Part shown: positions 1 through 62,393 of the stretch, piece after piece
Layout of the letters: each line of letters begins with the position of its first letter
Position numbering within the stretch: the first letter of the stretch is position 1
Source of the DNA: a bacterium
GTDB taxonomy: Bacteria > Bacillota_I > Bacilli_A > Izemoplasmatales > UBA1188
Direction of reading: 5' to 3'
DNA: 62,393 bases
NCBI GenBank assembly: GCA_017960565.1
Contig: JAGCYY010000004.1
Span: 1 to 62,393, forward strand
Position numbers and translations under genes: made by a program
Notes under the pieces: generated by a model
What the model was told of the DNA's origin: nothing
What the model saw: the letters and a program-made list of their open reading frames with translations, nothing else
Databases searched by the model: none

Positions 1-781
1 AAATAATCGTACTTTTATAGACTATTTGAGCTTTCGTATGAACTTCCCAGGTTTATATGCATCTCAAATAGATTTCCTTGGAACCATTAAATCTGATTCC
101 AAAGATATTTTATCATTAATTATACCAGAACTCCACTTTCCTTTGTTAAAACTATTTAATAAACCTGATCAAAATAAACTAAAAGAATTTATAGATTCAT
201 TAGAAATAGCTTTAGGACAAAGAGATTTTTATAAAGTATTCCCAGCTATTTTAGGAGATAGAGATCCAATATTTAATGATTTTAATTCTATAGAGAAATC
301 ATGTATAGGAAACGATGAGGATATTAGATGTTTAATGTTTTATTGTGATCCATATCAATCATCACAAAAACCATATGTTGAAAATATTAATAAACAATTG
401 AGAAAATATTTTCCAAAAGGTAGTTCAATTGATGGATTTTCTGAAGACGAGGTTAAAACAATTAATATAATATTACTAGAAAGAAAAGTGGCTTCTCTTG
501 GAGGCTTTTCACCTAAAGAAGCATTTATTAAAGTATACGGAAAAGATATTTATGAGAAGTTAGTTGAAGCTCTATAAAAGAGCGAAAAACTTCTCATAAA
601 AAGAACGCAAAACGGAAATAAGTTTGATAAACGGAATTTACTCCGTTATTTTGTCATGCATTTTTTCTCCAACTTTAACATAAATTAAAAGACTAACCTC
701 CGTATTTAAAATTATTTTCAGAAATTAGTCTGAGAATGTGGTCTTTTTTATTAAAAACGGAATTTAATTAAAAAATTCGCC
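1..781 (+). mobile_element. Right portion of an IS30-like insertion sequence, including a ~200 bp non-coding right end
   Basis: Transposase ORF followed by repeated AAACGGAAWTWA motifs (610-621, 629-640, 755-766). The right boundary near 781 is inferred because the left end is not visible. Confidence 0.6.
2..577 (+). CDS. IS30-family DDE transposase, C-terminal part (5' end lies outside the window)
   Basis: Frame is open from base 2 (NNRTFIDYLSFRM...). IS30-type catalytic region with QID...GDRD...FYCDPYQSSQKPYVENINKQLRKYFPKG and a C-terminal SLGGFSPKE motif. Confidence 0.85.
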   Translation, partial: NNRTFIDYLSFRMNFPGLYASQIDFLGTIKSDSKDILSLIIPELHFPLLKLFNKPDQNKLKEFIDSLEIALGQRDFYKVFPAILGDRDPIFNDFNSIEKSCIGNDEDIRCLMFYCDPYQSSQKPYVENINKQLRKYFPKGSSIDGFSEDEVKTINIILLERKVASLGGFSPKEAFIKVYGKDIYEKLVEAL

Positions 782-852
782 ATATTTATTTAAAATGTTT
801 TTAATTGCCCAAAAAAATAGTATAATAAACAAGTAAAATGTGAGGAATTCTT

Positions 853-1800
853 ATGGCATATGTTATTACAGGCGCGACAGGGCATATTGGAAACAATTTA
901 ATTAGAAAACTTTCAGAATTAGGAGAAGATGTCAAGATAGTTGTTCGGAAGAAGACTGACTATATCAAAGATTTAAATATAGAAATCATAGAAGGGTCTT
1001 TTTTAGATGAAGTTCTTATGAATGACATCATCGCTCCAGGTGATTATGTAATACATCTTGCTGCATATATAAATTTAGTCAATAAAGACTGGAACACTTT
1101 TTATGATGTAAACATCAAGGGAACAGTTAGTCTTGCTGAAATATCATATAAAAAACATGTGAAGAAATTTTTATATGCATCTTCTACAGAGGCACTATCA
1201 AAGCCAAATAGAGGTGCTATTTTAGAACCAGCTCACACTATCGATACCTCAAAATTTAAATCATATTATTCAATTAGTAAAGCAGAAGCCACAAATTATC
1301 TTTTAAATTTTAAAGAAAAACATCCAGATTTTAATCTCGCAATCGTTTATCCTGGATGTGTTGTAGGAATAAACGATTATAAGCCATCAGAAATCGGTAA
1401 AGTATTTATTGACTGCTTAAAAGGCAAAATGGAATTCACAATAAGAGGCCATTATAGTTTTGTCAATGTTAAAGACATCGTTTCTGCAATAATAAATATC
1501 TGTAAATTTGACAAACAAGGAAGTTTCTTACTAACAGGCACAAATAAGTCGGTAATGGAATTATATGAATCAATTAATAGAATCCTTGAAAACAATAAAA
1601 AACCACATAGAATTCCAAGATTTTTAGCGTATATGGCTATTCCATTTGTAAAATATTTATCTAAAACTGCTTTAGATATTTTAATGGAAAACGATGATTA
1701 TAGAATTGATAAGGCCAAGAGTGAACTAAACTATAATCTAACCGATTTTGATTTAACTATCAAAGAAACCCTTGAGTGGTTTCGAGATTATTATTTATAA
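853..1800 (+). CDS. NAD-dependent epimerase/dehydratase (extended SDR, dihydroflavonol reductase-like)
   Basis: N-terminal ITGATGHIG Rossmann motif, HLAA, YxxxK (YSISK); SD GAGG upstream. Confidence 0.85.
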   Translation: MAYVITGATGHIGNNLIRKLSELGEDVKIVVRKKTDYIKDLNIEIIEGSFLDEVLMNDIIAPGDYVIHLAAYINLVNKDWNTFYDVNIKGTVSLAEISYKKHVKKFLYASSTEALSKPNRGAILEPAHTIDTSKFKSYYSISKAEATNYLLNFKEKHPDFNLAIVYPGCVVGINDYKPSEIGKVFIDCLKGKMEFTIRGHYSFVNVKDIVSAIINICKFDKQGSFLLTGTNKSVMELYESINRILENNKKPHRIPRFLAYMAIPFVKYLSKTALDILMENDDYRIDKAKSELNYNLTDFDLTIKETLEWFRDYYL

Positions 1801-1829
1801 TTGATAAATAATCTTTTTTATTGTAGAAT
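1801..1829 (+). promoter_or_regulatory. Putative sigma70 promoter for the 1864-4283 genes
   Basis: TTGATA (1801-1806), 17 bp spacer, TAGAAT (1824-1829). Confidence 0.55.
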
Positions 1830-1863
1830 ATTTTTGAGATTAAAATAAGGAAAAATTATTTTC

Positions 1864-3546
1864 ATGATTGAAAAAGTAATTAAAGAAAATCCATATCTTT
1901 TTAGAGAAATGCAAGGCGAAGAAAACATAGTCGTTTTCTTTATTTATGACATTTATTCTCTCAAAAAAACATATCCTGATATGGCAAAATTTTCTTTTGC
2001 TCAATTTTTAACTAGGTCATCGATCATTGCGAATAAAGATCAGTTCATGAAAAAACTGACAGATAGAATTCCGCAATCATTCATAAATAACGCCTATGAA
2101 AATTCGTTCAATTATATTTTTAAATTAGATTTTGATGATTTAGAAACACTCCTTATTGAACTAATAGAAGATTATCTATCTAATCAAAAAATCATCGATA
2201 TCGACGTTGAAAAACTAAACAAATATCTATTAAAAGAAGATTTAGGTCGTGTACTAATCTCATCATTAAACATTAAAAAATTCCTTTATGATGGAACTAC
2301 GAATGTATCTCATGTAACCTATGATTTTTATGATGAAAACATAAATATCCTCGCTGAAATTATTTTCAGAATCAAAAATATTCCACACGAATATTTCAAT
2401 ACGACAACACGCGAAATGCCATCTGATGTTAAATTTGATACTATTCTCTATTTCCCTCCATACAAATTTCCAAACATCATGAATGAAATTGCGAGAAGAG
2501 AAAAATTATCTCAATATGGTTCTGTCTCTTTCGAGTATAGAATGATCGGCAAGCACATTCAGCACCTCCTTCCAGGTGGCGATATGTTAGTGCTAGTATC
2601 TACTGGTATATTAAATAAGACAGCAGATACCTATTATAAAAGAAGAATACTTCAAAGAGGAATGCTCAAACTCATCATTGAACTTCCAAGACTGCAGATT
2701 ATTCCATTCCCACTTTCGATGGCTCTTCTAAAAGAAACAGATGAAAAAGATGTAATTATATCAGATGCTAGAAAATTTGCTCAAAACATAAGACGCGGTA
2801 TCAATTTTGATAGTGAAAAGATAATAAGAGCTCTATCTGGGCAGATTGAAGGTGCTGTCGCTCTTATGAGCTATGAATATATTGAAAATCATGACTATGA
2901 CATCACGCCTCATAGATTCATGGAATCGATACAGACAAATTTCATAAATCCAACACCACTTAAAGATGTCACAGAGGCAATATTTAGAGGGTTCCAAATA
3001 CCATCAGATCTTTTAGATGAATGCTTAAGCATAGAAAAGACTAGAATTAAACTATTAACTCTTTCCGATATTGAAGATGGTTTTGTTATAAAAGAATCAC
3101 TCCAGTCACTTAAAATTGTCGACAAGAGAATGAATCATTACACTTTGAAAGATGGCGATCTAGTGATAAGTTGTAAAGGCAAAGCCTTTAAAACCGCTGT
3201 CATCAATATCCCATATAACGAGACTTATGTATCTACAGGATCACTAATTGTCATCAGAGTTAATAATGAAGTTCTCGATCCAACATATCTTAAAATATTC
3301 TTAGATTCTACGACAGGTATTGAAGCACTAAGAAGCATTCAAACAGGAGCTTCAATTTTATCTTTAAATCCGACAAAGCTTCAAAATCTTTTGATTCCTC
3401 TCCCAACTCTTTCTCGCCAGACAACTATCTCATCTAGTTATAAATTCAAACTCCAAAACATCCAAGAAGTAAAAGATGTTGAAAAGAAGATGAGAGAAGG
3501 TTTTGAAAAGAAATTCAAAGAAAATTTCTTATCTCTCCTAGTTTAA
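1864..3546 (+). CDS. Degenerate N6-adenine methyltransferase (HsdM-like) domain fused to a type I R-M specificity (HsdS TRD-like) domain
   Basis: FDTILYFPPY sits at the NPPY motif IV position, followed by LLPGG..LVLV..GIL and IIELP. C-terminal HsdS-like motifs: LKDVTEAIFRG, LKDGDLVIS, LDPTYLKIFLDS, IPLPTLSRQ. Confidence 0.7.
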   Translation: MIEKVIKENPYLFREMQGEENIVVFFIYDIYSLKKTYPDMAKFSFAQFLTRSSIIANKDQFMKKLTDRIPQSFINNAYENSFNYIFKLDFDDLETLLIELIEDYLSNQKIIDIDVEKLNKYLLKEDLGRVLISSLNIKKFLYDGTTNVSHVTYDFYDENINILAEIIFRIKNIPHEYFNTTTREMPSDVKFDTILYFPPYKFPNIMNEIARREKLSQYGSVSFEYRMIGKHIQHLLPGGDMLVLVSTGILNKTADTYYKRRILQRGMLKLIIELPRLQIIPFPLSMALLKETDEKDVIISDARKFAQNIRRGINFDSEKIIRALSGQIEGAVALMSYEYIENHDYDITPHRFMESIQTNFINPTPLKDVTEAIFRGFQIPSDLLDECLSIEKTRIKLLTLSDIEDGFVIKESLQSLKIVDKRMNHYTLKDGDLVISCKGKAFKTAVINIPYNETYVSTGSLIVIRVNNEVLDPTYLKIFLDSTTGIEALRSIQTGASILSLNPTKLQNLLIPLPTLSRQTTISSSYKFKLQNIQEVKDVEKKMREGFEKKFKENFLSLLV

Positions 3547-3548
3547 TT

Positions 3549-4283
3549 ATGGAAGAAAGATTACAAAAATATTTAAGTCAATCGGGCATCTCTTCAAGAA
3601 GAGAAGCTGAAGAGATGATAAAAAGAGGCGAAGTTAAAGTTAATGGTGTAGTAATAACTGAACTTGGATATAAAGTTAATAGCGAAGATATTATAGAAGT
3701 GCTTGGTGAAAGAATCACCAAACAAGAAAACAAAGTTTATTATATGTTAAATAAACCGACTGGATATATCTCATCTACCAAAGACGAAAATGGAAGAAAA
3801 ACCATCATCTCTCTTATGAAATATGTCGATCAAAGAATATATCCTGTTGGAAGACTTGATTATGATACAAGCGGTCTTATTCTTTTAACTAATGATTCAT
3901 CTTTTAAAGAGATGATAGAATCTCCAACTATCGGAATAGAAAAAGAATATCACGTAAAAGTTGATGGATTGTTAAGGAAGATAGAATCTAAAAGGTTAGA
4001 AAAAGGAATCGATCTTGGCGATTATAAAACAAAACCAGCTAAAATCTTGAATGTTAAATATAATGATGAGCTAACTTCAACTACACTCGACATCATCATA
4101 AAAGAAGGTAAAAATCGTGAAGTTCGTAATCTCTTTTCATCAGTTAATCATAAAGTTAAATCTCTTAAGAGAACGAGAATAGGCAACTTAAGACTAGATG
4201 TTCCAAACGGAACATATAGGCCATTAAAACCTCATGAGGTTAAACTTTTAAAACTATTAGCTTTAGGAAAAATCAAGAAGTAA
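3549..4283 (+). CDS. rluB: 23S rRNA pseudouridine synthase (RluB/RsuA family)
   Basis: S4 domain ERLQKYLS..SRREAE, LNKPTGY, catalytic GRLDYDTSG; adjacent to cmk. Confidence 0.9.
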   Translation: MEERLQKYLSQSGISSRREAEEMIKRGEVKVNGVVITELGYKVNSEDIIEVLGERITKQENKVYYMLNKPTGYISSTKDENGRKTIISLMKYVDQRIYPVGRLDYDTSGLILLTNDSSFKEMIESPTIGIEKEYHVKVDGLLRKIESKRLEKGIDLGDYKTKPAKILNVKYNDELTSTTLDIIIKEGKNREVRNLFSSVNHKVKSLKRTRIGNLRLDVPNGTYRPLKPHEVKLLKLLALGKIKK

Positions 4284-4365
4284 TACACATTTGCTTGATT
4301 ATTAAAAAGAAAAAATAGTATATTTTTTAAGATTATGATATAATATCGTTTTAGAAAGGAATAAT

Positions 4366-5031
4366 ATGAAGTATAGGGCAATCGCAATAGATGGTCCTGC
4401 AGGGAGTGGTAAATCTACTGTCGCTAAGATCATCGCAAAAGAACTTGGATTTACATATATTGATACAGGGGCAATGTATAGGGCTATCACTTTAAAAGCC
4501 TTAAATCTTGATATCAAAGACTTAGGTGATGAAGCGAACTATGACTTCATAAATTCTACAACTCTTGATTTCATCGATTCTAAAATGACAATGGATGGAA
4601 TCGATGTATCAAAAGAGATCAGAACTGAAGAAATTGTAAAACATGTATCTTTGGTTTCATCCCTAAAATATGTTAGAGATGCACTAGTAAGTGCCCAAAG
4701 AGAAATGGCTAAAAAAACTAACGTAGTTATGGATGGAAGAGACATTGGAACCAATGTCTTAGTAGATGCTGATCTCAAAATCTTTTTAACTGCTACAGTC
4801 GATGTGAGGGCAGAAAGAAGGTATCTTGAACAGATTCAAAAAGGCATTAGCAATATGACTTTTGAAGAAGTTAAAGCTGATTTAATAAGAAGAGACACCT
4901 ATGATTCGACAAGAAAACATAATCCACTAAGAAAAGCTATAGATGCTATCGAACTTGATACATCTGGCTTGACTATAGAAGAAGTAGTAAACAAAATAAC
5001 GCATTTATTTAAGGAGCTTAAACATGAGTAA
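4366..5031 (+). CDS. cmk: Cytidylate kinase
   Basis: IAIDGPAGSGKST, YIDTGAMYRA, VMDGRDIGT. Confidence 0.97.
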   Translation: MKYRAIAIDGPAGSGKSTVAKIIAKELGFTYIDTGAMYRAITLKALNLDIKDLGDEANYDFINSTTLDFIDSKMTMDGIDVSKEIRTEEIVKHVSLVSSLKYVRDALVSAQREMAKKTNVVMDGRDIGTNVLVDADLKIFLTATVDVRAERRYLEQIQKGISNMTFEEVKADLIRRDTYDSTRKHNPLRKAIDAIELDTSGLTIEEVVNKITHLFKELKHE

Positions 5032-6376
5032 TTTAAGAGTTGGTAACATCGTTACTGGAAAAGTCATCGTAGTTGAGGATAACCTCGCATACATTGGCGT
5101 TGGAGGAAAATCTGAGGGTCGTATGTATTTAGAGTACTTTACATCTAACAAAGAAGTAAAGTCTTTAAAAGACATCCTAAAGGAAGGAGATCAGATTAGA
5201 GTTCAAGTATCTAAAATTACTGATGGCCTAATTCTCCTCTCTCGTTTAGAAATGGAAGAAAAAGAAAGAAGAGACAAAGTTGTTCGTAAAGTTATGAACA
5301 AAAAACCTTTCACTGCTAAAGTTACAGGCAAAAACAAAAACAATGAATATCTTCTTGAAAAAGATGGAGTTAATGTCATCCTTCCAGATAATTATGTCGA
5401 CTTAGATCCATCATTTGACAAAGATTCTATCATCGGTACTGAACAAAGAGTAGTATTTGTTAAGAGTGATATAGATGATAGAGGCAGAACAAGATTAGTC
5501 GTTTCTCGTAAACAGATTCAATACAACGAAGAAAGAAAAGCTAAAGAAGAAGAATTCGCCTCAATAAACGCTGGTGATGAACTCGAAGGAACTGTTAGTA
5601 GAATCACTGAATTTGGTGCATTCATCAAATTCAATAAGATTGAAGGCTTATGTCATCTATCTGAAATCTCTCACTATAGAACCAAAGATCCAAACGAATT
5701 CTTAACAGTAGGCCAAACTGTTAAAGTTAAAGTTTTAAAGAAAGGCGAAACAAAGATTCATTTATCTATTAAAGCACTTGAAAAAACTCCATGGGAACTA
5801 TTCTGTGAATCTCATAAAGTTGGAGACATCTTAAATTGCACAATCGTTAAGAAGAGCGATAAATATATGTTATGTTCTCCTGAAAGAGATATTATGGGTA
5901 TTTTAAATCAAAGTGATTATTCATGGAATATCGATGACAACTTCGCTGGAACTGTAGTAGAAGGCGATAAAGTTGATCTTCAAATCACATATATGGATAA
6001 AGAAAAGAATAGAATGACTTTATCTAAGAAACATCTAGAATATAATCCATGGCAAGATGTTCATCTAAGACCTCATGAAATTGTATCAGGCGTTGTAGAT
6101 AGATTCACAAACACTGGTGCAATCATCAAAGTTGGAAATGTTGAAGGCTTCCTCTCAAATAGAGATGCTAGTGAAACAGGAAAACCTGCACAAGAAGTTT
6201 TAAAAGTTGGGGATGTAGTAAATGCTGAAGTTATGGCAGTAAATCCACAAAGATGGTTACTAACTCTCTCAATTCGTTCAATTGAAGAAGCTAAGACAAG
6301 AGAATATGTCAATAAATATATTGACCAAAACGTTTCATCTTCATCTTCAATTGAAGATTTAATTAAAGAAGAATAA
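5024..6376 (+). CDS. rpsA: 30S ribosomal protein S1 / multi-S1-domain RNA-binding protein
   Basis: Repeated S1 domains (e.g. EGTVSRITEFGAFI..EGLCHLSEIS, LSIKALEKTPW); overlaps cmk, the canonical context. Confidence 0.9.
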   Translation: MSNLRVGNIVTGKVIVVEDNLAYIGVGGKSEGRMYLEYFTSNKEVKSLKDILKEGDQIRVQVSKITDGLILLSRLEMEEKERRDKVVRKVMNKKPFTAKVTGKNKNNEYLLEKDGVNVILPDNYVDLDPSFDKDSIIGTEQRVVFVKSDIDDRGRTRLVVSRKQIQYNEERKAKEEEFASINAGDELEGTVSRITEFGAFIKFNKIEGLCHLSEISHYRTKDPNEFLTVGQTVKVKVLKKGETKIHLSIKALEKTPWELFCESHKVGDILNCTIVKKSDKYMLCSPERDIMGILNQSDYSWNIDDNFAGTVVEGDKVDLQITYMDKEKNRMTLSKKHLEYNPWQDVHLRPHEIVSGVVDRFTNTGAIIKVGNVEGFLSNRDASETGKPAQEVLKVGDVVNAEVMAVNPQRWLLTLSIRSIEEAKTREYVNKYIDQNVSSSSSIEDLIKEE

Positions 6377-6381
6377 AATAA

Positions 6382-6404
6382 AAAAGGCCCTTAGGCCTTT
6401 TCTT
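6382..6404 (+). terminator. Intrinsic terminator after rpsA
   Basis: AAAAGGCC-CTTA-GGCCTTTT hairpin with T-rich tail. Confidence 0.7.
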
Positions 6405-6426
6405 ATTCTATAGGAGAATAATAAAA

Positions 6427-7737
6427 ATGCTTCCAGTAGTCGCAATAGTCGGAAGACCAAACGTCGGTAAAAGCCAAATATTTAATAGAATTGTTGGACA
6501 ACGTCAATCAATAGTTGATGATTTTTATGGTCTTACAAGAGATAGAATCTATGGTGAAGCTGAATGGAACACAAGACGTTTTAAAATAATCGATACCGGT
6601 GGCATAGAAATCCAAAACACAACATTTCAAAAAGAGATTCAAGCTCAAGTAGAAATTGCAATTAAAGAAGCTCATGTCATCATTTTTGTTTTAGATATTA
6701 GAACTCCTATCACAGATGATGATTTAAAGATCGCAAAGCTATTAAGAGATTCTAAAAAACCAGTAGTATTAGCTCTAAATAAAGCTGATAATCAAGATTT
6801 AATCTTAAATATGTATGATTTCTATACATTAGGATTTGATGAACTATTTGCGGTATCTGGAATCCATTCTATCGGTATTGGTGATATGCTTGACGCTGTC
6901 ATATCTCATTTTCCTAAAGTAATAGATGATCCACTAAAAGATGATGATTCAATAAAAATCGCCATCATTGGAAGACCAAACGTCGGTAAATCAAGCCTAA
7001 CAAACGCTCTTTTAAATAAAGAACGTGTAATCGTATCTAATAAAGAGGGCACTACAACTGATTCAATAGATACTTCATTTATCCGTAATGACAAGAAATA
7101 TACTATAATCGATACCGCAGGAATGCGCAAAAAAGGTAAGATCTTTGAATCTATTGAAAAATATAGTGTCTTAAGAGCTTATGAAGCAATAGAACGAGCA
7201 AACATTTGTCTTATTGTAATTGATGCAGAAAGAGGTATCCTAGAAAATGATACCCATATCGCTGGATATGCTAAAGATGCTGGAAAAGGTCTAATAATCA
7301 TTGTAAACAAGTGGGATTTAATTGAGAAAGATCAAAACACAATGAATGAATGGACTAAAAAAGTTAAAGATGAATTTAGATTCATCGATTATGCTCCAAT
7401 TGTATTTGTCTCTTCTCTTACTAAACAAAGAATTTCAAATATCTTTCCAATAATAGATCAAGTATTTGAAAACATCAATAAACGTATCAAGACAGCTCTC
7501 ATCAACGATTGTATTATCGATGCAGTACTTTTAAATGAACCAAAAGAATATAAAGGTGTACAACTCAAAATCTATTATACATCACAAGTAGCTGTAAACC
7601 CTCCTACATTCGTTCTTTTTGTGAATGACACAGAATGTATCCATTTTTCATATTATCGTTATCTAGAAAATAAAATACGTGAATCATTTGATTTTACAGG
7701 CACCCCAATTAAATTAATTTTAAGAAAAAGAGAATAA
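6427..7737 (+). CDS. der: Ribosome biogenesis GTPase Der (EngA)
   Basis: Two GRPNVGKS P-loops, DTGG/DTAG, NKAD/NKWD, C-terminal KH-like domain. Confidence 0.97.
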   Translation: MLPVVAIVGRPNVGKSQIFNRIVGQRQSIVDDFYGLTRDRIYGEAEWNTRRFKIIDTGGIEIQNTTFQKEIQAQVEIAIKEAHVIIFVLDIRTPITDDDLKIAKLLRDSKKPVVLALNKADNQDLILNMYDFYTLGFDELFAVSGIHSIGIGDMLDAVISHFPKVIDDPLKDDDSIKIAIIGRPNVGKSSLTNALLNKERVIVSNKEGTTTDSIDTSFIRNDKKYTIIDTAGMRKKGKIFESIEKYSVLRAYEAIERANICLIVIDAERGILENDTHIAGYAKDAGKGLIIIVNKWDLIEKDQNTMNEWTKKVKDEFRFIDYAPIVFVSSLTKQRISNIFPIIDQVFENINKRIKTALINDCIIDAVLLNEPKEYKGVQLKIYYTSQVAVNPPTFVLFVNDTECIHFSYYRYLENKIRESFDFTGTPIKLILRKRE

Positions 7738-7741
7738 TGTA

Positions 7742-7770
7742 TTGATTTTTAGCCAAATATTATTTATAAT
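7742..7770 (+). promoter_or_regulatory. Putative promoter of hup
   Basis: TTGATT, 17 bp spacer, TATAAT; SD AAGGAG upstream of ATG 7794. Confidence 0.6.
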
Positions 7771-7793
7771 CAAATCACACAAGGAGTTTTAAT

Positions 7794-8066
7794 ATGAATA
7801 AAGTAGAAATCGTAGCTAGTTTAGCGGAAAGAACTGGTTTGACTAAGCAAGATGCTGAGTGTGCATTCGATAGTTTATTTGACATACTAATAGATTCACT
7901 TGCTGAAGGGGAAAAGGTAGTTATTTCTGGATTTGGAACTTTTGATGTGAAACAAAGAAAAGCACGTGATGGTCACGATCCAAGAAGTAATGAAAAGATT
8001 CATATCCCATCTATCAAAGCTGCTACATTTAAACCAGGAAAGGTTTTAAAAGAAAGAGTTAGATAA
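7794..8066 (+). CDS. hup: DNA-binding protein HU
   Basis: MNKVEI..., GFGTFDVKQRKARDGHDPR, FKPGKVLKE. Confidence 0.95.
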   Translation: MNKVEIVASLAERTGLTKQDAECAFDSLFDILIDSLAEGEKVVISGFGTFDVKQRKARDGHDPRSNEKIHIPSIKAATFKPGKVLKERVR

Positions 8067-8085
8067 CTTTCCAATTTGCGTTATT

Positions 8086-8120
8086 CAAAACATCACCTCA
8101 AGCGGTGATGTTTTGATTTA
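8086..8120 (+). terminator. Intrinsic terminator after hup
   Basis: CAAAACATCACC-TCAAGC-GGTGATGTTTTG, 12 bp stem. Confidence 0.8.
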
Positions 8121-8205
8121 TCTATTAAATTTTAATATAATCTAATTATCTCACATAATTTGATAACTAATATGAACAGTATATAAAAACCATAAATATA
8201 AATAA

Positions 8206-8475
8206 ATTAAAAACAAATTAGGCGATATAATAGTAAGAAACGAATCAAATCTCTATTATCTAACTAATAGATACTATAACCCTAGTATTGGATTTTTTAT
8301 TACTCCTGATAGTGTGGATTATTTAGATTCAGCAAGCATAAATGGTCTAAACCTTTATGCATACTGTATAGGCGACAAGAATTATTCTTTAAACAAAGTC
8401 TCTATGAAAAATGGTATTGACAGTATAAATAATACGTCTTATTTTAAAAAAAACAATATACAAACAATTCATTGA
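8206..8475 (+). pseudogene. Rhs repeat-associated core remnant (not in ORF track; no ATG before the motif)
   Basis: Manual translation from 8242 gives ESNLYYLTNRYYNPSIGFFITPDSVDYLDSASINGLNLYAYC, matching the Rhs core-end signature LYYLxxRYYxPxxGRFIxPD...GLNLYAYC. Stops at 8203-8205 and 8473-8475. Confidence 0.85.
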
Positions 8476-8524
8476 GCAATAATATATCAAATGTTAATTT
8501 TTCAAATAATTAAATAACTCAAAA

Positions 8525-8779
8525 ATGTTTTACATATATAGCAATCTAGGAAATGAAACATCTTCATTTGGAGTTGTTTTAAACATAGAAAAACGGGGTG
8601 GAGTAGGCGCTTATATAAGTAGTAATATAGGAATTGGAACAAAAACTCAAATTACTCCATATTTTACTATTGGTTCTGAAATAAGTTTACTGAAAGGTAT
8701 TTCTATTTCTATCGAAAAAATAACTATAAAAACAATTTTCAAAACAATAGATATTAATATTTTGAATATAAAAAATTAA
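8525..8779 (+). pseudogene. Short Gly-rich ORF, probably a fragment of the Rhs C-terminal tip and/or immunity gene
   Basis: Directly follows the Rhs core remnant in very AT-rich DNA; no SD; no recognisable family. Confidence 0.35.
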
Positions 8780-8994
8780 ATGCAAAAAATATAAGAAATC
8801 TGTTTTCTATTAGTTTTTTTATATTTATTAATGACAGGGGAGTCGTTTTTTATTCAAGATATAGAGATGAAATCAAAAAGATTCTAATAGACAATCACAT
8901 TAAGGAATTGGTTAAGTAAACAGTAGACGTAGTACTAGTTATTTAACTTATGATAATGATATAATAATAACGTATATCTATGATACGAGTTTTA

Positions 8995-9023
8995 TTGACA
9001 TAAATAAATAAAATTAGTAAAAT
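8995..9023 (+). promoter_or_regulatory. Putative promoter of efp
   Basis: TTGACA (8995-9000), 17 bp spacer, TAAAAT (9018-9023); SD GAGGT. Confidence 0.75.
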
Positions 9024-9059
9024 AATATCAATAATTATATATTAAATGAGGTAAATTTT

Positions 9060-9617
9060 ATGCCAATTGAAGCTGGAGATTTTAAAACTGGACTAACAAT
9101 TCTAATTGATGGAGAAATCTATCAAGTACTAGACTTCCTTCATGTTAAACCAGGAAAAGGAGCTGCTTTCTTAAGAACCAAACTTAAAAACTTAAGAACT
9201 GGTGGAATCATGGAAAAGAGTTTCAATACTACTACAAGATTCGATCAAGCTATCATCGAAAAAAGAGATTTACAATATTCATATAACGCAGATGGTTTTT
9301 ATTTCTTCATGGATATGGAATCATTCGAAATGTATCAATTAAGCGAAGATCAAGTGGGTTTTTCAAAAAACTTTATTGTCGATGGACAAATTGTAAGTGC
9401 TAAGTTCTTTGAAGAAGAAATCTTATCACTAGATTTACCAGAAAGGATGGCCTTAACAATTGTAGATACTACAGATGCAATTAGCGGTGCATCATCAAAT
9501 GACACTAAAGAAGCGTGGACTGAGACAGGTTTAATGGTAAGAGTACCAATGTTTATCAAAAAAGGTGATAAGATTTTAGTCTATACAGCTGATGGAAAAT
9601 ACTGGGGAAGAGCTTAA
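9060..9617 (+). CDS. efp: Elongation factor P
   Basis: HVKPGKGAAF loop, ETGLMVRVPMFI. Confidence 0.97.
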   Translation: MPIEAGDFKTGLTILIDGEIYQVLDFLHVKPGKGAAFLRTKLKNLRTGGIMEKSFNTTTRFDQAIIEKRDLQYSYNADGFYFFMDMESFEMYQLSEDQVGFSKNFIVDGQIVSAKFFEEEILSLDLPERMALTIVDTTDAISGASSNDTKEAWTETGLMVRVPMFIKKGDKILVYTADGKYWGRA

Positions 9618-9633
9618 TACAAGCTCTTTTTTT
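9608..9633 (+). terminator. Intrinsic terminator overlapping the efp stop codon
   Basis: AAGAGCTT-AATAC-AAGCTCTT followed by a T run. Confidence 0.7.
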
Positions 9634-9639
9634 ATATTT

Positions 9640-10179
9640 ATGAATTACGAAATCGAACTAAAATACAAAGTAAATAAACTTCCTTTAAAGTTTGATAGAT
9701 GTCTTGAGATTGTGCAAACATATTTTAAACCTAAAAATAATTTAGATATTCTAATAGAATCCTTTGATAATTTAGATATCAATACTATAAACACTTTTAG
9801 ATTAAGAAAAATAATAGAAAATAATAATATTAAATACTATTTAACACTTAAGACAAAATCAGTAGGAATAAAAAGAAAAGAATATGAAAAAGAAATATCT
9901 ATAGATACATATAACACACTTATTCAAGAAAATATTGATTCTAAAGTTATTAAAAATAGATATATTAAGTATGAAAATAATTATATATTTGAATATGATG
10001 AATATTTAAATCTCAAAATTAATTTAATCACATTAGAAGTGGAATTAGAAAAAGAGAATAATCTTCAGGAAGATAAAACAAAAATAGAAGCAATCCTTAA
10101 AGAAAACAATATAGAGTATATAGATGTCACATTAGATCATCGATATAAAAACACTAATATAATCAAATATTTTGGATAA
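9640..10179 (+). CDS. CYTH-domain (triphosphate tunnel metalloenzyme) protein
   Basis: EIELKY (ExExK), RLRK, LTLK, EYE, KNRY, LEVE. Start re-assigned to ATG 9640 because ExExK is normally N-terminal. Confidence 0.8.
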   Translation: MNYEIELKYKVNKLPLKFDRCLEIVQTYFKPKNNLDILIESFDNLDINTINTFRLRKIIENNNIKYYLTLKTKSVGIKRKEYEKEISIDTYNTLIQENIDSKVIKNRYIKYENNYIFEYDEYLNLKINLITLEVELEKENNLQEDKTKIEAILKENNIEYIDVTLDHRYKNTNIIKYFG

Positions 10180-10191
10180 GGGGGAAGTAAG

Positions 10192-10941
10192 ATGAGTACT
10201 AGAAAAGTAGTTCTTGTCACAGGTTCTGCAAGAGGAATCGGTGCTGCAATAATTCGTGAGCTCGCTAAATGTGGATATGATTGTGTAATCAATTACCATA
10301 CATCAGAAAAAGGTGCTCTACTATTAAAACAAGAAGTAGAAACTAAATATAACATTAAAGCTATTACAGTTAAGGCAGACATTTCAAATGAACAAGAAGT
10401 AAATGAGATGTTTGATGTCATTGAAAAAGAATTTGGAACACTATCGTGTCTCATAAACAATGCGGCAATAGATATTCCAAAAATATTTGAATCAAAAAGA
10501 ACACAAGATTTTAAAAGAGTCATGGATGTAAATGTTATTGGGGCATATTTAGTTTCTAGAAAAGCATCTAAATATATGCTTAAAAATAAATGGGGTAGAA
10601 TCATAAATATCTCCTCTACAAACGGTATTAACACTTATTATCCAATGTGTCTTGAGTATGATGCCTCCAAAGCGGCATTAATATCTTTAACACATAATCT
10701 TTCTATTCAATTTGCACCATATATAACAGTAAACGCAATCGCTCCTGGCTTTATTGGTACAGAAGCTGAGTTAAATGATTATGATAAAGAATTTATAGAA
10801 GAAGAAGTAAGCAAGATTCTTTTAAAAAGGCCAGGGCGTCCTGAAGAAGTATCTAAACTTGTCAAGTTTTTATTAAGTGATGATGCTGATTATATAAACA
10901 ACACAGTCATCAGAATAGATGGTGGACAATACGGAAGCTAA
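10192..10941 (+). CDS. Classical SDR oxidoreductase (FabG-like)
   Basis: VTGSARGIG, INNAA, YDASK, VNAIAPG, IDGG. Confidence 0.85.
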   Translation: MSTRKVVLVTGSARGIGAAIIRELAKCGYDCVINYHTSEKGALLLKQEVETKYNIKAITVKADISNEQEVNEMFDVIEKEFGTLSCLINNAAIDIPKIFESKRTQDFKRVMDVNVIGAYLVSRKASKYMLKNKWGRIINISSTNGINTYYPMCLEYDASKAALISLTHNLSIQFAPYITVNAIAPGFIGTEAELNDYDKEFIEEEVSKILLKRPGRPEEVSKLVKFLLSDDADYINNTVIRIDGGQYGS

Positions 10942-10974
10942 AAAGAGAAATTCGTTTTGAATTTCTCTTTTTTT
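10941..10974. terminator. Bidirectional terminator between convergent genes
   Basis: AAAAGAGAAATTC-GTTTT-GAATTTCTCTTTT. Confidence 0.8.
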
Positions 10975-12223
10975 ATTCTTTTCTTATTTTGCTTAGTGCA
11001 AGCATGATACTCATCTTGCCATATTCATATGTCAATCCACCTTGCATATACATCGTATATGGTGAGACAACTGGTGCATCACAAGAAAGTTCAATTGTGC
11101 TTCCTTGTGTAAAACATCCTGCAGCCATAACTTCATCAAATGGATATCCAGGCATAGGTGATGGCTCAATATAAGCTTTTGAATCGATTGGAGAAGATGC
11201 TTGGATTCCTCTTGCGAATTCAATCAAATTCTCTTTTGATCCAAGACATATTGTTTGAATTATGTCAGTCCTATAATCATTATATTTAGGCTCGACTCCT
11301 TGAAATCCCAACTTTTCCAGCATATATGCTGCAAAAATTTGAGTTTTTAAGGCATTTTTTACAGCACTTGGTGCCATAAATATCCCCTTAAGCACATTTA
11401 TGTTTGTGTTGAAGTTTGCCCCAAGTTCTTTACCAATTCCAGGCGCAGTAAGTCTTTCAGCGACTTCTTTTATTAAATCACATCTACCAGCTATATATCC
11501 TCCAGTTGATGCGATACCACCACCTAAGTTTTTCATAAGTGATCCTACGACTATGTCAGCTCCGACATCACCAGGTTCTATCTTTTCAACTAGCTCCCCG
11601 TAACAGTTGTCGACAAACACGATGACATTTTTATCAATTTTTCTAATCTCTTTGATAACTTTTTCGATTTTGGAAATCGCTAATGATTCTCTATTTGAAT
11701 AACCTCTAGATCTTTGTATCTCAAGAAGTTTAACATCACCTTTTTTTAATCTTTCGACAATTTTTTCATAATCAAAATCATTGTCAATCAAATCGATTTC
11801 TTCATATTTGATGCCACATGCCTTAAGAGATTGACTTGAATTTCCAATTATTCCAACCATCTCAAGCAAAGAATCATATGGCCTTCCACTAATAGATATC
11901 ATCGTATCCCCATATTTTAATAATGCTTGAAATGCAATATATAAAGCATTAGTACCGCTCATTATTTGTGGTCTTACAAGCGCATCTTCACATCCGAGAA
12001 CTTTTGCGAATATTTTTTCAATTTTATCTCTTCCTGTATCAAAATTACCATAACCATTGATGTCTGTGAAATCAGAATATTGAACGTTGTTTCGAATGAA
12101 TTCGCTGATTATTTTATCAGAATTATAGAATGCGATATCATCGATATTTTTAAAAATGTTTTCTAAATCTTTATCAGCTTTTATCGCTAATTTTTTAATT
12201 TCTTCACTAATATTCTCTATCAT
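10973..12223 (-). CDS. Methionine gamma-lyase family PLP enzyme (YnbB / aluminium-resistance family)
   Basis: ALVRPQIMSGT, IQRSRGY, FVDNCYGE, GSLMKNLGGG, QGSTIELSCDAP. Confidence 0.9.
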   Translation of the reverse strand: MIENISEEIKKLAIKADKDLENIFKNIDDIAFYNSDKIISEFIRNNVQYSDFTDINGYGNFDTGRDKIEKIFAKVLGCEDALVRPQIMSGTNALYIAFQALLKYGDTMISISGRPYDSLLEMVGIIGNSSQSLKACGIKYEEIDLIDNDFDYEKIVERLKKGDVKLLEIQRSRGYSNRESLAISKIEKVIKEIRKIDKNVIVFVDNCYGELVEKIEPGDVGADIVVGSLMKNLGGGIASTGGYIAGRCDLIKEVAERLTAPGIGKELGANFNTNINVLKGIFMAPSAVKNALKTQIFAAYMLEKLGFQGVEPKYNDYRTDIIQTICLGSKENLIEFARGIQASSPIDSKAYIEPSPMPGYPFDEVMAAGCFTQGSTIELSCDAPVVSPYTMYMQGGLTYEYGKMSIMLALSKIRKE

Positions 12224-12359
12224 TTTGATACATCCTCCAAATGATAGGATACTACATTTTTTAGATATTTTTTAAAAAATCTTTTTAAATACAAGAAAAA
12301 AGTATACAATTATAACGACCTATTATTAATCGATCTAGGTATATTAGGAGAACATCAAT

Positions 12360-13328
12360 ATGTGGCTTGTATATGCAATTGGCACCTTCATATTTTGGGG
12401 TACCGCAGACCTATTTTACAAAAGAGGAAATAACGAAAACGAAAAATACACCCACCTAAAAACATCTATATTTGTTGGACTAGTTATGGGCGTTACCGCA
12501 ATATTAACTATCATCATAAAAGGGATAGATTATGATTTTAGAAATATATTCGTTTATATGCCTGTATCTCTCATGTATATATTGTCAATGGTCATAGGTT
12601 ATTTTGGTTTAAAATATCTTGAATTGTCGGTATCATCACCAATTCAAAATTCCTCAGGCGCAGTGACATGTATTTTACTTATAATTGTCTTAAGAGAACT
12701 ACCTGATTATCTATCTTTAATCGCAGTTGGTTTAATCTCAATAGGTGTATTTCTTCTTGGCTTATTTGAAAAGAAGAAAGAAGAAGCCTTCGAGAAGGAA
12801 CAAAATAAAAAATATAAGATCGGTTTTATTGCCTTCTTATTTCCAATATTTTATTGTATAATAGACGCTCTTGGAACATTTTTTGATGGACTATATCTAG
12901 ATGATTATGCTACTACGCCATTATTAAATGTCACAGAAGAGACACTTGAAGATGTTGCGAACATATCATATGAACTGACATTTATGTTTATCGCAATTAT
13001 CCTTTTCATATTTGTACGTTTAATAAAGAAAGAAAGAATTGAAATTCCAAGACAAGGTGATAGATTATTAGCGGCTATATTTGAGACACTCGGTCAGCTT
13101 GTATATGTTTATGCATTATCTGGAAACGCTATCATTGCCGCTCCTGTTGTCGCATCATATTGTGTATTCTCTACGATACTCGCAGGAATCTTCCTAAAAG
13201 AAAAACTGACTATACCACAGTACATATCAGTTGGACTTGTAATAGCGGGAATAGTGCTTCTTGGGATTGTAGAAGGTATTGATCTCTCACTAGAGACAGA
13301 AACGATAATTCCCCTAATATTTCGATAA
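12360..13328 (+). CDS. EamA/DMT family transporter
   Basis: About 10 hydrophobic segments in two repeats; C-terminal IFLKEKLT motif. Confidence 0.8.
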   Translation: MWLVYAIGTFIFWGTADLFYKRGNNENEKYTHLKTSIFVGLVMGVTAILTIIIKGIDYDFRNIFVYMPVSLMYILSMVIGYFGLKYLELSVSSPIQNSSGAVTCILLIIVLRELPDYLSLIAVGLISIGVFLLGLFEKKKEEAFEKEQNKKYKIGFIAFLFPIFYCIIDALGTFFDGLYLDDYATTPLLNVTEETLEDVANISYELTFMFIAIILFIFVRLIKKERIEIPRQGDRLLAAIFETLGQLVYVYALSGNAIIAAPVVASYCVFSTILAGIFLKEKLTIPQYISVGLVIAGIVLLGIVEGIDLSLETETIIPLIFR

Positions 13329-13329
13329 A

Positions 13330-13357
13330 TAAAAACTACATTTAAATGTAGTTTTTA
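13330..13357. terminator. Perfect 28 bp palindrome, probable bidirectional terminator
   Basis: TAAAAACTACATTT/AAATGTAGTTTTTA between convergent stop codons. Confidence 0.75.
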
Positions 13358-13359
13358 AA

Positions 13360-14079
13360 TTATGCAAATTCACTCATAATTACTATATAACTTAATAGAT
13401 TCACAAGCGAATGTGTGAGATAAGATGCAAATATATTCTTGCCTGAATAATGATATATTAAAGCTAATATAAATCCTGGAATTGCATAGATTGGTAAATA
13501 CAAAAGTTCGATAAGGCTAAATTCTGCCATATGTAGAAGCCCAAATAAAATAGATGATGTAATCACAGGAAAGATAAAATGAGTATTAGGGAAAGCATCA
13601 AATATAAGCTTTCTAAATTCAAATTCTTCTAAAAATGGTGCAAGTATTACAGTTGTAAAGAATAATAATACATAATGGATCACCTTAGAAGAAGATTTAA
13701 AATAACCATTGATTATTTCTTGGTTTGTTGTTTCGCCAACTCCAAACCATTTATCGATTGCATCACCATAATACGAGATTCCACTTTCAACTAGATAAAA
13801 TACAAAAAAGGCAACTAAGGAGAATAATATGAATCCTCCAAAATTCTGTGTGACTTTCTTACCATCTTTTCCAATATGTGCATAATATATGGCGATCGCA
13901 ATCACGAGAGGGACAATCTTGCTTGAAAACCAGGTAATAGAAAAAAACATTTCATTGTTTTCAGTGACGATAGCTGCGGCAATGGCTGCAGCAATCCCTT
14001 CTACAACATATAATGCTAAAATTATCAAAATAGGAATAATATCAAATTTTTTCTCTGGTTTTTCATTAATGTATTCCAT
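13360..14079 (-). CDS. CPBP (Abi/CAAX) family intramembrane glutamic protease
   Basis: APFLEEFEFR (EExxxR), FGLLH, HSLVN motifs; multiple TM helices. Confidence 0.9.
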   Translation of the reverse strand: MEYINEKPEKKFDIIPILIILALYVVEGIAAAIAAAIVTENNEMFFSITWFSSKIVPLVIAIAIYYAHIGKDGKKVTQNFGGFILFSLVAFFVFYLVESGISYYGDAIDKWFGVGETTNQEIINGYFKSSSKVIHYVLLFFTTVILAPFLEEFEFRKLIFDAFPNTHFIFPVITSSILFGLLHMAEFSLIELLYLPIYAIPGFILALIYHYSGKNIFASYLTHSLVNLLSYIVIMSEFA

Positions 14080-14163
14080 ATTCCCCCCTTTAACCTAAAT
14101 TATACCATATGTATACAGTTTTATATTGTTAATTTCATAGTTAATCAAAAATTATAAATATTA

Positions 14164-14179
14164 TGATAGAATATTTATA
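14164..14179 (+). promoter_or_regulatory. Extended -10 promoter giving a probable leaderless rdgB transcript
   Basis: TG-A-TAGAAT (14164-14172), then 6 nt to ATG 14179; no SD. Confidence 0.55.
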
Positions 14180-14772
14180 TGAAGAAAGTTATTATCGCAA
14201 CTCACAATAAACATAAGCTAATAGAATTTAATCATATGTTGAAGCCTCTTGGATATGAGGCTATTTCATTATTTGATTTAAATTATTTTACTGAAATAGA
14301 AGAAACTGGTACAACTTTTGAAGAGAATTCATATATTAAAGCCCAAACAATTTATAATATTTTTCATATGCCAGTAATTGCTGATGATTCAGGCCTTTCA
14401 GTTGATGCATTAAATGGCCTTCCAGGCATCTATTCACATAGATATAGTGGCGAAAATGGAGACGATAAATCTAATAGAGAAAAATTAATTTTAGAATTAA
14501 AAAAAATACCTGAATCTCACTTTAATGCCAAATTCATTTGTGCAATCACCTATATTGATGATGCTAAAACAATTAAGACATTAGGCATACTCGATGGCGA
14601 AATCATTTTAGAAGAAAGAGGAAATAGTGGTTTTGGTTATGATCCTATCTTCTATTTAAAAGATCTAAATAAGACGGTTGCCGAACTGGGCGAAGAAAAG
14701 AAAAATGAAATATCGCATAGACATATCGCTCTTCTTAAACTTACAGAGGAATTAAAATCATGCAATTCTTGA
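14179..14772 (+). CDS. rdgB: Non-canonical purine NTP pyrophosphatase (RdgB/HAM1)
   Basis: ATHNKHK, ADDSGL, GFGYDPIF, SHR. Confidence 0.95.
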   Translation: MKKVIIATHNKHKLIEFNHMLKPLGYEAISLFDLNYFTEIEETGTTFEENSYIKAQTIYNIFHMPVIADDSGLSVDALNGLPGIYSHRYSGENGDDKSNREKLILELKKIPESHFNAKFICAITYIDDAKTIKTLGILDGEIILEERGNSGFGYDPIFYLKDLNKTVAELGEEKKNEISHRHIALLKLTEELKSCNS

Positions 14773-15275
14773 TATTTTCTGATATTCATGGCGATCTATC
14801 ACTACTCGATGAACTAATAGAATATTATAGTCCTGATCGAATATTTGGGCTTGGTGATTTTGAAGTATCAGAAATCGAACTCACGATGAGAAACATAACT
14901 GGTGTTAGAGGAAATAGCCTATTTGATCCAGATTATATGATAGATAGGATGATCGATATAGATGGTATGAAGATTCTTATGACTCATGGTCATACACATG
15001 GTGTAAGATCAAGTCTATTGTCGCTTAAATTATTTGCTAAAGAAAGATTATGTAATATGGTGTTCTATGGTCATACTCACATCGCTCATATAAGTGAAGT
15101 AGATAATCTAGTAATTGCTAACCCAGGATCGCTCACACTTCCCTATAGCCCAAGTTGTCCAACATGTATCATATTTGAATACAACGATTCTACAGTAACA
15201 CTAAATTTAATAGATGCTGTTAAGAAAGAAACAATTAAAAAATTAATTATAGATAGAAATAGATGGAAGAACTAG
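14760..15275 (+). CDS. YfcE/MJ0936 family metallophosphoesterase
   Basis: SDIHG, GD, RGN, THGH, GHTH, NPGS; usual neighbour of rdgB. Confidence 0.9.
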   Translation: MQFLIFSDIHGDLSLLDELIEYYSPDRIFGLGDFEVSEIELTMRNITGVRGNSLFDPDYMIDRMIDIDGMKILMTHGHTHGVRSSLLSLKLFAKERLCNMVFYGHTHIAHISEVDNLVIANPGSLTLPYSPSCPTCIIFEYNDSTVTLNLIDAVKKETIKKLIIDRNRWKN

Positions 15276-18040
15276 AAAGAAATGAATCAAAAATTGAAGA
15301 ATCTTTAGTCTTATTAGATGATAATAAGAAAAAAGACAACAAAGAAGAGATATTCAAATCTCTTGTTTTGCTCATTCAAGAATTTGAATCTGATTTAGAT
15401 CATAAATCAATTCTAGAAGTTATTGAAGAATATATTGACTCAATCACCAACCCTCAAGATAGATTATTCTTGTTAAATAAGAAAATCTCATCTCTTTTAA
15501 AACTAGAAGAATATAATGACCTATTAAAAACATTAGAAGAAAAGAATAAGATTCCATCATTAAGTGACACTGAAAAAACAAATATTTTCTTCTATAAAGC
15601 TATTGCTCTTGAAGCCTTAGATGAACCAAGTCTTGCAGTTGAGGCTCTTGAGAAAATAGAAGATAATATCTCAAGATATAGTCTAATAAACAAATATTTA
15701 AAACTAGCTCTTCTCTATTTAAAGATTGGGAGAATGAAAGATGCTAAAGATGCATATGATTATGCATCTATGGTAGATCATTCTCACAAGAGTGATATAT
15801 TTTCTTTAGTGGAATCTGATCTATTTTATGCATCAAATAAATTTGTTGAAGCTTTAGATTCTTTTGAATCTTTCTTCTTAAAGAGTCCTAATAAATATAA
15901 ATATCTAGATAGATATATTTTGATTAATATAAAACTCAAAAGATATGATGAAGCATATAATTTCTATAAGAAATTTATTGATAAGCCTTCTTTAAGGCTT
16001 TCAAGCCCAAATAGATATAATTTTCTTAAAGCCATATCAGTTCTTTTAAAAGAGATGGGCAAAAATGATGAATTAATAGAAATAAATAGTTCATTAGAAA
16101 CACTCAAACCAACATATTTTAAAAAAGAAGAAACAGAATTATTTAATATCATCAAATCAATCACATCTTCGCTCTCATATCCTCTCACAAAATATGATAA
16201 ATATAAAAATATCGCCAATAAATTCTTTAAATTATTAAACAAAATTGAAAAAGAAGAATTGATCTTTGTAGAAAGGTATGAAAATGGATACAAATATTCT
16301 ATCTTCAACAATACTCAACTTAAAGAAAATGAAATAGGATATGATTCTTTAAGAGAAAACAATCTCTATGATTATTTTAATATCAATGATGATACAACAT
16401 TAGATTATTATTACAACCATAAATTAGAACGAATCGATCATAAAGTTAGAGTCTTCGTAATTAAATCTAAAGAAACAAATTATGGTTATTTTATTGTATC
16501 TTTTGATGAAAATTATGAACCGATTTATCAAGTATTAAAAGATAGTCTCATAGAGATGTTTGAAAAATTATCAATAATAATCAAAGCTCAAAGAAATCAA
16601 AATGCAATCTTAGAATCTTTATCGAAAGATGAATGTGGATATTTAAAAATTGAAAATGGTTATGTTGAATTTTTAAATATCTATTCAAGAAATATATTCG
16701 ACCTTAAAGATAACGTTATTAAATATGATGATTTTAAAGAATTCTTTATTACACCTACCTATCCAAATGATTTAATAGAAAACGAATCAAAACTAGTTCC
16801 AATTCTCGTTCATGATCTAAGAAGAGAAATAGAATTTAAGCCATATATCTTTGAATCAGTAATCTATTTGTCAATTAAAGACGTTACTGATAAGCTTCAA
16901 TATGAACATAAACTAAAAGAATTCTATAATCATTCAGGCCTAGCTTTTCTAAATATAAATAACTTAAAAGAAGAAATAGAAGGACGTGTTGATAGTTTTG
17001 CGGCTATGGGACTTAATATTGAAGTTATTGAAAGAGAAGATACTTTGTCTAAAAGAGACAATAAGCTTCAAACAATCTATAACATCCTAGCGGAAGAATC
17101 AAAAAGTTCTTATGTTTATTATCTAGGCGAAAATCATTTCTTATATCTTTTATATTCGGTTGATAAGAGAACACTTGAATCCTTATATAAAAGAGTAAGT
17201 GATAAAATTAAAACCTTATATAAATATTCATATACACTAAGAGAAAAAAAAGTAACTGGTTTCGCTTCAAAATCCCTCAAAAACAAAACTTTCACAGAAA
17301 TTAAAGATATAATTGAATATGGCTTTTCATTTTCATCATACAAGAATGATTTTATCATTCTAGATAATGAAGAAAAGAAAGATTATGCCTTATTTAAAAC
17401 ATATGTATATGAAATAGAAAGAAGACTGCAAAGAGGAACATTTGAACTCGATTATTATCCTATCATCGATGAATCCAAAAACAACATTCATTATTTCTTT
17501 TTAAAACCAGTAATCCCATACAACATACCATATAGTGTATATGAAAGGATTTTAGCGCGCTCAAGTCTAGAATCAAGGTCAGATAATATCTTACTAGAAA
17601 GACTATTCATGGATGCTAAAGAGATAAATGAAAATGTGAGATTCATCATCCCAGTTCATAAAGAAAGCATTACTAATCCAAATTTCATCAAAAAATTTCA
17701 GTCCCTCTATAGAGAATTTCCAATGCGTAATAGAATCATATTCTATACAGAATCAAAAACCAATCATGATTATCTAAAAGGAATAGCGTCTATTACTAAT
17801 CTTGGAATAAAAATCGCAACGACATTTGAATCTATAAGCGATCTATCTAGTTACGATGAATATGATATGATATTTATTGCTAACCCAACTAACGATGATT
17901 TTATTAATTATATGATAGATGGATTAATAAATATCAAAAATAAAGAAATAGTTATCACAGATGGCGAGCATATTCCAGGAACTTTATCACTAAGAAATAG
18001 TTATAAAGTTTATACAAAAGATAAATTATCAAAACTATAA
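15263..18040 (+). CDS. Large cytoplasmic protein with N-terminal TPR-like repeats and degenerate GGDEF- and EAL-like domains
   Basis: TPR-like helices (KLALLYLKIGRMKDAKDAYDYA); YYLGENHFL at the GGDEF position; FELDYYPIID..IHYFFLKP at the EAL position; LGIKIA motif. Confidence 0.55.
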   Translation: MEELERNESKIEESLVLLDDNKKKDNKEEIFKSLVLLIQEFESDLDHKSILEVIEEYIDSITNPQDRLFLLNKKISSLLKLEEYNDLLKTLEEKNKIPSLSDTEKTNIFFYKAIALEALDEPSLAVEALEKIEDNISRYSLINKYLKLALLYLKIGRMKDAKDAYDYASMVDHSHKSDIFSLVESDLFYASNKFVEALDSFESFFLKSPNKYKYLDRYILINIKLKRYDEAYNFYKKFIDKPSLRLSSPNRYNFLKAISVLLKEMGKNDELIEINSSLETLKPTYFKKEETELFNIIKSITSSLSYPLTKYDKYKNIANKFFKLLNKIEKEELIFVERYENGYKYSIFNNTQLKENEIGYDSLRENNLYDYFNINDDTTLDYYYNHKLERIDHKVRVFVIKSKETNYGYFIVSFDENYEPIYQVLKDSLIEMFEKLSIIIKAQRNQNAILESLSKDECGYLKIENGYVEFLNIYSRNIFDLKDNVIKYDDFKEFFITPTYPNDLIENESKLVPILVHDLRREIEFKPYIFESVIYLSIKDVTDKLQYEHKLKEFYNHSGLAFLNINNLKEEIEGRVDSFAAMGLNIEVIEREDTLSKRDNKLQTIYNILAEESKSSYVYYLGENHFLYLLYSVDKRTLESLYKRVSDKIKTLYKYSYTLREKKVTGFASKSLKNKTFTEIKDIIEYGFSFSSYKNDFIILDNEEKKDYALFKTYVYEIERRLQRGTFELDYYPIIDESKNNIHYFFLKPVIPYNIPYSVYERILARSSLESRSDNILLERLFMDAKEINENVRFIIPVHKESITNPNFIKKFQSLYREFPMRNRIIFYTESKTNHDYLKGIASITNLGIKIATTFESISDLSSYDEYDMIFIANPTNDDFINYMIDGLINIKNKEIVITDGEHIPGTLSLRNSYKVYTKDKLSKL

Positions 18041-18160
18041 AAATATTTTAATTAGCCCTTATCATTTAATATAGAAAAATATAAAAAAAGAATCACAAGT
18101 TTTGTGGTTTCTTTTTAAACCGTATGATATAATCAATAAACACGGAGGAAACGCACTTTC

Positions 18161-19393
18161 ATGAAAAAAGATAAAACATACATAAAACCAAACCCCATAT
18201 ATTATTCTCTAACTAGATTTGCATCTAACATTCTATCTAAAATATATTTCAAAAGAAAAATAATTAGAAATGAGCTAAAAGGAGTAAAAGGCCCAGCACT
18301 AATTATCGCAAATCATGAATGTGCTTTAGATTTTGTAAATTTGATTGGTGCATTTAAAGATAGAGTTACATTTGTAATATCAAAATCTTTTTATGAATCT
18401 CTCTCTATCAATCCCATATTAAAGAAAATTGGTGTAATCCCAAAACAACAATTTCAAACAAATATTTCAACACTTAAGAAAATGAAATATGCTGCTGATT
18501 CAGGACAAAAAGTTGTCTTATTTCCTCAAGGAATTATGACAGAAAATGGTCTTTCAACACCGATTCCTCCATCGACATATAAATTCTTTAGATTTATGAA
18601 TCAAGATGTTTATGTCGCAAGATCTATAGGTACATATTTTGTCATGCCAAAATGGTCTAAAGGCTTTCATAAGGGTGAAACATATGTAGATATATATAAA
18701 CTCTTTACAAAAGAAGAAACTAAAACACTTAGTCTTGATGAAATCAAAAGTAGAGTTGATGAAGCACTTCTTTTCGATTGCTACAAGGAACAAAAGAAGT
18801 ATATGATAAAATATAAAAATGTCGATAAATTAGAAGGTCTTGAAGGAGTTCTTTATATGTGCCCAACATGTGGATCTGAATTCACAATCAAGACAGAAAA
18901 AAATAAAATATATTGTGAAAATTGCGGATATACAGAATATGCAGATGAATATGGTTTCTTCAAAGATAGTTCTAATGGCCCTCTAATAGATTCTGTCCCA
19001 CTATGGTCTAAAATCATCTATGAAAGATATAAAGAGATGGTTAAAAACGATATGGATAATTCGATTAAAGATGACTGCAAGATTATGACAATCGATGATA
19101 AAAAACATAAATTCACTGAAACTGGTGAAGGAAGAATTGAAATATCTAAAGACTATATTACTTTAAAAGGAACACACAATGGTATTCCACTTGATGTTAA
19201 AGTATCGACAGCTAACATCATGACACTCCCATTTGGCCCATCTAAATATATAGAAGTGCAAGATGAAGAAATGATTTATAGATGTATGCTTTCAAATGGT
19301 CTTAATGCTCAAAAGATGATCAATACACTTAAAATTTTCTATGAATTAAAGACGGGATTAAATATTAGTTATTATGATAAATATAGAATATGA
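18161..19393 (+). CDS. Lysophospholipid acyltransferase (PlsC family) with a C-terminal Zn-ribbon extension
   Basis: NHECALD (HxxxxD), LFPQG, CPTC...CENC. Confidence 0.8.
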   Translation: MKKDKTYIKPNPIYYSLTRFASNILSKIYFKRKIIRNELKGVKGPALIIANHECALDFVNLIGAFKDRVTFVISKSFYESLSINPILKKIGVIPKQQFQTNISTLKKMKYAADSGQKVVLFPQGIMTENGLSTPIPPSTYKFFRFMNQDVYVARSIGTYFVMPKWSKGFHKGETYVDIYKLFTKEETKTLSLDEIKSRVDEALLFDCYKEQKKYMIKYKNVDKLEGLEGVLYMCPTCGSEFTIKTEKNKIYCENCGYTEYADEYGFFKDSSNGPLIDSVPLWSKIIYERYKEMVKNDMDNSIKDDCKIMTIDDKKHKFTETGEGRIEISKDYITLKGTHNGIPLDVKVSTANIMTLPFGPSKYIEVQDEEMIYRCMLSNGLNAQKMINTLKIFYELKTGLNISYYDKYRI

Positions 19394-19421
19394 GATCAAT
19401 TTTATTTGACCTCATTTTTTT
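19390..19421 (+). terminator. Probable terminator after the acyltransferase
   Basis: ATGAGATCAA...TTGACCTCAT imperfect stem followed by a T run. Confidence 0.5.
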
Positions 19422-19437
19422 AATTTAAAAATATATC

Positions 19438-19466
19438 TTTACTTTAGCGCTTTAAAGTGGTAAAAT
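19438..19466 (+). promoter_or_regulatory. his operon promoter overlapped by a HisR operator
   Basis: -35 TTTACT (19438-19443), 17 bp spacer, -10 TAAAAT (19461-19466). Palindrome TACTTTA-GCGCTT-TAAAGTG (19440-19459) fits the YACTTTA-N6-TAAAGTR HisR consensus. Confidence 0.8.
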
Positions 19467-19497
19467 CTAACACATAATAATTTGGAGGTTCCATCTA

Positions 19498-19788
19498 ATG
19501 AAAAATATAAGGACAGACTCAATAGAAAAATTACTAAATGCCATAATGAATATTGAAGGAAAAGACGATCTATATGAATTCTTTGTCGATGTTCTGACAG
19601 TCAAAGAATTAAAAGATATGGGAGATAGATTTGAAGCTGCTATCATGCTTAAAAATGGCGAAAACTACGAAACTATCACCAAGACACTAGGCTTATCAAG
19701 CGCAACAATTTCAAGAGTATCAAGATGTATAAATTATGGAAATGGTGGATATGAAAAAGCTATTAATGCTATGGAGAAAAAACAATGA
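19498..19788 (+). CDS. hisR: TrpR-like YerC/YecD family repressor (HisR)
   Basis: FFVDVLTVKEL...R...L..G.NY..I....GLSSATISRVSRC.NYG..GY; first gene of the his operon. Confidence 0.85.
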   Translation: MKNIRTDSIEKLLNAIMNIEGKDDLYEFFVDVLTVKELKDMGDRFEAAIMLKNGENYETITKTLGLSSATISRVSRCINYGNGGYEKAINAMEKKQ

Positions 19789-20843
19789 AAACACTTAGAT
19801 ATGATGAATATATAAGCATTAAACTTCGAGAATTATATACATCTTTTGGCTATAGTCTTTATTCCATGAGTAAGTTTGAGGAATATGATCTTTATTCCAA
19901 AAACAAAGATTTTTTAATTTCTGACTATGTCATCACCTTTACAGATACTACTGGAAAACTTATGGCGTTAAAACCTGATGTAACTCTTTCAATAATCAAA
20001 AATACAGATATAAAAGAATCTCTAATTGAAAAACTATGTTATAACGAAAAAGTTTATAGAGTAAAAAGAGAAGGAGATTCTTTCAAAGAAATAATGCAGA
20101 CAGGTCTTGAAGCTATTGGAGATATAGATTCTTATACTATATCAGAAGTATTATATCTTGCGATGAAATCACTAAATCAAATATCTTCTAATTATAATCT
20201 AGATGTTTCATCGATGGACATAATCAAAAAAGCTTTAGATGTTCTTCCAAAATCTTGTGATAGATCAAAACTAATCAAATATATAGGAAACAAAAGTACT
20301 CATGAGATTAAGTCATATTTATCAAGTGAGAATATAGATGAATCATTATATAGTCCATTAGTATCTTTAGTTTCAACAAGTGGAAAACCGAGCGATATAA
20401 AAGCTGAACTTGAGGAAATAGTATCTAAAATAGATGCAAAAGCTGAACTAGATAAATTATATAACGTAATAGATGAAATAAAGGAAGAAAATACAAGAAT
20501 CGATTTTTCTGTGATTTTAGATCCAAATTATTATAACGGAATAGTATTTAGAGGATATGTATCAGAAATAAGTGAGAGTATTCTTTCTGGTGGCGAATAC
20601 AACAATCTTATGAAAAGAATGAACAAAAAATCAAAAGGTGTTGGTTTCGCAGTATATCTCGATAGCATTGATTCACTAGATACATTAGAAGAATATGATT
20701 TTGATTATCAAATAATATATAAAAAAGACTCTAAAGAACTAAGAAAATTTGTATTCTCTCTTCAAAAAGATAATAAGGTCTATGTAGCAAAAGAAATCAA
20801 TACAAAAATAAAAGTAAGAGAAGTCATAGAATTCAAGGAGTAA
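19785..20843 (+). CDS. hisZ: ATP phosphoribosyltransferase regulatory subunit
   Basis: ALKPDVTLSI, QTGLE, YYNGIVF, SGGEY, GVGFAV; precedes short hisG. Confidence 0.9.
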   Translation: MKTLRYDEYISIKLRELYTSFGYSLYSMSKFEEYDLYSKNKDFLISDYVITFTDTTGKLMALKPDVTLSIIKNTDIKESLIEKLCYNEKVYRVKREGDSFKEIMQTGLEAIGDIDSYTISEVLYLAMKSLNQISSNYNLDVSSMDIIKKALDVLPKSCDRSKLIKYIGNKSTHEIKSYLSSENIDESLYSPLVSLVSTSGKPSDIKAELEEIVSKIDAKAELDKLYNVIDEIKEENTRIDFSVILDPNYYNGIVFRGYVSEISESILSGGEYNNLMKRMNKKSKGVGFAVYLDSIDSLDTLEEYDFDYQIIYKKDSKELRKFVFSLQKDNKVYVAKEINTKIKVREVIEFKE

Positions 20844-20845
20844 AT

Positions 20846-21472
20846 ATGAAACCTTTAATAACTGTAGCACTTCCAAAAGGAAGACTAGGAAATGAAGTAT
20901 GTGAAAAATTTAAGATAGCTGGATATTCCATGGATGAAACAATAAGCGACACAAGAAAGCTTATTTTTGAGGATGAAAATCTCGGAGTTAGATTCTTTTG
21001 GGCAAAGCCGTCTGATGTTCATGTATATGTAGAAAGAGGTGCTGCAGATGTTGGAATAATCGGCAAAGATATTCTGCTTGAATATGAACCAGATGTATAT
21101 GAACTATTAGATCTTGAAATTGGCAAATGTAAGATATGTGTTGCCGCAAAAGAAGACTTCTTTGACAACAAGGCTAAGACATTGAGAGTTGCGACTAAAT
21201 ATAAAACAATCGCTAAAGAATATTATATGTCTAAAGGCCGAAAGATAGATATTATCACTCTCAATGGCTCAATCGAGATTGCACCACTATTAAATCTTTC
21301 TGATGTAATAGTAGATATTGTAGAAACTGGTAAGACTCTCAAAGAAAACAATCTTGTGATAGTCGATAAAATAATCGATGTAAGCGCTAGGTTTATTGTC
21401 AATAAATCTAGCTATAGATTCAAAGAAAAAGAAATAAACAAGCTTAAACAAGCTCTAGAAAGTAGAGGTTAA
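20846..21472 (+). CDS. hisG: ATP phosphoribosyltransferase (short form)
   Basis: ALPKGRL, VATKY, DIVETGKTLKEN. Confidence 0.97.
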   Translation: MKPLITVALPKGRLGNEVCEKFKIAGYSMDETISDTRKLIFEDENLGVRFFWAKPSDVHVYVERGAADVGIIGKDILLEYEPDVYELLDLEIGKCKICVAAKEDFFDNKAKTLRVATKYKTIAKEYYMSKGRKIDIITLNGSIEIAPLLNLSDVIVDIVETGKTLKENNLVIVDKIIDVSARFIVNKSSYRFKEKEINKLKQALESRG

Positions 21473-21477
21473 TATAG

Positions 21478-22752
21478 ATGATTAAAATATTAAAATATGG
21501 TTTAGATAATGAAGAAATCTTTAAACGTATGATTCCAAAAGTCGATGTTAAAGATATCGTCAAATCAATTATTGATGATGTAGTAGAAAGAGGAGATATC
21601 GCTTTAAAAGAATATACACATAAATTTGATAAAGCAGATCTTGATAATTTATTGGTTACAGAAGATGAAATAAATGAAGCTATCTCTTTAGTAGATAAAA
21701 GATTTTTAGAAGTCTTAGAAAAAGCAAAAGAGAATATCTATCAATTCCATATAAATCAAAAAAAGACTCCATTTGAAATTAAAAAAGAAAATGGTGTTGT
21801 CATGGGACAAAAGATTACTCCTCTTGAGAGAGTTGGTATATATGTTCCTGGCGGAACTGCAAGTTATCCATCTACTGTATTGATGGATGCAATACCTGCC
21901 CTTATTGCTGGAGTTAAAGAAATAATAATGGTAACTCCACCAATGCCAAATGGCAAAATTAATCCACTTGTGCTTGCTGCCGCAAAAGTTGCATCGGTCA
22001 ATAAGATTTTTAAGATTGGTGGGGCACAGGCTATCGCTGCACTAGCTTATGGAACAAGCGCAGTTCCTAAAGTAGATAAAATAGTAGGACCAGGAAATGC
22101 TTTTGTCGCTGAGGCTAAAAGACAGGTATATGGAGTAGTATCTATAGATATGATTGCTGGACCAAGTGAAATTTTGATTATTTCTGATAAATATTCAAAT
22201 CCAAGATTTACAGCTGTAGATCTCCTATCTCAGGCAGAACACGACAAACTTGCAAGCGCAATATTAATAACACCAGATATAGATTTTGCGAAAGAAGTTA
22301 GAAAATATATTGAGATAGAATTAAAAACACTTGAAAGATATGATATCGCAAGATCATCTATTGATGATTATGGCAAAATTATTATCACGAGTTCAATAGA
22401 CGAAGCGATAGATATCGCAAACGAGATTGCCCCAGAGCACTTAGAGCTTGCAGTAAATGATCCATTTAATTATTTAGATAAAATCAAAAATGCTGGTTCA
22501 ATCTTCCTCGGAAGATTCACTCCAGAAGCACTTGGAGACTATATGGCTGGGCCAAATCATACACTTCCAACAAGTGGTTCTGCAAAGTTTTCATCACCTC
22601 TATCAGTCGATGATTTCTTAAAGAAAACACAATACACATATTTTACTAAAGATGCTCTAAATAGTCTTGCATATGACATTGATTATTTTGCGAAGAAGGA
22701 GGGACTTACTGCACATGCAAGAAGTGCAGTAATAAGATTTGAAAATGAGTGA
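21478..22752 (+). CDS. hisD: Histidinol dehydrogenase
   Basis: YVPGG, GGAQAI, GPGN, IDMIAGPSE, QAEHD, APEHL, GPNHTLPT. Confidence 0.97.
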   Translation: MIKILKYGLDNEEIFKRMIPKVDVKDIVKSIIDDVVERGDIALKEYTHKFDKADLDNLLVTEDEINEAISLVDKRFLEVLEKAKENIYQFHINQKKTPFEIKKENGVVMGQKITPLERVGIYVPGGTASYPSTVLMDAIPALIAGVKEIIMVTPPMPNGKINPLVLAAAKVASVNKIFKIGGAQAIAALAYGTSAVPKVDKIVGPGNAFVAEAKRQVYGVVSIDMIAGPSEILIISDKYSNPRFTAVDLLSQAEHDKLASAILITPDIDFAKEVRKYIEIELKTLERYDIARSSIDDYGKIIITSSIDEAIDIANEIAPEHLELAVNDPFNYLDKIKNAGSIFLGRFTPEALGDYMAGPNHTLPTSGSAKFSSPLSVDDFLKKTQYTYFTKDALNSLAYDIDYFAKKEGLTAHARSAVIRFENE

Positions 22753-23797
22753 ATATTTAAGCACCAAATATAAAAATCTTGTTCCATATGTTCCTGGTGA
22801 ACAGCCAAGAGATAAAAAATATATAAAATTAAACACAAATGAATCCCCTTTTCAAGCATCTAATAATGTGTCTTTAGATGATGCTATTAATAATATAATG
22901 CTTTACTCAGATCCAACATGTCTAAGCTTAAGAAAAAAAATCGCGGATATCTTTAAAATAGATATAGATGAAATAATGTTTTCAAACGGATCTGATGAGA
23001 TGCTAAATTTTGCATTTATGGCTTATACAGATAATATGACACCTGCAGTATTTCCTGATATAACATATGGGTTTTATAAAGTATTTTCAAATGTAAATAA
23101 TACTCCATATATAGAAATACCATTAAAAGATGATCTATCAATCGATATTAATGATTATATAAATATCAATAGGACAATATTTATCGCCAACCCTAATGCT
23201 CCTACAGGTTTAGCGCTTAGTCTTTCTGATATTGAAAAAATAGTTAAGACAAATCCTAAAAATATCGTTGTAATTGATGAAGCTTATGTTGATTTTGGCA
23301 GTGAAAGCGTCGTGCCACTAATAAAAAAATATGATAATCTTCTCGTGATTGGAACATTTTCAAAATCAAGGTCAATGGCTGGTGCAAGACTTGGTTATGC
23401 AATCGCATCTAAAAAAATCATAAATGATTTAAACACATTAAGATATTCATTAAACCCTTATAATATCAATTCACTCACAATGTCCCTTGCCTTAAATGTT
23501 TTAGAAAACAACGATAAGGTTATGGACAATGTTAAAAAAATAATTGAAAATCGTAATTATCTCACAGATGAACTTAAAAAACTTGGATTTTCAACTATTG
23601 ATTCTAAAACAAATTTTGTCTTCACTAAAACAGATAAAATATCTGGGAAAGATCTATATCAAGAATTGAAAAATAGAGGTGTTCTTGTTCGCCATTTTGA
23701 TATCGAAAGAATCAAAGACTATGTTCGAATCACTATCGGCACAAAAGATGAACTAGACACTCTTATTAAGAAAATTAAAGAAATAATAGAGGTTTAG
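22745..23797 (+). CDS. hisC: Histidinol-phosphate aminotransferase
   Basis: YVPGEQP, LNTNESP, NPNAPTG, DEAY, TFSKSRSMAGARLG. Start placed at ATG 22745. Confidence 0.95.
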   Translation: MSEYLSTKYKNLVPYVPGEQPRDKKYIKLNTNESPFQASNNVSLDDAINNIMLYSDPTCLSLRKKIADIFKIDIDEIMFSNGSDEMLNFAFMAYTDNMTPAVFPDITYGFYKVFSNVNNTPYIEIPLKDDLSIDINDYININRTIFIANPNAPTGLALSLSDIEKIVKTNPKNIVVIDEAYVDFGSESVVPLIKKYDNLLVIGTFSKSRSMAGARLGYAIASKKIINDLNTLRYSLNPYNINSLTMSLALNVLENNDKVMDNVKKIIENRNYLTDELKKLGFSTIDSKTNFVFTKTDKISGKDLYQELKNRGVLVRHFDIERIKDYVRITIGTKDELDTLIKKIKEIIEV

Positions 23798-23800
23798 CAT

Positions 23801-24406
23801 ATGAGAGAATCAAGAATAAAAAGAAAAACAAATGAAACTGATATCGAGCTATATCTAAATATAGATGGCACAGGAAAATCAAATATTGATACAGGCATAG
23901 GCTTTATGGATCATATGCTCACTCTTTTTTCTAAACATGCGCAAGTAGATTTAAGTGTTAAATGTATCGGTGACACATATGTTGATTATCATCACTCTGT
24001 TGAAGACATCGGTATAGCGCTTGGAAGTGCTTTAAAAGAAGCACTTGGTGAAAAATATGGTATCAATAGATATGGATTTTTCATTCTTCCTATGGATGAA
24101 TCTTTAGTTGAAACTAAAGTTGATATTTTGTCTGCGGTAGATATCAGCGGTAGATCATATCTAAGTTTTGATCTTGGTAAACTAAATCCTAAAGTTGGTG
24201 ATTTTGATACTGAACTTATAGAAGAATTCTTTCAAGCCTTCACAAGAGCTTCAGCAACCACTCTTCATATCAAAAAAATAAACGGAAGAAACACACATCA
24301 TATTATTGAAGCGTGTTTTAAATCTTTCGCAAGAAGTTTAAAAACCGCAATAAGTTTAGATGAAAAAAATCTAAATTCACTTCCTTCTACAAAGGGCATA
24401 TTATGA
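23801..24406 (+). CDS. hisB: Imidazoleglycerol-phosphate dehydratase
   Basis: RKTNET, FMDHML, HHSVED, HHIIEA, PSTKG. Confidence 0.97.
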   Translation: MRESRIKRKTNETDIELYLNIDGTGKSNIDTGIGFMDHMLTLFSKHAQVDLSVKCIGDTYVDYHHSVEDIGIALGSALKEALGEKYGINRYGFFILPMDESLVETKVDILSAVDISGRSYLSFDLGKLNPKVGDFDTELIEEFFQAFTRASATTLHIKKINGRNTHHIIEACFKSFARSLKTAISLDEKNLNSLPSTKGIL

Positions 24407-25011
24407 TCGCAATTATTGATTATGGAGTTGGAAACCTCTTTTCCCTAAAATCATCACTAGATTATATCGGTGTAGAATCAATCATCACAAACGACAAGAG
24501 CGAAATATTAAAAGCGGATAAAATCATTCTTCCAGGCGTTGGTGCTTTTCGTGATGCCATTAAAAAATTAGCTGACCTTGGATTAGATATTGTGATCAAA
24601 GAAGAAGCAAATAAAAATAAACCGATTCTTGGAATCTGTCTTGGAATGCAGCTTCTATTTGATGTTTCTTATGAATTTGGTATCTACAAAGGCTTATCTT
24701 TAATCCCAGGTGAAATCAAACCATTAAAAGATGTGACTAATTCCTTAAAGATACCGCATATGGGTTGGAATAAACTCATCTTTAATAAAAACTCATCATT
24801 ATTTAAATATATTAAAGATGGCGATTATGTATATTTTGTTCATTCATTTTATGGAAAGACAAATAGCGAATTTGTCTCTAGCTATACAGAATATGGCACC
24901 CCTCTAACTGCATCTTGTGAATATAAAAATGTTTATGGCACTCAATTTCATCCTGAAAAAAGTGGCGATGCAGGATTAAATATATTAAAAGCCTTTAGTG
25001 AATTGGAGTAA
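24403..25011 (+). CDS. hisH: Imidazole glycerol phosphate synthase glutaminase subunit
   Basis: DYGVGN, LPGVG, GICLGMQ, FHPEKS. Confidence 0.97.
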   Translation: MIAIIDYGVGNLFSLKSSLDYIGVESIITNDKSEILKADKIILPGVGAFRDAIKKLADLGLDIVIKEEANKNKPILGICLGMQLLFDVSYEFGIYKGLSLIPGEIKPLKDVTNSLKIPHMGWNKLIFNKNSSLFKYIKDGDYVYFVHSFYGKTNSEFVSSYTEYGTPLTASCEYKNVYGTQFHPEKSGDAGLNILKAFSELE

Positions 25012-25016
25012 TAGAT

Positions 25017-25724
25017 ATGAAGATATTTCCAGCAATTGATATTTATAATGGATCTTGTGTTCGACTTGAAAAAGGCGACTACAATAAAATGAAAATATAT
25101 AATAATAACACTCTTGAAATAATCAAAGATTTTGAATCAAAAGGTGTTAAGTGTGTCCACCTAGTCGATCTTGAAGGCGCTAGATTTGGTTTTCCAAAAA
25201 ATATAGATGTAATAGAGACAATAAGAAAGAATACAGATATGTTTTTAGAACTTGGGGGAGGAATTAGAACTCTCGATTCAGTCGATAAATATTTTTCTAT
25301 CGGAATCGATAGAATTATTCTTGGCACATCTGCGGTAGAAAATATTGCATTATTAAAAAATGCCATAAAAAAATATGATGATAAAATCGCTGTTGCAGTT
25401 GATGTATTAGATTCTTATGTTCTCACAAAGGGCTGGCAAGAAAATTCAAATATCCCAATCACAAAATTTATAAAAGATATGATTAGTCTTGGTGTTAAAA
25501 CATTTATTGTCACAGACATATCTAAAGATGGCATGTTAAGTGGTACAAATATGAATCTTTATAGAGACTTAAAAGAAAAATTTGATATTGAAATAACCGC
25601 ATCTGGTGGTATCACAAATGTTCTAGATATTAAAAAATTAAAAGAAATGAAAATAGATAATGTAATCATCGGAAAAGCTTATTATGAGAACTTAATAGAT
25701 TTATCTAGTCTGGAGGATCTATGA
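25017..25724 (+). CDS. hisA: ProFAR isomerase
   Basis: IFPAID, HLVDL, GGGIR, TDISKDGMLSG, ASGG. Confidence 0.97.
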   Translation: MKIFPAIDIYNGSCVRLEKGDYNKMKIYNNNTLEIIKDFESKGVKCVHLVDLEGARFGFPKNIDVIETIRKNTDMFLELGGGIRTLDSVDKYFSIGIDRIILGTSAVENIALLKNAIKKYDDKIAVAVDVLDSYVLTKGWQENSNIPITKFIKDMISLGVKTFIVTDISKDGMLSGTNMNLYRDLKEKFDIEITASGGITNVLDIKKLKEMKIDNVIIGKAYYENLIDLSSLEDL

Positions 25725-26479
25725 TCACAAAAAGAATAATACCATGTCTTGATGTAAAAAATGGAAGAGTAGTAAAAGGCAAAAATTTTACTGGATTAGC
25801 TGATGTAGATTCACCAGTTAAACTTGCAGAATATTATTCAACAAACAATGCTGATGAACTTGTATTTTACGACATTACTGCATCAAGCGAAGAAAGAAAA
25901 ATATTTACCAACATTTTAAAAGAAACTGCTAAAAAAGTATTCATTCCTCTAACAGTAGGTGGTGGTATTGAAAAGGTTGAAGATTTTGATCGAGTTTTAA
26001 AGTGCGGTGCTGATAAAGTTTCAGTAAATTCTGGCGCTATAAAAAACAAAAATTTAATCAAAGAAGCATCAAGAATCTATGGCAGTCAGTGTGTTGTTTT
26101 ATCTGTCGATGTCAAAAGAGTTGATGGAAAATTTAAAGTATTTTCTAAAGGCGGAAGAGAAAATACAGATATGGATGCTATCGAGTGGATAAAGACATGT
26201 GTTAATGATGGCGCAGGTGAAGTTGTAGTAAATTCTATCGATACAGATGGTGTAAAAAAGGGCTTTGATATTGAGCTTTTAAAATTAGTAAATGCTGCAG
26301 TTAATGTGCCAGTTATCGCATCAGGTGGCGCTGGATCAATCGAAGATTTTATTAATCTATATAAGGAGATTCCAACGATTGATGCTTCACTTGCTGCATC
26401 TATCTTTCACTATAAAGAAATATCAATAAATGATTTAAAATTGCGTCTTAAGAGTGAAAACATAAGTGTAAGAATTTAA
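25721..26479 (+). CDS. hisF: Imidazole glycerol phosphate synthase cyclase subunit
   Basis: KRIIPCLDV, GADKVSVN, IDTDG, IASGGAG. Confidence 0.97.
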   Translation: MITKRIIPCLDVKNGRVVKGKNFTGLADVDSPVKLAEYYSTNNADELVFYDITASSEERKIFTNILKETAKKVFIPLTVGGGIEKVEDFDRVLKCGADKVSVNSGAIKNKNLIKEASRIYGSQCVVLSVDVKRVDGKFKVFSKGGRENTDMDAIEWIKTCVNDGAGEVVVNSIDTDGVKKGFDIELLKLVNAAVNVPVIASGGAGSIEDFINLYKEIPTIDASLAASIFHYKEISINDLKLRLKSENISVRI

Positions 26480-26500
26480 GGTATGTAAGGAGATTAAATT

Positions 26501-27148
26501 ATGTTAGATATTGAAAATTTAGTTTTTGATGAAAAAGGTCTAATTCCAGCGATAATTCAGGACTATAATACAAAAAAAGTTTTGACTTTAGCTTATATGA
26601 ATAAGGAGTCATTAACGCTCTCAATTGAGAAAAAAATGACTTGTTTTTATTCAAGAAAAAGAAAAGAATTATGGCTAAAAGGTGAAACAAGTGGTAATTT
26701 TCAACACATCATAAATATTACAAAGGACTGTGATAGTGATGCCCTTCTAATTGAGGTTATAAAAGATGGACCTGCCTGCCATGAAGGATATGATTCTTGT
26801 TTTAATTATCCAGTTCTTACCTCAAACGAAAAAGAGTTCAATCTAGACTCTCTTATGGATCTATTGGTCGATAGAAAACTAAATAGAAAAGAAGGATCTT
26901 ATACATCTTATTTATTTGAGAAAGGACTCGATAAGATATTAAAAAAAATCGGTGAAGAATCTACTGAAGTCATAATCGCAGCTAAAGCATGCGACAAGAA
27001 AGAAACCATCTATGAAATCGCAGATCTTACATATCATATAATGGTGTTGATGGCGAATGAAAATATCACGATCGATGAGATTAAATCAGAACTTAAATCT
27101 CGTCACATAATAGATAAAAAAATTAAACAAGAAAAGATGACTAGTTAA
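26501..27148 (+). CDS. hisIE: Bifunctional phosphoribosyl-AMP cyclohydrolase / phosphoribosyl-ATP pyrophosphatase
   Basis: [22 protein letters not shown]; [22 protein letters not shown]. Confidence 0.95.
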
Positions 27149-27150
27149 TT

Positions 27151-27888
27151 ATGAGATACACATCCCTTCATATACATAGTCTCTTTTGTGATGGATATGA
27201 TTCTATTTTAGATATCATAAAAGAAGCTATAAAACTCAATCTCGATACGATAGGAATTCTATATCATTCATATACATCATTCGATGAATCTTACTGCATT
27301 AAAAAAGATAAAATAGATGAATTTATAAATTTAGTAGAAAGATATAAAAAAGAATTCCAAAATCTTATCAATATCAAACACGGAGTTGAACAAGATTATT
27401 TTTCAGAAACAGACACAAAACAACACGACTATTTAATTGGTTCCGTTCATTATATTAAAAAGAACGATAAATATTATCCAATAGATTCATCAAAAGAAGA
27501 AACTATAAAACTAGTAAATGAACTCTATAATGGTGATTATTATGAATTTTCTAAAGATTATTTTAATCTTGTGAGTCAAGTTGTATCTAAAACAAAGTGC
27601 ACGATAATCGGCCATTTTGATTTAGTTACTAAATATAATCTATTCGATACTGATAATGAAAAATATCGATTACTATATAAAAATGCAGTCGATAAGCTTA
27701 TACCATATAATATTCCATTTGAAATCAATACATCAATAGTCGATGAAAAAGGTGAGCCATATCCAAGCCTTGAAATAATAAATTATATAAAATCAAAAGG
27801 TGGAAAATTTATCTTATCATCAGATGCTCATAAAAAAGAAAATCTAATAAAACACTTTGATGAATATATAAAATATATAGGTGACTAA
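27151..27888 (+). CDS. hisK: PHP-family histidinol-phosphatase (HisJ/HisK type)
   Basis: LHIHSLFCDG, IGSVH, GHFD, EINT, SSDAH; inside the his operon. Confidence 0.85.
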   Translation: MRYTSLHIHSLFCDGYDSILDIIKEAIKLNLDTIGILYHSYTSFDESYCIKKDKIDEFINLVERYKKEFQNLINIKHGVEQDYFSETDTKQHDYLIGSVHYIKKNDKYYPIDSSKEETIKLVNELYNGDYYEFSKDYFNLVSQVVSKTKCTIIGHFDLVTKYNLFDTDNEKYRLLYKNAVDKLIPYNIPFEINTSIVDEKGEPYPSLEIINYIKSKGGKFILSSDAHKKENLIKHFDEYIKYIGD

Positions 27889-27889
27889 T

Positions 27890-28600
27890 ATGAACACATA
27901 TGATATTATGAATCTACTCAAAAACAACAAGTATCCAGGAAGGGGAATAGTGACAGGACTTGATAATTCATCAAATATTGTCACTGCATATTTTATTATG
28001 GGAAGAAGTGAAAATTCTCGTAATAGAATATTCGTTCTCGATAATAATTCTCTCTATACCAAAGCCTATGATGAATCAAAACTAAAAGACCCATCGTTAA
28101 TAATCTATAGAGCAATTGTTCCATATAAAAATTATTTAATAATAACTAATGGTGATCATACTGAAAATATTTTAGAAGGTTTAAAAGCTAATAAACCAAT
28201 CTATGAATCACTTTCAGTAAGAAAATTTGAAGAAGATTATCCTAGTAATACTCCAAGAATCTCTTCACTAATTGAGAAAAAAGATAACACATTTACCTAT
28301 ACTATGAGTATTTTAAAATCATATGATGGTTTAGCGAAACAAACTGGAAGATATTATTATAATTATGAACCAACTAAAGGAATAGGCCATTTTATTCATA
28401 CATATGACAAAGATGATAACCCACTTCCAACATTTTCAAAAGAACCAGAGATGATTTCAATCGATTTAGGTATCGATGAATTCAGCACAAAGCTTTGGAA
28501 TGCATTAGATGAAGATAATAAAATATCACTATATGTAAGATATGAAAATCTTGAAACAAAAAAAGTTGAAGAAAGATTATTTAATAAAAACGAGGTCTGA
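27890..28600 (+). CDS. Stand-alone IMP cyclohydrolase (PurO-like, Ntn fold)
   Basis: YPGRGI, YFIMGRSENSRNR, ITNGDHT, TPRIS, HTY. SD AGGTGA favours ATG 27890 over GTG 27881. Confidence 0.8.
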   Translation: MNTYDIMNLLKNNKYPGRGIVTGLDNSSNIVTAYFIMGRSENSRNRIFVLDNNSLYTKAYDESKLKDPSLIIYRAIVPYKNYLIITNGDHTENILEGLKANKPIYESLSVRKFEEDYPSNTPRISSLIEKKDNTFTYTMSILKSYDGLAKQTGRYYYNYEPTKGIGHFIHTYDKDDNPLPTFSKEPEMISIDLGIDEFSTKLWNALDEDNKISLYVRYENLETKKVEERLFNKNEV

Positions 28601-28602
28601 TA

Positions 28603-29787
28603 ATGAAAGAATTTGAACTTAAATATGGTTGTAACCCTAATCAAAAACCTTCAAGAATATTTATGAGAGATGGAAGCGAACTTCCAATAAAGGTATTAAA
28701 TGGTAAACCAGGCTATATTAATTTTTTAGATGCTTTTAATTCGTACCAATTAGTTAAAGAATTAAAGGAAGCCCTTAATCTTCCAGCAGCTGCTTCATTT
28801 AAACACGTATCTCCATCAGGCGCTGCGGTTGGACTTCCATTAACCTTAGAACTTAAAAAATCATATTTTGTTGAATCAATAAAAAATATCAATGACTCAC
28901 CACTCGCCTGTGCTTATGCAAGAGCGAGAGGCACAGATAGAATGTCTTCATTTGGTGATTTTATCGCCCTTTCAGATATTTGCGATGAGATTACTGCAAA
29001 ACTCATCAAACTTGAAATCTCTGATGGCGTTATCGCACCAGGTTATTCAGAAAAAGCCTTAGAAATTCTAAAAACCAAGAAAAATGGTTCATATAATATT
29101 ATAGAAATAGATCCATCTTATATCCCAAAAGCAAAAGAAACAAAAGATGTATATGGAATAACCTTTGAACAAGGCAGAAACAACTATAAGATAGATGAAT
29201 CTATGTTAGATGATATAGTAACTAAGAATAAATCTCTTACAAGCGATGCCAAAAGAGATTTAATCATCGCTCTCATCACTTTAAAATACACACAATCTAA
29301 TTCTGTATGTTATGCATATGATGGTCAAACAGTTGGAGTAGGCGCTGGTCAACAATCAAGAATTCATTGTACTAGACTTGCCGGTACTAAAGCTGACACA
29401 TGGTTTTTAAGATTATCACCAAAAGTATTAAATCTAAAATTCAAAAAAGAAATCATAAGGCCTGATAGAAACAATATAATTGATGGATATATAAATCATA
29501 ACGAAGAAGATGTGACTGTCGATGGAATATGGCAGAAATATTTTACTGAAAAACCTGAATATTATACCATCGAAGAGCAAAGGGAATATTTAGATAAAAT
29601 AACTAATGTATCTTTAGCATCTGATGCTTTCTTTCCGTTCAGTGATAACATCATAAGAGCACAAAAAAGTGGTGTTAAATATGTTTGTGAACCTGGCGGG
29701 TCATTAAGAGATGATCTTGTGATAGAAGAAGCAAATAATCGTGATATGGTAATGGTATTTACCCATATGAGATTATTTCATCATTAA
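28603..29787 (+). CDS. purH: AICAR formyltransferase (PurH transformylase domain only)
   Basis: Begins at LKYGCNPNQ, so there is no N-terminal cyclohydrolase domain; FKHVSP, QSN, GQQSR, SDAFFPF, RLFHH. Confidence 0.9.
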   Translation: MKEFELKYGCNPNQKPSRIFMRDGSELPIKVLNGKPGYINFLDAFNSYQLVKELKEALNLPAAASFKHVSPSGAAVGLPLTLELKKSYFVESIKNINDSPLACAYARARGTDRMSSFGDFIALSDICDEITAKLIKLEISDGVIAPGYSEKALEILKTKKNGSYNIIEIDPSYIPKAKETKDVYGITFEQGRNNYKIDESMLDDIVTKNKSLTSDAKRDLIIALITLKYTQSNSVCYAYDGQTVGVGAGQQSRIHCTRLAGTKADTWFLRLSPKVLNLKFKKEIIRPDRNNIIDGYINHNEEDVTVDGIWQKYFTEKPEYYTIEEQREYLDKITNVSLASDAFFPFSDNIIRAQKSGVKYVCEPGGSLRDDLVIEEANNRDMVMVFTHMRLFHH

Positions 29788-29802
29788 AACTATTAAGATA
29801 TT

Positions 29803-29841
29803 AAAAATGCACTTATTTTCGCTTTGAGTAAGTGCATTTTT
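29803..29841. terminator. Bidirectional terminator ending the his-pur operon
   Basis: AAAAATGCACTTA...TAAGTGCATTTTT, 13 bp stem. Confidence 0.8.
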
Positions 29842-29856
29842 CATATAACAAATATA

Positions 29857-30645
29857 TTATCCTCGTAACTCTTTTTTAGGCTTCATTTGATTAGCACTAC
29901 AATAAGCTACAAATCTACTAGGGAAAAATCTTGGTGCAAAACATGTAAGTTTATTCTTAAATCCAATTACCTTGTTTACTTTTCCCTTCATAGCCATCTT
30001 ATATCCATATTCAGCAACTTTTTCAACCTTCATCGGTTTAATCTTGTTGAATGTATAATGATTTCCAGCAACATTTACAAAATTAGATTCAAATGGTCCT
30101 GGATTAAGTGTAAACATATGTACATTAGTCTTTCTAAGTTCATATGCAACACTCATCCCAAAATTAACTATATATGATTTTGATGCATGATATGTCGACA
30201 TATATGGCCCTGGAACATATGCAGCAATAGAACCAATATTGATGATATGTCCTTCATCATTTTTAAGCATTTCATCAAGATACGCTCTTGTGAAATATAC
30301 TACAGCATTGATGTTTAAATTATTGATTTTAATTTGTTTGTCTTTATCCATATCTTTAAAATCACATCTATCGCCAATTCCCGCATTATTTACAAGATTA
30401 TTGACAAAATATCCTTTTTCGATTGTATAATTTAATAATTTTTGATATTCATTTATGTCAGATAAATCACATACAAAAGTATCGACAAAGACATCTTTAT
30501 TCACATCTTTAACTTCATCTCTAGCTTTTTCGATTCTTTCTTTATTTGAACCAACTAATAAACAGTTATTACCATTTCTTAAAAATATCTTTGCAAATTC
30601 TTTTCCAAGGCCTGATGATCCACCAGTTATAAGAGTTATTTTCAT
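29857..30645 (-). CDS. SDR family oxidoreductase (DltE-like)
   Basis: ITGGSSGLG, VNNAG, YHASK, PGP. SD GAGGA favours ATG 30645. Confidence 0.85.
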   Translation of the reverse strand: MKITLITGGSSGLGKEFAKIFLRNGNNCLLVGSNKERIEKARDEVKDVNKDVFVDTFVCDLSDINEYQKLLNYTIEKGYFVNNLVNNAGIGDRCDFKDMDKDKQIKINNLNINAVVYFTRAYLDEMLKNDEGHIINIGSIAAYVPGPYMSTYHASKSYIVNFGMSVAYELRKTNVHMFTLNPGPFESNFVNVAGNHYTFNKIKPMKVEKVAEYGYKMAMKGKVNKVIGFKNKLTCFAPRFFPSRFVAYCSANQMKPKKELRG

Positions 30646-30844
30646 ACACATTTTCCTCGCTCTAGAATGTATTATAGCACATCGCTAACCAATATATGAG
30701 TCGCAATAATATTGCACTCATAATTTTTTTATATTATTTTAGTTCATATTTAACACACTTAACATATAAAAATGTTATAATAATTTGGAATTCCATATTA
30801 AAAATATGGTTAACTTGTAATAAACTTAAAGAGGTGAATAATAT

Positions 30845-32530
30845 ATGTCAACAAAAGCATTTTACAAAACAGAAGAAATTGGAAAAGGAAAACCTGGTTT
30901 TTCAAAAACAAGATCAATCATTGAAGCAGCATTTTATGGCAACAACGTTGTTAAAATCAATTCATTAAAAGAAGCTTATAACCTTGCGAAGAATAGCCCT
31001 GGTACAATCGTTACTGATATGCCTATTTATAAACCTGAACACTTAGGCTTAGATAAAGACAGCAAGGTTTTATTATTCAATGATGGTTCTATCACTGGAA
31101 GATATGCTGCCGCAAGAAGAATCCAAGGTGAACCAAATGTAGACAATGATAAATTAGATAAAATTTTAATGGATGCTGTATATGATACAAGATATAAAAA
31201 GATGTATCATGCAGAAGCATACATCGGCTTAGACCCTGAATTTATGGTTAAAGCTCATCTCTTAATCCCAGAAGGACAAGAAAATTTATTATATAACTGG
31301 CTAATCAACTTCCAATTTCCTACAGACGAATACAACAAGATGTATGCTAAATCAAAACCTGTAGGCGATGGTTTAGAACCAGACATCTATATCTTCAGTG
31401 ATCCAGCTTGGGTTGGAGCACCAGGAAGTGATGTTTGTGATCCAAAATGTTTATGTTATTTCTCTACAGAGACTAACTGTGCCGCAATACTTGGTATGAG
31501 ATATTTTGGCGAACATAAAAAAGGAACTCTTACAATCGCTTGGGCAATCGCAAATAGAAATGGTTATGCATCATGTCATGGTGGTCAAAAAGAATATACT
31601 TTAAATGACGGAACTAAATATGTTGCGAGTGTATATGGCTTATCTGGTTCAGGCAAATCTACAATCACTCATGCTAAACACGATGGCAAATATGGTGTTA
31701 AAGTTCTACATGATGACGCATTCATAATCAACAGTGATACTTGTGCATCAATCGCACTTGAACCAACATATTTTGATAAGACTGCAGATTATCCAACAGG
31801 TTGTCCAGACAATAAATTCCTATTAACTGCCCAAAACTGCAGTGCAACTAAAGACGCTGATGGAAATGTTGTTTTAGTCACAGAAGATATTAGAAATGGC
31901 AATGGACGTGCAATCAAATCTAAACTTTGGAGTCCAAATAGAGTTGATAAAATCGATTCACCAGTTAATGCAATATTCTGGATTATGAAAGATCCAACAA
32001 TTCCACCAATTGTTAAACTAAAAGGTGCATCACTCGCCTCTGTCATGGGTGCAACTCTCGCCACAAAACGTTCAAGCGCAGAACGTCTCGCTCCTGGCGT
32101 TGACCCAAATGCCCTAGTTGTTGAACCATATGCTAACCCATTTAGAACATATCCACTTGTTAATGATTATCTAAAATTCAAGAAACTTGTTGAAGAAAAG
32201 AACGTTGCTTGCTACATCATCAACACTGGTGATTTCATGGGTAAGAAAGTTAAAAAAGAAGATACTCTTGGTGTAATTGAAGCAGTGGTTGAAGGTAAAG
32301 CTAAATTTGAAAAATGGGGTCCATTCAGTGATATTGAAATTTTCAACTGGGAAGGTTTTATTCCAAACCTCAATGATCAAGAATATATTGAACAATTAAA
32401 GGCAAGAATGCAAGATAGAGTTAACTTTGTTAAATCTAGAGAAACATTCAAAGGTGGTTTTGATAAATTACCAGCCGATGCATTAGATGCAATTCAAAAA
32501 GTAGTTAACGAAGCAAATTCATTAAAATAA
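30845..32530 (+). CDS. pckA: Phosphoenolpyruvate carboxykinase (ATP-type family)
   Basis: YFGEHKKG, CHGG, P-loop GLSGSGKST, LHDD, NGR, YIINTG. Confidence 0.85.
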   Translation: MSTKAFYKTEEIGKGKPGFSKTRSIIEAAFYGNNVVKINSLKEAYNLAKNSPGTIVTDMPIYKPEHLGLDKDSKVLLFNDGSITGRYAAARRIQGEPNVDNDKLDKILMDAVYDTRYKKMYHAEAYIGLDPEFMVKAHLLIPEGQENLLYNWLINFQFPTDEYNKMYAKSKPVGDGLEPDIYIFSDPAWVGAPGSDVCDPKCLCYFSTETNCAAILGMRYFGEHKKGTLTIAWAIANRNGYASCHGGQKEYTLNDGTKYVASVYGLSGSGKSTITHAKHDGKYGVKVLHDDAFIINSDTCASIALEPTYFDKTADYPTGCPDNKFLLTAQNCSATKDADGNVVLVTEDIRNGNGRAIKSKLWSPNRVDKIDSPVNAIFWIMKDPTIPPIVKLKGASLASVMGATLATKRSSAERLAPGVDPNALVVEPYANPFRTYPLVNDYLKFKKLVEEKNVACYIINTGDFMGKKVKKEDTLGVIEAVVEGKAKFEKWGPFSDIEIFNWEGFIPNLNDQEYIEQLKARMQDRVNFVKSRETFKGGFDKLPADALDAIQKVVNEANSLK

Positions 32531-32539
32531 GGTAAAAAT

Positions 32540-33937
32540 ATGGGCGTAAAAATTGTTGAAACATCACTCAGAGATGGTCATCAATCACTTTTTGCGACAA
32601 GAATGACAACTGAAGAAGTAGTCAAGATGGCTAAAATCCTAGACAATGCTGGATATTATGCAATGGAAGTATGGGGTGGTGCCACATTTGACTCCGCTAT
32701 GAGATTCCTAAATGAAGATCCATGGGATAGACTAAGAGAAGTTAGAAGTGTTTGTAAGAAGACAAAACTTCAAATGTTGTTCCGTGGTCAAAACATCTTA
32801 GGCTATCGTCACTATTCTGATGATGTTGTCGATATGTTCTGCAAAAAAAGTATTGAAAATGGTATTGATATAATCAGAGTATTTGATGCATTAAATGACT
32901 TAAGAAATCTAAAGAAAGCTGTTGAATCTACAAAAAAATATGGTGGAGAATGTCAAATCGCTCTTTCATATACCACATCTCCAGTACATACAATTGAATA
33001 TTACACAAAACTCGCCAAAGAAGTCGAAATGCTTGGTGCTGATTCAATCTGCATCAAAGATATGGCTGGTGTTCTTCTTCCAAATGATGCTAAAGAACTC
33101 ATCACATCTATTAAAAAGAACACCAAACTTCCAATTGAACTTCACTCACATTCAACCGCGGGTGTTTGTGAACTAACATATATGGCTGCGATTGAAGCTG
33201 GTTGCGATATTATCGACACTTGTCTTTCACCACTTTCTGGTGGAACAGCACAACCATCAACTCAAGCTTTTAATACAGTTTTAAAAGGCACTAAATATGA
33301 TCCAAATCTAAATTTGGACGCCATTCACGAATGTGAACCAATCATGGACAAGGTAAAAACTAAATATTTAGAAAACGGATTATTAAATCCCAAAGCTTTA
33401 TCTGTTAACCCAAACATCTTAAAATATCAAGTTCCTGGTGGCATGCTTTCAAATCTTATGAATCAATTAAAAGCGCAAAACGCTATGGACAAATATGATG
33501 AGGTATTAAAAGAGATCCCAAGAGTTAGAAAAGATATGGGTTATCCGCCTCTTGTAACACCTCTTTCACAGATGGTGGGAACTCAATCTGTTTTAAATGT
33601 TTTAATGGGTGAAAGATATAAGATGGTCGTCAATGAGATAAAAGATTATCTTCATGGCAAATACGGCAAATTCCCAGCTCCAGTTGATGAAAATATAAAA
33701 AAGAAAATCATCGGGGATGATGAAGTTATCACCGTGAGACCTGCTGATCTTTTAAAACCTGAATTTGAGTCTTTAAAAGAAAAATATAAAGATATCGCAA
33801 GATCTGATGAAGATGTGTTATCACTTGCTTTATTTGAATCAGTCGCAAGCGAATTCTTGATGAAGAAATATGATATGATAAAAGATGAAGAAGCGAAAAA
33901 AGATGATGAAATCATCTCATTCAATCTTATTTTTTAG
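32540..33937 (+). CDS. oadA: Oxaloacetate decarboxylase alpha / carboxyltransferase subunit (no biotinyl domain)
   Basis: LRDGHQSLFATR, WGGATFD, RGQN, KDMAG, HSH, VPGGMLSN, PPLVTP.SQ. Confidence 0.9.
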   Translation: MGVKIVETSLRDGHQSLFATRMTTEEVVKMAKILDNAGYYAMEVWGGATFDSAMRFLNEDPWDRLREVRSVCKKTKLQMLFRGQNILGYRHYSDDVVDMFCKKSIENGIDIIRVFDALNDLRNLKKAVESTKKYGGECQIALSYTTSPVHTIEYYTKLAKEVEMLGADSICIKDMAGVLLPNDAKELITSIKKNTKLPIELHSHSTAGVCELTYMAAIEAGCDIIDTCLSPLSGGTAQPSTQAFNTVLKGTKYDPNLNLDAIHECEPIMDKVKTKYLENGLLNPKALSVNPNILKYQVPGGMLSNLMNQLKAQNAMDKYDEVLKEIPRVRKDMGYPPLVTPLSQMVGTQSVLNVLMGERYKMVVNEIKDYLHGKYGKFPAPVDENIKKKIIGDDEVITVRPADLLKPEFESLKEKYKDIARSDEDVLSLALFESVASEFLMKKYDMIKDEEAKKDDEIISFNLIF

Positions 33938-33952
33938 GAGAATTAAATATTT

Positions 33953-34300
33953 ATGAAAATATATGCAATTCTTGATGGAAGTCAAAGTGGAAATTTCTCT
34001 GATGGTGCACTAGTAACACTAGTTGCTATTCTTATGGTGTTTATTATTCTCCTTCTTATCATAGGAATCACAACTCTTATTTTTAAAATCATCGGTCTAT
34101 TTGAAATGAAAGAAGAGATTGATAGATTTAAAAAGGAAGGATTAGATTCGAACGATGAAAATATTAAACAATCAGAAAAACTTGTAAAAAGCACTGAAAT
34201 AAAAGATGAAGATATGATGGTGGCAGTACTTGTTGCCTCAATCGATTATCAAAACGAAATAAAAGAAGATGTTAGACTTGTAAGTGTAAAGGAGTTGTAA
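33953..34300 (+). CDS. oadG: Na+-transporting decarboxylase gamma/delta subunit (OadG family)
   Basis: One TM helix (ILMVFIILLLII), charged linker, VAVLVASI motif; operon context. Confidence 0.75.
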   Translation: MKIYAILDGSQSGNFSDGALVTLVAILMVFIILLLIIGITTLIFKIIGLFEMKEEIDRFKKEGLDSNDENIKQSEKLVKSTEIKDEDMMVAVLVASIDYQNEIKEDVRLVSVKEL

Positions 34301-34303
34301 GAC

Positions 34304-34633
34304 ATGAAAATCTATAAAGTTAAAGTCAATGGTAAAGTATACGAAGTAGAATTAGAAGCTGTAAGTGAAACATCAGGAAAGATTGAAGATACTAAAAAAG
34401 AAGAAACTACTAATGAGAATTCGAAAGAAATACTTGCTCCAATAGCTGGTAAAGTAGTAAGCGTCAATATAAATGTTGGCGATAGAGTATCTAAAAACCA
34501 ATTGATTGCAGTTATTGAAGCTATGAAGTTAGAAAATGAAGTAGTATCTCCATATGATGGAGTAGTGAAAGAAATCAAAGTTACTAAGTCTAGCCAAGTA
34601 AATAATAAGGACGTACTAGTAATTTTAGGATAA
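34304..34633 (+). CDS. Biotin carboxyl carrier protein of the decarboxylase
   Basis: YKVKVNGKVYEVE, APIAG, EAMKLENE biotinylation motif. Confidence 0.9.
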   Translation: MKIYKVKVNGKVYEVELEAVSETSGKIEDTKKEETTNENSKEILAPIAGKVVSVNINVGDRVSKNQLIAVIEAMKLENEVVSPYDGVVKEIKVTKSSQVNNKDVLVILG

Positions 34634-34637
34634 AAAT

Positions 34638-35885
34638 ATGGGAAAGATTATTGAATTAATCAGCTCCTTTTTAGAATCAACCGGAATCGCTGCTTTCTTT
34701 GAAAATGGTGGTTGGATGAATCTAATAATGATATTTATTGGATTTGTCTTTATGTTTCTGGCAATCAAAAAAGGATTTGAACCATATCTACTTGTTCCAA
34801 TATCATTTGGAATAATACTATCTAATCTGCCTGGAGTAGATGTATTTGTTAAAGTTGGAATAAATTCATTAGGTGAAGCTATCACAGATTCACATGGAAG
34901 TCTTCTTGCTGGACATGAACTATCTGAGATAGTAGATTATAAATATTCAGGGCTTCTTGGATATCTATATTATGGTGTTAAATATGAAATATACCCTTGC
35001 TTAATTTTCTTAGGAATCGGTGCAACAACTGACTTTGGACCATTAATCGCTAATAAGAAAACAATGATCTTAGGTGCTGCAGCACAAGTAGGAATTTTTG
35101 TTGCCTTCTTCGGTGCACTTGTCCTTGGTTTTAATTTCTTTGAGGCAGGTTCTATAGGTATTATCGGTGGTGCAGATGGCCCTACCGCGATCCTTGTTTC
35201 AAGCAAATTCTTAGCACGTAGTGGTGGACAATCAATGAACTATCAAGCTCCAATCGCCCTTGCTGCATATTCTTATATGGCACTTGTCCCCGTTATATTC
35301 CCATTTATTATTCGATTGATGACAACTAAAAAAGAGCGTTCGATCAAGATGGAACAATTGAGAGAAGTATCTAAAAAAGAAAGAATTCTCTTTCCAATCA
35401 TCGTAACGCTTGTAGTATGCCTTATAGTTCCAGCCGCAACACCTCTAATCGGTTGCTTAATGCTGGGAAATCTCTTAAAAGAATCTGGAATAGTTCCAAA
35501 CCTTGTTCATACTGCATCAAATGCAATTCTCTATATCTCAACAATCGGCCTCGGCCTTTCAGTTGGTGCAACAGCTTATGGTCCTGGTTTCTTAACACTA
35601 GAAACATTAAAGATTTTCGCTCTTGGTATCTTTGCGTTCGTAATCGCTGCAGTATTTGGACTCTTAGGCGGAAAGATAATGTGTGCTCTAACTCACGGTA
35701 AAGTCAATCCAATGATCGGTGCTGCAGGTGTATCTGCTGTACCAATGGCCGCTAGAGTTGTTCAAAAAGAAGGACAAAGAGAAGATCCATCTAATTTCTT
35801 ATTAATGCATGCAATGGGGCCTAATGTTGCCGGAGTTATTGGTAGTGCAATCGCTGCTGGTATCCTAATGTCAATATTCTTATAA
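34638..35885 (+). CDS. oadB: Na+-translocating decarboxylase beta subunit
   Basis: EPYLLVPI, TDFGP, GIIGGADGPT, YSYMALVP, GVSAVPMAAR, MGPNVAGVIGSA. Confidence 0.95.
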   Translation: MGKIIELISSFLESTGIAAFFENGGWMNLIMIFIGFVFMFLAIKKGFEPYLLVPISFGIILSNLPGVDVFVKVGINSLGEAITDSHGSLLAGHELSEIVDYKYSGLLGYLYYGVKYEIYPCLIFLGIGATTDFGPLIANKKTMILGAAAQVGIFVAFFGALVLGFNFFEAGSIGIIGGADGPTAILVSSKFLARSGGQSMNYQAPIALAAYSYMALVPVIFPFIIRLMTTKKERSIKMEQLREVSKKERILFPIIVTLVVCLIVPAATPLIGCLMLGNLLKESGIVPNLVHTASNAILYISTIGLGLSVGATAYGPGFLTLETLKIFALGIFAFVIAAVFGLLGGKIMCALTHGKVNPMIGAAGVSAVPMAARVVQKEGQREDPSNFLLMHAMGPNVAGVIGSAIAAGILMSIFL

Positions 35886-35886
35886 G

Positions 35887-36612
35887 ATGTTAAAAATTAA
35901 TAAAATCATAGATTTTGAGTCGATAGATTCAACATCTAAATATTTAAAAGAAAATTATAATAATCTCGATGATCTAACATTCGTATCAAGTTTATATCAA
36001 ACAAGTGGTAGAGGAAGAATGGATAGAAGTTGGGAAAGCAATAAAGGAGAGAATTTGTTATTCTCTCTTTTAATAAAAGATAGAGAATTAATAAATAAAT
36101 TTTCATCTATCTCTCTTTTATCATCTGTGGTTATATTGAATGTTTTAAAACATAAATATAAGATTCAAGATGTATCCATCAAATGGCCTAATGATGTTTA
36201 TATAGATAATAAAAAGGTAGCTGGTATTCTTCTTGAAGGAATATCTATATCTAATAATATTCAATGTATTGTTTTGGGTATCGGTATAAATGTCAACCAA
36301 ATGTCTTTTGTGAATTCAAATGCCTATTCCATCTCACTCGCATTAAATAAAAAAATAGATTTATTGTCATTCAAAAATAGAATTTATGATGAACTCATAA
36401 ACGAATTATCGCTTCTTAAAGATAATAAATCATCCTATTTAGATGTGATTCGAGAACACAATTTCTTAAAAGGAAAAGAAGTATATGCGCTTATCAATAA
36501 TAATAGAACGTTATCTAAAGTTATTGATATAAATGATGATAATACCTTAAAAGTAGTATCAGATGGAATTGAATATAATCTTTTTTCAGATGAAGTAACT
36601 TTTCATTTGTAA
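35887..36612 (+). CDS. birA: Biotin-protein ligase (no HTH domain)
   Basis: DSTS, QTSGRGR, KWPND, KVAGIL, GIGINV. Confidence 0.95.
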   Translation: MLKINKIIDFESIDSTSKYLKENYNNLDDLTFVSSLYQTSGRGRMDRSWESNKGENLLFSLLIKDRELINKFSSISLLSSVVILNVLKHKYKIQDVSIKWPNDVYIDNKKVAGILLEGISISNNIQCIVLGIGINVNQMSFVNSNAYSISLALNKKIDLLSFKNRIYDELINELSLLKDNKSSYLDVIREHNFLKGKEVYALINNNRTLSKVIDINDDNTLKVVSDGIEYNLFSDEVTFHL

Positions 36613-36627
36613 TAATTAAGATTAAAT

Positions 36628-36661
36628 AAAAATGCCTAAGTCTCAAAACTTAGGCATTTTT
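36628..36661. terminator. Bidirectional terminator
   Basis: AAAAATGCCTAAG...CTTAGGCATTTTT. Confidence 0.8.
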
Positions 36662-36677
36662 ATACTATTTATCAATT

Positions 36678-38096
36678 CTATAATACATCTGTATCTAGAG
36701 AGAGAACTAATGGTATTGACTCATAATTTCCAGCTCTATAGATATATAATTCAACTGTGTCACCAAGATTTGTCGTAAGAAGAACATCTTCAAGTGAATA
36801 TAAATCGTTTACAGGATAAGAGACTCCATTATAAGTTATGTTGACGATGATATCTCCAACCATTAGTTTAGAATATGATACTCCACCATCAGTGACTTCA
36901 TTCACAGATATTTCTTGAAAAATTCTAGTTGTTTTAGTCTCTTTATCATATTCAGATCTGCTTGATAATACTTCAATTCCTATGCCAAGAAGATTCTTTT
37001 TAATTGTTGTGGCAGTTTCGCCATCACAAGTATTAATAATCTTTTTCGCAACCGCATAAGCTAGATTAATAGGTATTGCATAGCACATTCCTTCGATAGA
37101 TGTATCCACAGATTTAGCATTTACGATACCAATTAAATTTCCATCTATATCAAATAATCCACCACCAGAATTTCCTGAATTTACTGCAGCATCTATTCTT
37201 ATTTCACGATAACTTACGGAAGAACCACTACTACTTGATGAAGAAAGCGATATTTTATCATTTACGACAGATATAATACCATATGTAGCACTGATTCCCT
37301 CAGCCTGTGGGTTACCAATTGCGATAACTTGGTTTCCGACAAGAAGCTTAGATGAATCGCCCATGCTAGCTTTATATGCTCCACTATTTTTATAAATATC
37401 AGATTCAATTCTCAAAACGGCAATATCATATGTTGATGATCCACCAATATATTTTGCAGGAATCTTATATTTATTAAGCTCCATACCATATAATTTAATT
37501 AAAATATCGTTTGAGATAGGCGAGTCGGCGTTTTGATAATATACTACATGATAATTTGTGATTATATAGGCAACACCATTTTCTTTATCATCTTCAATAA
37601 TAACACCAGAACCAGCACTAGTTGAAGTAGATGTTTCAGTATATGTTCTTCCAGTCCAGAAGTCTCTATATTTTGAAGTTATAGTAAAATTACATAAAAT
37701 GCTTACCACAGAATTGAGTCCATAAGAAGTACCTTCTTGAATATTAAATGAACCTGCAGTTCCTTTTAGAGATTGAATAAAGTCTTCGAGACTGCCATTA
37801 AATATTCCATTTTCTTTCGCAAGATCATAAATAGATGTATACGCATTATTCTTAACTAAATCATTTAGCCATTCATCAAGCGAACCTTCATATCCATTTT
37901 CAACAGCGATTTCATATGCATTCTTTTCACGAACTTCTTGAGATTCTAAGTTAGTAATTTCTTGTGTGTTAGTGGTCTTAGTGGTTGGTTCATCGCCAAT
38001 AAAGCCAATAGAACCAAAGGAACATCCGACAAGAGATATACTAATCAAAAATATAAAAATAAGTGATAGAATTTTCTTAAGAATTCCTTTTTTCAT
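36678..38096 (-). CDS. HtrA/S1C-family serine protease, predicted lipoprotein, with C-terminal PDZ-like domain
   Basis: Lipobox LVGC; triad motifs TNYHVV, DIAVL, GNSGG. SD GAAAGGAAG favours ATG 38096. Confidence 0.85.
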   Translation of the reverse strand: MKKGILKKILSLIFIFLISISLVGCSFGSIGFIGDEPTTKTTNTQEITNLESQEVREKNAYEIAVENGYEGSLDEWLNDLVKNNAYTSIYDLAKENGIFNGSLEDFIQSLKGTAGSFNIQEGTSYGLNSVVSILCNFTITSKYRDFWTGRTYTETSTSTSAGSGVIIEDDKENGVAYIITNYHVVYYQNADSPISNDILIKLYGMELNKYKIPAKYIGGSSTYDIAVLRIESDIYKNSGAYKASMGDSSKLLVGNQVIAIGNPQAEGISATYGIISVVNDKISLSSSSSSGSSVSYREIRIDAAVNSGNSGGGLFDIDGNLIGIVNAKSVDTSIEGMCYAIPINLAYAVAKKIINTCDGETATTIKKNLLGIGIEVLSSRSEYDKETKTTRIFQEISVNEVTDGGVSYSKLMVGDIIVNITYNGVSYPVNDLYSLEDVLLTTNLGDTVELYIYRAGNYESIPLVLSLDTDVL

Positions 38097-38243
38097 GTTA
38101 GTCACTTCCTTTCATGACCTATATTATAAAACTGAATTGTGATGTTTATTTGATTTTTTTATTTAGATTCAGTTATTTTTTTATTTCTACTATTTTGCTG
38201 CTTATCTTATTCAAAAATTATACATAAAATATGATATAATTTT

Positions 38244-38690
38244 ATGAGAGAGAAATTGGCTATGATAGTAGAATTAAAAACGCAAGAAATGTTAGAAAAT
38301 TTTGGATGGAAACTTGGAAAAAGTCTTAAAGGTAACGAACTAATTGGTCTTAAAGGTCCACTTGGGGCAGGCAAGACTACTTTGACTAAGGCTATCGCTT
38401 TAGCTCTTAATGTCAAAGAAAATATCATCTCGCCAACATTCAATATTATCAAAGTTTATGACTCTCCTCTTGCGCCCCTTTATCATATAGATTGTTATAG
38501 GCTGGAAAATATGGGATATGATCCTATTCTCGATGATTATATCTTTGATGAAAATGCAATCAGGATAATCGAATGGTATAATTTTTTAAATGATGATGAA
38601 TTATTTAAAAATGCAATTAAGATCGAAATAAGTGTAAAAGAGGATAATACAAGAGTTCTAAATATAGAAGGTGACATATGTATAGATTAG
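38244..38690 (+). CDS. tsaE: tRNA t6A ATPase (start may be 38262)
   Basis: GPLGAGKT, SPTF, HIDCYRL, IEW. Confidence 0.93.
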   Translation: MREKLAMIVELKTQEMLENFGWKLGKSLKGNELIGLKGPLGAGKTTLTKAIALALNVKENIISPTFNIIKVYDSPLAPLYHIDCYRLENMGYDPILDDYIFDENAIRIIEWYNFLNDDELFKNAIKIEISVKEDNTRVLNIEGDICID

Positions 38691-39271
38691 TATTAGATAC
38701 GGCCCTAGATTATTCATATATCGCAATATTAAAAGATTATGATATTGTTTTTGAATCATATGATTTAGGCAAAAACAATCATTCTGAAACTTTATTTCCA
38801 AGACTTAAATCCGCTTTAGAAAAATTAAATATTAAACTAAAAGATATCAGTGAAGTTTATACTGGAATCGGTCCTGGTAGTTATACTGGTGTTAGAATTG
38901 CGGTTGTGATTGCCAAAATGATAGCGGCAATGAACAACATTAAATTATATTCATTCTCATCTCTTTCAGCTCTCGTTTCCAGCATGAAAAGTGAATGTTA
39001 TGCCTATGTTGATTCAAGAAGAGGCAATTGTTATACAGCTCATTTTAAATATGAAAATGGTAAATTAGTAAGACTCAAAGAAGACACAATAGAAGTTACA
39101 AGCGAATATTTTAAAGGAATAGATAAAGATATGATAATTTCATCTTTAAAGCCAGATCCAATCGCTTTAATTAGTAGTGATTTAGTAAATCTAATTGAAG
39201 ATGCTAATAGTTTATCACCTAACTACCTCCAACTTGTAGAGGCAGAAAGAATAAAGATGGGGCTCAAATAG
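38678..39271 (+). CDS. tsaB: tRNA t6A complex subunit
   Basis: LDTA, HSE, GPGSYTGVR, DSRRG. Confidence 0.93.
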   Translation: MYRLVLDTALDYSYIAILKDYDIVFESYDLGKNNHSETLFPRLKSALEKLNIKLKDISEVYTGIGPGSYTGVRIAVVIAKMIAAMNNIKLYSFSSLSALVSSMKSECYAYVDSRRGNCYTAHFKYENGKLVRLKEDTIEVTSEYFKGIDKDMIISSLKPDPIALISSDLVNLIEDANSLSPNYLQLVEAERIKMGLK

Positions 39272-39688
39272 ATGAAAATCGTGTTATTAAAAGATAGACC
39301 AGATCTATTGAATTCAGCTAAAGAAGTGGTTCTTAAATATTCAAAATATGATTATATAACTGAAGACAATTTAAATTATCTATTGTTAGATAATGATGAT
39401 GTAATAATAGGCGAGATAGATTATTCACTTCCATTAGGATCAGTTGATTTATTATACATCTATATAAAAGAAGAATATAGAGGAAGAGGATTATCAAAAT
39501 ATTTATTGAATGAATCAATAGAAGATCTTCAAAAAAAAGATGTCAAAGAGATTTTTTTAGAAGTTAGTAAAATAAATATAATCGCACTTAATCTATATAA
39601 TAAAATGGGTTTTCAAAAAATAAGTGAAAGAAAGAATTATTATGAAGGAAATATAGATGCCATCATAATGAAAAAGACTATAGGTTGA
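39272..39688 (+). CDS. rimI: GNAT acetyltransferase (RimI-like)
   Basis: YRGRGLS, LEV..N..A..LY.K.GF...RKNYY; between tsaB and tsaD. Confidence 0.8.
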   Translation: MKIVLLKDRPDLLNSAKEVVLKYSKYDYITEDNLNYLLLDNDDVIIGEIDYSLPLGSVDLLYIYIKEEYRGRGLSKYLLNESIEDLQKKDVKEIFLEVSKINIIALNLYNKMGFQKISERKNYYEGNIDAIIMKKTIG

Positions 39689-39693
39689 AAGAT

Positions 39694-40683
39694 ATGTATA
39701 TTTTAAGTTTTGAATCTTCATGCGATGAAACAAGCGTTTCTGTGACAAAAGATGGCAAATACGTATTATCAAATGAAGTATTATCACAAATAGATATATT
39801 CAAGGAATATGGTGGAGTTGTTCCAGAGATTTCTTCACGTGAACACGTTAAAGGAATCACATATGCCTATTTAAGCGCGCTTAAAAACGCCAATGTCACT
39901 ATGGATGATATCGATTATGTTGCTGTCACTGAAGGCCCAGGTTTGGTCGGTTCTCTTCTTACAGGCATAAATGCTGCAAAAACAGTATCTTTGAACTATG
40001 AAAAACCTCTTGTTGGAGTAAATCACTTATCTGGTCATATTTATGCAGCATTTATTGAACATGATCCAATATTTCCTTCTCTTGCTCTCGTGATATCAGG
40101 TGGACATACGGAACTTGTTGTAATGAAAGATCATTACGATTTCAACAAAATAGGTTCTACTATGGATGATGCTGTTGGTGAAGTGTTTGATAAGGTCGCA
40201 AGAATAATTGGCATTCCATATCCTGGTGGGCCACTACTCGATAAAATTGGTAAGGATGGAACCAATAGATATCCTCTTCCAAGACCAATGCTGCATTCAA
40301 ACAGCTATTCTTTTTCTTTTTCTGGACTTAAAAGTGCAACTCTTAATCTTGTAAATGAATTAGAAAAAAACAATATTAAATATGAAATTAAAGATATCGC
40401 AAGAAGCTTTGAAGAGGCAGTAAGCGAAGTGCTTCTTGAAAAAACATTGAAAGCAATAAAAGAATATAACATCAAAGAAGTAGTTGTTGTCGGTGGAAGT
40501 GCTGCAAATAGTGTTATTCGTGAAACTTTAACTAAAGGAATCAAAAATACTAAAGTCACATTCCCAGAAATGAAATATTGTGGTGATAATGCAGCAATGA
40601 TTGGTATTTCTGCATATTATAAGATTAAAAAAATGGGGGTTGATGATATTTCTCTTACCCCTAAATCAAGATTGGATTTATAA
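39694..40683 (+). CDS. tsaD: tRNA N6-adenosine threonylcarbamoyltransferase
   Basis: ESSCDET, GGVVPE, NHLSGH, SGGHT, DDAVGE.FDK, FSFSGLK, DNAAMI. Start at 39694 (ATG) or 39685 (TTG). Confidence 0.97.
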   Translation: MYILSFESSCDETSVSVTKDGKYVLSNEVLSQIDIFKEYGGVVPEISSREHVKGITYAYLSALKNANVTMDDIDYVAVTEGPGLVGSLLTGINAAKTVSLNYEKPLVGVNHLSGHIYAAFIEHDPIFPSLALVISGGHTELVVMKDHYDFNKIGSTMDDAVGEVFDKVARIIGIPYPGGPLLDKIGKDGTNRYPLPRPMLHSNSYSFSFSGLKSATLNLVNELEKNNIKYEIKDIARSFEEAVSEVLLEKTLKAIKEYNIKEVVVVGGSAANSVIRETLTKGIKNTKVTFPEMKYCGDNAAMIGISAYYKIKKMGVDDISLTPKSRLDL

Positions 40684-40688
40684 ATAAA

Positions 40689-42221
40689 ATGAACGAAAAA
40701 AGGAAAGCATTAAAACTTGTTGCAATTATATCATCTACAGTTTTTATGCTGCTTTTTTTAATTTTTTTATTCACTTATGATTTAACGCCAAAATCAAAAT
40801 ATGAAATCACAGAATCAAAAGAAGAAATCACAAACGAACTTAGAGATTATTTAAATGAAGCTCTTCTAAAGGCATCTATTTTAAATATCCTAAAAATAAA
40901 TATTGATAGTGAGTATGTTGATAAAGCATTCTATCTTCTAGTAAAAGATGATAATGATGATGTCATCTATAGGACAAATAACTATATAATTAAAGGATTT
41001 AATTTTTCCATCAAAAATAATCATATCGATCTAAATCTTTATATTACATACAAGAACTTAATTAAATACGAAAGTAAAGTAAGGATTAGATTAGAATTTA
41101 GTGAATCAGAATCATCTTATTCATTCGCTTTAAAGTCGATAAAAATTGGTGGAATAATCATACCGCCTCTCGTCGTTGAAAGCTTTTTAAACAATAGAGA
41201 ACAAGCATCACTCGGAAATGCTATCACTGGTCTATTAGTCAACATTCCAATAGGAACATATGATAAAGACAGCCTCACATTCACTATTTTAAAAAGTGAA
41301 TTGATAGATGAAATTAAAAAAGGCGCTATCAGCGAAGAATTTTTTAAAGGTAATAAAGCTCTATCATCATCTGCCGCAACGTTCCTTTCTATTCTCTACC
41401 CAAACAAGCTTTTAGATTTAGAACTTGAAGGAGATATAACGCTATTGCTAAATTATTCTAAACTAGTGAATGTTGATAGAAATATCGATAGAATCAGCTA
41501 CACAGATCCTCTAGATTTAAGATATGATATTATATTTAAAGAATTTTTGGGTTATGATTCATTTGAATTATCTAAAAAAGACACAAGAAAAATAATTATG
41601 AGTGAACCATTTAAAGTAGATCCTCTAGATTATAATGGTTTTATAAAATTTGAGAATGTTGATTATAGTTTTAATGGTGATACTTTAACCCTTTCAATAT
41701 TTTATAATGTATTTAACAATACATCGATAAACGACTATATCTTCATTAAAGACAAAGATAGATATAAACTTGATAGAATTTATATCGGAAGAGATGATAA
41801 TGAGAAACAAACTGATTATTTGACTGTAGAATCGACAGAAAATAAACAAAATTTCTTAAATCTCTTAAACGATTTAAATATCACATCCAATCTCATCTCT
41901 TTATCTTTAACGGAAGATTCTATTCTAGCGCCTCTCATGCTTAAAAATATAGATGTGATGAGAGAAGAAAACACATTCACCATATCTTATAATTCAAATC
42001 AAGATATAATAAACACAATAAAAGAAGCAATTCTAAGTGATGATTTCAATTCAACATTGAGTACTGATTTAAAACAAAAATTAAATCTTGAGTCAATTGA
42101 TTATTTATATGAATCTATTGAGAATCTATCAATAGAAAATAAGATATCTTATTTTAATTTTATTAAAATGTATTTCAAAGATGACACTCTAGTGTATAAT
42201 TATATAAATGAAAATTATTAA
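40689..42221 (+). CDS. Hypothetical membrane-anchored protein
   Basis: Single N-terminal hydrophobic helix; no family recognised. Confidence 0.6.
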   Translation: MNEKRKALKLVAIISSTVFMLLFLIFLFTYDLTPKSKYEITESKEEITNELRDYLNEALLKASILNILKINIDSEYVDKAFYLLVKDDNDDVIYRTNNYIIKGFNFSIKNNHIDLNLYITYKNLIKYESKVRIRLEFSESESSYSFALKSIKIGGIIIPPLVVESFLNNREQASLGNAITGLLVNIPIGTYDKDSLTFTILKSELIDEIKKGAISEEFFKGNKALSSSAATFLSILYPNKLLDLELEGDITLLLNYSKLVNVDRNIDRISYTDPLDLRYDIIFKEFLGYDSFELSKKDTRKIIMSEPFKVDPLDYNGFIKFENVDYSFNGDTLTLSIFYNVFNNTSINDYIFIKDKDRYKLDRIYIGRDDNEKQTDYLTVESTENKQNFLNLLNDLNITSNLISLSLTEDSILAPLMLKNIDVMREENTFTISYNSNQDIINTIKEAILSDDFNSTLSTDLKQKLNLESIDYLYESIENLSIENKISYFNFIKMYFKDDTLVYNYINENY

Positions 42222-42236
42222 AAGAAGGTTTTAATT

Positions 42237-43865
42237 ATGATTTCAAACTTTATTAAAACAATAATGGAAGAAGATTTAAATAGTGGAAAGCATAAAGAAA
42301 TAATCACAAGATTCCCTCCTGAACCAAATGCTTATCTCCATATTGGCCATGCTAGAGCGATAGTGACTAATTTTGAACTTGCAAAATGTTTCAATGGAAA
42401 AACAATTTTAAGATTTGATGACACCAACCCAGCAAAAGAAGAAAAACGTTTTATGGATGCGATTAAAAATGATCTTGCTTGGCTTGGATATACTCCATAT
42501 AAAGTGACATTTGGTAGTGATTATTTTGACGATGATTATGTATTTGCACAAAATCTAATCAAAGAAGGAAAAGCTTATGTTGATGATCTTTCCAAAGATG
42601 AGATGAAAGAATATCGTGGTACTCTTGATACTCCAGGTAAGGAATCTCCATATCGAAATCGTTCAATCGAAGAAAATTTAAGATTATTTGAAGAGATGAA
42701 AGAAGGAAAATATGATGAAGGTGAAAAGACTCTAAGAGTAAAGATCGATATGAAGTCTTCAAACCTCAATATGAGAGACCCTGCAATCTATAGAATTATT
42801 AAGAAACCTCATCCACATACTGGTGATAAATGGAATATTTATCCTCTTTATGACTATGCTCATCCACTACAAGACGCAGAAGAATATATAACACATTCTT
42901 TATGTTCTCTTGAATATGTTGAACATAGACCACTTTATGACTGGGTTATTGAGAATACAAAACCAATGTCAATTCCAAGACAGATAGAATTTGGAAGACT
43001 CAATATTGAAGGCACTATCCTTTCAAAAAGATATCTAAAAGAATTAGTAGAAACTAAATTAGTAACCGATTATGATGATCCAAGAATGCCAACACTAGTA
43101 GGATTAAAAAGAAGAGGTTTTACACCAGAATCAATTAAAGAATTTGTTTTATCAACTGGTCTTTCAAGAATCAATTCAGAAATACCTCTAAATGTTTTAG
43201 ATCATTTCTTAATGGAAGATTTAAAACTCAAAAATGTTAGAAGAATGGCTGTATTAAATCCACTAAAAGTTACAATCACAAATTATGATGATGGTAAGAT
43301 CGAATATTTTGATTTCCCAAACAATCTAGAAAATGAGGAACTAGGTTCAAGAAAAATCTCTTTCTCAAAACATCTGTATATTGAAAAAGAAGATTTCACA
43401 GAAATAAAGCCAAACAACAAATATAAAAGATTATCACTTGGTGCTGAAGTAAGGCTTATGGGTGCATACTTCATTAAAGCAAATGAAGTTATCAAAGATG
43501 AAAATGGTGAAGTAATAGAAGTACTATGTACCTACGATAAAGAAACATTAAGTGGTTCCGGTTTTAATGCAAGAAAGCCACAAGGAACTATTCAATATGT
43601 TGATGCATCTACTGCTAAACCTGCAGAATTTAGATTATTTGATAATTTGATAAGAAGTGATGCCACACCTGATATGGAGTTAAAAGACAAATTCAACAAA
43701 GATTCTTTATTGGTTGTGAATGGTTATGTTGAACAAGAATATGATCCAACTCCAGAAGCAAAATCTCAATTAATAAGAAACGGTTATTATTCTAATGACT
43801 ATGATTCTACTAACGACAAAATCATTATCAATAGAACAGTATCTCTAAAACAATCTTTTAAATAA
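42237..43865 (+). CDS. glnS: Glutamine--tRNA ligase
   Basis: TRFPPEPNAYLHIGH, RFDDTNP, THSLCSLEY, RQIEFGRLN, LSKR, DDPRMPT. Confidence 0.93.
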   Translation: MISNFIKTIMEEDLNSGKHKEIITRFPPEPNAYLHIGHARAIVTNFELAKCFNGKTILRFDDTNPAKEEKRFMDAIKNDLAWLGYTPYKVTFGSDYFDDDYVFAQNLIKEGKAYVDDLSKDEMKEYRGTLDTPGKESPYRNRSIEENLRLFEEMKEGKYDEGEKTLRVKIDMKSSNLNMRDPAIYRIIKKPHPHTGDKWNIYPLYDYAHPLQDAEEYITHSLCSLEYVEHRPLYDWVIENTKPMSIPRQIEFGRLNIEGTILSKRYLKELVETKLVTDYDDPRMPTLVGLKRRGFTPESIKEFVLSTGLSRINSEIPLNVLDHFLMEDLKLKNVRRMAVLNPLKVTITNYDDGKIEYFDFPNNLENEELGSRKISFSKHLYIEKEDFTEIKPNNKYKRLSLGAEVRLMGAYFIKANEVIKDENGEVIEVLCTYDKETLSGSGFNARKPQGTIQYVDASTAKPAEFRLFDNLIRSDATPDMELKDKFNKDSLLVVNGYVEQEYDPTPEAKSQLIRNGYYSNDYDSTNDKIIINRTVSLKQSFK

Positions 43866-43873
43866 ACGCTGAT

Positions 43874-43916
43874 ATAGACTACTTAGATATAAAACAAATA
43901 AGTAGTCTATTTTCTT
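43874..43916 (+). terminator. Terminator after glnS
   Basis: ATAGACTACTTA...TAAGTAGTCTAT, 12 bp stem followed by T-rich tail. Confidence 0.7.
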
Positions 43917-43935
43917 ATAATTATATCTCTTTTTG

Positions 43936-43951
43936 TGATATAATTATTATA
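43936..43951 (+). promoter_or_regulatory. Extended -10 promoter giving a probable leaderless pcrA transcript
   Basis: TG-A-TATAAT (43936-43944), then 6 nt to ATG 43951; no SD. Confidence 0.6.
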
Positions 43952-46068
43952 TGAAAGAATATCTACAAAAGCTCAATTCTAAACAACTTATGGCATGCAA
44001 GGACACAGTAGGTCCTTCTTTAATTATTGCTGGAGCTGGAAGCGGCAAAACTAGAGTTTTAACCACAAGAATCGCCTACCTTATCGATGAATGCAAAGTA
44101 AGCCCTTCAAATATTCTTGCCATAACTTTCACAAACAAAGCTGCTAAAGAAATGAACGATAGAATAAAAGTTCTTTTAAATGATGACAGGGCAAATTATG
44201 TTACTTGTAAGACATTCCACTCATTTTGTTCATGGTTTTTAAGAAGAGAAATCGCTATCATTCCAAATCGAAAAAGTGATTTTCAAATCATCGATGATGA
44301 TGAATCAGAAGCATTAATCAAAGAATCACAATTAGAACTTGGCATTGATCCTAAAACATTTAAACCAAAAATGTTTCAAGATGCTATTTCGATGATTAAA
44401 TCTAGAATATCTAAACTAGAAGATTTTAATAGTATTTTTATTGATAAATTAGATAAAGTGATGGAATTATATAATTCTCTACTCATCAAACAAAATCTTC
44501 TCGATTTCGATGACTTGAATCTAATCACAATAGAAATTTTTGAAAGATATCCTGAAATATTAGAAAAATATCAAGATCGCTTTAAATATATTCTCGTCGA
44601 CGAATTTCAAGATTCATCGAACATTCAATATGATCTCGTATCTCTTCTTGGATGCAAATACAAGAATGTTTTTATTGTCGGTGATGAAGATCAATCAATT
44701 TATTCATTCCGTGGTGCAAACATTAAAAACATCCGTAAATTCATGCGTGATTTTGATGGCTATAACGAACATATATTAGATCAAAATTATCGTTCTACTA
44801 AAAATATCCTCGATTGTGCAAATAAGCTAATAAAATCCAACAAAGATAGGATTGAAAAAAATCTTTGGACTGAAAATCCTAAAGGTGATGATGTGAGTTT
44901 GTTTGAATATGATAGTGATAAAGCTGAAGCTAGAGGAGTTATTGATGAAATAATTAAAAATATCAATAGTGGTAAATATAAATATAGCGATTATGCAATC
45001 CTCTATAGAAATAACTTCCTTTCACGTAACTTTGAAAATGAATTGATAGGAAGAGGTGTTCCATACAAAGTCTATAGCGGTCTTTCATTCTATAAGAGAA
45101 TGGAAGTTAAAGATATGCTCGGTTATTTAAGACTCATCATCAACAAAGATGATTTTTATTCTTTCAAAAGAGTAATAAATTCACCAAGAAGAGGTATTGG
45201 AAACACCACAATCAAAAAACTTGAAAAAATCTATGATGAAGTAAAAAACCTCGACCAAGCAATTAAAAACGCAGAAATTCATTCAACAACTCGTGAAACA
45301 TTAAAATCATTTATGCTGATGATTGATATATTAAATGAAAAACTTGAAAAGCTCACTATCAACGATTTTTTCAAAGAAGTCTATGAAAAGACTGGATATC
45401 AAAAATATTTAAATGAAATTGAAGATGAAGACGAGAAAAAATCGAGGATTGAAAACGTTCAAGAACTATTAAATGCCCTACAAGAAATAGAATCACTCGA
45501 AAGCAATAAAGAAACTTTATCAGAATTCTTACAGAGTGTTTCACTTCTTTCTGATTTAGATTTAGAATCTAAAGATGTAGATCATGTAGCTTTAATCACT
45601 ATGCACAGTTCAAAAGGGCTTGAATATAAAAATGTTTTCGCAGTTGGTTTAGAAGATGAAATAACTCCAGCTTCTCATTTCAGCGATAAAAAAGAATTAG
45701 AAGAAGAAAGAAGATTATTATATGTTTGTTTCACTCGAGCAATGGAACATCTCTATATCTCATTTGCGGCATCTAGATATAGATTTGGATCGATGACAAA
45801 TGCAAGAATGTCTAGGTTCTTGAGAGAATTAGATCTTGAAATTAAAACAGAAAAGAATCGAGAAAACAGAAGTTTTTATACAAAAGATAAAGAACCAATC
45901 AAAGCGATAGTTGGCGATATAAAACCTAATGAGCGAGTATTTCATGAAATGTATAAAGAAGGTACAGTACTCGGACAAGTAGAAGGTTTCTATATCATTA
46001 AATTTGATAATTCAGCATCACCAAAAAAGGTTATAGTAAATCATCCATTCTTAAAAAGATTAGATTAG
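43951..46068 (+). CDS. pcrA: ATP-dependent DNA helicase PcrA/UvrD
   Basis: AGAGSGKT, TFTNKAA, DEFQD, VGDEDQSIYSFRGA, QNYRS, SKGLE, EERRL.YV..TRA. Confidence 0.95.
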   Translation: MKEYLQKLNSKQLMACKDTVGPSLIIAGAGSGKTRVLTTRIAYLIDECKVSPSNILAITFTNKAAKEMNDRIKVLLNDDRANYVTCKTFHSFCSWFLRREIAIIPNRKSDFQIIDDDESEALIKESQLELGIDPKTFKPKMFQDAISMIKSRISKLEDFNSIFIDKLDKVMELYNSLLIKQNLLDFDDLNLITIEIFERYPEILEKYQDRFKYILVDEFQDSSNIQYDLVSLLGCKYKNVFIVGDEDQSIYSFRGANIKNIRKFMRDFDGYNEHILDQNYRSTKNILDCANKLIKSNKDRIEKNLWTENPKGDDVSLFEYDSDKAEARGVIDEIIKNINSGKYKYSDYAILYRNNFLSRNFENELIGRGVPYKVYSGLSFYKRMEVKDMLGYLRLIINKDDFYSFKRVINSPRRGIGNTTIKKLEKIYDEVKNLDQAIKNAEIHSTTRETLKSFMLMIDILNEKLEKLTINDFFKEVYEKTGYQKYLNEIEDEDEKKSRIENVQELLNALQEIESLESNKETLSEFLQSVSLLSDLDLESKDVDHVALITMHSSKGLEYKNVFAVGLEDEITPASHFSDKKELEEERRLLYVCFTRAMEHLYISFAASRYRFGSMTNARMSRFLRELDLEIKTEKNRENRSFYTKDKEPIKAIVGDIKPNERVFHEMYKEGTVLGQVEGFYIIKFDNSASPKKVIVNHPFLKRLD

Positions 46069-46086
46069 CCCTTAGGAGGAAACAAG

Positions 46087-48075
46087 ATGGATACAATAAA
46101 AAGAATTGAAGAATTAAAATCTTTAATAAATAAAGCAAATTATGAATATTATACCCTCGATAATCCAACTATATCAGATTATGAATATGATATGGCTATG
46201 GCGGAATTAATAAAGCTAGAAAATGAATATCCATCACTTAAAACCGCTGATTCTCCTACAAACAGAATCGGTGGTGAAGTATTAGATAAATTTAAAAAAG
46301 TAACTCATACTAAAGAGATGAAGTCACTTGCTGACCTTTTTAGTTATGAAGAAATCATATCTTATATTGATACTATCGCTAAGACAACTAATTCTATCGA
46401 TTATTCAATGGAACTTAAAATCGATGGACTTGCAGTATCTTTAATCTATAAAGATGGTTTTTTAATAGAAGCATCTACACGTGGCGATGGAATAGTAGGC
46501 GAAGATATCACCAACAATGCTAAAACTATTTCATCAATACCTCTTTCTTTAAGTGAAAAGATAGATATTGAAGTTAGGGGTGAAATATATCTTTCAAAAT
46601 CTAGATTTGAAAAAATAAATAAAGAACGTGAACTTGCACACGAAGAACTTTTTAAAAATGAAAGAAACTGTGCGGCAGGTACTATGCGTCAATTAGATCC
46701 TGAAATTGTAAGAAAAAGAGGTCTAGATACCTTCATTTATTATATTGTTGATCCGGAAAAATATGACTTAAAAACACAGTCAGATGCTTTAAGATATCTT
46801 AAAAAACTTGGTTTTAATGTCAATTCAGAATCAAGAAGCGTTCATTCCAAAGAAGAGTTATTAGAATATATTTCTGATATTGATGAAAAGAGATTTGATT
46901 ATAATTATCCAATAGATGGTGTTGTTTTAAAATATGAATATTTTGATATGTATTCAAGAATTGGAGAAACAGTAAAAAATCCCAAATGGGCTATTGCCTA
47001 TAAATTTGCCCCACTAGAAGTTAAAACAAAGATCGAATCAATCGAATTTCAAGTGGGTAGAAGTGGCGTTATTACACCAGTTGCGATTTTATCTCCTGTC
47101 CTAATAAGTGGTTCGCTTGTTTCAAGAGCTACACTTAATAACGAAGACTATATTCTCGATAAAGATATAAGAGTAGGAGACTATGTCTTTGTTAGAAAAG
47201 CTGCTGAAATAATCCCTGAAGTTGTATCGGTAATAAAAGAAGAAAGAAGCAAATATTTAAAGCCATTTTCAATGATTGAAAGATGTCCTAAATGTGGTGA
47301 ACCTCTCTTAAGAAAAATTACTGAAGCTGATTATTACTGTTTAAATAAAGATTGTCCTGCAAGAGTCATTGAAAGTATCATTCATTTCGCAAGCAGAGAC
47401 TGTTATGACATCACTGGACTCGGCGATAAAATTTCTGAATTTTTATATAATGAAGGATTTGTCTATAGAATAAGTGATATTTTCAATTTAAAAGAATATG
47501 CTCAAACACTTCTAACTAAAGAAGGTTTTAAAGAAAGAAAAGTCTTCTCTCTTTTAGATGCTATAGAGAAATCTAAAGAAAACAATCTTGATAGATTAAT
47601 ATTTGGGCTTGGAATTAGAAATGTCGGCAAAAAAGTCGCAAGAATTCTCTGTGAAAAATATCCATCGATGGATGCTTTAATAAGTGCAGATGAAGAAGAT
47701 ATTTCTAGGATACCAGATATTGGTCCAATCATCGCAAAATCAGTAAAAGACTATTTTAATGATGAAAGAAACATAGAAATGATTGACATACTTAAAGAAA
47801 ATGGCTTAAATATGATTTATACTTCTTCTAAAAAAGAAGAAGAAACTATCTTCACAGGTAAAACTGTGGTCTTAACTGGAAGCTTAACTAGTTTTACACG
47901 TGAAGAAGCATCACAAATTATTGAAAATATGGGTGGTAAGACATCATCTTCAGTATCAAAAAAGACTGATTATGTTTTAAAAGGAGATCAAGCTGGAAGT
48001 AAACTTACGAAAGCTGAAAATCTAGGTATTAGAATTATCACTGAGGATGAATTTAAAGAGATGATTGAGAGTTAA
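46087..48075 (+). CDS. ligA: NAD-dependent DNA ligase
   Basis: ELKIDG, TRGDG, EVRGE, DGVV, C4 Zn finger, HhH, BRCT. Confidence 0.97.
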   Translation: MDTIKRIEELKSLINKANYEYYTLDNPTISDYEYDMAMAELIKLENEYPSLKTADSPTNRIGGEVLDKFKKVTHTKEMKSLADLFSYEEIISYIDTIAKTTNSIDYSMELKIDGLAVSLIYKDGFLIEASTRGDGIVGEDITNNAKTISSIPLSLSEKIDIEVRGEIYLSKSRFEKINKERELAHEELFKNERNCAAGTMRQLDPEIVRKRGLDTFIYYIVDPEKYDLKTQSDALRYLKKLGFNVNSESRSVHSKEELLEYISDIDEKRFDYNYPIDGVVLKYEYFDMYSRIGETVKNPKWAIAYKFAPLEVKTKIESIEFQVGRSGVITPVAILSPVLISGSLVSRATLNNEDYILDKDIRVGDYVFVRKAAEIIPEVVSVIKEERSKYLKPFSMIERCPKCGEPLLRKITEADYYCLNKDCPARVIESIIHFASRDCYDITGLGDKISEFLYNEGFVYRISDIFNLKEYAQTLLTKEGFKERKVFSLLDAIEKSKENNLDRLIFGLGIRNVGKKVARILCEKYPSMDALISADEEDISRIPDIGPIIAKSVKDYFNDERNIEMIDILKENGLNMIYTSSKKEEETIFTGKTVVLTGSLTSFTREEASQIIENMGGKTSSSVSKKTDYVLKGDQAGSKLTKAENLGIRIITEDEFKEMIES

Positions 48076-48077
48076 AT

Positions 48078-50897
48078 ATGGATTTTATTACAGTTAAAGG
48101 TGCAAGAGAAAACAATCTTAAAAATGTTGATTGTAAATTCCCTAAAGATAAATTAATAGTTCTTACAGGCGTTTCTGGTTCTGGAAAAACCTCTTTTGCC
48201 TTTGATACTATCTATAGAGAAGGTCAAAGAAGATATCTAGATTCTCTCTCATCATATGCAAGACAATTTATAGGCGATATGGGCAAACCTGACTGCGATA
48301 GTGTAGAAGGGCTATCTCCATCTATATCAATAGATCAAAAGAGTGGTTCTAAAAATCCTCGCTCAACAGTCGGCACAGTCACAGAAATAGCTGATTATTT
48401 AAGACTATTATTCGCAAGAATTGGTAAACCATTTTGTCCAAACCATAAAATCCCGATCGTTCCTTTATCTATCGATGAAATAATTGAAAAAACCTTAAAG
48501 TACGAAGGCAAAAAGGCGATGATTCTCTCTCCTATTGTAAGAGGAGAAAAAGGAACTCACGAAAATACACTAGAACACCTAAGACATGAGGGCTATTCAA
48601 GAGTATTTGTCGATGGAGTTCAACAGTCGCTTGATGACTCTATCACTCTTAAAAAGACTGTTAAGCACACAATAGAAGTCGTTGTAGATAGACTTGTGAT
48701 CGATATGGAAGATAGAAATAGATTAGTAGATTCTTATGAACTAGCATTAAATCTTTCTGATGGTCTTGTGATATTGAAATTAGATGATGAAGATGTAACT
48801 TTTTCAACTAAACATTCATGCCCTATTTGTGGCTTCACAATTCCTGATTTAGATCCAAAACTATTCTCTTTCAATTCCCCAGTAGGTGCATGCCCTGAAT
48901 GTGGAGGAATAGGATTTAAACGTCATATTGATCCAGATCTCTTGATTCCTGAACAGAATCTTTCTGTCAAAGATGGTGCTTTAAGAAAATGGGCAAAAGA
49001 AGATACAATGTCTATGATATCTCTTCTTTCATTTATGGAAGCCAACAACATTCCAAATGATATACCATTTAGTGAATACTCTAAGGAGCAAAGAGACTTA
49101 ATCTTATATGGTTCAAAGAATCCATATAGTTACACATATAAATCAAAATCTACTGCATCTGTATATAAGATTGCATCATCAACTTTCGAAGGAGTTGTAG
49201 GAAACTTAGAAAGAAGATATATCGAGACAGAATCAAGATTTATTCGCGAATGGCTCGAACAATATATGATAGATGATATCTGTCCTAAATGTCATGGCAA
49301 AAGATTAAATGATGCTAGTTTATCTGTCTTGATTGATGGCTATAATATTGATGATTTATCGCAGATGTCTGTCGATAATCTTAAAGAGACAATAAAATCT
49401 CTAAAGCTAACAGAAAGGGATAAAAAAATCGCAAGAATGGTCTTAAATGAAATCATTGTTCGCTTAGAATTCTTATCTAATGTTGGCCTTGGATATCTAA
49501 CACTTATGAGAGCTAGTAGAACATTGTCAGGTGGTGAAGCACAACGTATAAGGCTCGCAACACAAATAGGTTCTAAACTTACTGGTATAGTCTATGTTCT
49601 CGATGAACCATCGATAGGTCTTCATCAAAAAGACAATCAAAAGCTGATAGGTGCATTAAAAGAAATGCGTGATTTAGGAAACACATTGCTTGTTGTTGAA
49701 CACGATATTGAGACAATCAAAAACGCTGATTATATTTTAGATTTTGGGCCAAATGCTGGTGTTCATGGTGGTGAAATAGTCTTTAGTGGCACCTTAGATG
49801 ATATGATAAAAACATCTAACACTCTAACCGCAAAATATTTAAGAGGTGATTTAAAAATTGATGCTAGATTAAACCCTCTTGCACCAAATAGAGGCTTTAT
49901 AGAACTAAAAGGCGCAAGATGTCATAATCTTAAAAACATCGATGTTAAATTTCCAATTGGTCTTGTGACATATGTGACTGGTGTATCCGGTTCTGGAAAG
50001 AGTTCACTTGTCAACGATTGTCTTGCGAAAGGTATCGCAAGACTCGTCACAAAAAGAAAAGTAGTTCCTGGTGAATTTGATACTTTAACTCCAAATACCA
50101 TTGAAAAACTTGTCATCGTTGACCAAACACCAATCGGTAGAACTCCTAGATCAAATCCTGCTACATATATCGGTGTATTTGATGAAATAAGAGCCTTATT
50201 TAGTGAAACCTTAGAAGCTAAATCAAGAGGATATGATAAATCACGATTTAGTTTCAATGTATATGGTGGAAGATGTGAAGCATGTTCTGGAGACGGTGTA
50301 ACTAGAATTGAAATGAACTTTCTTCCAGATGTCTATGTTGAATGTCCTGTCTGTCATGGTAAAAAATATAACCAAGACACTCTTGAAATTAAATTTAAAG
50401 GCAAATCAATCGCAGATGTTTTAGATTTAACTGTTGATGAAGCTCTTGATTTCTTCAAAAATCAGCCTAAAATATATAGACAATTAAAGACAATGAGTGA
50501 AGTAGGTCTTGGTTATGTTAAACTCGGTCAAAATTCTGTAACACTTTCTGGTGGTGAAGCACAACGTATTAAACTCGCATACGAACTAAATCGTCAGATT
50601 TCACCAAATTCTTTATATATTCTCGATGAACCTTCGACTGGCCTTCATCAAGATGATGTTAAAAAATTATTAGATTGTTTCGAAAAGATGCGTGAAGCAG
50701 GCGCTACTATTGTCATCATCGAACATAATCTCGATATGATTAAAACTGCTGATTATATAATCGACCTTGGTCCTACTGGCGGTGATGAAGGTGGTTATAT
50801 TATCGCAACTGGAACACCAAATGAGTTAAAAGAAAATAAAAATTCTGATACAGGCAAGTTTTTAAAAGACATGCTTGACTTTGGTATCAATTATTAA
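48078..50897 (+). CDS. uvrA: Excinuclease ABC subunit A
   Basis: GARENNLK, two GVSGSGK(T/S), two LSGGEAQRI.LA, Zn fingers. Confidence 0.97.
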   Translation: MDFITVKGARENNLKNVDCKFPKDKLIVLTGVSGSGKTSFAFDTIYREGQRRYLDSLSSYARQFIGDMGKPDCDSVEGLSPSISIDQKSGSKNPRSTVGTVTEIADYLRLLFARIGKPFCPNHKIPIVPLSIDEIIEKTLKYEGKKAMILSPIVRGEKGTHENTLEHLRHEGYSRVFVDGVQQSLDDSITLKKTVKHTIEVVVDRLVIDMEDRNRLVDSYELALNLSDGLVILKLDDEDVTFSTKHSCPICGFTIPDLDPKLFSFNSPVGACPECGGIGFKRHIDPDLLIPEQNLSVKDGALRKWAKEDTMSMISLLSFMEANNIPNDIPFSEYSKEQRDLILYGSKNPYSYTYKSKSTASVYKIASSTFEGVVGNLERRYIETESRFIREWLEQYMIDDICPKCHGKRLNDASLSVLIDGYNIDDLSQMSVDNLKETIKSLKLTERDKKIARMVLNEIIVRLEFLSNVGLGYLTLMRASRTLSGGEAQRIRLATQIGSKLTGIVYVLDEPSIGLHQKDNQKLIGALKEMRDLGNTLLVVEHDIETIKNADYILDFGPNAGVHGGEIVFSGTLDDMIKTSNTLTAKYLRGDLKIDARLNPLAPNRGFIELKGARCHNLKNIDVKFPIGLVTYVTGVSGSGKSSLVNDCLAKGIARLVTKRKVVPGEFDTLTPNTIEKLVIVDQTPIGRTPRSNPATYIGVFDEIRALFSETLEAKSRGYDKSRFSFNVYGGRCEACSGDGVTRIEMNFLPDVYVECPVCHGKKYNQDTLEIKFKGKSIADVLDLTVDEALDFFKNQPKIYRQLKTMSEVGLGYVKLGQNSVTLSGGEAQRIKLAYELNRQISPNSLYILDEPSTGLHQDDVKKLLDCFEKMREAGATIVIIEHNLDMIKTADYIIDLGPTGGDEGGYIIATGTPNELKENKNSDTGKFLKDMLDFGINY

Positions 50898-50915
50898 TAA
50901 AGGAGGAAAAGAGTA

Positions 50916-52025
50916 ATGTCGTTATTCCTTGCGAATGCGTGGGACATTGATAGAACGAATGGTTTTGTCAATTGGTTCTATAGTTCTGAATTTGTCTTTG
51001 GCATTGCCAAATATGCAGTATGTATTTTAATAGGCATCATCTTAGCTTATTTCATCTGCACCAAAGAAGGCAAAAAACTAGGCATTGATCCTGACGATGT
51101 TTTAATATGCGTAACATTTGTCGTGCCTCTATCAATTCTTGGCGCAAGAATTTGGTATCTATTTGGTGATGGAATACCTACTTTTAAAGATTATAATTCT
51201 TCATATGGTTTCTTTACTGCAGTCCTCTACACAATCCTATATACTTTTGGTTATGATCCAGTATCTCATTATTTTGGAGGTCTTGCTGGTCTTGCGATTC
51301 ATGGTGGAGTATTGGTTGCGGCTATTATGTCTATAATTTGTTCAAGATGGAAAAAATGGAAAATATCTATCGTTGGTGACATGGTTGCGCCTGGATTATT
51401 GATCGGCCAAATATGTGGTAGATGGGGTAACTTTTTCAACCAAGAAGCCCATGGTATTGTGATTGGTGGTTGGGAATTAAATGAATCTACTGGTGAACTT
51501 ATTCCAAATCTCACAGTAGAAGAACAATACCTAACAATGACACAAAAATTCCATATTCCAAAATTTATCTCTAATTTTATGTATATGAATGAAGGTGGTA
51601 GATCATATTATTATGGAATTGTCGATGGTGTTCAATCATATGGAAGACTTGAAGGATCAAACTTTTTCCATCCAACATTCCTTTATGAATCTTTATTAAA
51701 TCTGCTTGGTTTAATTATCTATTTCGTTCTTAGAAGATTTAAAAAGACAAGAAGTGGTTTCTTCGCTGGATTCTATCTAATTTGGTATGGCATTGTGAGA
51801 TTCTTTATTGAAATCATCAGAACCGACTCATTATATCTTCCTGGTACAACACTCAAATCAGCTCAAGTCACATCTATTGTGATGATTCTAATAGGCATAT
51901 TGATTCTTGTATATATTTATTTCATCAAAAAGACTGATTATTATACTGAAATCATTGAAAGAGTTAAACGTGAAAATGAAATTTCAATGAACAAAGATGA
52001 TACTCAAGTGATTGATGTAAAGTAG
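50916..52025 (+). CDS. lgt: Prolipoprotein diacylglyceryl transferase
   Basis: GARIWY, GLAIHGG, GRWGNFFNQE, HPTFLYES, RFFIE..R.D. Confidence 0.93.
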   Translation: MSLFLANAWDIDRTNGFVNWFYSSEFVFGIAKYAVCILIGIILAYFICTKEGKKLGIDPDDVLICVTFVVPLSILGARIWYLFGDGIPTFKDYNSSYGFFTAVLYTILYTFGYDPVSHYFGGLAGLAIHGGVLVAAIMSIICSRWKKWKISIVGDMVAPGLLIGQICGRWGNFFNQEAHGIVIGGWELNESTGELIPNLTVEEQYLTMTQKFHIPKFISNFMYMNEGGRSYYYGIVDGVQSYGRLEGSNFFHPTFLYESLLNLLGLIIYFVLRRFKKTRSGFFAGFYLIWYGIVRFFIEIIRTDSLYLPGTTLKSAQVTSIVMILIGILILVYIYFIKKTDYYTEIIERVKRENEISMNKDDTQVIDVK

Positions 52026-52031
52026 GTCACT

Positions 52032-52979
52032 ATGTCTACATTTTCGATGTCACTTAAGGATGAACTTGTATCCTTAAATCAAGATGATAATGAACTTAAA
52101 ATCATGCTTAAAGGGATGCTTCAAGTAAATGCATCTATCAACTTTTCATCAAATGGACTTTATATTGATTTTAAGAGTAAAAACGAATCAGTTGCCTTAA
52201 AAGTTTTTGATCTAATTAAAAAATTCTATTCTTTAGACGCAACTTTTATGAAAACAAAAGAAACAAGGTTAAAAAAAGAAGATATCTTCTATACACGCCT
52301 TGAGCAAAATGCTTATTATGTTTTAGATGATTTAAATGTGATAAGAGCGAAAGAAGATACGAGTTATAATCTCAAAAAAGAACTTACAACTGATAATGAA
52401 AGATTAGCATATATCCGTGGGGCATTTCTTGCCTGTGGTTCAATAAACGATCCTTCAAGCAACACTTATCATTTAGAGATACAAACATTTTCATCAAATG
52501 TTGCATATAATCTAAGAGATCTTATGAATGTTTATTTATTGAACGCTAAAATATCTAAAAATAGAAGAGGATATATTGTATATCTAAAAAGTTCTGAAAA
52601 AATAGGCGATTTTATAAGGATTCTTGGTGCAACCGAAGGTTTATTCAAATTTGAAGATTTTCGAATTGAAAAAGATATTTCAAACTCTATAAATCGAGTA
52701 ATGAATTGTGAAATTGCGAATGAAAAGAAGACACAAGAAGCCGCTAAAAAACAATTAGAAGAAATTGAAGTTGTTTCAAAATATTATGGTGATAGATTAA
52801 AACAATCTTTAAAAGAAGTATGTATCTTAAGAAAAAACCATAAAGAAGAAAGCTTGAATGAATTATCTAATTTTTCGTTTGATGAAATCGGTAAATCTCT
52901 TTCAAAATCAGCTCTAAATCATCGTTTTAGAGAAATACATAATCTCTATTTAGAAATCATAGAAAAAAGGAGTAAATAA
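52032..52979 (+). CDS. whiA: DNA-binding protein WhiA
   Basis: YIRGAFLACGSINDP...YHLE, NRVMNCEIAN, SKSALNHR. Confidence 0.93.
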   Translation: MSTFSMSLKDELVSLNQDDNELKIMLKGMLQVNASINFSSNGLYIDFKSKNESVALKVFDLIKKFYSLDATFMKTKETRLKKEDIFYTRLEQNAYYVLDDLNVIRAKEDTSYNLKKELTTDNERLAYIRGAFLACGSINDPSSNTYHLEIQTFSSNVAYNLRDLMNVYLLNAKISKNRRGYIVYLKSSEKIGDFIRILGATEGLFKFEDFRIEKDISNSINRVMNCEIANEKKTQEAAKKQLEEIEVVSKYYGDRLKQSLKEVCILRKNHKEESLNELSNFSFDEIGKSLSKSALNHRFREIHNLYLEIIEKRSK

Positions 52980-52983
52980 TTTT

Positions 52984-53355
52984 ATGACTAAAAAAGATAA
53001 AACTAAAATTATCATAACCTCAATTCTATTAGCTATTATGGTTGTGGTAGCTCTTGTCTCTCTCATCACTTCAATTGCTTTGTTTGATGTTACAAGTAAA
53101 GAAATTGAGGAAGCAGAAGAAGCAATAGGTTTAATATTTGTGATAATAGTTCTCCTAGCACCACTAATCATTTGTGCTGCTGGACAATTTGTACCTGGAA
53201 TAATAAATATTATTTTATTCATCAATCTTAAAAAACATACTGAAGTTCCTAAAATTAAAACTTATGCCTTAATTGGTGAAATTTCATCAATAGTATTAAC
53301 TTTATTTCCAATTATTCTCTCAATTATCACAATTTTACTGCTTCAAACACAATAA
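52984..53355 (+). CDS. Hypothetical small integral membrane protein
   Basis: Three hydrophobic segments; SD AAGGAG. Confidence 0.65.
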   Translation: MTKKDKTKIIITSILLAIMVVVALVSLITSIALFDVTSKEIEEAEEAIGLIFVIIVLLAPLIICAAGQFVPGIINIILFINLKKHTEVPKIKTYALIGEISSIVLTLFPIILSIITILLLQTQ

Positions 53356-53440
53356 ATTTACAATTTATTACTATCTAAAATAATTATTCTTGAAAAAAAG
53401 CACTAATTACTTTAGAATATATAAAGACGAGGTAATATAT

Positions 53441-54049
53441 ATGGCAAAATACGCACAAGGATATGAGAGAAAAAAATCCGATACAAGAAATCTAATCTTT
53501 TTAGCAGCTGCAATAGTACTTACAATCGCTGTAGCTATCGCAATAGTTGCAATAGTAAATAATGTAAGGGATTATAGTACTCATAATCTAACAGTTGCTC
53601 CTTATACAGAATACGAAATTCCAACAAGCTCATACTCTGCATCAGGCCTTAGAAATGTCGCAAGGTCTGAAAAATCAGATTACAATTATTTTATTTATGT
53701 TTATTCAGCAAACAATGATAATTCCAATTCTAAAGTTATGGAATATATCGACAAATATATTGCATCTAAGGATGAAACTGATAATTCTAAGAAACTTACA
53801 ACTCCAATGTATATCTTAGATTACGACAAATTTGATAATGCTGAACAAGATTCTGAATCTGATGAAGCTAAATACAAAGATGAACTTGCAGGTGCTTTTG
53901 GCCTCGAAGTTATCCCTGGATATCTCATTTTCATGAAAAATGGTGAAGTTACTTCAACACAAAATCAAATTGTCACAAAAGATGTAAATTCTGTAATCCA
54001 AAAATTAATCGATGGTGGAGCACAAGAAATCTTTGATTTCACAAAATAA
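53441..54049 (+). CDS. Membrane-anchored protein, possible thioredoxin-like fold without CxxC
   Basis: SD GAGGT favours ATG 53441; one TM helix; YFIYVYS..., MYILDY, VIPGYLIFMKNGEV pattern. Confidence 0.5.
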   Translation: MAKYAQGYERKKSDTRNLIFLAAAIVLTIAVAIAIVAIVNNVRDYSTHNLTVAPYTEYEIPTSSYSASGLRNVARSEKSDYNYFIYVYSANNDNSNSKVMEYIDKYIASKDETDNSKKLTTPMYILDYDKFDNAEQDSESDEAKYKDELAGAFGLEVIPGYLIFMKNGEVTSTQNQIVTKDVNSVIQKLIDGGAQEIFDFTK

Positions 54050-54056
54050 TTAATTG

Positions 54057-54092
54057 AATATTAAAAAAACCCGACTGGGTTTTTTTAATATT
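54057..54092 (+). terminator. Intrinsic terminator
   Basis: AATATTAAAAAAACCC-GACT-GGGTTTTTTTAATATT. Confidence 0.75.
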
Positions 54093-54107
54093 AATAAGAG
54101 GTAAAAA

Positions 54108-56294
54108 ATGGCAGATTATATCAACGAAGAATTAGTTAAAGAGGTCGCAAGTACCTTAAATATCAAACCTGAACAGGTAACTTCAGTTTTAAATCTACTT
54201 TCTGAAGGCGGAACTATTCCGTTTATTGCAAGATATAGAAAAGAAGTCACTGGTTCTCTTGATGAGGAACAGATACGAGCTATTTCTAAAGAATATGAAT
54301 ATTCTTTGGCCTTAAATAAAAGAAAAGAAGATATCATTAGACTCATCGATGAAAAAGGCATGCTGACAGATGAATTAAGAGAAGAAATAAATAATGCCAC
54401 TAAATTAATTACCTTAGAAGATATCTATAGGCCATTTAAAGAAAAGAAGAAAACAAAAGCGACAGAAGCGATCAAAAACGGTCTTGAACCACTCGCTAAA
54501 CTTATTTTATCTTTTCCAATGGATATTGATATTTTTGATGAAGCAAAAAAATATATCAACGAACAAGTACCAACCGAAGAAAAAGCAATCGAGGGTGCTA
54601 AATATATCATTGCAGAAATCATCAGCGACAACAAGGACTATAGAACTTATATTAGAGAAGATATTCTAAATTATGGTTTCATTTCATCTTCAAAGAAAAA
54701 GAATGCCGTCGATGAGAGAGAAACGTATAAAGATTATTATGAATATAGAGAAAAAATACTCTATCAAAAATCTTTTAGAGTTCTTGCCTTGAATCGTGCT
54801 GAAACAGAAAAGGTAATCACTGTATCAATTGAACCTGATAGAGAAAGACATATAAAATACCTTATAAGAAAAAATATCAAGAAACAAGATTCTCCTGTTT
54901 CATATCTAGTTGAAGAAGCAATCAATGATTCATATGATAGACTCATATTCCCATCAATTGAAAGAGAAGTTAGAAATATTCTAACAGAAAAAGCTGAAGA
55001 TAACGCCATCACTCTTTTCGGTGATAATCTTGAGCATCTCCTTCTTTCTGCCCCACTTAAAGGAATGAATGTTCTTGGTGTTGACCCATCATTTAGGACA
55101 GGGTGTAAGATTGCAGCACTCGATAAGACTGGAAAAGTCCTCGATAAAGATGTAATCTATCAAAATCAAAAATATCCAGATGAAAAAGTCCCTGAATCAA
55201 GAATTCAAGAAGCTGAATTAAAGATTAGAAACTTTGTAAAGAAATATAATATCGATATTATATCTATAGGTAATGGTACAGCATCAAGAGAAACAGAAAA
55301 ATTCATCGCTGACACAATTAGAAAATATGGCTTAACATGTAAATACATTATTACATCAGAAGCTGGTGCCTCTGTTTATTCAGCATCCAAAGTTGCTCAA
55401 GAAGAATTCCCAACATACCATGTTGAAGAAAGAAGCGCAGTTTCTATTGGAAGAAGAATACAAGACCCTCTTGCTGAACTTGTAAAAATTGATCCACAGT
55501 CTATCGGTGTAGGTCAATATCAACATGATGTTACTCAATCAAAACTTAGAGATACACTTGATTTCGTTGTAGAAAAAGCAGTAAACTCAATCGGTGTTAA
55601 TGTAAACACTGCCAGCAAGTCTCTTCTTCAATATGTAGCAGGTTTGAATAAATCTACTGCAGGTACTATTGTAGATTACCGTGAACAAAATGGTGAATTT
55701 AAAAATAGAAAAGAAATAAAGAAGGTTCCTAAAATTGGAGATAAAGCATTTGAACAATGCATTGGTTTTTTAAGAATTCCTGAATCAAACAACCCTCTTG
55801 ATAAAACATCAATTCACCCTGAATCTTATAAAATTGCAGAAGAAATATTAAATTATTTAGGATTTACATCTAAAGATTTAGGTTCTAAAGAATTAGTTCA
55901 AAAAATAGAAAAAACAAATAGAAATGACATTGTCACATCCCTTAGCATCAATCCAATTACGTTAGATGACATTTTAAAAGCTTTTGTGCAACCAACAAGA
56001 GACCCTCGTGATGAACTACCACAACCAATCTTAAAGAGTGATGTCCTTCATCTTGAAGACTTAAAACCAAACATGGAACTTGAAGGAACAGTAAGAAATA
56101 TCACAGATTTTGGAGCTTTTGTAGATTTAGGTGTTAAAGAAAGTGGCTTAATTCATATATCTCAAATGAGTGAAAAGAAAATAAACCATCCTAGTGATGT
56201 TTTAAAAGTAGGCCAAATAGTAAAAACATATGTCATTTCAGTTGATTTAGAAAGAAGACGTATTGCTTTATCTTTATTAAATCCTAATAGATAA
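54108..56294 (+). CDS. tex: Tex family transcription accessory protein
   Basis: TIPFIARYRKE, GNGTASRET, SEAGASVYSAS, QDPLAELVKIDP, C-terminal S1 domain. Confidence 0.96.
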   Translation: MADYINEELVKEVASTLNIKPEQVTSVLNLLSEGGTIPFIARYRKEVTGSLDEEQIRAISKEYEYSLALNKRKEDIIRLIDEKGMLTDELREEINNATKLITLEDIYRPFKEKKKTKATEAIKNGLEPLAKLILSFPMDIDIFDEAKKYINEQVPTEEKAIEGAKYIIAEIISDNKDYRTYIREDILNYGFISSSKKKNAVDERETYKDYYEYREKILYQKSFRVLALNRAETEKVITVSIEPDRERHIKYLIRKNIKKQDSPVSYLVEEAINDSYDRLIFPSIEREVRNILTEKAEDNAITLFGDNLEHLLLSAPLKGMNVLGVDPSFRTGCKIAALDKTGKVLDKDVIYQNQKYPDEKVPESRIQEAELKIRNFVKKYNIDIISIGNGTASRETEKFIADTIRKYGLTCKYIITSEAGASVYSASKVAQEEFPTYHVEERSAVSIGRRIQDPLAELVKIDPQSIGVGQYQHDVTQSKLRDTLDFVVEKAVNSIGVNVNTASKSLLQYVAGLNKSTAGTIVDYREQNGEFKNRKEIKKVPKIGDKAFEQCIGFLRIPESNNPLDKTSIHPESYKIAEEILNYLGFTSKDLGSKELVQKIEKTNRNDIVTSLSINPITLDDILKAFVQPTRDPRDELPQPILKSDVLHLEDLKPNMELEGTVRNITDFGAFVDLGVKESGLIHISQMSEKKINHPSDVLKVGQIVKTYVISVDLERRRIALSLLNPNR

Positions 56295-56325
56295 TTACAT
56301 TGGGAGATTATTTCTCCCAATGTAA
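56295..56325 (+). terminator. Hairpin after tex (terminator-like; weak T tail)
   Basis: TTACATTGGGAGA-TTATT-TCTCCCAATGTAA, 13 bp stem. Confidence 0.65.
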
Positions 56326-56335
56326 AACAATATCC

Positions 56336-56364
56336 TTGCGTTTTTATTATTTATAGTATAAAAT
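56336..56364 (+). promoter_or_regulatory. Promoter of tRNA-Ser
   Basis: TTGCGT, 17 bp spacer, TAAAAT. Confidence 0.65.
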
Positions 56365-56376
56365 AGTTATGCGTTT

Positions 56377-56467
56377 GGAGCAGTACTCAAGTGGTTGAAG
56401 AGGCGCGCTTGCTAAGCGTGTAGATCGGGAAACCGGTGCGGGAGTTCAAACCTCCCCTGCTCCGCCA
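56377..56467 (+). tRNA. tRNA-Ser (anticodon GCT)
   Basis: Acceptor stem GGAGCAG/CTGCTCC plus G-CCA; anticodon arm CGCGC-TTGCTAA-GCGTG; long variable arm; T arm GGGAG-TTCAAAC-CTCCC. Confidence 0.97.
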
Positions 56468-56478
56468 ATTAGACGACT

Positions 56479-56557
56479 ATCACTAGTACTTTGAAGTGAA
56501 CTGAAAAAGTTGGACCAACAACTTTGGAGGTTCACTTCAGATACTGGTGATTTTTTA
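56479..56557. repeat. Long interrupted inverted repeat after the tRNA, with an IS3/IS150-end-like core
   Basis: Nested stems ATCACTAGTA/TACTGGTGAT, TGAAGTGAAC/GTTCACTTCA (56492-56501 and 56530-56539), AAAGTTG/CAACTTT, then a T run. Confidence 0.7.
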
Positions 56558-57013
56558 TTTTTGTTATAGATTTTCAATTTCATAAAACTTGTTTTTTTGA
56601 GTACATTACTTATTTATGATTATTTAAAACAATATAAAAATAGCGACAATTATTGACACATAGATTATGTTATAATCTATTAGATAAAAGATTTGGGAGA
56701 ATAAACTATGAACGATAGAGACAAAATAAGGCTCATCCAAATAGAAGAAGAGGTTAGTAAAAACCAGAAAAAATGACAACAATAATTAAATATTTTGAAA
56801 TTAATGTAATAAGGTATTGATCTCTCTTCACAAAAATAGTCAGTTGAAATTGTGAAGTGGTTGGTATTATTAATTAAATGATATGAGTAAAGACATGGAT
56901 CTATGTATCATATTAAATGCCTAGATTCTTTTATTTGAATGGAGTAAGTTGGTTAATGAAAAAAAACTATTTTCACTTTTTAAATATAAATTTATAAGAA
57001 AGAAGGTTGTAAT

Positions 57014-60000
57014 ATGAAAAGAACTTTAAAAAGAGTTTTAAGTTTGTTTATGCTGATAACTTTAGGCTTTTGTTGCCTAGTTGGATGCTCTTCTAAAAAT
57101 GATGCTAGCTTAGTTGCAACTGATGATGTTCATGGTAATAACGAACTAGTGGAAGTGTTAAGCACAAGCTCAAAAAAACCTGATGGCCAATTCAACAAAG
57201 GGGTTGTATTGGTTAAAACAAATTGTTTTGATGCTTCTATGTTTGGTGAACTTAAATATGAAAGTGTTGAACAGTTATATAAAAACAGCTTATGGTACGA
57301 AGTAGAACTTAGTGATAAAGATGCTACTGAGGATGCTGTATCATATCTTTTAGAATTAGACACTTTTGATAAAGTCGATTATGACTATATAATGGGTTCT
57401 GATGGAACTATTGAATCAATTGATGTTTCTGCAAATCCATATAGTACTGAACAAGGATATTTAGATGCTCAGGGTATTTTTGATGGCTGGGGTTATGCTA
57501 AAGCCGAGAATAAAACAGTTGGTGGAAGCCCTGATGTTGTTGTTGCAATTATTGATACAGGTGTTGACTATAATCATCTTGATTTAAGAAATAACATCTG
57601 GACAAATAGTGGTGAAATTCCAAACAATGGCGTTGATGATGACGGCAACGGATATGTTGATGACTATTATGGGTGGGATTGCGTTGGAAATGATAATGAT
57701 CCAATGGATGATAACGGACACGGAACACATGTTGCTGGTATAGTTGCTGCAGAAAACAATGCCTTTGGTACAGTTGGAGTAGCATTCAATTGCAAGGTAA
57801 TGTGTATCAAAGCCGGTAATTCAACTGGATATTTTAATAACTCTGACATTGCCGAAGCAATACAATATGCTTATATGAACGGTGCGTCAGTAATCAATAT
57901 GTCTTTTGGTGGATCAAATATTTCTACTGCCGTTAAAGATGCGCTTGAAGATGCATATAATCAATGTGTTTTAGTTGCAGCTGCAGGTAATGATAGTTTA
58001 TGCAACAATTTAGCGCATTACCCTTATCATCCTGTAGGAGTTTCATATCCAGCAGCCCTTCCGTATGTATTAGGCGTTATGAGTACAAATTCAACTGGAA
58101 CTGTAATTTCTGCTTTTTCAAATTACGATGACACTCCTTATGATAGCGTTGAATACGAAGTGTATGCTTGTGGAGAACAAGTTCCTTCGACTTGGCCAAA
58201 TAATAAAGTTGCTAGATTGTCTGGTACATCTATGGCGTGCCCTGTTGTTTCTGGTATAGCAGCATTATTAAGAAGCAATTATTCTGATAGAGAAGTTTAT
58301 AGCAATAAGTTTATTCAATCTCAAATAGTTAATACTGGCTCAATTAATCCTTTTGGTGATAGTTGTCATAGTATTGCTAACGTTTACGAAGCTTTAACTA
58401 AAATGCCAAAACCAAGTGTTTCATTATATGATTATTATATTTTTGATAGCGATGAATTTAGTATTAAGAATAATAATAATGGAGTAATAGATGCTGGCGA
58501 GACAATACGCTTAGCTATTGAGTTGAGAAATAGAGGAGGGGTAGCATCAAATGTTGTTGCAACAATAGGCACAACAAGAAACAACGATCCTTCGCTTACA
58601 GATCCTTACTTTGCTATTCAAAAAGGCAGCATTAATTTGCCTAATATTGGTACTTATTCTGTGATTGATTGTGATTTGATTTATGATGATGGCGGAAATC
58701 CAGTAAACTCAGTTTTATATTTCGAATTTGTTGTAGCAGATAATTGCCCCAATGATTATTTAGCAAATTTTAATGTCAATTTTACATATAAAAATGGTAT
58801 GGATGAACAAGATGTTTCTAGTTATTCTAGTAAAGGTGTTGCACAACTGACTATATATAGTGGTAGAGTGCTTCCAACTGTTTTGACCTCAGATACAACT
58901 TTGACTCCAGACACATTATATATTTTAAAACAAAACATGATTATTAATGAAGGTGTAACCTTAACTATTCAACCAGGAGTTACTATTCAATATTATGCTA
59001 GTTCGCATGAAAAGTATACTACTGTTCCTGAATATTTAAGAATTGTTAATAACGGAACAATCGTTTGTGAAGGAACAGAAGATAATCACATTGTATTTAA
59101 ACCTTCTGAACTTTATAGTGGTTATTGCATAGATTTTAACGGAAATGCTAATTTTAAATATTGCGAGTTTTATAATATGTGTTTTGATCAAAATAATACC
59201 TGGTCAAGGCAAAGAATAGGTACAATTTCACTTGACCATTGCTATGTTTCTGACAATTCACAGATGGCTGGATATGGTTTCTTTTGTAATACATTTGGCG
59301 AAGTAAAAAATACAGAGTTTTATTCAATAAACAGGTATTCGATAGAAGCAGAAAGTTTTGAAAACTGTTTGTTCCGTGAATGGGCGGTTGGAGATAATTA
59401 TAGTTGGGGCGGAGATAGATACAGAGGTTTGAAAGCTCGTAGATTTGAAGGCAATGTATTCTATGATACATACCCATATTGGTTAGAAAATGGTCAACCA
59501 GGAGTTGGTCATTATATAAATATTTGCGATTCGGAAAGTGATACAGTTTTTGATAATAATGCATTATTATTTAATACATCAATAACAGATATTAAGTATT
59601 CATTTAGAATTCAAACCACATCAATGTACTCTTCAAAACCAGTTTTGTATTTGAAAAATAATTATATTACAATACCGATGGAAGTAATAAACCAGAATAC
59701 ACTAGATTATACAAACGATGGAGTTAGTTCGATTTTAGATTTCGATACCAATTCATCTAATTATTCATTTGATAATTCATTTCCTTTTGTAAGTAGTATT
59801 GAAATAAAAGATGAAGATGGGAACCAAGTTAATAAAGTAGGAAGTGGAGAATACACAATTGGTCTAACATTCCTAACACCAATGAATATTGAAAAAGAAT
59901 TGTCGGTTTATTATGGATCTGTGTATCCATATTCTGATTATACAGTAATGGGTTCGTTCAAAAATGAATACCTTTGGGAAGGAACAATCAATGTCAAAGC

Positions 60001-60916
60001 ATTCTATGAAGGTGGACAACAATATTTAACAATTAATGGTAGTGCAAATGTAAATGATTCTTATAAAGCGATAAAACACGATAGAACAAATTCGTTTGTT
60101 ATTGACTTGAATAATGCTCTTTCAATGAACCTTCAAGCATATGCTTCTAATACAGGAATCAATCTTGAATGGACACAAGATGACTATGATACGTTGATGG
60201 GTTATAACGTATATCGTTCTACTGAAAAAGATGGTTATTTTACAAAACTAAATAGTGCAGTAATCCCTGCTGGTGAAAATACATTTGTTGATGAGAATGC
60301 TGAACCAGGTGTTACATACTGGTATACATTCACAGTTGTTTTTAGTGATATGACTGAATCGGCTCCTGCTGGAAAAGTTTCTTGTACGGCTGCTGATACG
60401 ATTGCCCCATCTATTTATCACACTCCTGTTAATCAAGGATATTTAAGCAATAATTTGGTTATTTCTTGTACAGCTAGTGATAATATCGGAATTGCAAGTG
60501 TCACTCTTTACTACAAAACTAAAGGTGCTGAAACTTGGAAGACTCTATCAATGTCAAAACAAAATGATAGATATAGTGCAACTGTATTTGGATCTGATTT
60601 GTCATTAGAAGGTTTAGAATATTACATCGTTGCAAGTGATGGATATAATACAATCAATAAAGGAACTGCTGAAAATCCTTATTCAGTTATCGTAAAAGAT
60701 GCATCTAGTATTTCTAGATTAGGTGATGTTGATGGTGATGGTGTTATAACTACTAAAGATGCACTTATGATAATGCAATCAATTAATGGCGATTTATTAT
60801 TGACTGATGATCAATTTAAACGTGCAGACTTAAATAATGATGGTGTTTTATCAAGCGTAGAAGCTTTAAGAATTTTACAATATATAAATGGTAATGTTAG
60901 CACTTTAGAAATGTAA
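57014..60916 (+). CDS. S8 (subtilisin-like) serine peptidase, predicted lipoprotein, with beta-rich stalk, Fn3-like domain and C-terminal dockerin
   Basis: Lipobox LVGC; VAIIDTG, HGTHVAG, AAAGN, GTSMACP; Fn3-like LEW..GYNVYRS..FVD..PGVTYWY; duplicated Ca-binding dockerin loops GDVDGDGVITTKDAL and ADLNNDGVLSSVEAL (from 60722). Confidence 0.9.
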   Translation: MKRTLKRVLSLFMLITLGFCCLVGCSSKNDASLVATDDVHGNNELVEVLSTSSKKPDGQFNKGVVLVKTNCFDASMFGELKYESVEQLYKNSLWYEVELSDKDATEDAVSYLLELDTFDKVDYDYIMGSDGTIESIDVSANPYSTEQGYLDAQGIFDGWGYAKAENKTVGGSPDVVVAIIDTGVDYNHLDLRNNIWTNSGEIPNNGVDDDGNGYVDDYYGWDCVGNDNDPMDDNGHGTHVAGIVAAENNAFGTVGVAFNCKVMCIKAGNSTGYFNNSDIAEAIQYAYMNGASVINMSFGGSNISTAVKDALEDAYNQCVLVAAAGNDSLCNNLAHYPYHPVGVSYPAALPYVLGVMSTNSTGTVISAFSNYDDTPYDSVEYEVYACGEQVPSTWPNNKVARLSGTSMACPVVSGIAALLRSNYSDREVYSNKFIQSQIVNTGSINPFGDSCHSIANVYEALTKMPKPSVSLYDYYIFDSDEFSIKNNNNGVIDAGETIRLAIELRNRGGVASNVVATIGTTRNNDPSLTDPYFAIQKGSINLPNIGTYSVIDCDLIYDDGGNPVNSVLYFEFVVADNCPNDYLANFNVNFTYKNGMDEQDVSSYSSKGVAQLTIYSGRVLPTVLTSDTTLTPDTLYILKQNMIINEGVTLTIQPGVTIQYYASSHEKYTTVPEYLRIVNNGTIVCEGTEDNHIVFKPSELYSGYCIDFNGNANFKYCEFYNMCFDQNNTWSRQRIGTISLDHCYVSDNSQMAGYGFFCNTFGEVKNTEFYSINRYSIEAESFENCLFREWAVGDNYSWGGDRYRGLKARRFEGNVFYDTYPYWLENGQPGVGHYINICDSESDTVFDNNALLFNTSITDIKYSFRIQTTSMYSSKPVLYLKNNYITIPMEVINQNTLDYTNDGVSSILDFDTNSSNYSFDNSFPFVSSIEIKDEDGNQVNKVGSGEYTIGLTFLTPMNIEKELSVYYGSVYPYSDYTVMGSFKNEYLWEGTINVKAFYEGGQQYLTINGSANVNDSYKAIKHDRTNSFVIDLNNALSMNLQAYASNTGINLEWTQDDYDTLMGYNVYRSTEKDGYFTKLNSAVIPAGENTFVDENAEPGVTYWYTFTVVFSDMTESAPAGKVSCTAADTIAPSIYHTPVNQGYLSNNLVISCTASDNIGIASVTLYYKTKGAETWKTLSMSKQNDRYSATVFGSDLSLEGLEYYIVASDGYNTINKGTAENPYSVIVKDASSISRLGDVDGDGVITTKDALMIMQSINGDLLLTDDQFKRADLNNDGVLSSVEALRILQYINGNVSTLEM

Positions 60917-60931
60917 TGAGGAGCTGATATT

Positions 60932-62393
60932 ATGAAAAGGAAAATACTTAAAGTAATATGTGCTTTCTGTATTTCCCTTCTAAGCGTAATTGTTTGTTTG
61001 ATTACTTTTGGCGGGGTTACTGCTCATGCAGAATCGCAAAACAAAGTGACCATTGAAAGTAATCAGGACGTGACGAAAGGAAATACTTATTATGGTTATG
61101 TTTACATTGAAAGTTTAGAGAACATAGCTTCTTTGAATGTGAGTATTCATTATAATTCAGATGTTATCATCATTACTAGTACCTATAACCAGGCGTCTTG
61201 CGCTTTATATGATAGTTCAAATATAAATGAAACACTTAGCTATTCGTATATTTTTAATGCGGGTGGTCAAAACAATAAAACAAATCTATTCTATTTCATG
61301 TATACTGTTTCTGAAAGTGCAGAATCATCAAGTTCATGGTTCGATGTAGTTATTGATGATGCATATAATTCTAGCTTAGAAAGCGTAAATGTTTATGGTT
61401 CAAGATACTATTTTGATATAAAAGATAGCCAACCAATAACTAAGACTTGTTACATTTATGGAACATCATCAGTAAGTACAAAAATAGAAGAAGAATTTGA
61501 AATATCATATCGTTTTGACTCTTATGAAATAGCTTCTGGATCCATTGAAATCCAATATGATCGTGATTTGTTCGAATTTATTTCATTAACTCAATTGAGT
61601 TTTTTAACTAGTAAAATGGTAGATGTAAATTCATCTATTGCTGGATCAGTATTAGTATCATTCTTAGGCACAGAATATACGTATAACACTGATTTCCTAA
61701 GATTAAAGTTTAAAACTATCGGAAACGAAAATACTAATTCAACAATTAAACTAACAACTTCAGGTTTTTACGACTTAGAATTAAATAGTGTTTCTTGTAG
61801 CGGAACATCTACTAGCGTAATGATTTCTTATGATAGTAATTATGACGATTCTTTATCAAAGATGTTTATAACATCAAATTATGATTTGACTAACAATCAA
61901 GTAAAAGTTTTAGTTGGTTTATCTGCTAATTCAAATTTAGGAGCTGGTGACTTTACTCTTTCTTGGAATAAGAATTATTATGAGTTTGCTTCACTTGAAA
62001 AGAAGTTCACTCCTTCCTTCTTTAATGTCAATGATAAATTGACAGACGATGGAAAGTTGAAGTTTTCGATTATTTCATTAACTGATATTACTAGTGCAAC
62101 GGAAGTGATAGAAGTTACACTTAATGTTATAACTCAACATGATGAAACTATTTCAGCATTTGAAATTACTGGTAGTGGTCTTTCAGATTCATTAACTAAT
62201 TCAATTTATTTAAATTTTGTTAACTGTAATCAAACTATTCCTGGTAATTGTACATATGATGAATGGACGGTAACAAAAGAACCAACATGTACAGAAAAAG
62301 GCGAAGAACATCGAGTTTGTAGTGTCTGTGGTCATGAAGAGACTAGAGAAGTGGCTGCAAAAGGACATTCTTGGAGAGAAGAATGGACAATTG
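60932..62393 (+). CDS. Secreted scaffoldin-like protein with three tandem cohesin-like domains, then a Cys/His repeat; truncated by the window end
   Basis: SD GAGGAG; frame open to the window end. Signal peptide MKRKILK...VTAHA|ES. Three ~135 aa beta-rich units with IASLNVSIHYNSDVI / IASGSIEIQYDRDLF / LGAGDFTLSWNKNYY and LFYFMYTV / FLRLKFKT / VIEVTLNV. Then EWTVTKEPTCTEKGEEHRVCSVCG..GH. Confidence 0.75.
   Translation, partial: MKRKILKVICAFCISLLSVIVCLITFGGVTAHAESQNKVTIESNQDVTKGNTYYGYVYIESLENIASLNVSIHYNSDVIIITSTYNQASCALYDSSNINETLSYSYIFNAGGQNNKTNLFYFMYTVSESAESSSSWFDVVIDDAYNSSLESVNVYGSRYYFDIKDSQPITKTCYIYGTSSVSTKIEEEFEISYRFDSYEIASGSIEIQYDRDLFEFISLTQLSFLTSKMVDVNSSIAGSVLVSFLGTEYTYNTDFLRLKFKTIGNENTNSTIKLTTSGFYDLELNSVSCSGTSTSVMISYDSNYDDSLSKMFITSNYDLTNNQVKVLVGLSANSNLGAGDFTLSWNKNYYEFASLEKKFTPSFFNVNDKLTDDGKLKFSIISLTDITSATEVIEVTLNVITQHDETISAFEITGSGLSDSLTNSIYLNFVNCNQTIPGNCTYDEWTVTKEPTCTEKGEEHRVCSVCGHEETREVAAKGHSWREEWTI

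What the first reader, a model, noticed from the sequence alone, without database searches (positions are those of the whole stretch)
57014..62393. Cellulosome-like protease-scaffold pair: dockerin-bearing lipoprotein subtilase next to a multi-cohesin protein
Seen: a 1300 aa S8 protease with an intact D/H/N/S catalytic set, a lipobox and a C-terminal duplicated dockerin motif. 15 bp downstream is a co-oriented secreted ORF, missing from the ORF track, with three tandem cohesin-like domains. Established: dockerin-cohesin pairs assemble cellulosomes, normally from carbohydrate-active enzymes in walled Clostridia. Inference: these genes encode a surface complex that clusters up to three or more proteases, or other dockerin proteins, in an apparently wall-less bacterium. 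No glycoside hydrolase is recognisable in the visible part.
Basis: partly seen in the sequence, partly recalled or inferred. Interest (0 to 1): 0.85.

Follow-up and report, generated by a model that had tools for sequence, protein, structure and literature searches.

The report
Protease-plus-scaffold docking pair, wall-less gut bacterium
A gut bacterium that has no cell wall carries a two-gene cassette, a lipid-anchored protease ending in a dockerin plug next to a protein with three cohesin sockets, and the same cassette turns out to be common in walled gut Clostridia, so it is a real and tidy but not unprecedented surface-display system.

Summary
ORF1 (57014-60916, 1300 aa) is an S8 subtilase with a lipobox, an intact D/H/N/S set and a C-terminal Dockerin_1 domain above Pfam's cut-off. 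Fifteen bases downstream, ORF2 (60932-62393, cut by the contig end) has a signal peptide and three domains that all fold as cohesins (Z 14.5-16.0 to solved cohesins).

They are the only dockerin and the only cohesin gene found in a 1.3 Mb genome (92.6% complete). No PBP, SEDS protein or Mur ligase was found there, nor a PBP in 156 of 158 genomes of its order.

The pairing is conserved: in 11 of 11 related loci the protease gene sits directly upstream of the scaffold gene. A diverged version occurs in three other genomes of the order.

The family is not special to wall-less cells. Nine of those 11 loci are from Clostridia, and three of these genomes, when checked, had PBPs. Dockerin-bearing proteases that bind anchoring cohesins are already described in cellulosome and amylosome producers.

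Binding, stoichiometry and the scaffold's anchor remain inferred. The contig ends in a collapsed 141-nt tandem repeat.

Verdict: a self-contained, non-cellulosomal cohesin-dockerin protease-display cassette, a new variant of a known kind. Interest is moderate.

The parts
56377..56467 (+). tRNA-Ser(gct). The tex gene followed by this tRNA is kept in genus relatives, and the DNA after it differs between species, so it marks the left edge of a variable region that holds the cassette.
   Evidence: ARAGORN. The same tRNA follows tex in G002, G003, G004, G005 and G009 (5 of 6 loci scanned), with different genes after it. Loose ends of metagenome contigs lie at 56492-56565.
57014..60916 (+). ORF1, 1300 aa: lipoprotein S8 subtilase with a C-terminal dockerin.
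   Evidence: All 13 of 13 orthologues carry both Peptidase_S8 and Dockerin_1.
57014..57088 (+). Signal peptide with lipobox L-V-G-C (residues 1-25, Cys25).
   Evidence: Read from the translation. By my reading of the first blocks, a Cys stands at or next to this place in 10 of the 13 orthologues. Lgt (2 copies) and LspA are present in the genome.
57191..57418 (+). Conserved N-terminal block (residues ~60-135), proposed propeptide. This is an inference.
   Evidence: The block is conserved in the 13-sequence alignment. No Pfam propeptide family was reported. There is only one weak Fervidolysin_NPro-like hit, in 1 of 13 members, E 0.013.
57533..58339 (+). Peptidase_S8 catalytic domain (residues 174-442) with D181, H236, N326 and S406.
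   Evidence: Pfam E 2.7e-52. These columns are invariant. The best solved relative is deseasin MCP-01 (3vv3_A), E 6e-42.
58340..60718 (+). About 790 aa between protease and dockerin with no confident family. It is conserved at both ends and variable in the middle.
   Evidence: Only weak hints: Big_7 E 0.062 and NosD E 0.025 in 1 of 13 members. The Atlas gave no usable hit.
60719..60889 (+). Dockerin (residues 1236-1292): two near-symmetric Ca-loop and helix repeats.
   Evidence: Pfam Dockerin_1 37.7 bits against 22.9; 44.4 bits in the genome scan. Repeats are aligned.
60917..60931 (+). 15-bp spacer with a GGAG ribosome-binding site. No terminator-like site was reported between the genes.
60932..62393 (+). 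ORF2, a scaffold protein. At least 487 aa are visible and the 3' end is missing.
   Evidence: No continuation was found in the other 34 contigs.
60932..61030 (+). Signal peptide (residues 1-33, ...TAHA|ES).
   Evidence: Read from the translation. No predictor was run.
61028..61435 (+). Cohesin 1 (residues 33-168).
   Evidence: VIA-align Z 16.0, rmsd 2.2, 131 aligned to 6kgc_A, and further cohesins down to Z 15.1. No Pfam Cohesin hit when scanned alone.
61436..61840 (+). Cohesin 2 (residues 169-303).
   Evidence: Pfam Cohesin 30.5 bits against 24.1. Z 14.5 to 5lxv_C.
61841..62266 (+). Cohesin 3 (residues 304-445). It carries the invariant LGAGDF motif.
   Evidence: Model pLDDT 96.2. Ranks 1-17 are all cohesins, best 2xdh_A at Z 15.1. 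hhalign to D2 gives 90.6%. No Pfam hit when scanned alone.
62253..62393 (+). First copy of a 141-nt (47-aa) Cys-rich CxxC repeat. It is tandemly repeated and collapsed in assemblies, which explains the contig end.
   Evidence: The joint '62393 goes back to 62253' appears in 3 of 4 runs. Depth in the last bin is 288 against 42, 57.9 against 11.1, 17.5 against about 5, and 12.9 against 5.5. The tail alone hits the Ribosomal_L32p zinc-ribbon model at 22.9 bits. Homologues carry many such repeats.

Best explanation
A self-contained, non-cellulosomal cohesin-dockerin cassette that displays a subtilase on the cell surface.

Proposed mechanism:
1. ORF1 is exported and lipid-anchored through Cys25 as a pro-enzyme.
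2. Its C-terminal dockerin, two Ca2+-binding repeats, plugs into the cohesins of ORF2, the product of the next gene in the same operon.
3. ORF2 offers three cohesins on a stalk of Cys-rich 47-aa repeats. Full-length relatives end in a hydrophobic helix with a basic tail, or in a dockerin. The scaffold is therefore most likely held in the membrane and needs no peptidoglycan, sortase or SLH anchor.
4. Up to three protease molecules could then sit on one stalk.
5. If the conserved N-terminal block is a propeptide that is cut off on activation, the dockerin is what keeps the mature enzyme on the cell.
6. The likely use is extracellular proteolysis of dietary or host protein by a small-genome gut bacterium.

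Shown: the domain identities, the operon layout, the exclusivity of the pair, the conservation of the pairing, and the absence of wall genes.

Inferred: binding, stoichiometry, membrane anchoring of this particular scaffold, propeptide release, and the physiological role.
For: Domains:.

Exclusivity:
- One dockerin and one cohesin gene were found in the whole genome, with no paralogue of either protein.
- The same holds in the genomes behind L048, L050 and L058: one dockerin match each, and cohesin matches only on the same contig within about 1.3 kb of it. That makes 4 of the 6 genomes examined, counting G000.
- The other two have 20 and 64 dockerin matches.

Conserved pairing:
- In 11 of 11 related loci the protease orthologue lies directly upstream of the scaffold gene on the same strand. 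In L058 it is split into three ORFs, and in L049 it is cut by the contig end.
- These two genes are the only families shared by the loci. The other shared clusters are antisense shadow ORFs.
- A diverged version is found in G022, G026 and G068: protease 44-47% identical and scaffold 23-26% identical, E 5e-16 to 6e-20. The gene order there is scaffold, then a 231-238 aa lipoprotein, then the protease.

Parallel divergence:
- The two clades differ at loop positions 10-11 of both dockerin repeats: T-K and S-V (S-M, S-S or S-K in others) against V-L and A-W.
- Their cohesins have diverged in step.

Anchor: relatives P0001, P0002 and P0010 end in a hydrophobic stretch plus a K/R tail, and P0009 ends in a dockerin.

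Lipoprotein machinery is present and no sortase was found.

Host:
- No PBP, no SEDS, and only FolC among Mur-type ligases. In the order, 2 of 158 genomes have a PBP.
- The cassette shares the contig with TsaD, LigA, UvrA, Lgt, WhiA and Tex.
- Its GC is 0.324 against 0.306 for the rest of the window. Clostridial copies are 0.34-0.50 and track their own flanks.
- Its depth tracks the flank in four runs.

Precedent for the mechanism (passages seen):
- The C. thermocellum S8 double-dockerin protein binds the cell-bound ScaD (PMC12484212).
- An R. bromii peptidase dockerin binds Sca2 (PMC4611034).
- The R. flavefaciens peptidase dockerin binds ScaE (PMC5301203).
Against: - No experiment or accepted model shows that this dockerin binds these cohesins.
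- The protease already has a lipid anchor, so a second tether looks redundant unless the N-terminal block is removed. No propeptide family was reported for any of the 13 orthologues, apart from one weak hit in 1 of 13.
- The C-terminus of ORF2 is not assembled, so its anchor is unseen here. The closest full-length relative (L048, 1199 aa) ends without a clear long hydrophobic helix.
- Pfam alone recognises only one of the three domains.
- The cassette was not found in the 8 other species of the genus: cohesin 0 of 8, dockerin 0 of 8, protease 0 of 8. It is therefore dispensable and probably acquired.
- In the public contigs laid on the window, no listed piece bridges 56512-56521, the point just after the tRNA. 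The physical link of the cassette to the housekeeping part rests on the window's own assembly, on matching depth and on GC.
Confidence: 0.68

Rival explanations
1. The two genes are neighbours, but the dockerin does not dock on these cohesins. The cohesin-fold domains would act as adhesin or spacer modules. Alternatively, either module binds partners on other cells, for example scaffolds of neighbouring Clostridia. The dockerin might be only a Ca2+-stabilised tail.
For: Binding is untested. Cohesin-like jelly rolls resemble adhesin and pilin domains: MSCRAMM and pilin chains score Z 9-11 just below the cohesins. The review reports that protease dockerins bind scaffoldins of different species (PMC12484212 passages). 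Two of the six genomes examined carry many other dockerins.
Against: In four of the six genomes examined the pair is the only dockerin and the only cohesin gene, so neither has another partner in its own cell. Adjacency holds in 11 of 11 loci and survives a change of gene order in the diverged clade. All three domains rank solved cohesins first, by 3-4 Z units over the adhesins.
Confidence: 0.15
2. The pair is enzyme and substrate. The subtilase would mature, trim or release the neighbouring repeat protein or its cargo, and the adjacency reflects processing rather than display.
For: Subtilases next to their substrates are common. The review passages suggest that cellulosomal peptidases may process cellulosome components (PMC12484212).
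Against: This does not explain why a dockerin and three cohesins are conserved on the two partners in 13 of 13 proteases and all scaffolds examined. It is compatible with docking rather than an alternative to it.
Confidence: 0.1
3. It is an assembly or binning artefact. The cassette belongs to a walled Clostridium and was joined to the wall-less genome's contig at the conserved tRNA-Ser gene.
For: Listed public contigs break at 56512-56521, and several loose ends lie at 56492-56565 in all four runs. Most relatives of the cassette are clostridial.
Against: Depth of the cassette equals that of the housekeeping flank in each of four runs: about 42 against 41-47, 6-11 against 8.6-9.9, 4.7-6.4 against 4.8-8.1, and 3.3-6.1 against 4.4-5.2. 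Its GC of 0.324 fits the host's 0.306, not most clostridial copies at 0.38-0.50. Its nearest relative sits on a 75.6-kb contig of another genome in which no PBP was found, and the two group together in the tree with support 87/90. A diverged cassette occurs in a single-contig genome of the same order, G026.
Confidence: 0.04

Closest known systems
Clostridium thermocellum S8 protease with a double dockerin (dDoc_0689) that binds the cell-bound scaffoldin ScaD (as described in review PMC12484212; passages seen)
   Same: An S8 subtilase carries a C-terminal dockerin and is proposed to be anchored at the cell surface through a cohesin rather than to degrade polysaccharide.
   Different: That protein has two tandem dockerins and belongs to a full cellulosome with many dockerin enzymes and wall-anchored scaffoldins. 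Here there is one dockerin, a dedicated three-cohesin partner encoded next door, no other dockerin in the genome, a lipobox on the protease, and a host without wall genes.
Ruminococcus bromii amylosome: dockerin-bearing peptidases and Sca2 (PMC4611034; passages seen)
   Same: A gut Firmicute in which the Sca2 cohesin bound a dockerin from a peptidase. The authors read this as a general surface-anchoring mechanism.
   Different: Sca2 is proposed there to attach by a sortase-mediated mechanism and also binds amylases. The system has over 20 dockerin proteins. No dedicated protease-scaffold operon is described in the passages I saw.
Ruminococcus flavefaciens cysteine peptidase X-dockerin bound to ScaE (PMC5301203; passages seen)
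   Same: A peptidase is tethered to the cell by a dockerin, and a symmetric dockerin gives a dual binding mode.
   Different: That case has a papain-like peptidase, an X-dockerin dyad, a ScaE scaffoldin described (in PMC4611034) as sortase-attached, and a large cellulosome around it.
Non-cellulosomal cohesins, e.g. Archaeoglobus fulgidus cohesin 2xdh (entry title). The survey of such modules in the three domains of life (Peer et al. 2009) is recalled, not seen.
   Same: Cohesin and dockerin modules occur in organisms with no cellulosome and in small numbers per genome. 2xdh is the best structural match of domain 3 (Z 15.1) and ties for best with domain 1 (Z 15.9).
   Different: A fixed operon of an S8-dockerin gene plus a triple-cohesin gene, spread over Clostridia and wall-less Bacilli, was not named in any passage or listing I saw.
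Lactococcal cell-envelope proteinase PrtP with its lipoprotein maturase PrtM
   Same: A large multi-domain S8 protease is held on the surface of a Gram-positive-type cell to feed an auxotroph with peptides. A small lipoprotein gene accompanies it, as in the wall-less relatives of this cassette.
   Different: PrtP is fixed to peptidoglycan through a sortase signal. Here the tether would be dockerin-cohesin to a membrane protein. The accompanying lipoprotein gave no Pfam family and was not found in this genome.

Membership tests
Cohesin (PF00963) | Match to the family HMM above the gathering score | tested here: met
   The whole protein scores 34.6 bits against 24.1 and domain 2 alone scores 30.5 bits. 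Domains 1 and 3 alone give no Cohesin hit.
Cohesin (PF00963) | Beta jelly-roll fold superimposable on solved cohesins, for each of the three domains | tested here: met
   D1 gives Z 16.0, rmsd 2.2, 131 aligned (6kgc_A). D2 gives Z 14.5, rmsd 2.1, 131 aligned (5lxv_C). D3 gives Z 15.1, rmsd 3.3, 129 aligned (2xdh_A), with ranks 1-17 all cohesins. The models have pLDDT 95.0 and 96.2.
Cohesin (PF00963) | Binds a dockerin | not testable with these tools
   This needs pull-down or ITC. Genomic coupling is the only support.
Dockerin (PF00404) | Match to the family HMM above the gathering score | tested here: met
   37.7 bits against 22.9 over profile positions 1-57 of 57. All 13 of 13 orthologues match.
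Dockerin (PF00404) | Two repeated segments, each a 12-residue Ca2+-binding loop (D/N at positions 1, 3 and 5; D/E at 12) followed by a helix. The motif definition is recalled. | tested here: met
   The loops are DVDGDGVITTKD followed by ALMIMQSING, and DLNNDGVLSSVE followed by ALRILQYING. Weak EF-hand family hits cover the same residues.
Subtilase S8 | HMM match and the catalytic Asp, His and Ser with the oxyanion Asn | tested here: met
   Pfam E 2.7e-52. D181, H236, N326 and S406 are invariant in 13 sequences.
Bacterial lipoprotein | Lipobox with invariant Cys after a signal peptide, and Lgt plus LspA in the genome | tested here: met
   L-V-G-C25. Lgt is present in 2 copies and LspA in 1. Lipidation itself is not testable here.
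Cellulosome in the strict sense | Several dockerin-bearing carbohydrate-active enzymes that assemble on the scaffoldin | tested here: not met
   Only one dockerin was found in the genome, and it is on a protease. No GH or CBM family was reported in ORF1 or in the visible part of ORF2. The genome is 92.6% complete.
Wall-less (peptidoglycan-free) bacterium | No PBP transpeptidase, no SEDS polymerase, no MurC-F ligases | tested here: met
   PF00905 gives 0 matches and PF01098 gives 0 matches. PF08245 gives 1 match, which is FolC at 353 bits against 162.65. In the order, 2 of 158 genomes have a PBP. MurA, MurB, MurG and MraY were not searched.

The most novel reading that the evidence does not exclude
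The S8-dockerin plus triple-cohesin pair is a self-sufficient, horizontally mobile 'protease display cassette', the smallest working cohesin-dockerin system.

- It has moved among walled gut Clostridia and wall-less Bacilli, and a decayed copy sits in a methanogen MAG.
- It inserts here beside tRNA-Ser.
- In wall-less hosts it has gained a dedicated ~230-aa lipoprotein as a third part.
- It would give these auxotrophic cells a stalked, trivalent protease for harvesting host or dietary protein without any cell wall to hang it on.
Probability: 0.35. Interest if true: 0.65.

Novelty: new variant of a known kind. Interest (0 to 1): 0.5.

Why it matters
Cohesin-dockerin assembly is mostly studied as a way to build polysaccharide-degrading machines on walled Clostridia. 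This cassette differs in four ways:
- The same plug and socket form a closed two-gene system whose only cargo is a protease.
- In four of the six genomes examined it is the sole cohesin-dockerin pair.
- It also occurs in a bacterial order that lacks peptidoglycan, where the usual sortase or SLH anchoring cannot apply.
- It offers a compact natural one-plug, three-socket system for binding and stoichiometry studies, and possibly for surface display in wall-less chassis.

It also points to surface proteolysis as a nutritional trait of poorly known small-genome gut Bacilli. It does not overturn anything, because dockerin-borne proteases and non-cellulosomal cohesins are already known.

Tried and rejected
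Complex prediction. The three-cohesin region, the dockerin (residues 1225-1300) and 2 Ca were sent. The result was 'no answer', score 0.15 against a mark of 0.32, and the controls were not run. I do not use this for or against binding.

Foldseek on the three-domain model. It gave only whole-chain matches to multi-domain Ig-like proteins (integrins, antigen I/II) at TM 0.2-0.3. I judged these uninformative. I replaced them with VIA-align on the whole model and with a separate fold of domain 3.

The search for related loci with the 72-row alignment A1 failed for lack of a conserved stretch. I repeated it with the 13-row alignment A2.

Rest of ORF2:
- phmmer against six-frame ORFs of the genome found no paralogue.
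- A scan of contig-edge ORFs found no candidate.
- tblastn with six full-length relatives hit only C24.

Third gene. The ~230-aa lipoprotein of the wall-less relatives gave no tblastn hit in the own genome: none at E <= 0.01, and only chance-level matches (E >= 0.11). It was not detected in the nine clostridial loci or in L058 at E <= 1e-3.

Propeptide. No Pfam propeptide family was reported for ORF1. The idea stays an inference.

Middle region of ORF1. The Atlas gave no usable hit.

Expression. No RNA holder is listed among the sequencing runs.

Junction after the tRNA. No listed Logan piece bridges 56512-56521 (109 pieces were not shown).

Direction of transfer. The tree has a midpoint root only. 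The window plus L048 are sister to the Clostridia rather than nested within them, so I name no donor.

Hit counts (7678, 2395 and 285) are inflated by the Cys-rich repeat. By my reading of the table of the best 150:
- 103 have a best stretch of 400 or more query residues.
- 8 cover part of the cohesin region.
- 39 match only the tail.

Literature:
- 'dockerin' + 'RF39' returned 0 papers.
- 'dockerin' + 'cohesin' + 'Mollicutes' returned 5 papers, and with 'Tenericutes' 13 papers, 10 of them listed.
- By title and abstract start, none concerns a cohesin-dockerin system of a wall-less bacterium.
- In PMC6487960 the only Tenericutes mention is a table row with ND for cohesins and dockerins.
- These are listings and passages only. 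Subscription papers and supplements were not seen.

Full report
WHAT IS THERE

The window is a whole contig (C24) of a 1,316,461-base, 35-contig genome with about 31% GC, rated 92.6% complete.

ORF1 runs 57014-60916 on the + strand and encodes 1300 aa. ORF2 starts 15 bases later at 60932 and is still open at the last base of the contig, with 487 aa visible. The spacer carries GGAG 8 nt before the ATG. No terminator-like site was reported between the genes. I read the two as one operon.

Upstream lie housekeeping genes: TsaD, a class I Glu/Gln tRNA synthetase, a UvrD-type helicase, LigA, UvrA, Lgt, WhiA and a 728-aa ORF that I take to be Tex. The Tex name is my reading of the translation; no family search was run on it. 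After these comes tRNA-Ser(gct) at 56377-56467.

THE PROTEASE

Pfam places Peptidase_S8 at residues 174-442 (E 2.7e-52). It places Dockerin_1 at residues 1236-1292, covering the whole 57-position model, at 37.7 bits against a cut-off of 22.9.

In an alignment of 13 orthologues D181, H236, N326 and S406 are invariant. All 13 of 13 carry both families. The nearest solved catalytic domain is deseasin MCP-01 (3vv3_A, E 6e-42).

The N-terminus reads ...L22-V23-G24-C25, a lipobox. Most orthologues have a Cys at or next to this place. The genome has two Lgt copies and one LspA.

The dockerin has two near-symmetric repeats: DVDGDGVITTKD followed by ALMIMQSING, and DLNNDGVLSSVE followed by ALRILQYING.

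The roughly 790 residues between protease and dockerin have no confident family.

THE SCAFFOLD

After a signal peptide, ORF2 has three domains of about 135 aa each.

- Pfam sees Cohesin above cut-off for the protein (34.6 bits) but, domain by domain, only in domain 2.
- An AlphaFold2 model of residues 30-445, built on 72 aligned relatives, has pLDDT 95.0.
- Against 48,161 solved chains, domain 1 is matched best by cohesins: 6kgc_A at Z 16.0, rmsd 2.2, 131 aligned; 4dh2_C at 15.9; 2xdh_A at 15.9.
- Domain 2 is matched best by 5lxv_C at Z 14.5.
- Domain 3 was crowded out of that list, so I folded it alone (pLDDT 96.2). Its first 17 matches are all cohesins (Z 15.1 to 11.7), and adhesin domains begin at rank 18 (Z 11.3).
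- Profile-profile comparison ties the domains together: D1-D2 94.5%, D2-D3 90.6%, D1-D3 40.6%.
- The three are about equally conserved among 71 relatives, with mean identity 38.8, 42.7 and 40.8%.

The 'three cohesins' claim therefore stands.

THE MISSING END

The last 141 nt (62253-62393) encode a 47-aa Cys-rich unit that on its own touches the Ribosomal_L32p zinc-ribbon model (22.9 bits).

I laid public contigs from four gut-metagenome runs on the window. In three of the four there is a joint that goes from 62393 back to 62253. Depth in the last bin is several-fold that of the gene: 288 against 42, 57.9 against 11.1, 17.5 against about 5, and 12.9 against 5.5.

The contig therefore ends inside a collapsed tandem repeat. 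Depth from contigs is not a copy number, so I say only 'several copies'.

No continuation exists elsewhere in the assembly. Full-length relatives continue with many such repeats. They end either in a hydrophobic stretch plus a K/R tail (P0001, P0002, P0010) or in a dockerin (P0009; also L055 9998-11485).

IS THE HOST WALL-LESS?

- In the genome I found no PBP transpeptidase and no SEDS protein.
- There is one Mur-ligase-type gene, and it is FolC (353 bits against 162.65).
- No sortase was found.
- Across the order, only 2 of 158 genomes have a PBP, and the order includes single-contig genomes.
- MurA, MurB, MurG and MraY were not searched.

The claim is well supported for a 92.6%-complete genome.

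ARE THE TWO GENES A PAIR?

1. They are the only dockerin and the only cohesin gene found in the genome, and neither has a paralogue.

2. A search of one genome per species found 11 loci encoding relatives of ORF2 at 39-55% identity.
   - In 11 of 11 the protease orthologue sits directly upstream on the same strand. It is whole in 9, cut by a contig end in L049, and split into three ORFs in L058.
   - No other gene family is shared by these loci.

3. In the genomes behind L048, L050 and L058 the cassette is again the only dockerin. The cohesin matches lie only on the same contig within about 1.3 kb of that dockerin. The genomes behind L053 and L057 have 20 and 64 dockerin matches.

4. Within the window's own order, cohesins occur in 11 of 158 genomes and dockerins in 16 of 158. 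By my comparison of the two lists, 8 genomes have both.
   - Three of them (G022, G026, G068) carry a diverged cassette. The protease is 44-47% identical and larger, with extra Big_2, RCC1 and Big_5 domains in two of the three. The scaffold is 23-26% identical, with three cohesins, MBG domains and a C-terminal hydrophobic and basic tail.
   - The order there is scaffold, a 231-238 aa lipoprotein, then the protease.
   - The pairing thus survives a rearrangement.

5. The two clades differ at loop positions 10-11 of both dockerin repeats: T-K and S-V-type against V-L and A-W. Their cohesins have diverged strongly as well. This fits partner-specific recognition, but it rests on two clades only.

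WHERE ELSE IS IT, AND HOW DID IT GET HERE?

Of the 11 loci, one is titled a Bacilli MAG (L048). Nine are titled as Clostridia (Oscillospiraceae, Acutalibacteraceae, Ca. Fimenecus, Eubacteriales). One is titled a Methanomassiliicoccales MAG.

The L048 genome gave no PBP match. The three clostridial genomes I checked have 3-5 PBPs each.

In a library of 1.84 billion representatives, 103 of the best 150 hits span the whole three-cohesin region (my count). The family is therefore large.

The cassette was not found in the 8 other species of the genus. All 8 of those genomes have tex. Of the six relatives' loci scanned, five also have tRNA-Ser(gct) after it, with different genes following.

Public contigs show loose ends at 56492-56565 in all four runs.

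A protease tree groups the window with L048 (support 87/90) as sister to the eight Clostridia. The diverged clade of the order sits far away (100/100).

Each copy's GC follows its host.

I read this as a cassette that sits in a variable spot beside a tRNA gene and has been exchanged between lineages long enough ago to take on host composition. The tree does not give a donor.

HOW IT MOST LIKELY WORKS

The pro-enzyme is exported and lipidated. The dockerin binds the cohesins of the co-expressed scaffold. The scaffold stands on a repeat stalk and is held in the membrane.

The dual tether needs explaining. The conserved block at residues ~60-135 looks like a subtilase propeptide. If it is cut off on activation, the mature enzyme loses its lipid anchor and only the dockerin keeps it on the cell. 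This step is an inference, since no propeptide family was reported.

The role I favour is surface proteolysis for peptide supply in a reduced gut bacterium. That is also an inference.

COMPARISON WITH WHAT IS KNOWN

Dockerin-borne proteases tethered to surface cohesins are in print (passages seen):
- The C. thermocellum S8 double-dockerin protein binds ScaD (PMC12484212).
- An R. bromii peptidase dockerin binds Sca2 (PMC4611034).
- The R. flavefaciens cysteine peptidase dockerin binds ScaE (PMC5301203).

Non-cellulosomal cohesins are known too, for example 2xdh (title). The 2009 survey of such modules is recalled, not seen.

What differs here:
- a closed two-gene system with a protease as the only cargo;
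- a lipobox on the enzyme;
- a scaffold that relatives suggest is membrane-anchored;
- presence in a peptidoglycan-free order.

It fails the strict cellulosome test, because no dockerin-bearing carbohydrate enzyme was found in the genome. My literature searches found nothing on cohesin-dockerin systems in wall-less bacteria (listings only).

VERDICT

It is a new variant of a known kind. Interest is 0.5: a clean, testable minimal system and a modest surprise in its host range, but not a new principle.

Noticed in passing
L048:13588-14274; L044:10587-11300; L045:6022-6714; L046:4452-5165; L047:~3084-3374: In all five scaffold loci from genomes in which no PBP was found, a ~230-aa lipoprotein gene follows the scaffold gene directly, with overlapping or abutting stop and start. 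The copies are 21-37% identical to each other, and the two checked have no Pfam family. It was not detected in the nine clostridial loci or in L058, and not in the window's own genome, where it could lie beyond the contig end. It may be a third part of the cassette in wall-less hosts.
   Followed up: partly
window 62253-62393: A 141-nt unit encoding a 47-aa CxxC...CxxC-type repeat is tandemly repeated and collapsed in assemblies. The unit alone reaches the Ribosomal_L32p zinc-ribbon model. By my count, 39 of the best 150 library hits match only this tail, many in proteins of 1000-6600 aa with 10-43 matched stretches. It is a very common extracellular Cys-rich repeat of gut Firmicutes, and Pfam reported no dedicated family for it.
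   Followed up: partly
L058 (titled Methanomassiliicoccales archaeon RumEn M2, contig of 83,050 b), 6039-14463: The same cassette sits in a contig assigned to a methanogenic archaeon. The protease is split into three ORFs (6039-7637, 7759-8442, 8776-9912) and the scaffold into two. Cassette GC is 0.469 against 0.489 for the flanks. It holds the only dockerin match of that genome. This is either a decaying inter-domain transfer or a mis-binned contig.
   Followed up: partly
window 56468-57013: A long imperfect inverted repeat followed by a T-run lies just after the tRNA, at about 56481-56561. I saw it by eye, and the terminator scan did not report it. About 450 bp of AT-rich spacer follows before ORF1. 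Metagenome contigs diverge exactly here.
   Followed up: no
P0009 (835 aa); L055:9998-11485 (496 aa): Some members of the triple-cohesin family end in a dockerin of their own instead of a membrane tail. They would be adaptor scaffolds that plug into a further cohesin.
   Followed up: no
G026:C1:953043-1008665; G001:C7:17907-18071: A single-contig genome of the order has a ~55-kb region with several cohesin and dockerin genes. One dockerin lies in an open frame of 5939 aa, and one 1323-aa frame holds both a cohesin and a dockerin. The one other genus of the window's family has a dockerin in an open frame of 8707 aa.
   Followed up: no
window 58663: In all four runs one contig fits the window from 58663 onward, preceded by the same unlike sequence. 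This suggests a co-occurring variant of the protease gene with a different N-terminal half (table 7).
   Followed up: no
window 40689-42221, 52984-53355, 53390-54049: Three ORFs (510, 123 and 219 aa) among the housekeeping genes have no Pfam family at E <= 1e-5.
   Followed up: no
window 50916-52025 and G000:C12:4541-5254: The genome has two Lgt (prolipoprotein diacylglyceryl transferase) genes, one of them 5 kb upstream of the lipoprotein protease.
   Followed up: no
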